Shown here in pieces: positions 1 through 64,000 of a DNA stretch of 64,000 bases. The position numbers and the translations under genes are program-made. Origin of the DNA: Dicyema japonicum (Eukaryota; Animalia; Dicyemida). The stretch covers positions 359,668 to 423,667 of the forward strand of contig RDEW01000006.1 of assembly GCA_011109175.1 (NCBI GenBank), read 5' to 3'. The number at the start of each line of letters is the position of its first letter. Positions within the stretch are counted from its first letter, which is position 1. Under the pieces are notes generated by a model, which did no database searches, was not told the DNA's origin, and was given only the letters and a program-made list of their open reading frames with translations.

Positions 1-515
1 TTGTTTATTTGTTTAGGTTTATTATTTGTTATTCTTTTTATTATTAAAAGAGAAATTCTAATCCTCTTACGTCTCTTTGCTTTCTCTCCTCTAGTAAAGA
101 TTTTGGTCAACTCTTAGTATTATTTTCTTTCCCGATAGTGCACAAAAATACTCATACATTGTGCATCAGAGGACATACTTAGGAGCAGATATTTCTATCC
201 ACTTTAATTTTACAAAGTAACGATTAACATCATATCATCACATAATAAATACTATTGTCTTAGCCCAACTACTACTGTTTGCAATAGCTCTTCATGTGTA
301 ATGTTATACTAATCCTCTTACGTCTCTTTGCTTTTCCCTTCTATCAAAGATATTGGTCATTTCTATTATAAATGCGGCCCTCGAAGCTAAATGATTTTGA
401 CACCCCTGCTCTAGCAGGATTTTCTACTTGCTACGAATTCATAATCCAAACGTCGTCTCTGATGTATTATGTGAATTTGTAAGCATGGTCGATTGTTGAG
501 ACGGAGTATGGATTA

Positions 516-2329
516 TTGTTGGAGGTCCATACTCCAAGAATCTTAAGACTTGTTCTACGTATATCTCTAAGTTCTACAACAAGAATCCCAATCTTAATTG
601 GTCATCTAAATTCTAAGAATACTAGTTATGGTTATTACAAGACAAATCAGGTTGGACTACGTTTAGATCTGTATTGTATTGGCCGACGATTCGGAATTCG
701 TGTCCATCGATATTCAATGTGGAGGGACATGGATGAGCTTAGGAGGGCTATACTCTAAGGACTTGGCCCGATCTTCTGCGAAAATTGTTCAATTTTTTTA
801 AACAAACCCTATGTCGATCTTGGTAGGAGACCTGAATACTAAGAATAAGAGCTACAGATATTGCAAAAACAACGGGGACGGGCGACTCCTAGTAGATCTT
901 GTTAACGAAATTGGAGTTGAAGTCTTGACGTCGGAGGAACCTAACCATTTTTCACACTATGGCGGTGACATGCTTGGATTGGCCCTAGTGTCTCCACAAC
1001 TCCTGGATCAATTAGACAGACCAAGGTTACTTTGGGACATAGGGAGTGATCATATCCCTCAGGAAATAACTATAAACCTGGAGCCAAACATTGCTGATGA
1101 TATTTTCTTGTACTTTGATACCTCGTCGATAGACTGGGTACATTATCGTCATTATTTGTCCAAGACGTTACTAATGAAGACTAATTCCTTTTCTACACCT
1201 AATGAGTTGGATGTTTTCAATTGGGAACTATCCAACACTATGCTAATGTATCTACGACTATATGGAAGGAAGGTCTACTCCAAGAGCTTTCTGAAGATTA
1301 AAGAGTCTTGCCCACTTTCAATACGAGATCTTATTCGCGAGAGGAATACTCTGAAGGCGAAGCACAGACGATGTGTTGATCTGTGGGACAGGAAAACTCT
1401 GAAAAGTAGAATTGATGTGACTAAAAAAATATTGGAAAGTAAACGCCGAAAATAAATTGAAGAATGCAGCCTCTTAGTTAACTGGAAGAACCCTTGTTTC
1501 TGGAAAATGTACAGAAGGCTAATAAATGGAAATTTAAAGGCAAAGAATATTGTGCTGACCGATCAAGAGGGAAGGACAATTCCCTTAGAAAGAGTACCTT
1601 CAGTATTCAGAAAACAACTAGAAAATATACATGAAGTTGACCCTATTAATATTATACCTAAAAATTTTCGAAGGAGATATTTAATTCTATGGATTACTCT
1701 ATAGGCTATCTGGAAAGTCTGGTAGAGGAAATTACTCTATCAAAGTCAGAGCTGTTATACGCGAGTGCAGAAACAAGGCTCCCGGATTCGTTAGCATTCC
1801 CATGATTATGTTTAAAGAAGGGTCTGATGAATTACTATTTGTTCTACGAAGGATGTATAACTCAAGTTTTAGGCTCGGACACGTTTCTCCGTTATGGAAG
1901 CGTTCTATTGTGAAGATGATTTTCAAACCTGGAAAGTCAAGGAAGGATCCTCTTAGTTATAGGCAAATAAGCCTATATGTTCTACATCAAAGATTATAGA
2001 ACGGATTCTATTTAAGAGATTGAATCGGTATATAGAAGAGAGTAACTTTCTACGACTTTACCAATGGGGTTTCCGTCCGGGAAGATCGTGTGGAAATTGT
2101 ATTCATCACTAAACTACGAAATTACAAATACATTTAAGAAGAAAAGCCAATTGAGCCTTATTTGCCTTGACATCTCAAAGGCGTTCAATAGTGTATGGAA
2201 CAATGCCTTATTCTGTCAACTCGTACGATCGAAGATATCTAAAGAAATGTTCCTATGGCTGAGGGACTATTTAACTGGGAAAATATCTCACGGGTAGTCG
2301 GTGGAGAATATTCGGATGGTACATCGTTT
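516..2329 (+). mobile_element. Degraded APE-type LINE, 5' part (endonuclease + N-terminal RT), interrupted by an RTE insertion
   Basis: APE motifs ILVGDLNTK and DIGSDH (811-1455); RT motifs WKRSIVKMIFKPGK, YRQISL, CLDISKAFNSVW (1802-2297); many frameshifts; resembles the element at 27307-30100. Confidence 0.85.
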
Positions 2330-4424
2330 GCTGCGGATATAAACCTGAAAGAGGACTACGTAACTAAAACACCCACTGAAGAAGCAACCGCTTTGAAACT
2401 CTTTGCAAATCAACAAAAGGCGATATGGATACAATGTCTAAATACAGATGACAAAAATACGAAACAGCGGCTACAAAAGGAAAGAAAAGTCATCAAAAAG
2501 AAAATATGAAAAGCTGCACGTCGGATATTAAAGAACGAAACAATGACAAAAATAGAAAAAATCGAAGGCCTTAAAGACAATGCGAAGTTTTATGAAGCTG
2601 TCGGACAAATCAGAAAACTACCAAGGAAAACACTGATTTTACGATATGAAGAAGGAAAACATATTGCTAACCAGCAAGAAATTGCAGAACTTATAGCGGA
2701 TTATTTTGAAGCACAATTTGTATCAAAAAATAGCAAAAAACTCACCATTAACACGGATCAGGGAAAATTAGACGAAGAAATAACTTTGGAAAAAGTGATG
2801 ACAGCAAGTTACAAACTGAAGGACAATAAGAGTCTTGGCCCAGTTGGCTTAAATGGTGAATTTTTCAAATATGGAACTCAAAAGCTATACATGATAATTG
2901 CCTAGATTCTAAACGAAACGTATAGTAAAGGAGCCACTTTGCCACTTGGAGAATGACTATTGATACTAGTACAGAAGCTAAACAAAAAATCGGGGAAAGT
3001 AACTCAAAAGCTATACATGATAATTGCCTAGATTCTAAACGAAACGTATAGTAAAGGAGCCACTTTGCCACTTGGAGAAGGACTATTGATACTAGTACAG
3101 AAGCTAAACAAAAAATCGGGGAAAGTTGAGAACCTAAGACCAGTGGTCTTAACCAACACATTAGGGAAGATACTAGCCAATATTACGCTTCAAAGAATGG
3201 AGGGTCGCCTAGATTCGTACCTGTCGTCTTATCAAAGTGGCTTCCGCAAAGGGAGATCAACGTCAGATGTTATATGGAGCCACAAATGGAGAAGTGCGAC
3301 TGTTCAAAAATTTAAAATAACGACAACCATTTTGGGGATTGATATGTCAAAGGCCTTTGATTCCGTCAACAGGAACAAGCTGCTGCAAATACTGGAGCAC
3401 TTCTTGGAGGGCTCAACGATTAGGATGATAAATACACTCTTGACGGACACGAGTTTGATGGTCAGGACTGGGAAAGCTTTATCGAGGACATTTGAAACGA
3501 CAATTGGTACCCCTCAAGGAGATCCATTATCCCCGATTTTGTTCATTATTTATCTGGAGGCAGCTCTACGAGACTTGAAGCCTCATATCAGAGAAGGAAC
3601 GAGCATAATAGCATATGCGGACGACGTGGACTTTATTTCGAATAATAAAGAAGAGTTAATTGCACTTTTGGAGAAAATGCCTGATAAAATGGCTGAGTGG
3701 TCATTAAAAGTAAACACACCAAAACCGAAATCACGGAGCTAAAAAGAAGTAAGGAAAGGACCGACGAGCACTGGCGTAGATCAAAAAAATTAGGATCCCT
3801 TCTCGGTGACACCGAAGATATAACACGAAGGAAGACACTAACTAATGTCGCTTTCAACAAAATGAAGAAGACCTGGCTTCTTCACAAATGGCTTGACCCT
3901 AAAACTCGAATGAAACTATACAATGCCTTAGTGAGGCCAATCCTATTATATAATGCCGGTACATGGGCATGTACAGGGCAGGAACTCGAAAAGTGGAATT
4001 CTTTTTACAGAAATCATCTTCAAGCACTCCTTTTTTCTCGAAGCTTTTTCAAAATGCCGCCCAAAATCTTATACAAGAGAACAGGAACTAAGCCAATATC
4101 ATGTGATATTACTGATTCAAGATGGAGGGTCTTTGGACACATACTCCGCCACGATATGGGGACCCCTGCCAACATAGCAATGGAGGAGTATTTTGTCTTA
4201 GAAGCTTCTCGTTTCCGCGGCCGGCCGGAGACAACACTGCCGGTTATTCTAGATGAAGATCTCAGGAGGATTGGAAAGTGCCTTAAAGATGGGGATGATC
4301 TAGATATGCTACGGAACATGGCAACGGATCGAAAAAGATGGGGGACGTTAATTAGATTGTTAACTTTCCGTGTTGCACATGCTTTGTATGATCTTGGCAT
4401 CGCGTACGTGCCTATAATAATAAT
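2330..4424 (+). mobile_element. 5'-truncated RTE-like LINE
   Basis: RT motifs LRPVVLTN, YQSGFRKGRST, DMSKAFDSV, GTPQGDPLSP, YADD; RTE-type C-terminus RWRVFGHILR..RGRP; (TAA)n tail; ATCGTTT duplicated at 2323-2329 and 4425-4431. Confidence 0.88.
2875..3125 (+). repeat. 126-nt tandem duplication inside the RTE RT
   Basis: aactcaaaagctatacatg...gggaaagt starts at 2875 and again at 3001, near-identical. Confidence 0.9.
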
Positions 4425-5200
4425 ATCGTTTAAAAGGGGAGTGCCACAGGGATCTATCCTAAGCCCCCTGTTATTCAACATTTTATGGTAGATTTTCTGT
4501 CACCGCAAGACGTCAGGGCCAAGCTGATGATATACGCGGACGACATCTTAAACCTGGATTCGTCTCTGAAGGCATACCTCTCAGAGCGGCGACTAGGAGC
4601 TTTTATCGACGAAGTCCAGGGTTGGTGCGATCGGAGAAACATGAAACTCTCCATGGAAAAATTCAGTTATTTGAACATAAGCAGGCCGAGAAGGCATCAG
4701 GAAAAGTCTTACACCCATCGTATACTGACAGTTTCATCCATGAAATACCTGGGGATTGCTGTAGATGGGAGAAGATCATACCTGAAGGACATCGAAGGGC
4801 GAAGGAAGAAGGCTTTGCAAGCATTGTTCTGCACTAGAAGACTAAAGTTGGATGTTGATTCCATCCTCTTTGTCTTTCGGAATGTGATTCTTCCCAGACT
4901 TATTTAAGGAAGCGAGGGATGGTTTTACATTCCCTCGAGAGAGAAGATTCTTGCCAGACTAGAGAAAACAAGGCGAGTGGCAATCAAACTATCCCTTGGT
5001 AAGAAATTGTACAAAGGCCTGACTGTGGAAGAGAACAAACTTGTGAGGCCAGTAAGGGAGGATATTCAAAACAGGATGCTTAACTATCTTGACTAGTAAT
5101 TGGATATCAAGGAAAAAAAGGGTACCCGGATGAACAGTCCAGGCCAACCGGCGGAATGATAGTTGTTTCAATATATTCTCGTGTTGTTTTGGACGGACGC
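4425..5200 (+). mobile_element. 3' part of the interrupted APE-type LINE
   Basis: RT resumes with KRGVPQGSILSPLLFN, LMIYADD, MKYLGI, exactly where the 5' part broke off. Confidence 0.85.
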
Positions 5201-6270
5201 TCGTTGTTATGATTATGCCTGTTGTGAGAAAAGCACCTGAAAATAATTTTCCCACTTCGAAGAAAAAGGTAACAGCCAAGTCAACTGAGATGTGTTCGTC
5301 CTGTTGGCTTGTCAAAACTCGGAATCGTAGGATCTCTTGCTCTGCTTGTGGAGATTTCTTTCACCTCAGGTGTATCAAGCTATCCCAAGCCGCAGCGAGA
5401 GTGCTTGGAGTATGGCACTGCCAGTCATCTTCAGCCTATGCAGGGAGGTTCCCCGTGCCCGTGCCAACGTTAACTCTTCAGTTAACTTTTCAGTCACGGA
5501 CCCTGAAATATTCATACGTCTCATCTCTGAATTACGTTCTTCACGGACCATCCCTCTGAGGATTCCCAAGGCCATACGACCTGTTTCTGCGGAGGCCTTT
5601 TCCAAAACGATTGAAAATGCCCTCCGGACTAACGCAGTACATGATTGGATGCGCTTATTCAGTTTTGCGCCTTTCGCACAGGACTTGATCGGAAAGGAGT
5701 CTCTCGCCACCACCTTGAGGACCAACGTTCGTTCTTTTTGGGAAGTATCCACATCCCCAGTTGTCCCATGGCATTTAACCGTACGAGGGAGACACGTGGT
5801 CACATCGAGGAAGTCGAAGTGCTCCGTCTTAAAAGAACTGTTTGGTCGGAGTTAATCGAGGGTGGCACCCGCGCAGCCATCAGAGCACTTTCCTCGAGTG
5901 GACCACGAAAACCGACTCTTGACGCCTACAATATTTTACTGAACAAGCATCCACTGCAACCCCAAAACTTACGCCAAGTCGATCCCCCATCCAGAGTGAG
6001 TCTTCTGATTGCATCAAACGATGAGGTTCTCCTCGCAATATGGAATGTTGCTTTTAGTAGCAGTGTCGGGCTCGACGGAATGAGACCTGGCTACCTGAAG
6101 GATCTAACCTCTTTGTCCGTAGGAGACCAGGGACTTCGTTTTACGAATTCAATTACTTAACTTATGAACCGGATCATGTCTGGAGTTATTCCCGAAGTTA
6201 TCCTCCATGTCCTGTTCTCGACAATTTGATAGCCTTCGATAAGAAGGGAGGCGGTTATTCGCCTTTTGGT
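5200..6270 (+). mobile_element. CRE-like RLE-type LINE fragment with PHD finger and RT N-terminus
   Basis: PHD-like C..C..CSACGDFFHLRC..WHC in ORF 5209-5559; IPKAIRPVSAEAF and SSVGLDGMRPGYLKDL motifs shared with 57700-58550 and 61450-63180. Confidence 0.8.
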
Positions 6271-6912
6271 ACAATTCCGTACCATTCGAAACTCTAAATT
6301 ATTTGCATTTTGTTATTTTATTTATTGAAATACATGTCATTTCAAAACACAACCTTGCTTGGCCGTTTTCGATAACCTTTTGTGTAAATTTTTTGACACC
6401 TTAAGAAATCCACTTATCTCATTCATTTCTCAAATATGATTTGAATGCAGAATTAACTCTTACATCCCACGGTTGAAGATTTGGAATTGTTTTCACAGGC
6501 GAGAAGTTTTAGTCCTCGAGAACACGAAGAATATAAATATCTGGGTATTACTTAAATTCTTAAGTTCATTGTTATGCCCGATACAAAGCGACAAATTACT
6601 GAAGACAAACGTAGAAGAGCTGCGTTATTATGTAAGACGTCTTTAAATGAAGGGATTTGTGCTATTCGCTGCTAAACCATTACATAGGCATTGGCCTCAG
6701 ATCTTGGTCTATGAGCAGATCTCAGAATGAGCGAAGTGAAAAAGGTATCCACACAAGTTACATCCCAAATTAATGATTTTCTCAAAAGCTGTCACAAAGC
6801 TCGGGAATATATCTCGATGGCTATTAACAGAATAAGTGAATATTTTAAGTAAAATAAACAATTAACCCAATTTACCAATAAAGAATCATAATTAGCTTAA
6901 CTAAAGAAATGG

Positions 6913-8375
6913 TTAGGTGAAGAATGATTTTTTACGAGATTTGATATAAATATTAGCAATGACGCCAGTAAGTATTATAAATAGTACCAATGACAACAGT
7001 AGTCCGACAACTCCACACACGATTCCAATTATTCGATGTGTCGTCAGTTTTTTTACGGATTTAGTTTCAGACAATATTAGATCTTTAAAACTTATTTTAT
7101 CTAAAATTCAGTCGGGTTCACTCACCATCTGCAATAGTATTATAAATAGTACCAATGACAACAGTAGTCCGACAACTCCACACACGATTCCAATTATTTG
7201 ATGTGTCGTCAGTTTTTTTACGGATTTAGTTTCAGACGATATTAGATCTTTAAAACTTATTTTATCTAAAATTCAGTCGGGTTCACTCACCATCTGCAAT
7301 ATTATGATGTTAATCGTGGTTTTTTTGTCCTTAATTTCAGTAGATGACTGTGTTTCAAAGCATCCTTCATCTAAAATTCAGCCGGATTTATTTACCATCT
7401 CCAATAAATTCAAAAATCAGATCATTGCGGAAAAATTGTAATTTCAGAGCTGAAATTTCGATAGTCACATTTTTATAGTTTTGTGAGATGAATCCACATT
7501 GATAAAATCCTCCCATTTTAATTTTTTTAAATTGCTTTTCCAATGAAACGCATTTATTCCTTCTGTACCCAACATAAACAGAAAATTTATAAATATGATA
7601 TGTATTCTCATATTGTTCATACGCCGTAATAGTTATAGTATGATCACTAGTCAATACATATTTATAGTCACTATAATAATTTGTTAGAATATTATAATCA
7701 TAATCACTGAAATGCTCATCTGTTATCTAAGAATCAATGTTCACGTGTACAATTCTGTTATTGTCAATATATGATATTTTGATATTTCCACTTATTACTC
7801 CTCTCATTATCTTTTCGTTAAATAAAAACCAAATCGGCGTATTTGGGTCATTATTTGGGTTACAGTCATTAGCTAAATAAATTTTAATTAAAACCTTTTC
7901 CAGTAAAATAATATAATCTACCATTATCGTGATATTGCAACTTGTTAGAATAAATTGTAACATATAAATGATTCGGAAATCTAATATGAGTAAAACCACA
8001 TCGGTAGTAATCCCCATATTTAGTTTTTGGTATCTTTGTGATATTTTTATAATGTTTACCACCTTAAGTACAACAAGAAAGTACCATAAACAATTTATGT
8101 TATTAAGTCAATAGTATAAAACTCATTGTAAAAGTGTGGAATAAATTTAAAATTTATATTATTAAGAGATAAACTATCCATGAGTCTTCCAGTCATCTAT
8201 ATGTTGATCTCTATTTAGCATCCATAACAGAAATTCCTAAATTTAAGGAAATATATACTTTAGAAGTATTTTTCTGTATTACATATGAGTCAATTAATAT
8301 ATATTTCCTACCACATTTTATTTTAACGAGTTTGCTAAAAAGAATAAATATTATAAAATGAATAGTTCCGTTCAT
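6913..8375 (-). pseudogene. Multi-exon type I membrane protein gene (signal peptide, two internal repeats, C-terminal TM), disabled
   Basis: Hand splicing: introns 8063-8084 (22 nt), 7873-7894 (22), 7727-7750 (24), 7371-7395 (25), 7266-7290 (25); N-term MNGTIHFIIFILFSKLVKIKC; repeats KTKYGDYYRCGF..VTIYSNKLQYHDNGRLYYFTG and KIKMGGFYQCGF..VTIEISALKLQFFRNDLIFEFIG; TM IIGIVCGVVGLLLSLVLFIIL..KSRKK; in-frame TAA at 8095-8097 and 1-nt frame break in exon 7291-7370; 5' exon structure ambiguous. Confidence 0.7.
6971..7300. repeat. 165-nt tandem duplication covering an intron plus the TM exon
   Basis: Units 6971-7135 and 7136-7300 differ at 2 positions. Confidence 0.95.
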
Positions 8376-8489
8376 GTAATCTAAATATTATTAGGTCAAT
8401 GTTATTTTATTTAACTATTCAACATGTTATTTTTTTATTTAATTATTATTTAATATCTATAATAATAGATATTTTATTAATTTTTTTAT

Positions 8490-8900
8490 GATAACTATCA
8501 TACTGGACTAATTTGAAGAAAGAAAATAGAGTAAAAGGTTATATAGAGGCTGCTCGTCTCGGTTTTCTCATTGGCATAACAGTATGAATAATTGACCAGT
8601 TCAAATATATATGGACATCTTTCTTTGCAGGCCTCTAGAAAGCAGTCTCTTCTTAAACTGTTTAAAGCGTTCTTGATATCCAGCTTTACCATAATGTGCC
8701 TTTTAAATTCTTGATTGCTGCGGTCCCTGAATGTCCTGACGGAGTGAACGGCTGCCTCACATCAGAGACGAACTCCGATTCCAACTTGACTGGGAAGTAA
8801 AGATTTTGAGAAGATTGACGTAAAAAATCTGGAAACAATCTTGGTTGCTAGTCTCCTGAAGGTGAATCCGACCGCGATCGGGCGGATTTGTTTCTAAGCA
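8490..8900 (-). mobile_element. CRE-like RT fragment
   Basis: FRPIAVGFTFRRL, SQVGIG, VKLDIKNALNSLRRD motifs. Confidence 0.75.
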
Positions 8901-9224
8901 AAAATCAAAAAATTTATTTTTTTAAGTTATATTGGCTCGACCCATGTTGACAATTTTCAAATCTCCGAACGTTCCCTATTCTGTGATAACAAAATTAAAT
9001 AAACTTCCATTTGTTTGTTTGACAAAATTTTAGCAATTTCATTTGGTTCTTCATATGGAGATTCAAATCTGCTCAACTTAAGCGATGGATTAGTCCCATA
9101 ATCCTTTAAAACTCATATCTAAAATTATTATTAACCAAGAACACCAATAGTTAATATAATTACTAAATTAAGTGATCTCGAAGGTTTCATTCAGATTTCT
9201 TATTTTCTCCTCGTGCGCCTTCTA

Positions 9225-9630
9225 TTATCCAACACAACTTCTCTGTGGGCGGGGTGGTTTCTGGAATAGGAATTGGAGAGGGGTGATGTATACCCTTCTC
9301 ATAAGACACGTCGTGGCTGTGTATTGTTGAGAGTTGCACTGCTTGCACAGGGTAGCAAATCCTTTTCCATTTTGTCGGATAAGGTCTTCAATTGATGAGG
9401 GTATTAATTTTTCTAGTTTCCCGAGATTACTAATAGTAGTGGCTGTTAAGGCCTGAATGTCGCGGATTCTTTGTTTGTTCCTCCAGGACAAATTGATTCC
9501 TCATGACGTACAGGCATAGCAGACAGATGGCTCAATGAATTGTTTGTACAACAATAGTTCGGAAAGGGGTTTTACTGCAAACTGAAAATAGTTTTGATTT
9601 TCCCTAGCTTTCTTGAGCAGCTGTTTAATC
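9225..9630 (-). mobile_element. ingi/Vingi-like LINE RT C-terminal fragment
   Basis: LYKQFIEPSVCYAC..W motif, also seen at 48814-49311. Confidence 0.6.
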
Positions 9631-11268
9631 CATCCTGTTATTATTTCTAACGAGGGTGCTTTCATGCTCCCCCTTTAGTAAACTGTTTCTCGCCTTCTAT
9701 CATTTAATTACTCCAATTTCCTCTCAATCTGTCTTTGAACGGCTTGTTCAAAGAAACATCAAGTGGCTGCACAACACTTGTTAGTCCACCAGGAATAACT
9801 GCGACATCAGTGTTGTTGCATTTAAGTTATCTTTTGACGGAGTCCACTAGATGGGCTTTGAAAGAATCCATACGAGAAGACTTTTCTTCTTTAACATTCC
9901 TCCAGGTCTGAGTTCCATACTATTTATATCCAGATCTTGATTCCCTCCTTATTTATCCATCCTTTCGGATGATTTTAAACACCAACTTAAAGTTCCTTTG
10001 AAATCGGAAATCTTGCTTTGTTTGGCACAACCATTTTCAAGAATTTTTGTTGTTCGTCACCAAGACAAATCATATTTCTTGTGACCACGAACCCACACTT
10101 TTGTTGCTCCTCGACCCAGTATACAAGTTCTTATTTAAGTGGTAGCCACTGGCAACTATTCCCTCTATTAGCACATTTGTTTCTTGGCATCACTGCTAGC
10201 TGTGTTGTATTGCGTTTCCAATCTCTTACTAGTTTCTCATTTACGCCAAACTTTTTTGAGGCAAAACAGTTGTTAGTTTCTTCGGCAAAGTTTACAACAT
10301 GCTGTTTAACTGGCAGAGTAATTCATTTGTTTAGACATGGCTAAGTATATTGATTGAATGTAACCGAAAACACTTTATTCAACAGGAATTAAGAGTTAGT
10401 GAAGTGGTTATTAACGCCTATGCGGCCTGGACTCTTTCGATGCACCTCATCTCCATTTTAATTTCGTCCTCGCGTCGGATCCCATAAATCCTATTAACGC
10501 CCTTATATCCAGAGCGTAGTAAGTTCAAAGCTAGTAAGCCCATTTCCAGTAAGTTCTTTCCTAGTAGGTCTATTCCCCAGTATGTTCTTACACAGTATTC
10601 CAAAGCCGTTTTGTAGGGACCAGTTGATGTGGTTCACATAGTCTACCATAGAACACAATTCGATGTAAGAAATAATTGGTGTCCAACTTGGAAAATATCC
10701 AGAGATTTTGACCCTGTGTCTACTGCGCCTTTCAATAGGTTCCTTCTTAATTGTGAGTATGTCCTTTCGACTTGTGATATGTTTCTCCACCCTATAATAG
10801 GTTTCCCCACTATGTAATAAGTTCCTGCGTTTGCAATATTGTTATTCGTCTTGAGGAGATTCCCTCGGAGTGAATAGGTTCCTTCATCTTGTAATATGGC
10901 CCTTGTAATGTGTATCATCGATTCGTCTTGTAATATGACTCTTTTAATGTGTATCTTCGCCTTGAAACTCTTTCGAGTTGAGAACGTGAAAGTAGGACCA
11001 ATGGCACCAATGGCGAATGCCACCCCATTCACCGATAGCACCACCACCCCACCATCAATTCATTAGAATGTTTACGTAGTTATCATTTTATACCATTCAC
11101 TTCTATAATTAGATTGATCTTTGCAAGAATTTTTTTTGTGAAGAGTGTAGTAATTACCATCACATTTGAAGCGATGAATACGAAGTTGAAATTCATGGTA
11201 TAAGTCGAGGTCAATTTTTAGGTCGATTTTTGATCGAAAAAGGTTGACTTATAAACAGGAAAATACGG
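9630..11268 (-). mobile_element. pogo/Tc2-type DNA transposon remnant, interrupted
   Basis: Frameshifted transposase: HTH region (FGVNEKLVRDWKRN) and DDE_1 region (DSFKAHL, AVIPGGLTSVVQPLDVSLNKPFK) at about 9650-10340; terminus CCGTATTTTC..TATAAGTC ending at 11268 next to TA. Confidence 0.8.
10350..11060 (-). mobile_element. Possible CR1/L2-like LINE 3' fragment inserted in the pogo element
   Basis: YKTALEYCV..W and IERVQ motif; cattcaatcaat tail-like end; upstream ORF 10643-11047 unassigned. Confidence 0.35.
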
Positions 11269-11399
11269 TAGATATTTAGTTAGTTAAGTAACCCCAGCCT
11301 CCAGCCGCTATTAAATGGGACGCGACGATTACAGGTCAATCCCAAAGTGCAGTTTTTTCTGAAATGTGATGTTTTCAATTCCTTCGATATATAAAGCTA

Positions 11400-11920
11400 A
11401 AAAACAAACTATTTTTTACAGCTGAGTACTTGCCGACTGCATGATATATTAAATCGATAGCATCTCCCGAATTATAGAAATACAAATGATAGAATAAACG
11501 ATAAAATGACTATTCTAAGACACTGACCATGCGATTATATGGTTACCTCTGAGTTTTTGAGTTCTTAGTAGGCTATTTAGATTAAAGTGGAAGGTCTATG
11601 AAAAATACCTGCTAACACTCACAACAGATTAAAGTTACACCCACCAATGCCAATGTTCTGGGAGTGTGATTAGATTGTTTAATTTTAATAATTAAAATAT
11701 AGTAAAATAATAAGGTAATTAAAGTAGACTGATAGTTTTCCCAATTTCTCGAAAGCATTTTCTGGAAGAGCCCATTTTAATTCTGGATTTCCTCTTGTGT
11801 TCACCTGTAACCTACTCCCAATTTAAATCTAATAATAATTATTTAGTTTTGATTGAGTTTATTTTTAGAGATTTGAAAAATGCATATTTCGTGATTATTT
11901 GAAAATTTTGTATTTTAATG
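11400..11920 (-). pseudogene. Degenerate leucine-rich-repeat gene relic
   Basis: Fragments in different frames: IITKYAFFKSLKINSI, GNPELKWALPENAFEKLGKLSV, LKLNNLITLPE, LLRTQKLRGNHI; no continuous splice path found. Confidence 0.4.
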
Positions 11921-12689
11921 ATAAAAATTTAAATGAATTTTATTTCGCATTAATATATTTTGTTGTTAATTTAAATTTAAAAATTTTATTTGGTTAACCT
12001 ATAAGTAAATAAAATTTAAAGTGCATTTGGCGGACTTTTATATGTCGTAATCTCAACTGTAGAATCCAAGTAGTATTTAGTGATTCGTATTCAATGTTCA
12101 TAGAATATAAAGTTGAAATTCAATTTGAGATATAGAATCAATCAAAAGCCATAGAAATCTTCGTAATTGTGATCAATACCCTTGGAATATACGACAAATA
12201 CTATTTCGGCTTACAGTTTGAGAGTTAAAATGGCGATTTGGTTTTAATCAACTAACCGCAGTTTCATTAGATTTGGGTTGAATTGCAGTCTAACTTAAAC
12301 GACAGCTCAGAGACTGCGGCAAACTGTTTTTAAAGCCAAGTTTTACATGGAAATCCCTCAGAGTCCCATGACGAACTCACTCTGTAATTTCACTAGAAAC
12401 CCAGGTACTTGATCTCCTCGGAGATCTTCAACGATTTGAGATACAGCAAATTTCCTGATTTTGAGAACGCTAGCAAATTCATCATAGTGTGTATCCTTCA
12501 AGGTAACACTTCTACCAACGTGATTAGCTGACCTAGGAGACTACGACCCAGAGACATATTCCATGTGGATTTTGCTTCATTTGTATCCAACTTTTCCACG
12601 TGGCCTCAACTGGAATTCTAAATCAATATGAACTGCTCAAGTTGGCCGAAAATTGTGTTTTAGAGGAATGCCCCAGAATGTGTGAAAAA

Positions 12690-13110
12690 TGAATATCCAA
12701 TCCTTATGACAAACAATGAATATCCAATCCTTGTTGGGGACATGAACGCTAAACATACTGACTATGGTTGTGTAACAACCAATCAAGATGGAAAATGCCT
12801 TGTAAAATGAATGAAGTCTGGAGAGTTAAAGATTTTAACTTCAGTCGAAATTATGCAATTAAACTCGCACATGGATTGGATTTAGCATCTGAATTTGATG
12901 ACGAACACGAAAGAAAAACGAGAAGAATCGGTGATTTATTACATTGCTTGTGGAAACTCGCATTGTAATTGGGACTTTTTACGGAGAAGAGACATACGGT
13001 GTCTCATGAGAGTGCCCCGATATAGACGACCCCAAATCTTGGCTTTCCTCTTTAGTTAATGGCTCTTACCTTGTTTAGTTAGTTGGGGTTTTGCGAATAA
13101 ATTATGTTAT
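12690..13110 (+). mobile_element. Internally deleted copy of the 27307-30100 LINE (APE segment fused to 3' end)
   Basis: NEYPILVGDMNAKHTDYGCV..KILTSVE joined directly to YAIKLAHGLDLASE and the 3' UTR. Confidence 0.9.
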
Positions 13111-13735
13111 CTGTATAATGGTGCCCAAACCGAGGTCGTACTGTACAACGTTTAGTTCCATTACATATTTTTATTTTTCCCCTTGTAGTGGATTCAAAAT
13201 GCTTTGAAATTAGCTGATTCTTCTACTTGAATGAGATTGAATGCAAGTTGTTACGCTTGAATTGCATTGAATTAAGTGCTGAAGATAAGAAAATTATAAA
13301 AAAATTACACCAAATGCTATTTACGAGTTCGCTAGATTTAATTTGAGATAATAGTGATAGAGACGATTTCTAGTGAGAGATTCAAACCACGTGCTAGGTT
13401 TTTTGGGACATCATTGCACGTGTGTTGGAATCAGAAGACTTGTCTCACTTTCGATAATATCAAACACATATTTTTGGTGATCTCATTCATCCTATTGCTT
13501 AAATTATTAATATTCCTTACTGTTTGGAATCAATGTTGAATTCACAATTGCCTAGATTTCATTTGCTGGACAGCTCACACGTGTTCTATCGAACTCGAGG
13601 AGATAATATTTAACTGTCTTAAAAAATTCTTATCTTTATTTCCATGACAACATTAATGTGTTTCTTGATATTTATTAGCTGTGAATATTGAAAAATGTGT
13701 GAGGACTTTGTGCATTTTTTCTTGTCACGTTGAAT

Positions 13736-13769
13736 NNNNNNNNNNNNNNNNNNNNNNNNNNNNNNNNNN
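13736..13769. other. Assembly gap (34 N)
   Basis: Run of N. Confidence 1.
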
Positions 13770-15479
13770 CATGGACCACCATGTCTACGTTAATGTTGGT
13801 TTCTCTTTCATATCCATTCGTAGATGAGTCCTCTGGTAATGTTTCCAACTCATTCTGAGAAACAAACATGCTCCATAACAACAAATTATAATAATTTCTA
13901 AATATAATAATAATAAAATAAAAATAATTTTATTTAAAAATTAATTTATCTTTAATTTTAGTGTAATATCAACAATTTAAAAACACGTTGCTGGTTAATG
14001 GTTGTTGTTGATAAGAACCATCTAAATTCATCGGATTATGCTGACTTCTGTGCTTAATTGAGTAAAGAAAACCCAAATCGAACGGCTGCCGAGCTTGTCC
14101 GACATGTTTCTGACCGGATACTTAGGATTTGTCCTCAGCAAAACAACACAAAATTTCCGGTTTTACGAGCAATAATGTCTTCCTCAACAGCTGATTGTCG
14201 AGAACAATGGGCTGCCTCGGTTATTCAAAGCAACGCTCTAGACTCGGTCGTGTCTCCAGAGGTGGATGGGCTACTCTCTTAGAAGGGTTCAAGTCTAAGT
14301 TCGGAGAGGAAACAACAATGCCTGAGTTCAGAAAACTGATATACGTACAAAAACACCAACAATTACCATGTAATGAACATGATTCAAAGGGGACCTCAGA
14401 TTCTAAGCCTGATATGTCTTCGACATCTATTGAAGCCAAATTGTATGTTCTTTGTGAACGTACTTTTATTGAGGAGTTACGAACGAATCAGTCAATTGAC
14501 CATTCTTCAAGACCCTGTACGAAGAAAATTCCTAATGTAAAATTTTGATGTGGATATTCACGAATGCCTGAGCCGTGTTATTAATGCTTGGATTGAAGTC
14601 AATCACCAACATCAATTGATCAAATTTCCTTGATTATTTATGCTGGGGAAACTGTATTAAAGTTTTACCGCAAAGAAATTTGAGCACTCAAAATGGAAGG
14701 AGGATATGACTAAGAAAGTTGAACAATGGAAATGACATTCTGTTTTTATTGAAAAATTTTTTACGAAGACTCTTTCTACTGGCGAGAAGTCTATGGCGTG
14801 TCATGCTTTGTCGTTAGTTGGATACAGGAAAAAACAATCTGGAGAAAGGGCCAGAATTACGTCTCTTATCTACGAGTTGTTTTCCCAAGTTATTCTTGAC
14901 AAGCAGCCAAGGATTATGCGAATGACAGGGAATCAGCTTAAATAATTCAGTCAGGTCGGTTTTTTACCAAGGTAAGACAAGATTCAAAGTCATATATTAA
15001 TTCGGGTTTTGAAAGTATTTTGAACATAAATAAGTTTCTTATTCGAATTCATCGTGGTCCCATCAGGTTTGAAGTGATCTTATTCTTAGTACAATTTACC
15101 ACGTGTTTGCTTAAATTATCTCTCATTAGACGGATCTTGAATCTGTTTTGTGATTTTTAGTGTCTTTCTGAATGTTCGGAAATATTGCTTACTATAAAAC
15201 CTTGGGAGATATCTATTTTTGTTTAGCAATTTGTTATTTTAGTTGCCAGCACTCAGATTTGTTAGGATGTATGAATTTTTTGTGCTACTATTATTTTGAT
15301 GTATGTGATCTCTGTTCACTTTTCTATGAAAAGTACGAGCACCGAATTTTTGTTTATCTTGGTTATTACGGATATTTTGTTAGACGAAAATGAAATAAAT
15401 GTGAAATTGTTTATTGATTTCAAAGGAATTGAGATCCTTCGCTACCGTTTTGAAGGATCTCTTTAACTATATTCTAGAT

Positions 15480-16204
15480 CAGAGGTTCCCAACCTGGGTT
15501 CCGCAAAATAATCTAGGGGTTCCGCGAAGTTCCAAATTTATTTTTTTTTTTCAAAACAAATTAATTTAATTTGCGCGTGTCTAAATGGAGTCTTGTGACA
15601 GTACATATCTTTAGTTCGATCGTATCGAGAAAGTTTTATTGCCTTTGGTTTCACATGGACTAGAAACATGGATTGCACTCTACCATTTTGTGTTGTTTGC
15701 GGTGAAAAACTTGCCAATAATGCTATGGCTCCAACGAAACTTGACGTCATTTCTCCACCAAGCACCTGAACCTTCAAAGAAAAAAAATAATATTGGACCA
15801 GAATAAAGTCAAGAATCCTGTATTACAAAAAATCAAAATAAACGAAAAATCACTGCATGCCAGTTATGCTGTTGCTGAGATTGGCGCTAAATATATGAAA
15901 TCGCATACTCTCGCCGAAACTGTTATTTTGCTTGCATGCAAAGAAGTAATGAAGATAATGTTCGGAGATATTGCTGCCGCTGAGCTCGACTTAATTCCTA
16001 TTTCTAATAATTCTGTGATCTGACGCATCAAGGATATGTCTGATGACATTGAAACCACTTTGGTTTGGCGAATAAACATCAGTCTCAACCATCTCACTAA
16101 CTAACATTTTATTTTTCTATATAATTAAAATACTGATAATTGTTAAAAACTATATAAGAGTTCTGTATAAAATGAAAAATGTCAATAGGGTTCCGTGTTC
16201 ACTG
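15480..16204 (+). mobile_element. hAT (Buster/ZBED5-like) internally deleted transposon
   Basis: Left end CAGAGGTTCCCAACCT; transposase fragments CVVCGEKLANNAMAP and HTLAETVILLACKE..IPISNNSV; flanks ttctagat and tactagat (7/8-matching 8-bp TSD with central TA); right TIR degenerate. Confidence 0.8.
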
Positions 16205-16559
16205 TACTAGATGATTTATACGTAATTGAAATTGCGGAAAAACTAGATAAATTTTCAATGAGTAAGCGTTTACTGGGGACTTGTGGAGTAATACAAGATT
16301 TGTTGTAAAATTTTTATTTTATTACAAGAAAGTTAGATTGCTTTGATCTTCTTTTTAATGTTCACTATTTTATCTAAAGCTACATTTGTCTTATATTAAG
16401 TGATCCACATGATATTTTGTCCACATTTGTATATCCTGATTTCAGAGAGACTTTGATCCACATAAATTTTAAAATATTCCAGTTTATAAAAGAACATCCT
16501 TATGAAGCCTACTGTGATATTCATAGGAGGTTTCATCGCTCCTCCCGGGCAGGACACTA

Positions 16560-16790
16560 ACTTTATTTAAGTATAGAACTGTATGATAACTAATAGTAGA
16601 AGGAGGACCAAGGAATGCGCTTTACTTCTTTTGTTGGGTGGGAGTCCTTTTGTAGACGATCCAATTTAGCAGTGAGATGATCACTGATGACGGTGTCACT
16701 CGTTAAACCAAAGCTTCTTTGATGCTTGGAACCTTCAGCCAGTATGTACAGCAGCGAGATTCGAATAAGGGGCATCAGGCCTAGTTCCCG
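16560..16790 (-). repeat. Dispersed repeat (probable LINE 3' end); copies at 26050-26265 (+) and 42600-42745 (+)
   Basis: Shared PL.RISLL.I.AEGS..FGLTSD.VIS.HLTA-like sequence ending tacttaaataaag. Confidence 0.7.
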
Positions 16791-19197
16791 GCATATCTCT
16801 AAAGTAATCCTTAGAACTAATTATATTTAAACAGAATTTCTAAGTTCTCCATAATCTATAATTTGTCCAAATCTGAATTAAAGATATTAAGAATTAGTAC
16901 GTTGTTGTTTGGTAGCACTTCACAGAATGCCTATCCTAGTGAGATTTTTATGGGAATGGCGGAATCAGCCATCTTCCCAGTCGTTCCTTTTCCTTTATTA
17001 CTATCAATGATCCGATGGTGAGTAAGAAGTTAGTTGTCACGATGAGGATAGATACGTGGATGACGTCGATGTTCATTCCTCGTGATGTCACTTGGATATA
17101 CTTGTACTTTATACATATCATCCTTATTAGACTGGCCAAGAAGTTCCACTGGCGACCATCGAGGAGGCACAAAGCCTAGGTTAAAAATATCCCTTTGTAG
17201 TCATTAAAGTCAACAACTTCAAGTTATCTTTATTTTTGACAAAATAACATCGAAGATTTTTTATTTAGTGACTTTTTTTAAACGACACAATTTATTAATA
17301 AACAAAAATAGCTAACTACCATTGGCTGCTTCTGAGTCATTTTTATATTACTTAGATATTATAGACATGAGGATGACGTTGAGGTTCGTATGCTGTCACC
17401 TGGAAGTATTTGTACCCCGTACAAATCATCACAAAAGGGTCTACTTGTTTTCTCCATCAAACTACCCAGTGACGTTACAATGACGACAATTGACTAACAC
17501 AAAACTTATGCCTCCAAAAGATCCCTTCATTTCGGGAAATGCAGAACTCAATTCTAGGCTTCCCAAGAGAATGCGAATCCTTTAATATCAGAGCGACCTT
17601 ATTTTGTACAGCGCTTTTTACTGTCTCAGCTCTTCTATAGCTGAGTTTAATAGAAAATATGATTATGTAATTGTTATTCTCGTCAATTTTCAGTTTATTA
17701 GACCCATATAGTTTAGAAGTTTTAAATCGAGCTTCAAAAGATATATAATCAATTAGCAATGATTTTTGACTGTTGTATAGAGTAAACCCATATAAGCTAT
17801 AATTCTAAACATTCCTTAGATGATTTTGTTCCCAACGGTTTCCATCTTAGACGCAGACTCCTCAGATCATTAAGGCCTTTGCCACCCCGCATTTTTTTAC
17901 TCCTCAGATCGCCATTAGAATTTCGGCGTCGTACGCGGACGTCCAATAAATCTATCACATATGCTACGAAGTAGTCATTTATCGTGACATTTTCTGGTGC
18001 GATAGAATCTATTTTTTTAAATCTCAACAAACAATTTTAACGTGCATCAGTGAATAACATATTTATCGGTTCGTTGGAGCATCTCGCATATAACCCTTTG
18101 TTCATTTGCATCAGCCAATTCAGTACTAAGAGGATGAGGTTCGGTTTCACAAAAGCGTCATACAGTCGGTGAAGGGAAACTAACAAAACGTCTTTAGCAA
18201 TAAACGACTCTAAAAGGCGCAAGCTTTAAATCTTCTGAGGCAGTTCTATTCTTAGAGAGACTTCTATTTTTCTTTCTCAATCGTTCAGACTAACACCGCC
18301 TTTTCACTAATCTGAGCGTCAACTACGTCGCTTGGTAGTAGCTACGGGACGAGCTCCAAAGATCCGTCTAGATCTTTTTGTTGTTAGTAATGCAAAAAAT
18401 GTAAAAATATCATGTTAATGGAATGCCCGTATAATCATAATTATGCACGTGTCAGATAAGCTATGTGGCTAATAGGATCGACACGAATTCCAACTATCTG
18501 GTTCAAATGACGGAGGTGCTCATTACTATTTTGCACATGTGGGACCTTGAGACTGATAATTCTGGTTCCAATCTAGTCCTTTAGTCCATTCGCATAAAAA
18601 AGATTCATTCTCTAAGAAAATCGGTCACCTAAATCTATAGCTCACTAATCTGTGGGTTATGGAGAAATACAAATAATCAAAGTTATTTAGTAACGTTATG
18701 GTTCTATTCTTCTCAGGACCTAAAATAAAGAGACTTGAATAAGGACTATCTGTCAAGGTAGTTAACATGAGATATAAATATTCAATTTTGATGAGGTACC
18801 ATACAGAGTTCTGACCCGCAAGCTCTAAATTGGAGGAAATTAGTGAAGATTATCCATACGAAGAAGGCAGATTCTAACCCGGATCCAGATTCCTCTTTGG
18901 CTAAGTATTTCCGATTTCAGTGCCTCCGAATCTGTTACGTCGTCAATGCTCACATGAAAAACAAGAGCTTGCAACTAATTAGACATTCTGTGCAATATCA
19001 TACATCTCAACCTTCATGAATCAACCACTTGGTGGTAATAATCAATGTATACGGTGAGAGTGCAACAATGCTCTGTTTCTCTCTAACATATGTGCGAGAT
19101 GGAAATCAACTATCGCTGTTATTGTATTTAAATATAATTTACCTTCTAAAAGGCAGATGTTGTGATATCTGTGTATATAAGGAGGACGAGGAGACAT

Positions 19198-19655
19198 GAA
19201 GGATGCTCAATTGTCGGTTTGTCGGTTCTACTAGTCTCGACTGTATTTTTCAAAAAGTGGATTTGGATGCAATTTAGACTGTTTTAAAGGAAATGCTATA
19301 TTTTCGTCAAAGAGCCTAGAAATTATGAGAATGCCAAAATTTTTTGTCAAAACCTGGGTGGAAACATAGCCAATATCGACTGCTATGGGACTAATAGATA
19401 TATTCTCGGAATGTTTGGTTGTGTAGACTTTGCTAGAGACATTTTATAGCCGAATGAAATAGTATTTTTCATTGGCGTCAACGATATTAGAAAAGAAAAA
19501 TATTCTAAAATTTCAATGTAAACAGACAGACATACTTTAATTGGAATAGTGGTGAACCCAACAATTTCGGTGACGAAGACTGTGTTGTTATGATGAATAT
19601 TCACGGGAAGTGGACTGATTTGAAATGTAATATAGTCAACCCGTTCCTATGTTAA
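19198..19655 (+). pseudogene. C-type lectin domain gene (EPN motif), frameshifted
   Basis: KCYIFVKEPRNYENAKIFCQNLGG, FFIGVND, FNWNSGEPNNFGDEDCVVM..GKWTDLKC..PFLC; candidate introns 19257-19289 (33 nt) and 19423-19449 (27 nt); unresolved frameshift near 19500-19520; start codon not identified. Confidence 0.85.
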
Positions 19656-19829
19656 CTCACTGGTTATATCCCTGAGTGTATGATTTAATAGATGTGTTTT
19701 AAACGGAATGCTATAAGTAAAATAAATAAACTTACAAATATCTCATTAATTTAAAATTTAGCCTGATATGAAAATTAGAGTAATTTTGTTGTTATGAGGT
19801 TTACGATCAAAATGAGATATGTGCCTTTT

Positions 19830-20190
19830 GAAATTGAATAGATTAAGATGTCTTAATCAGAACATGGGACGCAATTTCTTCAATGCAATCGTTGATAGCC
19901 TAAAGCAAGAGTCGAACCAACAGCGGCTTGCCTGTTTGCTATCTGTGCACAACATGGGAGTGGTGGATTGCCCACGTATTTCCATGCGCTTCTTCGGAAC
20001 TCTTATGGACGACGACCGTGTGAGAATCGGACTAGCACCACGATTGGGACTTCACGTTCACCGAAAGACAGATGCTCCTGTCGAGGAACAGTTGACACTA
20101 AAGATTACATCAATTGTCTTGCAAATGGAGTGCAGGTCACTCACTTCGTCACACCGCATTGAAAATGTTATTCTGCAAACCCTCGAGGCA
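19830..20190 (+). mobile_element. CRE-like LINE C-terminal fragment
   Basis: GTLMDDDRVRIGLAPRLGL..C.CRGTVD..HCLAN..RH motif region. Confidence 0.7.
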
Positions 20191-20509
20191 GTAGACTTCC
20201 TAGCTTAACGGAGCGTGTTGGACTGGATCGTGGAGATGGCAAGAGGCCATACGGAATGACGCTTTTCCCATATTCACAGGCTCCTTTATTGTGGCCTTTC
20301 TAAGAGAAATCGGAGGGAAAATAAAAAAAACTAATCCCCTCATCACTTGATGACCTTTTCTGACAAAAATGGAAAAAAATTGCTTCACTGTGCATTAAAT
20401 GCATTTCGGATCCCAGAAAAAGTGGCGAAAGATTCAACCGATATGTACTCTGAGTTAACGAGAACATTCAATGAATACGATTATTCCATATTGATATTTG
20501 TTAATGGAG

Positions 20510-21290
20510 AACTAAATACATTCGACCCTCGCAAATCGGCTATTTTTGGTTCCTTAGAAATTTTACCAATTTAAGAAATGTAAAATTAGAAAAAAAATAA
20601 ATAATTTTTAAAAACAATGAACAAAGAAATTTATAATACTGAACAAAAGAACATATTTAAGATTTATTAAAATAAAAGTTAATTTTAACCGGTGGCTTTT
20701 CCAGTTGATCTCTGTTGCAATCGTGAGAGGCAACGCAATGTCGATAATGTCTGCGGGGTTCACTTTGGATGGATGGCTGTGTTAATTAATATTAATTATT
20801 CAATAAACTAAAACCATAAAAATCCTAATTATTTTTCTTTGCTACAATAATACTTGCTTTGTACTTTCTTATTAGAATGAGATAAAATTCATGATTCATT
20901 CTCAACACTAGATAAGAGTTCCCTCTCTATTACAGTTAATTTACCTACATACCTTCTTTGTCTACAGGTCTTATTTTTTATATTTTTGTTCACTACTTTC
21001 TCAATCTTTAAAGAATTTTCATTTTCAATAAATTTTTCATTTTCCGTGTATTTAAAAAATCCTCAACTTTGAGAGGATCGAAATGTCAGTTCTTCTGATT
21101 GCTGTATCATTAAGATCAATTTCAAGAATTTCGTTATTGGAGTTATTTAAACCCGTCTCTTCTGATACGTCTTTCTTAGCTCTTTTTGCAAAAAAGACCG
21201 CATCCTTTAAATTCAACTTCCTGTAGAAATGTAAACAGAAATACTGAGTTTCAATAATTCCGTCACATATATTAACAAAATTACTCTTGA
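20510..21290 (-). repeat. Unclassified dispersed repeat with degenerate coding remnant; second copy at about 60640-61230
   Basis: Shared blocks such as caataatacttgctttgtactttct, aaaatcctcaactttgag, tcaagaatttcgtta and ggttccttaga. Confidence 0.75.
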
Positions 21291-21364
21291 AATATTTTGT
21301 GATACCAAAAAAAATTTTTTTGGAAGGTACGAAATAACATCATTTTTTTATATTTAACAAATTG

Positions 21365-21897
21365 AGTTTTCATATAAACGGGCGGCCTCTCCCGCTTTCA
21401 TTGCCGACCTCAAAAGTTTCGACTGGGAAAAGCTGTCAGTACAGGCAGCATCCCAAATTAAGCATTTGCCGAGAGAAGGGGAAGACAGTAATTCCATCGG
21501 GTCGCTTCCTATCATCCCTACTCAAGCCCGTTGGCTCTAGAATGGATGGGTATCCCGCCAACTCGAGGGCGCGCTTCACCACTTCATTCAGCCTTGTGTC
21601 TAGCGAATCGACCTGCGCTTTTTCGACAAGAAAGCGGGAGAGGCCGCCCGTTTATATGAAAACTCAAAAATAAAGAAATACAGCAGCCTCCTAAACCGTT
21701 TCCATGTACAGCCAGTGGTCGTCGGGACGAGCAGAGTCTTTGGCCCCAAGACGGTCTCTTTCCTTAGAGCACTTGGGTGTCTATTGACCAAAGCCTCGAG
21801 GGAGCGTCGGGAAACCGAGTGGCTTTTCCAAAAGATATCCCTGGCAGTAGTCAGAGGTAACAGCCACTCGATCATATCCGCTGGACTCAGTAATTAA
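21365..21897 (+). mobile_element. CRE-like LINE 3' end (restriction-like endonuclease)
   Basis: EWLFQKISLAVVRGNSHSI, KYSSL..FHVQPVVVGT; related RLE ends at 20695-20790, 22707-23396 (-), 25660-25975, 46400-46540. Confidence 0.8.
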
Positions 21898-22099
21898 CTA
21901 CTCATGTTTTCTAATAATCATAAATTATTACTAAAAAAAAATTGAGTTTTTCATTAAAAGTAAGCCGAGAATTGAAAGAAATGTGTTAATTAAAATTTTA
22001 TTTTTTAAAAATTCGTATTAAAAATTATGGTCAATTTAAAAATTAGCCAATTAATAAGGAGAATAAGATTTTTCTTAGAATTTTCTAATATGGCTAATT

Positions 22100-22650
22100 G
22101 ATATTTTGGGAGAGTCGAGTGTACGTTGAAATTTGCATTCTAGACTGGGATATTAGAAGATAGGAATTTGTTTTATGCACACACGGGGTCATTATGTAAC
22201 CATTGTAATAAAAACAAGAAAATGCTGATCATTTGGCCACTCAGTGTGGTAAAATGCTAAATAGTGATTATCTCCAAAGACATAATGAAGTGGTAAAGTG
22301 CATCCATCTTCATCTTTGTCGAATTTATGGAATCAAAAGAAGCAGGAAATTGAAAGGACATTCGGTTCAGTCAATATTTACGAATCAAAATGTCGAAATT
22401 AGAGTTGACACGTCGATTATGACAGAACAAAAGTCCAATACAATAAACCTGATATTTTGTGTATGACAAAACAAAGAAGGTAACTTTAATTGAAGTGGGA
22501 ATTACCTCACAAGACCGACTAAAGCAAGTTGAAGTTGAGAAACTTCACAAATATGACTTGCTAGCAAATGAACTTTGGCTGCTCTATGAATGCCAAGTGA
22601 TGATTATTCCAGTAGTTTTGACATGGGATGGAGTTTTTTTTATATGAAAG
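22100..22650 (+). mobile_element. NeSL/R4-like RLE LINE 3' fragment
   Basis: CNHC..DHLATQC..RHNEVVKCIH zinc knuckle; LIEVGIT..K..KY endonuclease; nearly identical to 41005-41370. Confidence 0.85.
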
Positions 22651-22706
22651 TTTAATTAATAAAATATTTAGAATATAATGATAAATTTTATTAATAATAC
22701 AGAGAA

Positions 22707-23396
22707 TTAATTTTTAAAATTATAAATAACTAGGACGACAGAATGGCGACCTCTGATAATCGCCATTTCGAGCCTCTGCCTCAACCATACCCTCTCCCGT
22801 GGCTCACACCTTTTTTGAGGCGAGTTTGCTTCTAATACTGGAAAGAAAGGCGTTCGTCTTCGCTCCCACGGTTTCTGTTGTCTCCACAGCAATGAGGGTG
22901 AAATGATATTGGTCTCCGAGGGATTCGTATTTTCGGATCTTGTTGACCTCCGCCTGGTCGGCTGGCGTCTCCAGGAGAGAGTGCGTCGCCGTCAGCGATC
23001 TGGCCCCTGATAAGGTGTCCACACACGTTGCGTCCCAGAGGAGTGAGTTTCACTAGGAGTATGGGAATAACGTCATGCTATCCGGCCTCTTCCCATCGCC
23101 TCTATCTAAACTCAATGGTTACAAATGGGGCGGAAATCCCGCGGCCTTGAGAGCTGCGTGACGCGGGGCTCGACCAAGCACTTTGTCGGCAAAAGAGTGG
23201 ATGTAATCTTTTCGTATCAACGTCCCCGCCGCAACGACATTTGTGGCTCTGGCATATGTCCAGTTCTAAGCGCAGTGCCACCTCGATCTTCAGGATATTT
23301 TCAAAGGAGGGTCCCCAGATGTGGGCACGGTAGAACCTCGAGCCAGACTCCATTTCCGCGATGTGCGGGCCGACTTAATGCTTGTTAGGATTATAT
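22707..23396 (-). mobile_element. CRE-like LINE 3' end (zinc knuckle + RLE)
   Basis: LRLELDICQSHKC.CG, WTPY, KIRKYESLGDQYHFTLIAVET, RQRLEMAIIRG. Confidence 0.8.
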
Positions 23397-23429
23397 GGCG
23401 TCACCAGAGATGGTGTACCACATGACGCA
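23397..23429 (-). ncRNA. Partial copy of conserved 5' pseudoknot motif (P1, P2 5' strand, P3)
   Basis: gcgtca tg tggtac acc atctct ggt gacgcc; truncated before P4 and P2'. Confidence 0.6.
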
Positions 23430-24851
23430 GGCTTAAAATTCGAGCTTTCTGAAGCCAAAGGGAAGAGCAGAAAAATCAAAACATATAATTTTCAATGCAT
23501 ATAGCCACATAGGATCACACTAACTTTGGCGGTACGTGGCATAAAGAGAGGAATAAAGATTGATCCCAAGTTAATTCTTCTAGGAAGAGAAAACCGATTT
23601 CCATAGATTTTTAGTTTAATTATTTAGTGTCTAATGGAAGTCTTAATAGCAAGTATATAGTACTGTCTGACCTTTTTCGAGAAATATGTTGACGTTTGTT
23701 TATTACTTTTATGAATATTTAATCATTTTTTTATAATAGAGAAAACAAATAAATTTTTTTAGTTAAAAGGCAGGATTGCGAAGGCGTTCCTTCGATCATC
23801 GCTGTTTCTAGTTTCTGCTTCAAACAGAGTCTTTTGTGAGGCTCTTATCTCTTCGAAGCAAGTCTTCGTCCGATATTTTAGAGAGGATAGACTTTCAAAC
23901 CGAGCTCTGGTGGTAAGGGAATGCAAAAGACGATGAAAAACACTTCCAATCTGAGATAGATGATGTTCAGATCGCAGGCGTCCAACTTTCATTTCTGATA
24001 GTCTTCTTGTATAAAGCGCTAATCTAAAAAGTTCTGCGCTCCAGTAATCTTTGTTCTTTATGTAGGTCCGTATTGCACATGTAGATACGAAGTCATGTAT
24101 ACTCTTGTCCCAGGTTTGGTTGTTTGCTGGAGTGGGATTTTCCTGAGTGTTGTTTCGGGGTTAGTTAAGGTTATTCAAATGTGCTTTTGGTTAGTAAATT
24201 CAAGGAAATAGAAGGTTGTGTAGTTGGGATCAAGGAATTGTTAGAGATATTGTAAGCTCCACATTTCAAGAAGGGTAACCTAATAGCAGGATCTTCGACT
24301 CCCATTGTAAGTTGTCAACAGAAGATGATTTTAAACAGCCTTTTATAGCTCTTAATGCTGAATTTTGCACCTGCNTGCTGTATCTTTGGGAAACATGGTG
24401 CCCATCTTGAGAAAGTTTGATGAATCGTTTGTACAAGAGAGTTAAACATTCTTTTAATGGCCGTTCAAGTGTCCAGCTACAGGAAGTCATTGATTTACGA
24501 TTTGCTTTAGTTCGAAGTTGTTTTACGTTTTTTTCAAAGCAGAATGACGGATCAAAGACGACTCAAGAAGTTCACTAGAAAAAATTCATAGAATCATGAA
24601 CAGTTTGTCTGGTGGCGTAGGAGTGTCGAAATCGTCGGAAATAAACAGCGTCAAGGTAGAGAGGTGGGATGTAGAGTTATGGGATAAAATTATATTGTGA
24701 TTTGGAAAGCTTTAGGTGACAAAAAAATCCCGTTCAAAACTATTTTCAGGATATTCGATACCACCGAGGTAAGATCTGAAGGAGGAAGGAAAAGGAGGAA
24801 TCCTTATTGTTTTTGAGTATGAGAATAATTATCCATATTCTTCCTTTTGCT

Positions 24852-24936
24852 AATTATCCATTTCTTCGGTTTAACTGACCTGGTCATCTCCAGAATTATC
24901 CATTTCTTCCGGTTTAACTGACCTGGTCATCTCCAG
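24852..24936. repeat. 42/43-nt tandem duplication
   Basis: aattatccatttcttc(c)ggtttaactgacctggtcatctccag twice. Confidence 0.95.
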
Positions 24937-26979
24937 AATTTTTGAGTTTGAAAATAAGGTGAAGGATTTCATTATCAAAGTAATTCCGAATGATTCCTTC
25001 GAGGATAATTTATGTCAGCTGAAAATAGAGGAGTTAACAAAGGCAATGGGTTTTTTCCCAGGAGGTAATGTCATCCATATGAACGTCATTCAAGGATCTT
25101 TTCCATTTGTACTTAAAATTAATCCATTTCTGTAGTTTACAAAAACCTATCTGATCTTTGTACGCGGGGGAGATAGAACAATGTCAATGATTATCGGGTT
25201 TTGGTCAAAGGGCAGGTCATATCTGACATTATAGTTAATCTATGATGCCACTGGACTAGTTTAGATCCCCGGGACGGATCCACATCTTGTGTGTTTGTTG
25301 CGGTTGTTAAATATGACAGGTGTTCGAGTTCTGAAATGATTTGTCCTAGTCTGGCGTCCGAATATCAGAGTAGGTCACTACCATTGAGGTATGATAACGT
25401 TAGTAAAGTTGAGTAGGAATTCCAGCGCGAGACGATAGCAATTTTGGCTGCAAGACGAAATTGCAGATTAACGAGATTGTAGGGAGTGGACATGACGTTA
25501 TTAGCTATAGAAATTACTTCTATGTGGTTATCTGAAGTTTAGATGGATGTGTACTGGGTAACGACAACTTAAGTTTCCTTATTTAACTAAACCTAAGTTC
25601 AAGAGGCCTTCGATAAATTTAGGTTTTTTTCTTTAATGCAATTTAATATAATATTCAATCAAAAACCAGTTAATCTTTACAGGCTTAACGGGAAACGACC
25701 AGATGACCATCTCCCTTTTGAAGTCGAGAAACCTCTTGTCTGGGACGTCACCTGTACCGATACTTTTGCCTCTTGCAACATATTCCAGAGTGCTTCTGAA
25801 TCCTATTCTGCCGCTGAGTAAGCCGAGGAGTTGTCACTGGAAAAGTTCCAATAATTTCTTGTCTCTAGGGAATCGAATATCTACACGATCAGAAGACCCC
25901 CGTGAGCGTTGCTGGTTTTTTGAGCCATCCTGAGAGGGAATAGCCACGCAGTCAGGGTGGACGCTATATGACCATTTGCTCACTTTTTTCCTTAATAAAT
26001 TGATTTAATTTAATCAAAATTTATTGCAATAAATAAAATTATTTCATCACAGAAAATTTGCCCCTAGTTCGAATCTCACTGCTGTTTATTCAGGCTGAAG
26101 GTTCTACACATCTAAGATGCTTTGGCTTGACGAGTGATATCGTCATCAGTGAACATCTCACTGCGGAACCGAATCTTCCACAAGAAGACTCACACCCAAC
26201 AAAAAAAATCCTTGATCCTTTCTCATCGATTAGTTATGATGACTGTTCTTTACTTAAATAAAGGCAGGGAATATACTCTGTTACGACACTCCAGGTGAGC
26301 AATGCCACACGTAAAGACACCATCCTTCTCATCAGTAACGAGATCAATAACGGCCGGTCGTTTAACCCTGAATATTATAATATGAAATACAGTCGTTGGC
26401 TTTTCGCCGGTAAATCACCATTCAAAAGTACAGACCCCGTGGCGAAATCTTCAAAGAAGACACTGATTCGTTAAGAAATTGTACTCTCTTTAGATTTTAA
26501 ACAAATGTGAAGAGACCACGTCGAGTCTGTTCGATTTAAAGAAAATTTCAATTCTCTTTGATTGACCGATTGGGAAGTGATGACTATACTGAATGTCTAA
26601 CTCGTCACATAGGTCATCCTTGTCATCGTGAAAGTCATCCTAATAATTGTTAAACTCGTTCACATAAGTTTCTAGTAATCCTTATATTACCACCAAATGT
26701 ATAAAGGCTATATGGAATTCTCTCTTGAATATGACGGATGCGCTTTTGCAAGGAAATTCGAAACAGTGCGTACATCCAACGAAAAGCCATCACTGCTTAA
26801 TTATAAAATATTTATTAATTTGAATTTACTAAGAAAACATTTAAAAATTGATAGATAAAAATTAGAAAGTAGAAATAGGCCGAAAAGAAATGCCGCGTGG
26901 CGCCATGATGTGCTTCGAGGCTAATTGGTTGAAGTTTCTTGTTTGTTTGTCTGTTCTTCTTCTCTCTTTCTATTAGAGT

Positions 26980-27041
26980 GGCGTCATGTGATCCACCTGT
27001 CTAGGTGACGCCCAGTGCCTGGCCGGCATGAAAAAGGATCA
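26980..27041 (+). ncRNA. Complete copy of conserved pseudoknot motif with HDV-like topology
   Basis: ggcgtca/tgacgcc (P1), tgatcc/ggatca (P2), acc/ggt (P3), gtgcc/ggcat (P4); P1 and P3 compete for T27006; followed by a degenerate GWT..VET peptide like that upstream of the 2A at 40328. Confidence 0.7.
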
Positions 27042-27306
27042 TTTGCTCTTCCCCACTCCACTGGAGGGGTTTCCACAACTGCATGTAATGGACGTCTTAC
27101 CTTTTATGCTGATTCCGGATGGACTCGTTCTGTAGAAGTGGAAACTGGATTCACTTAATTAGTTGGTTACTTTAACTTTTTTCTCGGTGTATCAGGGTTA
27201 ATAAATGTGACCGGTTCAGAATGAGATACGGTTGAATACGAGCCGTTAAATATCGATTTTAAATGTACCGATTTAAACAGCCAATCAAACAAAATGGCAA
27301 ACGTCC

Positions 27307-30100
27307 AGACAGATAACAGATAACATGATTTATTCGCAAAACCCCAACTAACTAAACAAGGTAAGAGTCATTAACTAAAGAGGAAAAACCAAGATTTGGG
27401 GTCGTCTATATCGGGGCACTCTCATGAGACACCGTATGTCTCTTCTCCGTAAAAAAAGCCCCAATTACAATGCGAGTTTCCACAAGCAATGTAATAAATC
27501 ACCGATTCTTCTCGTTTTTCTTTCGTATTCGTCATCAATTTCAGATGCTAAATCCAATCCATGTGCGAGTTTAATTGCATACCTTCTTGTCTTTTCTAAT
27601 TTAGTTAGTAGGACTGATTCCTCCTCTGTTTTAAACCAACCTTGATATCCATATATTAGGAAAGGTTCAATACACGTTCTGTAGACAAACATAAAAGTAT
27701 CTGGAGACAAATGAAAGCGGAGTAGGGACTTGAGCATTCCCGTAGCTTTCTCTCTTCGTATTTTGATGTGCTCTTTAAACGATCCTTTTTTTTAATGCAT
27801 ACTCCAAGGTATATCAGGTTTTCCGAGAACTTAACATTCCCTGTATCAACATATTGATTCTTCCTATTTCTCGCTATCCAGGTTACAGAACTTTTTTCTC
27901 TTGATAATGTCAATCCATTATTCCGACACCAATCTTCGATTTTCACATATGAGCTACTGTTCTTTTCCATGATATTGATTTATTTATACTAGTGTCCAAA
28001 ATTAGAATGTCGTCTGCGTAAATTATCATTTTGGTATTGATGTGTCCGGTTTTGGCACCTCGCTCATTATACAGTTAAAGAGGAGGGGACTCAAAATTGA
28101 ACCTTGTGGAACACCTCTACTTAGTTTTATCTTTTTAAGAGCATATTTCCCACACGAATATAAGACTCTCTTCCCATAAGGAAGTCTCTAATCCACATGA
28201 GCGCCGACTTTCCAATGTTCGCTTTTGACAATGTCTCGAGAAGTCCCTCATGCCAGACACTGTCAAAAGCCTTGGATATGTCCAAACACGTTGCAGTAAG
28301 GTATTCTTTCTTACTTATAGATTCTTGAATTGACTTCCTAAGTTCTCGGATGCAGTCTTCAGTTCCTCTATTTTTACGGAACCCCCACTGATTGTTTGCA
28401 AGAAAATTGTTTTCCTCAACCACTTTTGATAATCTATTGAAGACAATTTTCTCCATAATTTTTGAAGTTGAACAAATAAGACTAATTGGTCTATAATTTT
28501 CTGGATTAGATCTTGATTTTCCTTTCTTTCCAATCATCCGAACAATCGACTTTTTCCAGGTCGATGGAACGTGAGCAAGTTTCCACGAGGCATTATAAAG
28601 CATGGTTAATGCATCAATTAACATAGCATTTGCATTCTTGAATATTTTCATTGGGATAAAATCCCATCCAGGGGTTTTGTTCTTGCAGCTACAAATCGCA
28701 ATTTTTACTTCTTCAGGGGAAATAGGGGTACACATAGGACCCTTCATTGACACCATCCTATCATAGTGATGATTATTGCTTCGAAATTCACATGGAATAA
28801 TGGAAGCAGGATCTACTTCTTGAATTTTTGCTAACTGTTGCCGTAGAATTTCTGGGATTTCCCCCTTTGAAATACAACAACCATTGGATGATTTTAGGTG
28901 TATTTCATCACATTTGTCATCAGAGGATTTCAATCTCGCGAATACTTTCCAAAAGTCTGCATTCTTGTGATTGATCTTTGAGCATTCTCTTCTCCATTTA
29001 TTTTCCTGTTTTCGTTTGAATATTTCCATTAATTCATTTTTCACTAAGCTGATCTGAACCTTTAGCTTTTCCGAGTCGGGAATGTTCCAACATCTTTTCA
29101 GTTTACTTTCAAGTGATTTTTTCTCTCGATGGAGGGAATCTTCTTTTAAGCTCATTGATGAGCATCCATGCGGCATACAGAATTTTTTACTTCCATATTC
29201 GTCCAAATAACACAATATCAAAGTCCTAATTTTGTCATCCAAGTAATCAATATCTGAGGAGTCCAAGATCAATAGATCACAGACATTTCCCAGTTTCACC
29301 CGTATAAAATAATCGAAATCAACCCAGTTGACATTATTAAGGTTGTAGCCAACAAAAGTTCTTTCAGCAGATATAGGCCCCGTCCTTATTTCCAAAGTTT
29401 GTGGAAGATGGTCGCTTCCAATATCTTGCTCCACAAATGGGTGCTCACAAATTTTGCTTAGATTCTGAGGCATCACAAAAACTCCGAGCTTGTCCCCACT
29501 CCTTGGTGCAAAGTGATTAATTTCTACTGAAGTTAAAATCTTTAACTCTCCAGACTTCATCCATTTTACAAGGCATTTTCCATCTTGATTGGTTGCTACA
29601 CAACCATAGTCAGTATGTTTAGCGTTCATGTCCCCAACAAGGATTGGATATTCATTGTTTTCCATAAATTTGTCAACAATCCATGGATACTCTCTTAGTT
29701 TTTTAGAATAGATTCCTCCGATAGTTATCCATCCCATGGTTGTTTGTAGTTGAATGCTTGCTAGTTCACAAAGATTTTCTTCATTGATCGTGGGTAGTCT
29801 TGTATTTAAAGAAGTTTTGTAGTAAATTGAAGTTCCTGTTCCAGCACAAGAACCAGTCTTCCAAAAAATATCTAATGAGTCGTATCCATCAATTTTAAAT
29901 GGTCTTTTCTTCAATTTAGTTTCGTTTATAATTAGAACATCCATCTGGATCGTGCTGGCTAGAGCAACCAGCACTGAGGCCCGTTTCCGAAGAGAACGGG
30001 CATTAATCAGGGTTATCCTGACTACTTCTGGTTTTTTTGGTGACTGCCCTCTCTTCTTAAGAGCGCCACCAAATCTAGTAAAAATTTAGAATCCTTGGTT
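27307..30100 (-). mobile_element. Near-intact APE-RT LINE (I/Jockey-group-like)
   Basis: 615-aa ORF plus frameshifted RT tail (GVPQGSILSP, IYADD, YLGV) down to 27465; (gttatct)-type tail; flanked by ggcaaacgtcc. Confidence 0.95.
28127..29974 (-). CDS. Endonuclease-reverse transcriptase (APE + RT N-half), frameshifted after MLLKR
   Basis: INETK, LVGDMNAKH, IGSDH, KTPGWDFIP, NYRPISL, QWGFRKNR, LDISKAFDSVWH. Confidence 0.92.
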   Translation of the reverse strand: MLVALASTIQMDVLIINETKLKKRPFKIDGYDSLDIFWKTGSCAGTGTSIYYKTSLNTRLPTINEENLCELASIQLQTTMGWITIGGIYSKKLREYPWIVDKFMENNEYPILVGDMNAKHTDYGCVATNQDGKCLVKWMKSGELKILTSVEINHFAPRSGDKLGVFVMPQNLSKICEHPFVEQDIGSDHLPQTLEIRTGPISAERTFVGYNLNNVNWVDFDYFIRVKLGNVCDLLILDSSDIDYLDDKIRTLILCYLDEYGSKKFCMPHGCSSMSLKEDSLHREKKSLESKLKRCWNIPDSEKLKVQISLVKNELMEIFKRKQENKWRRECSKINHKNADFWKVFARLKSSDDKCDEIHLKSSNGCCISKGEIPEILRQQLAKIQEVDPASIIPCEFRSNNHHYDRMVSMKGPMCTPISPEEVKIAICSCKNKTPGWDFIPMKIFKNANAMLIDALTMLYNASWKLAHVPSTWKKSIVRMIGKKGKSRSNPENYRPISLICSTSKIMEKIVFNRLSKVVEENNFLANNQWGFRKNRGTEDCIRELRKSIQESISKKEYLTATCLDISKAFDSVWHEGLLETLSKANIGKSALMWIRDFLMGRESYIRVGNMLLKR

Positions 30101-30111
30101 GGCAAACGTCC

Positions 30112-30578
30112 CAGATAACATGATTTATTCGCAAAACCCCAACTAACTAAACAAGGTAAGAGCCATTAACTAAAGAGGAAAGCCAAGATTTGGGGTCGTC
30201 TATATCGGGGCACTCTCATGAGACACCGTATGTCTCTTCTCCGTAAAAAGCCCCAATTACAATGCGAGTTTCCACAAGGAATGTAATAAATCACCGATTC
30301 TTCTTGTTTTTTTTCGTATTCGTCATCAATTTCAGATGCTAAAATCCAATCCATTTAGTTTCGTTTATAATTAGAACTTCCATCTGGATCGTGCTGGCTA
30401 TAGCAACCAGCACTGAGGCCCGTTTCCGAAGAGAACGGGCATTAATCAGGGTTATCCTGACTACTTCTGGTTTTTCGGTGGCTGCCCTCTCTTCTTAAGA
30501 GCACCACTCTCTTCTCTGTGTTGAGCTTCTACTGTTTCTTTTTTAGAAGGTTTCTTATTATATGTCGTATTCCAGCCA
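30112..30578 (-). mobile_element. Second internally deleted copy of the same LINE, in tandem with the long copy
   Basis: 5' region up to LIINETK fused at about 30355 to the 3' end (DWILASE..UTR). Confidence 0.9.
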
Positions 30579-33500
30579 GGCAAACGTCCCGTATTAATGA
30601 TTGAACCTTAAATTTTTGAAAAAATGAAGTTTTATATCTGAACAAAGTTTGCTTTAAACTAGTCAAATTATCCACAACATTAAAAAATATAATTTACATC
30701 ATTTTAATTATTGATAATATAAATTTTATTGAATTAAAATTTCTACTAAACAGAAAAAACGTTACTAAATGACTTTTCCTGATGATTTTCGGGACGCATT
30801 AAATAACATGCTATCTTCTTCTCAAAGAAACTTTGTGAAGGTCCTCCTTGGACATTACAGAAGATCTTACAACTCGGCATTGGAGCATCTCTACAACCAG
30901 TATATCGAGCCGACTATCAGCTTGTCAATGGGGCCTTCAAAGGGAAATGAGTTCGACACCCCTGACTTAATGGATACTTTTTCTCTTAGTTACATTGGTG
31001 ATTTTGCAACTTCAATTCAAATTGTGTGTTTCAGCTGTGTCTCGTCAAATTGTTAGTTTTCTTACGTTCTGTTCGTTGTATAACTCTAATATATATCCCT
31101 AAGTTTTCCTATCTCTGATGCAAAGCTGAAAGCTTAAGAACTCCTAACTCTAATGCTATTATAAATGATCAAAAATAATAATAACTGTTTTTATTAGAAA
31201 AAATTGAGAAATTTATATTGTAAAATTATTCTAGCTTTGCTAAGTCTCTGCTATTTTCTAGAATCACACTTCCATCTTCTCCTTCTAAATCAATTATTCC
31301 TGTATCAGATATTCCTTTAACATGATATATGAATGTATCAATGTGTTCGTTTAAGCCACTTTTTCGTGTTTTTTTATTATTATCAAGATAGACCCTTCTA
31401 ACAACGCGATCACCGATGTTAAAGATAGAAATATCATTCTTCCACCTTCTTTTAGTTAACATTTTTCTTTCAGCAATGTTTGAATTTAAAATTGCTTTTG
31501 TTCTCAAAGTTTCATTTGATGACCAAAACCATGCAAGATATTCAGTTGCTTCAGTTTGTGTTTCTTCATTCCATAAATCAATTTGGTTGAATATTTCATT
31601 CATATCCTCTTCTGAGTAATGATTATTTATAGTTTCATTGGCAGAAGCTCCGAACATCAATTTAAAAGGAGCGTGCAACGTTGTTGAATGCTGTAAAGAA
31701 TTATAGGAACTTGTAATTTCTTCAATTATGTTTATCCATTTGAAATTCCACTTGTTTTGAAAAAAAATAGTTGATCCGGCAAGGAGTCTATTAGTCTGAA
31801 TAATGATGTAGTTCTTATGAAATTTCGTTTCTCCTTCAGCAAATTGGATGGTAAAATTTGGGATCTCAGATAGGTTATTATTTCTTGCTTTTGTAGCATA
31901 GTGAAGTGGACAACCTTCATAACAAAAAAAAAAACTAGCGTGAGCAAAAATCTATTATTATTCTATCTGAAGTAAACCGTTAAAAAATGAAAATTTGTGA
32001 GAAATTTAAATTATTAAAATTACTAATCATTATAAAGATAGGAATTAATTAATTTATTGATTTATTTTTCATTAAAAAAAATTATTGATTTCTAACGGCT
32101 TTAACGCCACGTATAACGCCTTTAACGGCTCGTATTCAACCTGGGCTCGTATTCAACCGGTCACAATAAATAAATAGGCCGAAAACAGCTCATCGATGTA
32201 GACATCACTTTGATGGCGAAAAATATCTTGGGAGACGACAATGTTACTGAAGTCACTGTAGACTCACTTGAACAAAAAATGGAAAAATTACCTTTGTGAA
32301 CATCTATGTGTCTCCGCCTGGTTCTTTCCCGAAGCAATATGCTATACCCAATTTATCCACTTTGGTTTCCTTGAACGACGTGATCATGGGTGGGAATATC
32401 AACGCAAAATTACGTTCCTAGCTTGGTAGAACTACAAGTAAGACAATAATTAGAACTCAATTGTGCATCCTGCATAGATGAATTACCGAATTTGCCCCCT
32501 ACTATTTACTTAATCCTGTGATATTACGGGCCGAGAGAGACTAACAACAATGAACACTCTCAGAAAGTGATTTATTTTTAGATAAGAAACAATATGTCAA
32601 ATGTTTAGACACATAAGGTGTTCTAAATTGTCTGGCTTTAATCACACAAATTTCATTCTCCATGTAAAAACCTGGATACTTTCCATTGCAGATTTACCCA
32701 TGTCCAGCGAAACCTGGATTGCAGTGACAACCGTGATCTCCGTCTACGGTTTCACATACAACATCTAGGTGACACTTTGTAGAAACACAATTTAATCTCC
32801 CATTGTCTAGTTCATCTTACAAGATACGATCTCGAAATCATCAGTCCTAAGATCCTTGTGACCCTAATCATCCTCGGTTTCATAAAAGCATCTTAGGTTA
32901 AAGCATCCAAATTTTTAGAGAGTATTTTTAACACATGTTGCGTCCAATCCATATTTCGATCATTAGTAAATGGGAATATCGTTCTCCCATCGGGGCGTTT
33001 CCATCAATAAGGGAGAAACTAGTGGGGCTAGCAGAGGAAAGTGCACTTTTTAAGTCAAGTTCAGACCACATGTCGGGAAATACCCATAAATCAACTTACG
33101 TGACAAGGGATGATAATCCATAGAGCAATCCAATGTCTACACAGAATTTGTGTTTATCACAAACTTTAAGGTCAAGAACGAATGAGGCTGCTATTCTCAT
33201 ATTCATCGTCAGAAAATTGCCAAATTCGTCACATGGATAAAATCTCAACCAAGTATTCGTTTCAAAAACAGACATTTAGTTCGGTCATCCGGATCATTAA
33301 GGACTATATCGATACCTCCACGGCTCCTGATAGTTACAAAGAATAAGAGTAAGGACAGTATCCCCCAATAACATCCACATTTGGTTCCGAATAAAAGTAT
33401 ACACAAATGCATCTATAGTCATCAAATATAGATAATCACTTCAACGGTTGACCTAATTTTACTGTCAAATAGAAATATGACCTAATTTTAAGGTAGTGGA

Positions 33501-34459
33501 AATTGTAGTTACTTTTAACAGACATTCTCAGGACTTTCTCCAATGAGTCAATCGTCCAAGAACCACCCCCAGATAATCCGGTCTGTTAGACATCTCCACG
33601 CTCTTACAAGATTACGATTTTCGGAGACATTTTTCACCATTAGCGTCGACTAATGCTATTTTAGCATGTTTTAGATCGATGTTCTTGTAATAATTTTATT
33701 AAAATCCTCTGACTAACAAGCTGTGTATAAAATTCGTTTTTTATCACGATTGAAATGTGTATACGTAGTAGAGTCCTTAGTTTTTTTTATTCGTTCATTT
33801 TATGGACAACTCTCCAACAGGACCATGTTAAGAACAGTCTGATATCATTGATTCTTTACAAACAAAATCAGGTCATCCGCATATCTTAATTCCTAGATAG
33901 AAATAAAACATTTTTTAGCTTTTGGATAATGAAGAATAACTTCCAAATAAACAACAAGAGAATTGATCATAATGAATAACTTATGGAGTCCCAATGTGCG
34001 TTTTAAAATTGCAGTGGGCTCTGAGACAACACAGACTTCGAATTCTGTGTTTGAAAATAGAACCCATATAATCCTCTAACTGTCCTTGTATAGCAACATT
34101 TATAGTCTTTCTTCAGAATTCACTTAAAAATGAATTTTATGCATTTTGTAATTAACATTATTCAAAAGTTATAAAACTTTATGACACAATTTTTTTAACA
34201 TTTTGACAAAGTAATTAAACATTTTGGCAAAGAAATTAGAAATTTTGGAAAAGTTATCAAACTTCATGGTAAAGTAATTATACAAATCAGAAAACCCTTA
34301 TATTGAGTGAATTTTATTAAATTATTTTTTAATTTTATTTAATTATCAAATAGTTTATTTAATAAAATTATTATTAATTATAACGACTGTAATGTATGTA
34401 ATAATTTTAATTTCTTGTGGTCACTAGTATATTCATCATTTTGGTATTTAATCCTATAG

Positions 34460-35248
34460 ATGTTCAATTTCATCTTATTCTTTCCATTCTGCATTTTGAC
34501 ACAGAAAAATTGTCGAGAAGAAGAATTAGATGGGTCGACTAATGTGTATTAAATAATAATTATAAAAATTTTGGAGAAATTGTACAAATACTGGCCTAAA
34601 ATATAGTTTTCCTTTTAAAAAATTAAAAATGCATAACGTTATATCTGAACAAGGAAATTTTTCTATTATTGAACTGAATGTGATCATTTTGTATTAAATA
34701 TTACTTATTATAGTGCCTGTATGTTTGATGAAAGTTTAAAATATGTAGACAAACATACTTTTCCATCTACCATTGCGAAATTGTTATATATATTATTAAA
34801 TTAATAGGTTATTGAGTTGATGCTATTCCCTTGTATACATGGCAATCGATTTTGTTGGGCATTTAACATCACTTCAGCTCCTGTACATTTTTTTAATTTA
34901 TGTAGTTCCTTTCCAGATGAAATAAAATTTTTTCAAGCATTTAGAATTAGTTCCAGTATAGTTCAAATAGATTAGTATTTTTAATAATAATAATATAGTG
35001 GTGTTATCATTTGCATTGATTCATTCGATAAGGCAGAGGCGTATGATATTATATTTATCATAGACATAAATCTCTACCTTATAAATTTATAAATCTCATA
35101 AATAATAGCTTGACTATGATACAAAGTGAGTTCGTTATTGAAAACAGCGAGCAGACTAGTGGAACATGTAATTAATAATGTTATTTCAGACTGCAGTGCC
35201 ATTGTAGACAAGTACAATGTCCTTGGCAATTGCCTAATATTCCACTAA
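34460..35248 (+). pseudogene. Secreted/receptor-type LRR gene, roughly one LRR per exon, single nonsense codon
   Basis: Introns 34546-34576, 34691-34713, 34783-34807, 34883-34905, 34975-34998, 35041-35063, 35168-35189 keep one frame; product MFNFILFFPFCILT..VNCTNTGLKYSFP..LKYVDKHTFPSTIAKLLLS*CYSLVYMAIDFVGHLTSLQLLSF..INLINNSLTMI; TGA at 34818-34820. Confidence 0.8.
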
Positions 35249-36499
35249 CATTTTACTAACTTAATCGGTTCTTTTTCTGGGATCTAAGTTGGGGTTAATT
35301 AATTCAAATTTATTATGATTTAAATAATATCCTGGTTGGACAACTGAATCACACATCTCTACTCTTGACTCTGAAAGAATAATTTCAGTTAAAAAAAGAT
35401 GAGGAAATGAATATGATAGGTTTTAAAGAACGGATAGGTTTCCTTAGATTTATGAATGACATGAGCATTATCCCAATTATCTGATATAGTTTTGATCCCT
35501 ATCGACATAATTGTCACGGAGTTCTTTCTCAAGATATTCAAGGAGATCGATTATATAAACACAGTTGCTTCTTAGAGAGTCAGGCGTCCAAATTTCTTGA
35601 GAATATTGTGATATGTAGAACCTCAATAAAACTAGAGTTTTGGACATTTTCAAATAGATAGAGCTGCCGATACTAGGAAACGCCTAGTTTGTTCTCAATA
35701 TAAGAAAAATGAATTGGGTCATCTGATGTGAGGATCACAAAATCACGTTAATCAGACTATAATTATAAACGCCGTACATTCTGATTTGTCTTCAAAACCA
35801 GAAATAGTATTCTTCGAATCAAGTCGCTAATTAAAATGTCATAAGGATTCTTGATGTAGAACTCAGAGATATCTGTAGAAAACAAATATCAAGTAATCCA
35901 TATTCCCTCGAAATAAACGTCCATGCTTACAAAATCACACAATAAATGACAAAAGACCTTTGGATTACGAATTCTGAGGCAGTCGCGGTAGAAAATAGAC
36001 GTTCCCATACAGCAACTGCTCAAGCCTTCCATAAAACGTCCACAGAATTGTGTCCCGTCAATATATTACTCTTCGATTTCTTTATTTCATCTCATTGACC
36101 ACCAAGATGTCGATCTTAGAGCCCCTAGAAAGTAGTGCTAGTTTATTATGCCTTTTCCTTAGGGATCGGGCATTCACTAGCACTATTTTTAGTCCTTGTT
36201 TCAACATTTTGGTGACCTTGCTTATTCAAAACCAAGATTACTATCTCCATTGAATCTATCTATGTAATCGCGCACAGATAGTTAAGGTGTGACATAATCT
36301 TTGATATTTCCGTAAATACCTTCTCTGATAGATTGGGTGGGATTTCATTCGATTTTCGATTAATTTTTGGTGCCGTCATGACGTACGTGTCTTTGCTGTC
36401 CACGTTCTTCCAATATCGCCTATCATCACTTGTCCATCATTTTACAACCCGCACGCACGTGAAGAAATGGAAAGCAAGATCTTCCTAAACAAACTTATG

Positions 36500-37690
36500 A
36501 AGTACTATTGAAATCTATTCTCCACGAGTTTCATCCCACACAAGAAATTCGAAGGTCCATCCATCCTAGCCCTCAAACCTAAAAAGCCACCTCTCCGATT
36601 GTCCTCTCTGTGGAGAATGTGCGGAAAATGGTTAAGGTCAAAAGTCGACATATACCTGCGGCCCGGACGGAATCCCTGCAATAGTTCTGAAAACATAGGC
36701 CCCTATGCTTTCATGGCCCTCACCAAAATTTTCAATTTTTCAATCAACGAAAATTGTATTCCGTCCATATGGAAGCAATCAAACATACTACCAATTCTGA
36801 AACCCGGACGACAAAGGGACACCAGCCTCATACCGATTAATATCTCTCCTATGTGTTACATCAAAAATTTTGGAAAAGCTGATTCTTGAACTAATCAAAC
36901 CATACCTTCCTGATGCACATTTTCAACACGGATTCAGACAAGGGCACTCCACAGGAACACATCTTACATGCCTTACAAATTTCATCAAGGATGGCCTAAA
37001 ACGCAAACCTCATCAGAAGGCATTGATATGCTCCATCGATATAAAAAAACCTTTTGACTCTGTCGCAAGAAAGCTTTTGATAAGGAAGATCCTTACGTCA
37101 AGAATCTCAAACAACCTGAAAATCTGGATTGCTAATTTCCTAAATGGAAGAGGAGGAAGAATGACTACTGGAAAAACTAGGTCAGTGACCAAGATTTTTC
37201 CAAATTGGGTCTCTCAAAGATCTCCACTGTCACCACACCTGTTCAACCTATTAATGATATGCCATCCCTGATCAGTGACGATACTCTGGTTCTGACATAT
37301 CCAGATGATATTATCGTCTCAGTCAAAGACCACTGCGTTAATACCTGCTACAAGCTTCATTGGACAATCTGAACTGCTGGCTCGTTAAAAACATTCTACA
37401 TACAACTCCAGAAAAGTCTTATACAACACTTTTTACAACTAACAGAAGATTGACATCTCCGCTCCATCTGTAACCATAAATGGAAACTCAATTCCCACGA
37501 CCAACTCGGTCAAGATACTGGGCGTAACATACGACCCAGTCTTGACCTTCAGCAGAGACATCACAACGTCATCTCCTCGGCACAACGAAAGCTAAATTTT
37601 GTTAAAGAAACTCCTTGGAAATATAAGGGGTGTTTTTATTCAAATTTGGATATGCTCTACGTGCAGTTTATTCAGCCGTCTCTATGTACC
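36500..37690 (+). mobile_element. Degraded ingi/Vingi-like LINE RT
   Basis: IWKQSNILPILKPG, QHGFRQGHST, SIDIKKPFDSV, SPLSPHLFN, YPDD. Confidence 0.8.
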
Positions 37691-40327
37691 ATTGTGGTGT
37701 GGATAATGAACGATCCAGTTATATCGTTTTTATTATTATTATTATTACCCCAGGATCACTGGGTCAAAGAAAAAGAAATAAAAGTTCTCATCTAACTAAG
37801 TGATCCCAGACCGACAAAGGTGAGGACGAGTCCGGCGAGGTCGAAAATCCTGAACAGCTCTTCTCATTGGACATGGCATCGGCTCAAAATTTCTGTATGA
37901 TTGTAGATAATTCAATAGTATTTGGAATAGAGGAGCTCGGTAGAATAGCCTCCTTTAATAATTTCCGTTGTAGTTCAATTAAAAAGTTTTCAATGGGTTG
38001 GATATTGTGATCTGGTCCAATTAACTTTGCAGTCTCCTCGATTGCAGATAATTTCAATGAGGAAGATCGTGACATTTGCATTGCCCATGAAGGACTTGCA
38101 TACGTCATCGTTGGTCGGATAAATTGTTTGTAAATAGGGCAAAAATCCCAGTTCGATCTCTAAGTGTTTTTGAGAGCACTTTTAAAATTCTCATTTTTTT
38201 CAGAGCAGAAGTTATTTTGTTTTCAACATGCCGGATAAAGGTGAGTCCCTGATCAAAGGTTACTCCCAGAATCTTCGGTGTTTTGTTAATAGAGATAGCT
38301 TCATTCTTCATAGAGACTTTTGGTTCGATACAGAGCTGTCTCTTGTAGGTAGTAAACAGTGTGACAAAGGACTTTGCTGCTGATGTGTCAGTCACTGCTT
38401 CGAGAGCCATAGTTCCGAGTTGTCTAGCATTTGTTGAGCCAACTGAGTTTCTGATTGAATGCTTCTGTTCTTGGAAGCAAGAATGATATCGTCGGCATAG
38501 GAAAGGATTAGACAGTTTTCATCACAGGTTTGTGGAATGTCGTTTATGTAGAGATTGAAGAGTTGGGGTGATAGTGGGAGCCTTGAGGGACTCCATTTGG
38601 GAAATAGCGAAATCTTGATTTGATGTTGTTGCAGAGTACTTGTGCTCGTCTTCCATTTAGGAAGTTTCCAAGCCAAAGTTTCAGGTTCGGATGGATGTTG
38701 GTTTCGTATATTTTCTTTGTTAGGAGTTTCCTAGGTACTGAGTCGAACGCTTTTGTAATGTCCACGGATATTATTACTGTCCTCTGATGGGGTTTGGGGA
38801 GTTAAATCCTTCCGCAATGAATTGTGTGAGGGTTGTGAAGTGTGTTGTTGTCGAATGGTTGTCCCGGAATCCGTGCTGGGTCGGAGGTATTGAGATTGAG
38901 TCTTGTATTTTTTCCAAAACAAGCCTTTCAAGGATCCTTGAGACCGGACTTAGAATAGATATTGGGCGATAGGAAGATGGTTCATCTATTGGTTTGTTGG
39001 GTTTTCGGATAGGTCTGATTAGAGACTTCTTCCATATTTCAGGGATTGTATTTGTGTTAATGGATAGGTTGAAGATATAGGCTAATAGTTCCAGGGCTCG
39101 ATGGCCTAGGTGCTTCAGTTCACATGTGGTTATGTTGTCTGGTCCTTTGGCCTCTGAGTTGTTGGCCTTAGATATGGCTCTGCGAACATCCTGACTAGTA
39201 AATAGATCCAGTCATCGGAGCGTTTCGGTTCAATCTTTTTCAGGAATACTTGGTGTTCTTTTGAAAACATCCTGTAGGATATAGACGTGTAATATTTTAT
39301 CAGAGTGTCTGGTTTTATGTAGACTTCGACTTTTCTCTCTGGGGAGGATCTTTTGATGTTTTTGATCCACTTCCACACTCTTTGCATTGGGGGGTTTTTG
39401 TAGAGAGCTTTCGATAGTCTCGTCCATCTATTTGCATTTTCTGTCTTTATGTTGTTGTCGATCTCTCTGTTCAATTCTCGTATTTTCCTGATGTTCTCTT
39501 CTGTTGGCGATTTTACCATCTTTAGATTATTTCGTTCTCTGATCAGATGTTTCGTCGTTGTGTTAAAACGTTTTGATGACGTTGGTTGTCTCCCCATAGG
39601 AATGTACTTCTTTTTCGCATCGTTTATAATGGAGTTGAACCATTTCACTAATTGTTCGACGGAGGGAAAAGTGGGAAAATTTAATAGTCCAATACAATTA
39701 TCGACAATTCCTTGAATCCTTTCAATTCGCAAGGCTGTAGTTAGTTATTGTTGGGCATTGTCCTTTTATCCGTGACCTTGTTTTGACCTCCAAAAATATT
39801 GGGTTGTGGTCACTACTGGTGTCATACTTCACTGACCAGTCAATAAGTGGGGCCATCATCTTCCCTCTTTTGTAGTAGGTTTGTCCTGTCAGCCACAGTG
39901 GGTGCTTTGCATTGAAGTCACCACAGATAATCACATCCTTTAGTGACGCGAGAGGAGTGAGTCTGGGGGCACTGGACGAGCAGGAACTCAGTGGTGGGAG
40001 ATATGCGTTGACAATTGTTATTGATAGTCTTGGAATCGTATTTTGGTAACCAAAAGTTCGAGATTTCCATATCCTTTAAGCATAGTGTAAGCACTGTTGG
40101 TTATGTCCTCAAACGGAATGCCGTTGCGGATAACTGTGAGAAGACTAAGTTTGCCAATTTCTGTCACGGCGAATTACTGTGAATCCCGGAAATACTGGTG
40201 TTGAATTCTTTGGAGAAAGTTTAGATTCTTGAATTAGCAACAGATCAATGTGATTTTCTTTCACAAATGTCCGAAGTTCGAATATTTTGTTCTTGATTCC
40301 ATTTATGTTCAGTTGGACTATTCTGGC

Positions 40328-40357
40328 TGGTCCAGAGTTTGTCTCAACGTCTCCGCA
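40328..40357 (-). other. 2A-like (StopGo) motif variant CGDVETNSGP
   Basis: In ORF 40145-40570 immediately before the APE domain; S replaces the first P of DxExNPGP. Confidence 0.8.
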
Positions 40358-40403
40358 GCGGCGCAGGCCTTCCTTATTGGTCCACCCGTGAAGATAGGGA
40401 AAG

Positions 40404-40457
40404 TGTGGTTCTTTATTTTCAAATGCCACCACGTCGTCGGCGAGCCACATGACATTT
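40404..40457 (-). ncRNA. Pseudoknot motif copy at the element 5' end, P4 absent
   Basis: aaatgtca/tggcattt (P1), tggctc/gaacca (P2, one mismatch), gcc/ggt (P3); starts about 9 nt from the TSD-defined 5' end. Confidence 0.6.
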
Positions 40458-41004
40458 TTTTTATTAATCGTTTTTAGTGGAATACTTGAAGTTGAATATA
40501 TTAATAATACTGTAATCACATATTTAATAAAAGACAAAATAAATATAATTGACGTTTTTTTTTTTTTCAATCTGGAAATTTTGATTGCCAGCTTGAAAGG
40601 AAGAATAATGATATAGCACTCAGAATATTAACTACAAATGATTCAAATGATTTATATAGTTATTGGAGATTAACATTATATGCTGTTGGTGGAGATAAAA
40701 AATACGTGAATCCTTAACTTTACTAAAAAAGATACAACTAATATAGAGTCGTCAAAAAAAGGTTACCATGACTCAAATGAATTTTAAAAAGCAGATTAAA
40801 GTTAACTGAATGATCAGAGTTATCAAGGATCTGTGTTAGTTTTTGAAAATAATTCATATATGGACTATATATAGTCAAATTCAAAAATAGTTGTAAAAAA
40901 TGTCTTGATTAATTATGATTAAGTATTGCACATAAATGTTAAACTTTAAAAAAAGTAATTCCATTCTATTTTCGAATCATTAATTATAATGTTAATTGGT
41001 AAAA

Positions 41005-41698
41005 TGCTAAATAGTGATTATCTCCAAAGACATAATGAAGTGGTAAAGTGCATCCATCTTCATCTTTGTCGAATTTATGGAATCAAAAGAAGCAGGAAAT
41101 TGAAAGGACATTCGGTTCAGTCAATATTTACGAATCAAAATGTCGAAATTAGAGTTGACACGTCGATTATGACAGAAACAAAAGTCCAATACAATAAACC
41201 TGATATTTTTGTGTACGACAAAAAAGAAGGAAATAACGTTAATTGAAGTGGAATTACCTCACAAGACGACTAAAGCAAGTTGAAGTTGAGAAACTTCACA
41301 AATATGACTTGCTTGCAAATGAACTTTGGCTGCTCTATGAATGCCAAGTGAAGATTATTCCAGTGGTTTTGACATGGGATGGAGTTGTCTCAAGATGCTT
41401 CAAGAATCATATGGATAAATTATCTATTGAAGAATCAACGAGGACTTACATCCAATCGGTTGTGCTGAAGAGAACGCTCGAAAGTATGCTCATTGAACAT
41501 AAGCATGGGATGAAGGTATACGATGAAGAGTACGCCTTTGCTACCTCCCAACTTGTGGAACTGGCATGCCGTGACGACAGCCCACTGGACTCTAACGGAG
41601 ATATTTTGACTGAATCTGATGTGGAGATGCGGAGTAACAGAGAGGTTATGACACATTCTTCTTCTAAGAGAAGAGGGATTACCAACAATCTGGATTAA
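41005..41698 (+). mobile_element. NeSL/R4-like RLE LINE 3' end
   Basis: RHNEVVKCIH, NKPDIFVYDK, KLHKYDLLANEL, IIPVVLTWDG. Confidence 0.88.
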
Positions 41699-43021
41699 AA
41701 TACGCTTAATTAGTTGATTTACTCGTTATTGTTTCAAAACCTAACTATTTATAAAAATAAAAGAATAACATAACTAATTATAGACATTATAAAAATTACA
41801 GATTGTATTCAATTCAGAATTTATCCAAGATTTAAAGATAAATTTAACATATGCATAGAGAACTTTGTCAAAAATTCAAAGTTGATTTAAACAGTTCATT
41901 ATTGTAGAAAATGAAAGCTATATTTATAAAATTTAAAACTCGTGAGATCAAACATAAGAAAATAAACTTGAAGAAAAAATTGATAAACTTAAGGAAAACT
42001 AAGAATTTAAAATTCTGATAAACCCAAGGCAAATTAAAGCATAAAGTGACGACCTTTGAGGAAAATCAACCGAATTCATCAGTTAATACTCAACGACTAC
42101 TTTAATGTATCCAATTCGAAAAACTACAACTCCTCCCAATATCACACAGGTCCGTTCAGAGTCAAATGGAAAGGAAAAAATGTCGAGTCTTTGCAGTTTT
42201 GGAGATCACTCCGAGAAGAGGAAGAGAGCAAATGATCCTTTTTTTCATGACATACTGGATCTGGTTGTCACCAGTGGTCAGATGACGCCATTCTAGTAGA
42301 TCAAGACAAGAGGAAAGGAAGAAAAACCTTCGACCAAGTAGTTAGTGGAAGGAATTGGTCCCAACTAAAATTCCTAACATTAAGTGGAAATAGCTTATTT
42401 GAAAATATTACTAAATTAATTAGTAAATACGGTTTTCATTTTAATTGCTGTTTTGAATTAACTCAGATTTTCATTATGATTGATGTGTCTCATTTTGACG
42501 AGACTCTATAATGCACCGTCAATCATGTAACTCAAGACTAAGTTTCTAGTTATAACAATATTCAAACAGTATAGTGTACACATGCTCTGGATTAACGATT
42601 GACACGGTTATCAGTGAATACTTCATTGCGGAACCTGATCATCTATAGAGTACCTACCCCCAGCAAAAAAGATAAAAAATGAAATGAAGAGCATTCCTTC
42701 TCTTCTCCCTCATCGATTAGTTATAATAACTATTCTTTACTTAATTCTTTTGTTGATTAGTTATAACCCACATCCAGTCAAGAGATAGTGCAGAATCAAT
42801 GATATTGGTGTAGATGTGGTCGGCATCATATTTGACTTTGTTTTTTCACAGGGTGGCTGAGGAATCTTTACTAGTTCGCGAAACAGGTTTCTATAAATTA
42901 TCATAAGAAAGTTCTCTGTGTGGTTCAAGTTGTGGCAAAAGTGTTCTCTTAGAACAAGTGGCCACAATAATATTCCTCAAATGGTTATATATTCAGTTCT
43001 CTATCATAGAATTGTCTAAAA

Positions 43022-43620
43022 CAGCGGTTCTCAACCTGGGGTCGATTCGACCCCCAGGGGTCTAAAATCAATCCAGATCGATCGTAAGGGGGTCGAAAAT
43101 AAATTTAACATATTTAATTTTTTTATTTTAAATTAAGTTAGTTTATTTTTAAAGTGGTAAACCTTTGTCTTTAAAATTTGTAAAATTTCCATGATTGTTT
43201 TTGTTCGTGTATGAGTCTTCGTTCTACAATAAAAATTCGTCAATATAAAAATGAATATTTAAATTTATAAAAAATTCTATTGATAATAGACCATATTGCT
43301 TACTGCGTAATAAGTCATTATCAAATGATGCAATGAAACCGTCCAAATTGTTGGATCATCTTAGGAGAAAACATTCGGATAAATAAGATAAACCATTAGA
43401 GTATTTTGAAGATTAAAAGGATTTTTTCGTAAACAAAACGATTGACACTGTTTTTGAAAATAGTAATGAAAGAAACAATAGTTGTTGTTATTTTAAATTA
43501 TATTTAAGAGCACTAATAGATCTTTAAAAATGCAATGATTATTGCCAAAAATGAGAGTTCTCATGTTTCTGGTGAAAATCTCATCAAAACCATCTATATC
43601 AGTGATTCTATGAGATCTGA
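43022..43620 (+). mobile_element. hAT (Buster-like) left end and transposase fragment
   Basis: CAGCGGTTCTCAACCT terminus; LSNDAMKPSKLLDHLRRKH, GENLIKP motifs; no right TIR seen. Confidence 0.78.
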
Positions 43621-43842
43621 CGGGTTTAAATCCTTTTGAACCATTCTTTCCGGCCATCGTCACAAAGACTTCACAACCATGTTTTATCAAGAATAGTTGT
43701 GTACTTTCGATGCCAGCCAGGCATTGGGCGTCTCTCTAGTAAGGTGGTTTTAACTACGCCTTCAAACGTAATAAATTGTTTTTATATATTTTATTTACAT
43801 AATTAAAATAATAAAATAATTAATTCAAAAAATATGTGTTTT

Positions 43843-43998
43843 ATGGCACTGGATAGCAGTTCTTCTAGTTATCGAAGTAGAGACAGATCACATGAACGGT
43901 AATTGTAAAACACATTGATAGATCAAGAAGGCGTCGTTCTAATTGAAGACATAGTCCTGAAGATAGAAGACAAAGAAAAGACCACTCTTGCAGTCATT
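43843..43998 (+). pseudogene. 5' fragment of an RS-rich (SR-like) protein gene
   Basis: MALDSSSSSYRSRDRSHER, 23-nt intron 43899-43921, then SRRRRSN*RHSPEDRRQRKDHS; TGA at 43944-43946; donor gtaagt at 43999. Confidence 0.5.
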
Positions 43999-44131
43999 GT
44001 AAGTACTATTTTCTAATTATTGTGTTATAAACTGATTATATTTCTTTTATAGTAAATATTATACTTCCAATTAACTACTCTATTCTAATCTGGCCTGATA
44101 CTATTCTTATATTCCCTTATTGTGCTTAATA

Positions 44132-45818
44132 TGTCACATGGGCGGCGCGTAACGCATGGGCAGCCTGTTACATTTTTTCGACCTTGAAAAGGTCTTTTGA
44201 TTATCCGACATTATTATTATTATTACCCCCAGGATCACTGGGTCAAAAAGAAAGAAATAAAAATTCTCATCTAACTAAGTGATCCCAGACCGACAAAGGT
44301 GAGGATGAGTCTCTCATTAGATTATCCGACATTTAATTTTATATATCCGATTTATATCGTGATTTAATTCTGTTAAATTAGTTTTTTATTCATAAATGTT
44401 ATGATTATAAAGATTTTATTTTTTATAGCGGTAAACCTAGATTTCTAGCGTGATTTATAGCATGGAAGATTATTTTGTTGCAATGGCTTCTTACAAGGGT
44501 TTTGTGAAAGATTGATGCTTTGCATGATAAATTTCCCGAAAATCTTCCGAGCACCGAAAATATAGGCTTGTAAAGAAGATAGAGAATTTTTCTATTATCA
44601 ATGACAGGTATTGTAAATTTTCAATAATTTTAGACTATCTTAAATCAACTGATCCCAAGTTAGTCATATCCCTGGATAATGAAACCGAAATGGAGCATGT
44701 TGCGAAATCGTTGCACAAGTTTTCACACGGAGGAGTCAATAAAATTGAGTATGAATGTCGACAAAGATACTTCACTGTAAAGAATGAGATTATCAGAAAA
44801 GTCATTCGAAATTGTGAAGTCTGCAAATTTTCGCTGGTAAAGAAGTATGTGAAAACTTAAGATCTTTGTTCCGCCTGAATGGGCCATGTAAATTTCTTCA
44901 GTCGGACAATGGTTCTGAATTTAAAAATCAAGAAACAACAAAACTTTGCGGAGATTTTAACATTAAGCAAATTCACGGAAGGCCTAACAATCCACGAGCA
45001 CAAGGAATTGTCGAAAGAATCAGACGATCACGAGGAAGTTGTCAAAAATGCTGGATAACAGTGAAAAAAAGTGGCTTGATGAATTAGAAAGTGCTGTCTA
45101 CAGTTACAACATATCGGTCCATTCATTTTCTAACGAAAGTCCTTTCGAAAGATATCGAGGAATTAAGGGAATAAATTCAATAATTAATGGTTATACTTAT
45201 ACACATTATGACTTAGATAATTTAAGTGATGTGTGTGCGATTCCAGAACAAATTGACGATTTGGTTAATTGTTCGACTCCAGAATCTATTGAAAATTCAC
45301 TTAGTTTGATTTAAAATATTTATATCTAGATAATTCCCAGTCAGATAATTTGTGTCCGAATGCGAAGAGATTCAACTTCGAAATTAAATCGATTGAAGAA
45401 AATTCAAATTATTACAAAGCTATGAACAGGAAAATGAATGTTTATAATAGTAAATATACTTTTAACATGGGAGATAAAGTATGAATCAAAAACATTAATA
45501 AATAGGTTCGGGCTAAAAAGGACTTTGAACGAATCCCTCATTGCGACTGGATAAGTTTGAGTCTCAGTATTATCCAGTTGCAGATATAATTAATATTGTA
45601 TCGAATAATCGCGTGGAGGTAGTTTTAAATAGTTTAATTTGATAGATAAAAAATTCGAAAGGAGAAATATCGACTGTATTAATGAGTAGACTAAAAAAAG
45701 TCACTTAAATTTAATTTTTTGGTTAATAAATCATTTATATAATTAATTAATTGAAGTTAATCTTGGTTCAAGGTTAATGTAACAGGCTGCCCATAGGTAA
45801 CGCTTGGCCCATGTGACA
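44132..45818 (+). mobile_element. Second Ginger-like transposon family, complete ends, deleted transposase
   Basis: About 43-nt TIRs TGTCACATGGGC..GGGCAGCCTGTTACATT; 5-bp TSD TAATA (44127-44131, 45819-45823); H..HGG..CEVC zinc finger; LQSDNGSEF, GRPNNPRAQGIVER, YSYNISVH. Confidence 0.9.
44213..44319 (-). mobile_element. About 107-nt 5'-truncated insertion of the 37733-type LINE
   Basis: Same 3' UTR and (TAA)n tail; 14-bp TSD GATTATCCGACATT at 44199-44212 and 44320-44333. Confidence 0.92.
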
Positions 45819-46775
45819 TAATATAACATTTGGATAAAGATCTTCGAATAGTGGGGAAACAATTAAAAGACGGGGACGACCTTGACGCCTCTAATGGATC
45901 TACGAAAAGCACCAACCGGCTCTAATGGATCTACGTAAGACAAATCGTAATGAGTACTCCATATCTGTATCACTGAATGATATATGGTCGGCTGTATTAT
46001 TTTTTCGGACTAGACGGGTCTATGTCCGATCCATATAAAAACCTGTAACCGATATGGAAAACACCCATGGAAAACACCCCAATGAATTCAATAAAAGCTT
46101 TATTGGACAATATCTTACGGGAGAGATTTCTTACCACGTGAACTCTTGTTTGTTTCCACACTGATTGCTTTCAGGAAGCCTGTGGAGGGATAAGATTCAT
46201 CGATATTGGGAATGTCCTGAGGAGCATGACAGTCAAAATCGGTTAAAACCAAAGCAGCCTGTAAATTCATAAACACCGAACTGAATCCAACTCAAATTGG
46301 TGTTGGATTCCTCTGCACGAGAGGCGGCAATACACTCTGCTCGTAATTTCATTTTATTGGATTTTCAGAATATGATGATTAATTTGGATCTCCGCAATAT
46401 TGAAGCGAAATTGACTGAAATCCATGACTGCAATAATGTGATTCACTCGAACCGTTGCTTATTACCCTAATTATCGATCCTGTTGTCTCGTCAATTAGAG
46501 CTCCATAAATGTCTGGTACCTCGAAATTGGAGCCACGTTTGAAAGAGATTGGAAAACGCTAGCGATAGAGGTTAAGTCAACCCTCTCTGCTCACTTACCC
46601 TCGGACTAAAGCCAAAGTCTTCTAAATCGAAATTATCAACGTGGATTGCACTGACGAAAAATTCTTTCAAACTCTCTATACAATTTCGCCCTTCTTCCCG
46701 GAGATATTACTCAGATCTCCTCTATAGAAAAGCTTCCCCGCGTTATAACATTATCCGGATAAATGTTGTTAGCGT

Positions 46776-46835
46776 GGTGTCATGTGGCTCACCAGAAATG
46801 GTGTCACCCATTCCAAAAAGGAACGAAAAGAGCCA
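46776..46835 (+). ncRNA. Complete pseudoknot motif copy
   Basis: ggtgtc/gtcacc (P1, one mismatch), tggctc/gagcca (P2), acc/ggt (P3), ttcc/ggaa (P4), then cgaaaa. Confidence 0.7.
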
Positions 46836-46927
46836 ACAGCTTCTCCCCGCCGTCCGGTGGTCCTTTCATCTCCTGTGTCTTCGACCCTATCTGGTGTCCC
46901 CATTTGTCCAGACTTTTGATTCTTCTA

Positions 46928-46957
46928 TGTGGAGACGTCGAAACCAATCCTGGTCCA
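46928..46957 (+). other. Canonical 2A (StopGo) motif CGDVETNPGP
   Basis: Exact DxExNPGP; followed by in-frame TGA at 46958-46960, then APE in the same frame. Confidence 0.9.
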
Positions 46958-48689
46958 TGAAAAGGTTTTACAATTATACAACTGAATACGAATGGGATCA
47001 GGAAGAAAATCTTTGAACTCCGGACACTCTTCCTAGAGAATGAGGCTGACCTCGCTTTAATACAGGAATCCAAGCTATCTCCCTCCATACCAACACCCTC
47101 TTTTCCCGGATACACAGTGATCCGTAAAGATCGTCAGGGAGGACGCGGAGGAGGACTACTTACTATTATAAAAAACGATATTCCTTTTATGTATACAACT
47201 CAACGAACCTCAAAGCTTCTTGGCTCCGACAAGACTTTGGAGCAAATTACTGTCAAAATCGAGTTATTCCCGTCTTTTTGGATCCATTTGGCTAATTTAT
47301 ATATTCCTCCATAAGGATCGTGTCCGTCATCTTACACCCCTGATTTATCACACATTTCAACATTGAAAAATCTACTGTTATGTGGGGATCTAAATGCACG
47401 ACATCCAGTTTGGCTCACTTCCCAATCCTCTGATAACCGAGGAGAACTCATTGCAAATTATCTTCCTGACCTGATTATACTGAACAACCCTAACTCACAT
47501 ACGAGGATCCCATTAAGGATGACTGAATAAGCTGCACATCCCCAGACTTAACATTATGCTCACCTTCTCTGGCTGGACTCATTTCTTGGAACGTCTTTTA
47601 CGGCTTCTCAAGTGACCACAATCCAATCCTTCCAAAACTGAGAGGTCTTCTACGGTACAGGAGACGGTCGGCGGAATCAAAAAGATTCAAGGATTACACG
47701 AAGGTTGCCTGGTCTGGTTTCAGTAACCTTGTGGATAAATTCTTGGCTCGGAGATTATCCTCCCAATACGCTCTATTGATGAGGCCGCAAAAATTATCAG
47801 CGCTGCCATTCAGAAAGCTGACCATATTTTTATTCCTATATCGTCATACAAGAAGTTTATTCCTACCCTCAGCTCTTATACAATAAGTCTTATAAAACAG
47901 AGAAATGTTGGACATGAAGTTTTTGACAGCCCTCAGACAACTGAATAAAAGGATCTGTCAGAACATAAAAGAACACAAGGACAAGAGATGGCAGCATCTA
48001 GTTAACCACCTCGACAGGAAAAGTTCATCCCGACATTTCTGGAAAACTCTTAAACAAGTCAAGTCGGAGCTGGATGATGCAGACGGAACCGGAAAGTCTT
48101 CTCCTGAACACTTATGCCACCTACATCCTAACACCCTTATGAAACATTACTCTGGAATTAGCTTCAAACCATTCTCGAAATACCTGGACATTAAGGTGCG
48201 TGCCCATAAACCGAAGAAGGAACCTTACCACGAACTATTCACAGATGACCAAATCTTGGATGTGATCACCAGATTAAAGAGCTCACGGGCGTGCGGGCCT
48301 GACAAATTGAAGGCTGGGAAACCAGAGACAGAACCTGCCTCCTACAGGCCTATTTCCGTTACCAGCACACTGTCAAAAATTATGGAGAAACTTGTATTAT
48401 CAGTCATTATTCCGTATCTTCCACGTCCTATATTTCAACATGGTTTCCTCCGCGGTAGGTCCACCGCTACATACTTGGCAACCCTATCGCAGTTCATTGC
48501 CGACGGTTTTAACACCCATCCCCCGCCTCACAAACGCACAATCTTGGTTTCTATTGACATCAACAAAGCCTTTGACACTGTTTCGAGGAAAATCCTGGTT
48601 GGAAAAATATTTTCTACTAATATTCGTCCGAATGTGAAATTATGGCTGGCCAACTTTTTGTCTGGAAGACGTGGAAGAGTAGTCAGTGT

Positions 48690-49650
48690 GATTATTATTA
48701 TTTAAGCCAAAGAAACACCGTCTTAACCAATAACTAATATTCAGGTGATCCCGGCATCTCTCAATAATCGGGCCATTTTTTCTCGATGCTCCGACTGTGA
48801 TCCCACGCATTTTCTATACGGACGGGGTCTTTTCCTTTCCTCCTCTGAAATTGCCTCCAGTTGCCTCTATGATAGACTCGAGTGCTCTGGGGGCAATTTC
48901 TATATCTGTATATTTTTCTAGTAATTTTTTTGCTCTTGACTGGATCTCTTGAATTTTTGTTAGGTTCGTTGCCGACAGGTTAGATCCCCATGCAGCACAT
49001 GCATAGCCTATTGTTGGCTCGACATACTGCTTGTAGAGGGTCCCGATACCTGGCGGATAAATTCCTCCACAGTTCCAAAGGAAGGCCTTTACAAAATTGA
49101 TCTTCTTTGCACAGGTTGATATGATAGATTCCACATGGGCTGAGAAGCAGAGGAAAGTATCAAAAGTCACTCCAGTATCTTCTGCGATTTTTTTGTGGTA
49201 TAGGTACTCATTTAACGTGACATCAATTGTTTGCGTTCCCATCTTTCTATTCTTAGTATAGAGTAACTGCTGAGACTTTTCGGAACATGCATTTAATCGA
49301 TTTTCGCACAACCATCCAAATATGTTATTTAGTATTCCTTGTAGTCTTTCTTTAGCATGACATTTACGTCTCTAGATGCGACAACTATGTCATCGGCATA
49401 AGAAAGTAGCATGTCATTATTATTCATAGGTACGGGGAGATCACTCGAAAACAAATTAAAAAGGATTGGTGACAGAGGAGATCCTTGGGGTACACCATTG
49501 GGTAATAATCCTGATTTGGAACTCTTGTTTCCGACGGACACTTTCCCTCGGCGTCCACTTACGAAATTTGTTAACCATAACTTTAATGGTGCATCAATTT
49601 TTGTCAAAAATATTTTTCGTATGAGGATCTTCCTTGGGACAGAGTCGAAA
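48690..49650 (-). mobile_element. ingi/Vingi-like LINE 3' part (RT C-half, (TAA)n tail)
   Basis: GVPQGSPLSPILFN, LSYADD, LYKQYVEPTIGYACAAW; a related + strand RT piece follows at 49650-49930. Confidence 0.85.
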
Positions 49651-50409
49651 GCTTTTTGAATGTCGATCGTACATATGACCGATTTTTCCTGTTTTGGCTT
49701 GTTCTTGTGGTGATCTCAGATCTAGATCACGATTACTACCAAACGGGGTACCCCAGGGGTCTCCACTTTCACCAATTCTATTCAACCTATTCCTACACGA
49801 CCTACCTAATGATGGAGACGAAGATTCCCTGCTATTATCCTACGCAGACGATGTAGTCATTGCAATACGGAACCGCTCGACGCATCCCTTAAAACTCAGA
49901 CAAAATTGAAGACTCTCCACGATTGGATTGTTGGCAATCGAGTTACTTAATGGTTTGTTGCTACTTATTTTATTGGGTGTTAAGTGAACTAAAAAGGAGA
50001 AAGTCGAATCCATACTGCTTTTCTCATTAGAAAGGTTTTAAGGATTTTATAGAGGAGGCAGTTTGGTAGGTTGATGTACTCAAAGATATCGTCATCATTT
50101 TGACTGAAGTGCTTCAAAATGGATGCACTCGGGTCCGATGAGTATGTTGGTAGCTTCTTGAATAATTTATGTAAGGAAGAGCGGAGAGATATGAGTATTC
50201 CGTTTTGTGTTGAATAAACATGTTATAGAGAATGTTGGATTTACTGCTGTAATGTAGTTAATATGTGGCAGGTTTTTGGACGAGGTTGATGGGACGCTTT
50301 GAAGTATCTTTCCGACAATGAAGACGATATCGTGGGAGCATGAGATCGGTAGACTGAAGTTTTAGGCTGAAGAAATCGAACGAAAATGTATAACATTCTA
50401 GAACACCAT

Positions 50410-50540
50410 TAAATTATTATTATCCCAAGATCACTGGGACAAAAAAAAGAAATAAAGTTATTAACTAAGTGATCCTAGACCGACAAGGGAGAGGACTAGT
50501 CCGGCGGGGTCAAGATCCTGCTCATCTGCTGTCCTCAAAG
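50410..50540 (-). mobile_element. Third copy of the 37733-type LINE 3' end
   Basis: gatcactggg..aagtgatcc..gaccgacaa block next to (TAA)n. Confidence 0.8.
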
Positions 50541-50769
50541 CATTAGTCACTGAGATTCGATCAGGTGACAGGATCAAGTGGATCTCAATGGTTGTCAACT
50601 CTGCGAAAAGGAGATTCGGAAGAATCCGTCGAGGTGGATGTAGTCACATCGTCCAGCAATTCAATGCTCGTTTCTCCACTCATAAAAGTGTACTCGGCGG
50701 TAGAAAATTATTGAATGTAAAGCCTAATAAAAAGACTCCCGTAGACCAGAAAAGTCGAGATGCTTTAAT

Positions 50770-53230
50770 CTGATCAGGAGGCTCAGAGAACAACTTACCA
50801 AAATAGAAATTTCCATGTATGGAAGATGCAAAGAAGAATTTTATGTTCAAATTGAGAGTTAAATCAGTTCCGCGATATGGAAGGAAACCCACACAAAAGA
50901 TTCCATGCAAGTTGCTTAAAAAGCATGTTCTTATTACATTAAATGCAGTGATATCAAATTATGTGTCATCATCGCCAACGGACATGAATGAGATAACTGA
51001 CATAATTTTTGCTGCACAATGCGCATTTGAAAATTTGACAAAGAAGGAATCAGTAAACAGCTGTTGGAGGGAAACGTGGAGAAGAGAATTGCAAAATTAA
51101 AAGAAAATTGCGCCTTAGTTCATGGGTTTACTGGAAGCAGTCAAGGAAGAAAGGGAGAAAACGCTTGATGTTTTATGCTCGTTTGGATACAAGAAATCAA
51201 AGAAGGGAGAACTGAAATGGATCTCTACTCTAATTAAAGACAAAATCAAGATCATGGAGATAAAAATCTCAATTCATGAATCAAGAAAATCATTTAGACG
51301 AGATAATTTTTGTTTTGAGCTGAACAAGAGGAGGTTTTATCGAGGCTCAATGATGACGTCAATAACTGTGATTGTAAAGTTACAGAAGATGAGTGCGTGT
51401 CATTTTGGAAAGATGTATTTGAAAAGGACCAGAATTATTCTCACAGAAATTTCGTTGGGAGGCGAATAACAGGAGCAGAGGAGTTACCGTTAGATATGAC
51501 AGTTGAGTTTGTTGAGAATATTATTCACTATACGCCGAATTGAAAAAGCTCTGGCTGTGATGGAGTATATGGATTTTTTGTCAAGAAATTTGATTCTCTT
51601 CATAGTTATCTGAGTGAGAGATGTCAAGATAGTAAATGGTGAATATTGCCGGAAGAATGGTTCTACACTGGGATTACGTACCTCATTCTGAAAAAAGAAG
51701 ACTGCTGTTCTCCGAATGACTTACGACCAATTACATGTATGCCTATATTGTACTAACTTGTCACAAAATGTGTTAATACAAAACTTACGGATTATGTTGA
51801 AGTTTTAATCTTACCTCGGATAATCAGCTTGGAGCAAGAAGGCAGTGCAAGGTGCAAAGTAGCAGGCTTTAATAAATCATTAATACTGAACATGGAAATA
51901 GCTTATTCACAACATGGATTGATGTGAAGAAGGCTTTCGATTCTGTTAGTCATGAATTTTTGTGTCGGGTTCTTGATAGCTCTGGAGTTCCTGAATGGAT
52001 TGTGAAGTTTATCAAGAATCTAATAAGCAAGTGGAATGTTATTTGAACCTTAACAAGAAAGGATTGGAAAGATCAAACTCGAGAGAGGAATCTTGCAAGG
52101 AGAGTCACTCTCTCCTTAGCTGTTTACTATGGTAATGGACCCCCCGAATTATTTAAATATAAACTCCCGAAGATATGTATTGGTCAGAGTGATCCGTCTA
52201 TTGTGACATATGCGACTAACCATTTTCTTTTTATTGACGACCTGAAAATAATTGCCGAATATGAAGATACTATTCTAAAAATGATGGAGGATATTGATGA
52301 ATATCTGGGTGTTGTTGGCCTTAAAAGAAACTTTGAAAAGTTTGCAATTAATCTGAAATGTACCAAAGATACAAGTTATCTGGATGGTTGTGAGGGATAT
52401 CGCTATCTTGGAGTGCTAGAAAATAAAGGGAGTAAGGTTATGAAAGATAAAGCTATGGAAAAAATTGCTGAAAATGTGAAGAATAAAATAGAGATGCTGG
52501 CGAATTCGAAATTAAACGCTGTAAACTTGTTTAAAGCAATAAATGAATACGCATTCTCGCTATATAATTATTATATTGGGCTTATCGACATTGAACCACG
52601 TGAATTCGAAGCTATTGATTTAGAAATCCGGCGTATACTCTCTAACTTACGGGTGCGCTTAAAACCTGCTAACAAAGAAAGATTTTGGAAGAGGATTAAC
52701 CTCAATTTCTGATAAAAGAGAATGCATGCTATTTCAATTTTTGACCGACCTTGAGAGGAGTCTTCGAAGGCTTAAAACAAAGGAAAACACATATGACCAC
52801 TATCGCATGATTTATTGCACTCAAATACAATGTGGATGACCTATCTAACTTGAACACTGAGAATATAAAGGAATATCAAAAGTTGAATTATTTGGAGAAG
52901 ACTAATCAGAAATTGCTTCATTCAATTATATTTAAGTGTTTTGAAAATATGAATGTCGAATGGATCAACAGAATGGCTTACTGGGGGAAACAATAGTCCA
53001 AGGTCGGATGCAATGTACTGCATGATACAGGATCGGAATCTGTTCTTTGAAGAGATGAAAGCAAATTGCAGTCATTGTGGTATGGCCAAAAAGAGTGTGG
53101 ATCACCTGGCTACACGATGTACCAGGATGCTTAGCGTATATGTGGCGACATAACGAAGTTGTAAGATGCAACTATGTCTGCTTGTAAGATGCAACTTTCT
53201 CAAGTGGTATACGAGGGGAACAGTGAGTGA
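50770..53230 (+). mobile_element. Long NeSL/R4-like RLE LINE, frameshifted
   Basis: PN.K..G.DG, DLRPITC, WIDVKKAFDSV, RGILQGESLSP, NHFLFIDDLK, YRYLGVLE, MIQDRNLFF..CSHCG..VDHLATRC. Confidence 0.9.
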
Positions 53231-53349
53231 AACAAAGGGCCAATGCCCAAGAAGGAGAAGAATTTAGCTTGCACATTGTTAATTAATTGTACAAAAAGGA
53301 AGAAATTGTACAAAAAGACGCTGTCATGACCCGAAAAGTTCCCATCCAG

Positions 53350-53850
53350 TTTTAAAAATTGTAGATCAAACGCCAACAAAATTATACCTAAAATGATGGC
53401 AAATTTTCAATTGGTAATTTCGAAATTAATCAAATCATTTAGAAATTAACGAAATTCTTAATCATCAATACATCAAACTCACAATTATGAACACTAATCG
53501 ATTATGTCGAAAAATGTAAGAAATAGAACGATGATAGAAGCTTAAGATGGTCGGCAATATCTCAATAGGTGATTTCAACATTAATCAAATCAATTCGAAA
53601 ATAACAAAGTTCTTAATTTACTATCAATACATAAATTTCCAAATTTTTGAAATGAATGGTTGTAGTCGAAAAATGTAAGCAATAGATCGGTGATAGATAC
53701 TTAAAATGGTCGGCAAATTTTCAAATTGGTGATTTCGACATTAATCAACTCAACTAGAAATTAACGAAGTTCTTTATTTGGTATCAATACATAATAGTCC
53801 AAATTATTAACATGAATGGTTGTAGTCGAAAAATGTTAGTAATAGATCGA
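53350..53850. repeat. Degenerate tandem repeat, about 160-nt unit, about 3 copies
   Basis: gtcgaaaaatgt anchors at 53506, 53665, 53825. Confidence 0.85.
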
Positions 53851-53904
53851 TACAAAAGAAAGAAATAAAAACCCTATCAGAGATACCAAGTTTTACAATC
53901 CAAT

Positions 53905-55575
53905 TTAATGGAGGAGAACGAAATTTCATAAGAACTGCGTCATTATTCAGACTAATAGACTCATTGCAGCTCAACTATTTTTTTCAAAGCAAGTGGAATT
54001 TTATTGCACGTGTTCGCTGTGGAAGAAGATAAACAGAAAAAGATATTTATTGAAAATGTTCACCTCAAAAATAGACATCCTGGTCGTGATAGACTTCTTT
54101 CTCTTCTAAAGAATCTATTCTATTGATCTTGCAGAGATGAAGTTATGGTTGTTCTCAGGTTTTGTTCACAATGTCTGACAAGACGGCTTGTGTAACACCT
54201 ATCAGAGCATATACATTGAGAGAAAAGTAATAGTTAACTATTGTAATTTCAGATATATTTTTGATTTAGTTGATCTGGAAGAAACTTGTTCATGAGATCT
54301 CCAAAGGTCGGACACGACTTAATTAGACAACATAACATGATTTACGATGCTACTCAAATTTCAATGAAAATTTTCGCTGGCTTTCAGTTGGGTTGATTCT
54401 TTTCCAAATTTTGCTGGACAAGACCTCTTAAGAGTAAATCGGCTACGGAGGTGTCAAGTGGAATAAAGAGCATAATTTTAATGTTTGGAAAACCGACCAT
54501 TTTGCACACGGACAATGGCAAGGAATTTGTAAATGAAAAAATGTTCTAGTTATGCTCAACATATGGTATAAAACACGTCACGGTACGTCCTAGGTGTCCT
54601 TGGGTGCAGGGACAAGTCGAGCGTCTGAATCTGACATTGAAATTTATGATTTCTTCAACCTGCTTTTCAAAGAATTTGAATTTCAAATGGAAAGACATAA
54701 TTGAAAAAATTACAAGTTCCTATAATTTTGTTTAGCGTTCAACAACTATGCACGCTCTTTTTAAATTGATGTTCGGAGCTTCTGCCAATGAAACCATAAA
54801 TAATCATTACTCAGAAGAGGAAATGAATGAAATATTAATGCAAATTGATTCATGGAATGAAGAAACACAAACTGAAGAAACTGAATATCTCGCATGGTTT
54901 TGGTCATCAAGTGAAACTTCGAGAACAAAAACAATTTTAAATTCAAACAACGGTGAAAGAAAAATTTTAACAAAAGGAATGTGGAAGAATTATATTTATA
55001 TTTTTAACATCGGTGATCGAGTTGTTAGAAGGGTCAATCTTGATAATAATGAAAAAACACAAAAAATTGGCTTAAACGAACACATTGATACATTCATATA
55101 TCATGTTAAAAGAGTATCTGCCACAGGAATGATTGATCTAGGAGAAGATTGTAGTGTGATTCAAGAAAATAGTAGAGATTTAGCAAAGCTAGAATAATTT
55201 TACAATATAAATTTCTTAATTTTTTCTAATAAAATCAGTTATTATTATTTTGATCATTTATAATATCACGTTGAGATCATTTATAATATTATTAGAGTTA
55301 GGAGTTCTTAAGCTTTCAGCTTTGCATTAGAGTTAGGAAAACTTAGGGATATATATTAGAGTTATACAACAACAGAACGTAAGAAAACTATCAATTTGAC
55401 GAAACACAGCTGAAACACACAATTTGAATAGCAAAAATCACCAATGTAACTAAGAAAAAAAGTATCCATTAAGTCTGGGGTGTCTAACTTATTTCCCTTT
55501 GAGGGCCGCATTGAGAAGCTGATAGTCGGCTCGATATACTGGTTGTAGAGATGCTCCAATGCAGAGTTGTAAGAT
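53905..55575 (+). mobile_element. Ginger-like transposase (same family as 27206-32165), with intron and captured LINE fragment
   Basis: HLKNRHPGRD..CSQC zinc finger; 26-nt intron 54227-54252 restores TLREKYIFDLVDL; ILHTDNGKEF, QGQVERLN; C-terminus 54748-55197. Confidence 0.85.
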
Positions 55576-55579
55576 CTTC

Positions 55580-56260
55580 TGTAATGTCCAATTTAAAAAA
55601 TATAGAAACTAATTTGACACTGCCAAACTCAATTGTTAACGTAAACCACATGTCACTCATCAAGAAACGAGATGCGCTGAAGAGGAATAGAACACAGACT
55701 AATAACTCCTTCTACTCCATACGTTCACTGAATACCAAATTATCTGAGCTTACCCGACTCAAATGGAACCGCCTAGTTGAATGACTATGTCACAAAAACT
55801 CTTGTGCGACATTTTGGAAAACACTAAAAGGATCAATAGCACTATCAATGAGGAGAACCGCGGAGCTGAGGCCGTTACCCGTAACGCTTCGGAACCCGCA
55901 CGTAAACTCTCAAACATGATTCTGAAGTACTACGTATCGATCAGCCAAAAAAGTTTTTTTCGTTCTACACTTGTTGAACGACTCCGGCCACAACAAGAAC
56001 CATATTCCACTTTCTAACCCCCGATAATGTTGAAAATACTATTAAATTGCTACGTCCCACTCGTACTTGTGGTCCCGACGGTATTTGCACTATTCACCTC
56101 AAACATCTTGAACTTCAGGCACTATCAAGACTGTACAACGACTCTATCAACTACCATACGCTACCTATTAAATGGAAAAATTCCCTGATTACGCCATTCC
56201 TAAAGCACAGAAAACCAAAAGACGTTCTCTCTTCTTACCGCCCCAAATGTACAAGAATAT
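55580..56260 (+). mobile_element. ingi/Vingi-like RT fragment
   Basis: TCGPDGICTIHLKHL, KWKNSLITPFLK, SSYRP. Confidence 0.7.
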
Positions 56261-57699
56261 TCTTGGTAGGCAAGAATCTTTTCTTCAGCTCGATTTTGGT
56301 AGGATTTATTGTTTATCTATGTTCAATTGTTGGTAGGATTTATTGCTTGTCCAATAATAATTCAAGATGAGGGAGAATATTGGTGATATACCAACGGTCT
56401 TGAGGATCCCCATCTTTTTTTACGAGGAATAATTTTCTGAATGATTAATTTTTCCAGTGCTAGCGAGAGTCCACAGAGGATTGACACTAGACGGTAAAAC
56501 CGCGGGTCGGCTGAGATTTGCTTCGTTTTGGGGTCGGCCGTATCAGGGATTTCTTCCATAATGTAGGAATTTCATTTCTATTAACCGAGTGGTTAAAAAT
56601 TTCGGGCGTGACTCGATAGCAAATGGTCCCAAGTGTTTCTATTTGGCTGTAGAAATATTATTCTTTTCTCTGGATACTGTATTCTTTTCTGTATTTGAAC
56701 GGAGAACACCTTCATTGTCGTAAAATATTCATTATTACATCATATTTAATAAAACCAAGGTCTCTGATGGATGATGTGAACACAATGGAACCCATAAACT
56801 AATTCTTTTTCCAAGTGAATCGAAACACTACGGACAAAGGTTTGCATTCCATTACCATTTTTTTGAATACATCAATTTTGGAAAATCAATTACAGGATCA
56901 GTGTCTTGCAAATCAGGATGAATGATATGTGCCTTTCCAAAAGCGACACGACAATCATTAACGTAAATACCGGAGACTTTAAAGCAAAAGTTGGGATACA
57001 ACGTGTTGGAGAGGAATCGTTCATCGACAGACATGGGTAGAGACACACTCCGGGAACACTACTGGCCATTTTCTGTCAAATGAATGACCTCTTCTTCTGA
57101 AACACTAGCTTTATGCATTTAGGTCGCTACAGGAGCACATGGACTAGTCATGGAAACAACTTGGAAAACGAAATTGTCAATATATTCAAAGTGACTACAT
57201 CATTTGTCTGACTAAAGACAAACCCCTACTACATGATGCCCGTTCTTACGGAGGGTTGAAGATAACTAGTGCCCATAAATTGGTTATTGACAAGTTCTGC
57301 CAAAAGAAATAATACATTGACAGAAAGAACCCAGACCTAAACAAAGTACCTATTAGTTGGCTCTCATTAGAAAGAACCCGGACCTAGCAAATTCATATAT
57401 TACTGAGAAGCTCTGGTCTCTGCTGCTGGTGGAAATAAATAACCAAAAGCATATTAAGAGCCGACTAAATACACGAATAATATGAATATAAATGACGTAT
57501 GTGACCAGAATTGAAGCATTATTTCTCTTGCTGCAAAAACACATCATGGAGTGAGACAACCAGTTAACAGATCGAATTGATCGTATCTCATTTTGAAAGA
57601 CCGCTTAAAGCGAACGGTCATGAACTGGCCTCTTTAATTTGAGAACGCGAATGCTGGAAACAATTATCACTTTTAAAAAAGTTCAGAGTGCGTGTAGCA

Positions 57700-58550
57700 A
57701 TCTAAAGAATCAAATGAGCACTGGACAGATAGCATCTCCCTGAAACAGCTGAAAATGGATTTTTTCCACCTCGCGTGTACAAAGCTATCCCAAACAGCAG
57801 CGAGCACATTGTAGTATGGCACTGCCAGCCATGCCTTGGCCTATGGATGGAGGTTCTTCGTGCCCGCGTCACTGCTAATTCTCCCGTTAATTACCTTTCA
57901 ACCACGGACCCCGAAACATTCTTACGCCTCATTTCTGAGTTACGTTCTTTACGGACTATCCTTGTGAAGATCCCCAAGACCATAAAACCTGTCGCTGCAG
58001 AAGCCTATTCAAGAATAACGCAGGAGTAACGTAGCACAGGATCGATTTGGGCACAATAAGGAGTCTCTCAAACCACCATGAGGACCAATATCGTTCTTTT
58101 ATGGGAAGAATCTACATCCCCAGTTGCCCCACAGCTTCTAACCTTACGCAAGAGATACATGGCCTAGGATGTCGAAGTGCTTTGTCTCAAGAGAACTGTT
58201 AGGTCGAAGTTATTCAATTGTGCTACCCACGCAATATCAAGTAACTTTCTTCAAGTAGACCGAGAAAACCGACTCCCAACGTCTAATATATTTTACTGAA
58301 CAAACCTTTTCTGCCTAAGCCCTGGGAGTTGGTATTACGAATTAAATTACTTCACCTGTGAACAGTACTACTATCTGGAGTACTTTCCGAAGTTATCCGC
58401 CATGTTCTATTCTCCGCCAATTTAATTGCAATCAGAAGGCTGGCTGCTAAGACATTAATTCCACACAATTCCACAATCTTAAGTAAAAGTTAGTGTCTGT
58501 GTTCGCCTGGAATGCGAGGCTGCTGTCCATTCAGTGAGAAGATTCCTTAA
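57700..58550 (+). mobile_element. Degraded CRE-like copy
   Basis: Closely parallels 5350-6250 (WHCQ, FLRLISELRS, IPKTIKPVAAEAYS). Confidence 0.8.
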
Positions 58551-58967
58551 TATTTTATTTGATTTTTACCATCGAAGTCAGCAGATAACATCTGAATCAT
58601 TTGAATTTTCTTTTCATTGGTGACAAAATATTTAAGGACAGGAACACCGGACAAATGAGGGATTTGATGGAACGGGAAATCATTTATATAAAGATGGACT
58701 ATAACATAGAATTTTTTTTAAAAAAGGTTAAATATTCATAATTCGTTCACAATGAATGGAAAATGAAAAAAATATTAATTCTTAAATCTTAAATACAATC
58801 TTGGGGTTATTTTAATCATTATCCTATTCAAGATTGCTTGTATCAATCGACGACTATATAAATCTATGATTGCTTTGCTTCTGATAATAACTATAAATAA
58901 CAATTATGAAATTACAAATATTTAAGATTTTTCGATATATATAATCAAGTGATTCTGCATCATTCAA

Positions 58968-59794
58968 ATGATAATCGCCTGGCGTATTTTATTTTTAACT
59001 GGATACGGAAGTAAATATTTATAAGTAACTTTAGGTTTCAGACATACAGATAATCTCGTTGAATTTAGGAGTGAAATAATTACAAATGGTTCATTAATGA
59101 TTATTTTTAGAAACAAAAATTCCAACATATTCACTTGGTTAAAATTAATTATTATTTTGAGAACCTACGACGCCACGATATTCTAATGGTTTGATTAATG
59201 ATTATTTGAGAATCTTTTATAATCTCTCAAATGGAGTGGGTAAGAAAATTATTATCACTTGGTTCAATCTAAGATTATATTTAAGTTCCCGTTATGGGTT
59301 CTGTTGCGAATGATGTAATTAGAAATAATTTGCGAGCACATTCAAATGTTTAATTAATTATTATGTTGAGAATCAACACCAGCAAATTTAAACGGTTCAT
59401 TAATAATTATTTTAAGAACCGACAACGGCAACAAATTCAAATGGTTTAATAAATAATTATTTTAAGAATCTTTACAAATTTCTCAAATGGAAGATTTATG
59501 GAAAAGAATCTCAGATGGTTTACTCTAAGATTATACTTAAGTACACTATATAAACCGTGATACGAATGATGTAATTAGGATTATTTTGCCAGCACATTTG
59601 AATGGTTCATTAATGGTTATTTTAAGAACCGACTACGCCAGCATATTCTTATGGTTCATTAATGATTATTTTAAGAACCGACGAGGCCAGCATATTCTAA
59701 TGGTTCATTAATGATTATTTTAAGAAACGACAATTCCAGCATATTCTAATGGTTCATTAATGATTATTTTAAAATTCGACGATTGAAACAAATA
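58968..59794 (+). pseudogene. Micro-exon gene: at least 13 exons (internal exons 24-63 nt), all phase 1, 22-24-nt introns; secreted Thr/Pro/Ser/Asn-rich repeat protein
   Basis: Exons 58968-59010, 59035-59088, 59111-59137, 59162-59188, 59211-59261, 59286-59348, 59371-59394, 59417-59443, 59467-59517, 59542-59604, 59627-59653, 59676-59702, 59725-59751; all internal lengths divisible by 3, no stops; donor after exon 6 lacks one G; intron 59752-59773 ends AA. Confidence 0.88.
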
Positions 59795-61449
59795 GTTATT
59801 CTTGACTATCCAAGATATTTAATTAGTTTAATTCTGCGGTTTTTGATGGGTAAAAATTTGTTTCTTTATTAGCAACATACAATTAAATATTTGAATATTT
59901 AGATATGTTCCTTTTTGTATTATTTTTCCAATCATATTGTTAAACACATTAGGCAAGGTTTCTTGCATTTGTAATTTTATGATCTGAGACAACCACATAC
60001 TTTCTCTATTGCTAAACGATTGAGGAAAATGTCAACTAAAGCTGAAGATAGGAAACGATGGTTCTTACAAAATGAGGTAAATTTGAATTTTTATAAAATC
60101 GAATATTTTCTCATTTGAATTTTAAATCCATTTAGGTATCTCATTCCAATATACATAAGAACGGGTAACCTTTTCTCTGTCGGCCTTAGAGATCTGCAAA
60201 AACCAAATACACCTGTCGGATCTCTGGGAGCGTCCACTCTTGGCTGTTAAGTACTTGTTAGATTAAGAGAAATCAGGAGTAAATAAATTAGAACTGTGAC
60301 TTGATTCCCAGCATTAAAATCTAATTAACCTATATTTAATTCCTACGGTCGGAATGAGGCTTCAAATATACGATTGTAAGAACTCGTTAGTCGAGTAGAG
60401 AAGAGATATATCCTTTTTAATGCAGCCCAGTCCCGGGGGTTTCACAAGATGGTCAGTATTGAACTATACTATAATTTCTGTCTTTTAGCATTTTTACGAA
60501 GGAGGCGATTTTTCACAAGTTGTCCCAAAAATGAGACAAAAATGATTTTTTGATATAAAAACAAATTAGGAACCTAGAAGGATTTATCCCCGATTAGACT
60601 ACGTTGAAAATACACTTGATCTCGCAAATAGGCCATATGTGGTTCCTTAGATTTTTGTGGCAATTTAAAAAAAGTAAAATCAATAATTTTGATTAAATAA
60701 TAATGAACAAAAAATGTATATTAGTTTTATTAAAATAAAATGTAATTCCTAATAGTTTTTTCTTTCCTTCAATAATACTTGCTTTGTACTTTCTTTTTGA
60801 AAAAAGTGAAACATCATGTTCATTCTCAAAATTGGCTAAGAGTTCCCTATTTATTGCAGTTAATTTAACTGAAAAATCGATTCAGTCTTTATGTCTTGTT
60901 TTTTGAGATTCTTGTTCACTAATTTTCAATAATGTTTCAATTTCCGTGTATTCAATATGTAAAAAATCCTCAACTTTGAGATGATCGAAAATGTCTGTTC
61001 TTCTGATTTATGCATCATTATTATCAATTTCAAGAATTTCGTTAGTGGAGTTTTAAAAAACTTTGAAACAATTCCTGATCTTCTCTTCAGATACGTCTGT
61101 CTTCCCAAGCCATTTTTGTAAAAAAGACCGTTCCTTAAATTCAATTTCTTGTAAGAATTATAGATCAAAATATTTTGAGTTTCCAATAATTTTGATTTCA
61201 TGACTGGCATCCTCTTTCTGACTCCGATAATCAACTAGTCTTACCAATACAACACGTTAGAGACCACAACCGATCTTCATGAAGATAAAACACTAACATT
61301 TTAACAAATGCATCTCCCAACAATAATTATCTATGACCTCTACAATTGGTAAAGCCTCAACCAATACGTATGTTATGTAATTAGAAGTTCATCGTTGACC
61401 AACCAAATGGTTCACCTCATTGAAACCCACATCATTATTATCAATTTCA

Positions 61450-63180
61450 TGAACTCCCTCACCCGGTTTACCAAAATCCCACACCCAAGGAGTCGAGAGA
61501 ATCAATATGAGTCTCCCTAATCCTCTGGGATGATATCGCAGAGTTTTCTATGAAAAAGGTAGAATGAATCGGAACTCAAATTCAGATCAATTGCTTCGCA
61601 CTTTTCATTGTTAAATTCCAGACCAATTTTTCCACACAAACGTCTGATCGATGCAACTGTGGAGAGAATATCATCGGGACTTCCACCGAGAATACAATCG
61701 TCCAGATACCAGACGTTTAGTGGAGTGCAACGGTCCTGGGCAATGTGGTCGATAGACAAGGAAAATAGAAGAGATTGAGTGGGTCCCCTGTTGAACTCCG
61801 GATCAGGACGAAATAATTCCACTGCCAAAAACAAGAGGGGATGGATCCGAATACGCGAGATATACAAAGGGATAAATCTGAGGAATCCTCCTCCTACAGG
61901 TATTAAGAACGGTGTCCCTTCTGACTGAATTGAAGGCATTCCGGAGGTCCAATTTGAATAAAACTCTGTCCTCAACATTCAATTCAGCTGATTGTGATCC
62001 AAATTCTCTCACTGCGTGGATCCCAGCTTCACAGCCGCCATTGATTCGGACACCAAGCTGCGAAGGACAAAATTCGACTGAAATTCGGGAGATAACAAAA
62101 CGACAAGCCATTTTTGCGGATAAACGTCGAAATACGTTTCCAATTGCAATGGGGCAAATGCCACCATCTTTCTTTCCAAGGCCCGTTAGATTCGCTGAAA
62201 AGAGGAGATTCCGACCAAAATCGGAAACGTTTCCGGAAAGCATGCGAGCTACGAGATCCCGGGTTCGCTCCAAGAGTAGCGATCCTGGCCTGCCGACAGA
62301 ATGGGACACCAAGTCTGACAGATGGTCAGGTTTGAGACCGTAAACTCCTCCACTGCTACTTCTTCGGAAAGAACAAAGAGCGTTGTAAATGGCTGAAGTG
62401 GAAATATCATGCATAGATTGTTCTGGACGAACAGGTTTACAAACGTCTTCTGGTTTTGGAGGATGTTTCTGTCCCAATATACAGAGTGTCTCCTGAGTGG
62501 CTTTCACTGGGTCATAATCCGTACAAACAGTTCGAACTGCAGCAGTAAGATCGCCCTCCATCAATTTCCTCCTGACACGAGAGCGAAGCCTCTCAGGAGC
62601 CATACTGGATGTTTGGAATTGGACTTTGGGAAGTAATCAACTGGGGAAACAAATAATTCTTCAGCTAGGGACTCCCATGAATCCATAAAGGCACTCACGC
62701 GCTTCTTCAGGACATGGGATAGAGAGGGTTTCCGAGAAGATGGGGCAGGCTTACGCTCTAACCCCATAGCCAGGACAGGGAAAGAAAAAAGAACCATCCA
62801 ATCCTTGTTCGAGCTATTGGACACAGCTTTCTCAATGCAAGAAGAAAGGGCAGAAGCAATTGAGATCCGGGAAGCCTTGGGGATCCTGACAGGGATAATC
62901 TTCCTTTGTCGCGTGTTTGATAATAAAACCAGAAAATCCTCCGGAGACATGGCTTCCATAAGATCTGATACAGATGATGAATACACAAAATGATCATGAG
63001 GTTCAATTTTAGTGAGTTCCAGTCGGCACGACCGGCACGACCACGAGGGAAGTGATCGAGCAATTTTTTTGGATAGTTTTTCACAACCTATGTGGTAGTA
63101 ACCAACACATACAAGAACATCGAATCCCGCACTTGCGAGAATTGGATACTCAGCACCCTTTGCATGAGGTGTCTTCGTGT
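61450..63180 (-). mobile_element. CRE-like RLE LINE (PHD + RT)
   Basis: CVGYYHIGC..WSCRSC; SSGGVYGLKPDHL, GICPIAIGNVFRRL, KLDLRNAFNSV, WYLDD. Confidence 0.9.
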
Positions 63181-63260
63181 AGTACATCACAAAAAACAGA
63201 CATGAATAGATAATAGGAGAGAGGACTGTATATATTAACGACGACAACGACAACAACGAT

Positions 63261-63520
63261 CATCTTAGATTAAACCAAGAGATAATATTTTTTACCCTTT
63301 CCAATTGAGAGATTATAAAAGATTCACAAATAATCATTAATCAAACCATTAGAATATGGTGGCGTCGTAGGTTCTCAAAATAATAATTAATTTTAACCAT
63401 GTGAATATGTTGGCATTTTTGTTTCTTAAAATAATCATCAATGAACCATTAGAATATGCTGGCAAAATTATCCTAATTACATCATTCGTATCACGGTTTA
63501 TAAAGCGTACTTAAATTTAA
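63261..63520 (-). pseudogene. Paralogous micro-exon gene fragment
   Basis: Exons 63447-63509 (63 nt), 63398-63424 (27), 63347-63373 (27) and about 63276-63324; introns 22, 24, 22 nt; last acceptor TG; RFINRDTNDVIRIILPAYSN-ETKMPTYSH-EPTTPPYSN-ESFIISQ. Confidence 0.85.
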
Positions 63521-63720
63521 ATCCTGCCGGCCTTTTTTCCCCAAGCACGTCGAAATTTGCCTTTTTTATTCTACCAACAGTAGCATTCCAAATCATCTCT
63601 GGGGGATTTTCCATATATCTGTTTAAAATCTCTTTCTTAATTGTCATACAATAATCTTCACTCACATAATTTTTCCACAATTAAACGATCCAAATAAGCT
63701 CTCTTCTTTTTAGCTTTGTC
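63520..63720 (-). mobile_element. Small LINE (RTE-like) fragment
   Basis: W..IKK..FDVLGEKRP pattern typical of the APE-RT linker. Confidence 0.4.
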
Positions 63721-64000
63721 TATTCCGAAATATCTTTTCATTCTGCAACCAGCGGTTTATGATCACTATAAGTGATGGTGCCTCCATAGCTGCGGACTCT
63801 GTTAGTAAAGACGAAGAGATCTTTTACATATAACATATCAATCTGATGTATATCCGGACATAGTCACCATTTCCATCCTTTCTGAGTCGATTCCACGTAG
63901 TTTTATGCCTCGCATTGTGGTCGAATGCAGAATTAGAAATAAAGTAGTCAAACATGTTACAAAATTGCACGAGCGATTTTCCTAACATATTCCTCCTTCC

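Follow-up and report, generated by a model that had tools for sequence, protein, structure and literature searches.

The closest described counterparts of the locus reported here are the micro-exon genes of schistosomes. Schistosoma mansoni has 35 of these genes; in each, a leader exon comes before 10-20 exons whose lengths lie between 6 and 81 nt and are in most cases multiples of 3 (PMC10526429). A review also reports a micro-exon gene antigen from the myxozoan Tetracapsuloides bryosalmonae (PMC8481699). Dicyema japonicum is a dicyemid that lives in the octopus kidney. Its introns are 20-27 nt long and carry as signals little beyond GT(a), AG and a few A residues, and animal introns shorter than 30 nt have been reported only for myxobolid myxozoans and D. 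japonicum (PMC13644364). The D. japonicum genome has 36.7% GC, 49% repeats with many LINEs, and a gap rate of 4.1%; for the published annotation, cDNA hints were derived after repeats with more than 30 copies had been masked (PMC6736024). Since these repeats were masked before cDNA alignment, arrays of exon-intron cassettes would be hidden from that annotation.

The window analysed here is a stretch of 64,000 nt of D. japonicum DNA (contig RDEW01000006.1, positions 359,668 to 423,667 of the forward strand), and all positions below are counted from its first letter. Its GC content is about 36% and retroelement ORFs are abundant, in agreement with the published D. japonicum genome. Debris of reverse-transcriptase/endonuclease ORFs makes up most of it (811-1455, 3065-4907, 28127-29974, 39130-40570, 47905-48705 and 61517-63256). 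Two closely similar 150-residue ORFs in opposite orientation, 31226-31678 on the minus strand and 54748-55197 on the plus strand, lie 23 kb apart and probably belong to a repeated element. The repeat pair 57758-58429 and 5353-6233 is 71-78% identical, and its downstream member ends about 540 nt upstream of the start codon of the array described below. Assembly gaps (runs of N) are found at 13736-13769 and 24375.

Exon and spacer structure of the array

The array on the plus strand looks like a minisatellite with a period of 46-51 nt; Tandem Repeats Finder gave periods of 46 and 49, the latter with 91% matches. When the spacers were located one by one, the sequence could be read as 14 exons and 13 spacers between the ATG at 58968 and the stop codon TGA at 59803-59805 (Table 1). 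All spacers are 22-24 nt long and 11 of the 13 are GT..AG, properties which place them within the dicyemid micro-intron class. The internal exons (24-63 nt) all have a length divisible by 3 and all are phase 1-1 (12 of 12 in both cases). Once the spacers are taken out, an open frame of 180 codons with 0 internal stops extends from the ATG to the TGA. The cassette spacers (2-13) are all mutually homologous; intron 1 is not homologous to them, yet is alike in size and phase. An internal TTAAT/CTAAG motif is present in the array spacers, which begin with GTT, so that their third base is T, as against the weak preference for A (GTa) in the published D. japonicum logo. The spacer motif has 7-9 matches in the 64-kb window, where 0 are expected, one of them on the minus strand at 63423-63447. 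Three TATA-like motifs upstream of the ATG form a candidate promoter, in DNA that is AT-rich.

Two spacers lack a splice dinucleotide, and this copy is therefore probably a dead, decayed gene copy. Read-through at the first of these lesions would meet a stop within two codons.

The original prediction, that the apparent minisatellite consists of micro-exons and micro-introns, is well supported by the frame, the exon lengths, the indels, the codon-position composition, the start codon, the hydrophobic N-terminus and the stop. The internal exon lengths given there (24, 27, 51, 54 or 63 nt) and the 1-1 phase hold for 12 of 12, the peptides assigned to each exon are equal to those obtained here, and the higher-order short-short-51-63 repeat was found again. 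Other details needed correction. The spacers, given as 22 nt long, measure 22-24 nt. The start of the claimed extent, 58968-59794, stands, and its end moves to 59805, since the frame runs on to the TGA. Both predicted splice-site lesions are present, and their positions are corrected to 59349-59350 and 59772-59773.

A second fragment of the family lies on the minus strand of the same window, with 92% identity to 59085-59278 and 85% to 59531-59720. Reverse-transcriptase/endonuclease ORFs flank it on both sides. It is a dead copy, because one spacer lacks AG, one exon has been reduced to 49 nt and both ends are cut by retroelement sequence. The array is all that the two loci have in common, their flanks being unlike. 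A different exon order at the second locus was considered and rejected; the same 27-27-51-63 cycle is entered there at the 63-nt exon.

Table 1. Features of the array and of the second family fragment (positions in the 64,000-nt window)
Feature	Position	Strand	Description
Candidate promoter, AT-rich stretch	58855-58945	+	3 TATA-like motifs: 58855-58863, 58892-58899, 58936-58945
Exon 1	58968-59010	+	43 nt; ATG and hydrophobic N-terminus; ends in phase 1
Spacer/intron 1	59011-59034	+	24 nt, GTAAAT...TTTAG
Exon 2	59035-59088	+	54 nt, unique sequence, phase 1-1
Spacer 2	59089-59110	+	22 nt, GT..AG; higher-order copy A
Exon 3	59111-59137	+	27 nt; higher-order copy A
Spacer 3	59138-59161	+	24 nt, GT..AG; higher-order copy A
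Exon 4	59162-59188	+	27 nt; higher-order copy A
Spacer 4	59189-59210	+	22 nt, GT..AG; higher-order copy A
Exon 5	59211-59261	+	51 nt; higher-order copy A
Spacer 5	59262-59285	+	24 nt, GT..AG; higher-order copy A
Exon 6	59286-59348	+	63 nt; higher-order copy A
Spacer 6	59349-59370	+	22 nt, without GT; higher-order copy A
Exon 7	59371-59394	+	24 nt; higher-order copy B
Spacer 7	59395-59416	+	22 nt; higher-order copy B
Exon 8	59417-59443	+	27 nt; higher-order copy B
Spacer 8	59444-59466	+	23 nt; higher-order copy B
Exon 9	59467-59517	+	51 nt; higher-order copy B
Spacer 9	59518-59541	+	24 nt; higher-order copy B
Exon 10	59542-59604	+	63 nt; higher-order copy B
Spacer 10	59605-59626	+	22 nt; higher-order copy B
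Exon 11	59627-59653	+	27 nt; first of three 49-nt cassettes
Spacer 11	59654-59675	+	22 nt; 49-nt cassette
Exon 12	59676-59702	+	27 nt; 49-nt cassette
Spacer 12	59703-59724	+	22 nt; 49-nt cassette
Exon 13	59725-59751	+	27 nt; 49-nt cassette
Spacer 13	59752-59773	+	22 nt, without AG; 49-nt cassette
Exon 14 (last, unique)	59774-59805	+	32 nt with stop; 10 codons after the split junction codon, then TGA
Higher-order repeat copy A	59089-59370	+	exons 3-6, spacers 2-6
Higher-order repeat copy B	59371-59626	+	exons 7-10, spacers 7-10
Lesion 1	59349-59350	+	spacer 6 without GT at 5' end
Lesion 2	59772-59773	+	spacer 13 without AG at 3' end
Second family fragment	63262-63509	-	cyclic permutation of the array repeat, frameshifted
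63-nt exon, second locus	63447-63509	-	followed by spacer, 27-nt exon, spacer, 27-nt exon
Spacer without AG, second locus	63325-63346	-	
51-type exon, shortened to 49 nt, second locus	63276-63324	-	two single bases lost
Terminal spacer, second locus		-	broken off after 12 nt by retroelement

Coding signal, repeat history and predicted product

The first alternative to be weighed is that the array is a plain minisatellite or satellite without coding function, whose unit measures 49 nt and whose higher-order repeat measures about 260 nt. The GT..AG ends and the frame would then be by-products of copying, and nothing would be spliced or translated. From the exon composition, an open frame of 180 codons has a chance probability of P ~7e-7. 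Most of this apparent weight comes from copies that are not independent, which is a point for the satellite. With each repeat type counted once (~89 codons), the probability is still P ~1e-3, to be multiplied by ~1e-2 for exon lengths that are multiples of 3, as they are in all four independent exon types (54, 27, 51 and 63 nt). The same rules are obeyed by parts of the array that are not copies of the 27-nt cassette, namely exon 1 with its ATG and hydrophobic leader, the non-homologous intron 1, exon 2, the exons of 51 and 63 nt, and the terminal exon with its stop, and this also speaks against a satellite. The other two spliced forward frames contain 11 and 24 stops, the three reverse frames 5-13, and the unspliced array DNA 18-28 per frame. 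Base composition differs sharply between exon and spacer and by codon position: the spacers are 48% T and 4% C, the exons are 17% C, and within codons C makes up 31% of second positions and 6% of third positions. A non-coding minisatellite carries no constraint tied to a frame; in the array, indel lengths, stops and composition all track the partition into exons and spacers.

As a null for spliced ORFs, the longest ORF that could be built with any GT..AG spacers of 20-26 nt was determined in the array and in 200 dinucleotide shuffles. Under strict rules the longest ORF had 133 codons on the real strand and 54 on the opposite one; the shuffles averaged 53 codons (sd 20, maximum 118). That shuffles yield ORFs of up to 118 codons in so permissive a search is in line with the satellite. 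Because long ORFs were built in shuffles and also, falsely, through decayed transposons, the comparison serves as a generous control only, and the dynamic-programming search was dropped as a gene finder for being too permissive.

The two higher-order copies of the 27-27-51-63-nt exon repeat (59083-59468 and 59343-59726) are 74.6% identical. Between copies B and A the exons have 30% mismatches and one 3-nt indel, and the spacers have 19% mismatches and indels of 1 and 2 nt; the difference in divergence has p=0.036, and the indel lengths are not what a satellite would be expected to give. Between the two loci, exons and spacers diverge by 7.8% and 5%, which is not significant, and per-site variability is equal in the eight 27-nt exons (0.157) and the ten 22-nt spacers (0.150). 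Faster evolution of exons than of introns was therefore rejected as a main argument, being only weakly true at these loci. Values of pN and pS were 0.13 and 0.14 between the two loci and 0.18-0.33 and 0.28-0.49 within the array. With pN~pS, the substitutions gave no sign of purifying selection between the loci or within the array, and dN/dS, tried as a coding test, does not discriminate. Nor was there any excess of non-synonymous change in the two loci and the array copies, and so no support for diversifying selection. Both the pN~pS values and the about equal variability of exon and spacer parts are compatible with a satellite; dead copies that decay neutrally, or a repeat protein that evolves fast, would also account for the pattern. 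The frame was kept open across 50 substitutions between the higher-order copies, with P ~0.08 under random substitution. On the sequence evidence as a whole, a coding origin of the array appears well supported and continuing constraint modestly supported.

The arrangement of the exons points to the way in which the array may have grown. Downstream of the higher-order copies there are three nearly identical 49-nt cassettes and then the unique last exon. Aligned to two consecutive cassettes, the 63-nt exon can be read as 27 nt, a relic of a 22-nt spacer without GT or AG, and 14 nt, with a 13-nt deletion; its net gain is 9 nt. The alignment of exon 10 to the cassette tandem scored 29, compared with a maximum of 27 in 300 shuffles, a significance that is modest. 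This suggests that longer exons arise by cassette fusion, in which a micro-intron is inactivated and the frame is restored by deletion. Elsewhere in the window, at 6914-8087 on the minus strand, there is a likely micro-intron membrane-protein gene in which an exon cassette of about 45 residues, encoding a transmembrane helix, is present in two almost identical copies, each with its 25-nt intron GTGAGTGAACCCGACTGAATTTTAG. This gene shows that GT..AG introns of 25 nt also occur outside the array, and it is a further case of duplication of an exon+intron cassette.

The conceptual protein of the array contains 11% Ser, 11% Thr, 9% Asn and 7% Pro, a composition that is weakly mucin-like. Its hydrophobic N-terminus is confined to exon 1 and it has no hydrophobic C-terminus. 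Of the 14 residues encoded by exon 1 most are hydrophobic, and small ones stand at the end; the stretch is short and has an Arg in the middle, and its Kyte-Doolittle 9-residue means are 2.0-2.3 at residues 1-10, making it a candidate for a short signal peptide. Six N-x-S/T sequons occur where 3.4 are expected from composition, an enrichment that is not significant, and all six span exon junctions. The product is proposed to be secreted and glycosylated because of these junction-spanning sequons and the missing C-terminal anchor. A Pfam search with the peptide of exons 8-13 gave 0 families at E up to 10, and searches with the products of exons 8-13 and of exons 1-6, both chosen to span intact spacers only, found no match among 5.8 billion proteins. 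Candidates in the peptide searches had to be 0.55-1.75x the query length and to share at least three 5-residue words with it, and the database may lack the organism's transcripts, so the empty searches are uninformative. Rfam and tRNA scans of 58000-61500 and 58000-64000 gave nothing above threshold.

Sequencing reads, copy number and a hint of splicing

The read data comprised a 2019 sample with four runs and a 2017 study with one, the organism being the same throughout; runs X1-X3 and X5 were aligned to 58500-64000 of the window. Runs X1-X3 are DNA-like, with even depth and contigs collinear with the spacers (exact X3 contigs have depths of 418-543). One DNA-run contig, 59421-59628, passes through the spacers without any difference. 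Being DNA, these runs say nothing on splicing, and they confirm the sequence. The original prediction had proposed a check of the raw reads at 59348 and 59773. An exact X3 contig covers 59736-59859 with no substituted letter, and the missing AG of the second lesion is therefore also present in the reads; the first lesion is covered by no zero-difference contig among the contigs listed.

Summed depth is not a copy number. Relative to exact single-copy contigs of the three DNA runs, it was ~1300-3000 times as high over 59604-59787, ~40-70 times over exon 1 with the 5' flank (58500-59051), ~10 times over exons 3-7, and ~2-6 times over the 3' flank (59788-59971), that is, low copy. We read this as no more than an order of magnitude, about a thousand similar cassettes with many shared 5' ends and few shared 3' ends; the depth of the 5' flank indicates that this flank is common to many paralogues. 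Contigs of the DNA runs (depth 130-1550) join 59627 to 59819 and 59843 to 59925; in the stretch 59819-59925 they therefore represent paralogous loci with another arrangement of the 3' flank and short deletions.

Run X5, of the 2017 study, carries the automatic label 'DNA?' but behaves like RNA; the only D. japonicum data set of 2017 named in the literature consulted is a stranded transcriptome (PMC5447306). In X5 the low-copy 3' bin 59788-59971 has a depth of 2.1 while the 5' bins that are repeated 40-70 fold have 0, and the cassette-to-transposon depth ratio was ~8-30 times lower than in the DNA runs. In one X5 contig (depth 6.9), five letters stand in place of the 125 found in the genome between 59648 and 59774; they complete a 27-nt exon, and this exon abuts the last exon at 59774, exactly where excision of the 22-nt spacer would join the two. 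On the left the alignment ends at the first base of the exon, though the neighbouring spacer is the family's most conserved part. The shorter side of the joint has 23 letters. Because its exon letters differ from those of the array locus, the contig comes from another copy, either a paralogue or another allele. A paralogue whose last intron is intact would give such a contig when its mRNA is spliced; coming from one contig in one run, this is a hint. Among the contigs of all four runs over 58500-64000, none had a joint that skips an exon. The splice-junction check that the original prediction had called for was thus answered in part: one contig lacks a spacer, skipping was not seen, and X1-X3 are DNA-like. 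In metagenome scans, neither the spliced junction nor the unspliced unit used as a control was matched; this collection is therefore without the organism, and the blank for the spliced junction is uninformative.

Within the region aligned there is also a 34-nt piece, 60201-60234, common to many contigs whose flanks are unlike the window (10 contigs in X3); in X5 it has 255 unlike letters on each side and a local depth of 29. It may be a short dispersed conserved element, and Rfam and tRNA scans found nothing there.

For the non-coding satellite, the reads add a unit present on the order of 1000 times, and the peptide searches gave no protein or transcript hit. A contig from which exactly one spacer is gone is difficult to reconcile with it. 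Together with the frame, the indels and the composition, this makes a satellite that was never spliced or translated an unlikely explanation.

Gene-family interpretation and comparison with known systems

The array is probably a decayed, non-functional member of a large lineage-specific family of micro-intron genes, in which the cassette is a symmetric micro-exon plus a micro-intron. The repeat unit of the family would consist of one phase 1-1 micro-exon and one 22-24-nt GT-AG micro-intron. In intact copies the spacers would be spliced out to give an mRNA for a protein of ~180 residues, with a short hydrophobic leader from exon 1, the unique exon 2 and then the repeat units. These would be 9-residue units of the form E-P/T-T-x-P-x-Y-S-N, alternating with a 38-residue module from the 51- and 63-nt exons. 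The period of 49 cannot be divided by 3, yet unequal crossing-over or slippage could add or remove cassettes with the frame intact, since splicing, and only splicing, makes each cassette frame-neutral. Exon skipping would be frame-neutral in the same way; in this family it is hypothetical. The copy at 58968-59805 would have been inactivated through the loss of two splice dinucleotides.

Expression of the family as a whole is put forward more tentatively, as a possibility that we hold to be somewhat less than even. Dicyemids would then carry a large expressed 'spliced minisatellite' gene family, with about a thousand cassettes at many loci, encoding secreted glycoproteins variable in length and sequence. 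Gain, loss and fusion of cassettes, and possibly exon skipping, would make these glycoproteins variable at the interface of parasite and host, as a convergent and far more compact counterpart of the schistosome micro-exon genes in a host without antibodies.

The original prediction went further and took the array for a variant-generating secreted or surface antigen. For this, the array would have to be an active gene, which makes many variants by skipping of symmetric exons and tolerates its lesions, for example by skipping the affected exons. Any subset of the internal exons could indeed be skipped in frame, since all are phase 1-1, the design is that published for schistosome micro-exon genes, and the 3' end region is present in the RNA-like run X5. 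However, spacer 6 has no GT and spacer 13 no AG, and read-through stops within two codons; the X5 contig, unlike the locus in its exon letters, belongs to another copy; and no exon-skipped joint was seen in the reads. The substitutions do not help either, with pN~pS, no excess of non-synonymous change and exons only slightly more diverged than spacers. To our knowledge, cephalopods, the presumed hosts, have no antibody-based immunity, which weakens the rationale for antigenic variation. The antigen proposal was not upheld, and an active, variant-producing gene at this locus is improbable. Least probable of all is that the array belongs to a transposable element, as its cargo or as an internal repeat, and owes its copy number to transposition rather than to a host gene family: the window consists mostly of reverse-transcriptase/endonuclease ORFs, a transposon copy ends at ~58429 just upstream of the array, the second fragment sits between retroelement pieces and the 5' flank is repeated 40-70 fold, but the two loci are alike in the array alone and not in their flanks, copy number is low over the 3' flank 59788-59971, neither terminal repeats nor transposon protein domains adjoin the array, and the second copy is interrupted by transposons, not carried within one.

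If intact members of the gene family are spliced and secreted, some of the repeat-masked 'satellite' of a 67-Mb parasite genome is in fact a large gene family. The published annotation of 5,012 genes would then probably miss it, as repeats above 30 copies had been masked in the genome from which the cDNA hints were taken. Such a family would represent a new coding mode for a tandem repeat, in which the unit carries its own intron and the period need not be a multiple of 3. It would also mean that micro-exon gene architecture arose a second time, independently, in a parasite, here in a host without adaptive immunity, and would bear on what the design is for, immune evasion or else a glycoprotein coat or adhesion to the renal epithelium. 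The value of the present copy is that of a well-resolved damaged specimen of the family, not of a working gene.

In mucin-type VNTRs, tandem units within one exon encode a repeat peptide containing Ser, Thr and Pro, and the number of units sets the length of the protein. Their units are multiples of 3, whereas the period of the array, 46-51 nt, is in frame only after removal of an intron from each unit. Fibrillar collagens, with their 54-nt exons, and the PEVK region of titin have symmetric short exons, each encoding one protein repeat and amplified by duplication. Their introns are of ordinary size, so that these genes are not satellite-like, and their proteins are unrelated to the product of the array.

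The lengths of the array spacers and their GT, AG and internal A fit the published class of dicyemid micro-introns, which were described in ordinary genes (PMC13644364). A literature search found no paper that combines dicyemids with micro-exon genes or with exon+intron minisatellites. New points at this locus are the higher-order repeat, the relic of an intron inside the 63-nt exon, the splice-site lesions in both copies, the profile of read depth and a first hint of splicing. The micro-exon gene of Tetracapsuloides, which the original prediction had mentioned, is borne out by the review (PMC8481699); it provides a second parasite lineage outside the flatworms with such a gene, in a different phylum.

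The comparison with schistosome micro-exon genes, also made originally, proved apt as a matter of design (PMC10526429). Neither Pfam nor the protein searches gave any similarity to schistosome MEG proteins or to any known family, and the likeness is therefore an analogy, not membership. In both cases a series of very short exons, most of them divisible by 3, comes after exon 1, which encodes the leader in the schistosome genes and a candidate leader in the array, and in both cases the genes form multi-copy, lineage-restricted parasite families that are poorly handled by automatic annotation. All 14 exons of the array, at 24-63 nt, lie within the 6-81 nt of micro-exon genes, and symmetry holds for all 12 internal exons, the second fragment having one exon of 49 nt. 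Alternative splicing and secretion have been shown for the schistosome genes, while for the array they are hypothetical, and the presumed host of the array is without antibodies. The schistosome introns measure 100 to ~5000 nt, a range in which the spacers of the array do not fall, being 22-24 nt and 5-200 times shorter, and in the array the exon+intron cassette is itself the tandem unit, with a higher-order repeat built upon it.
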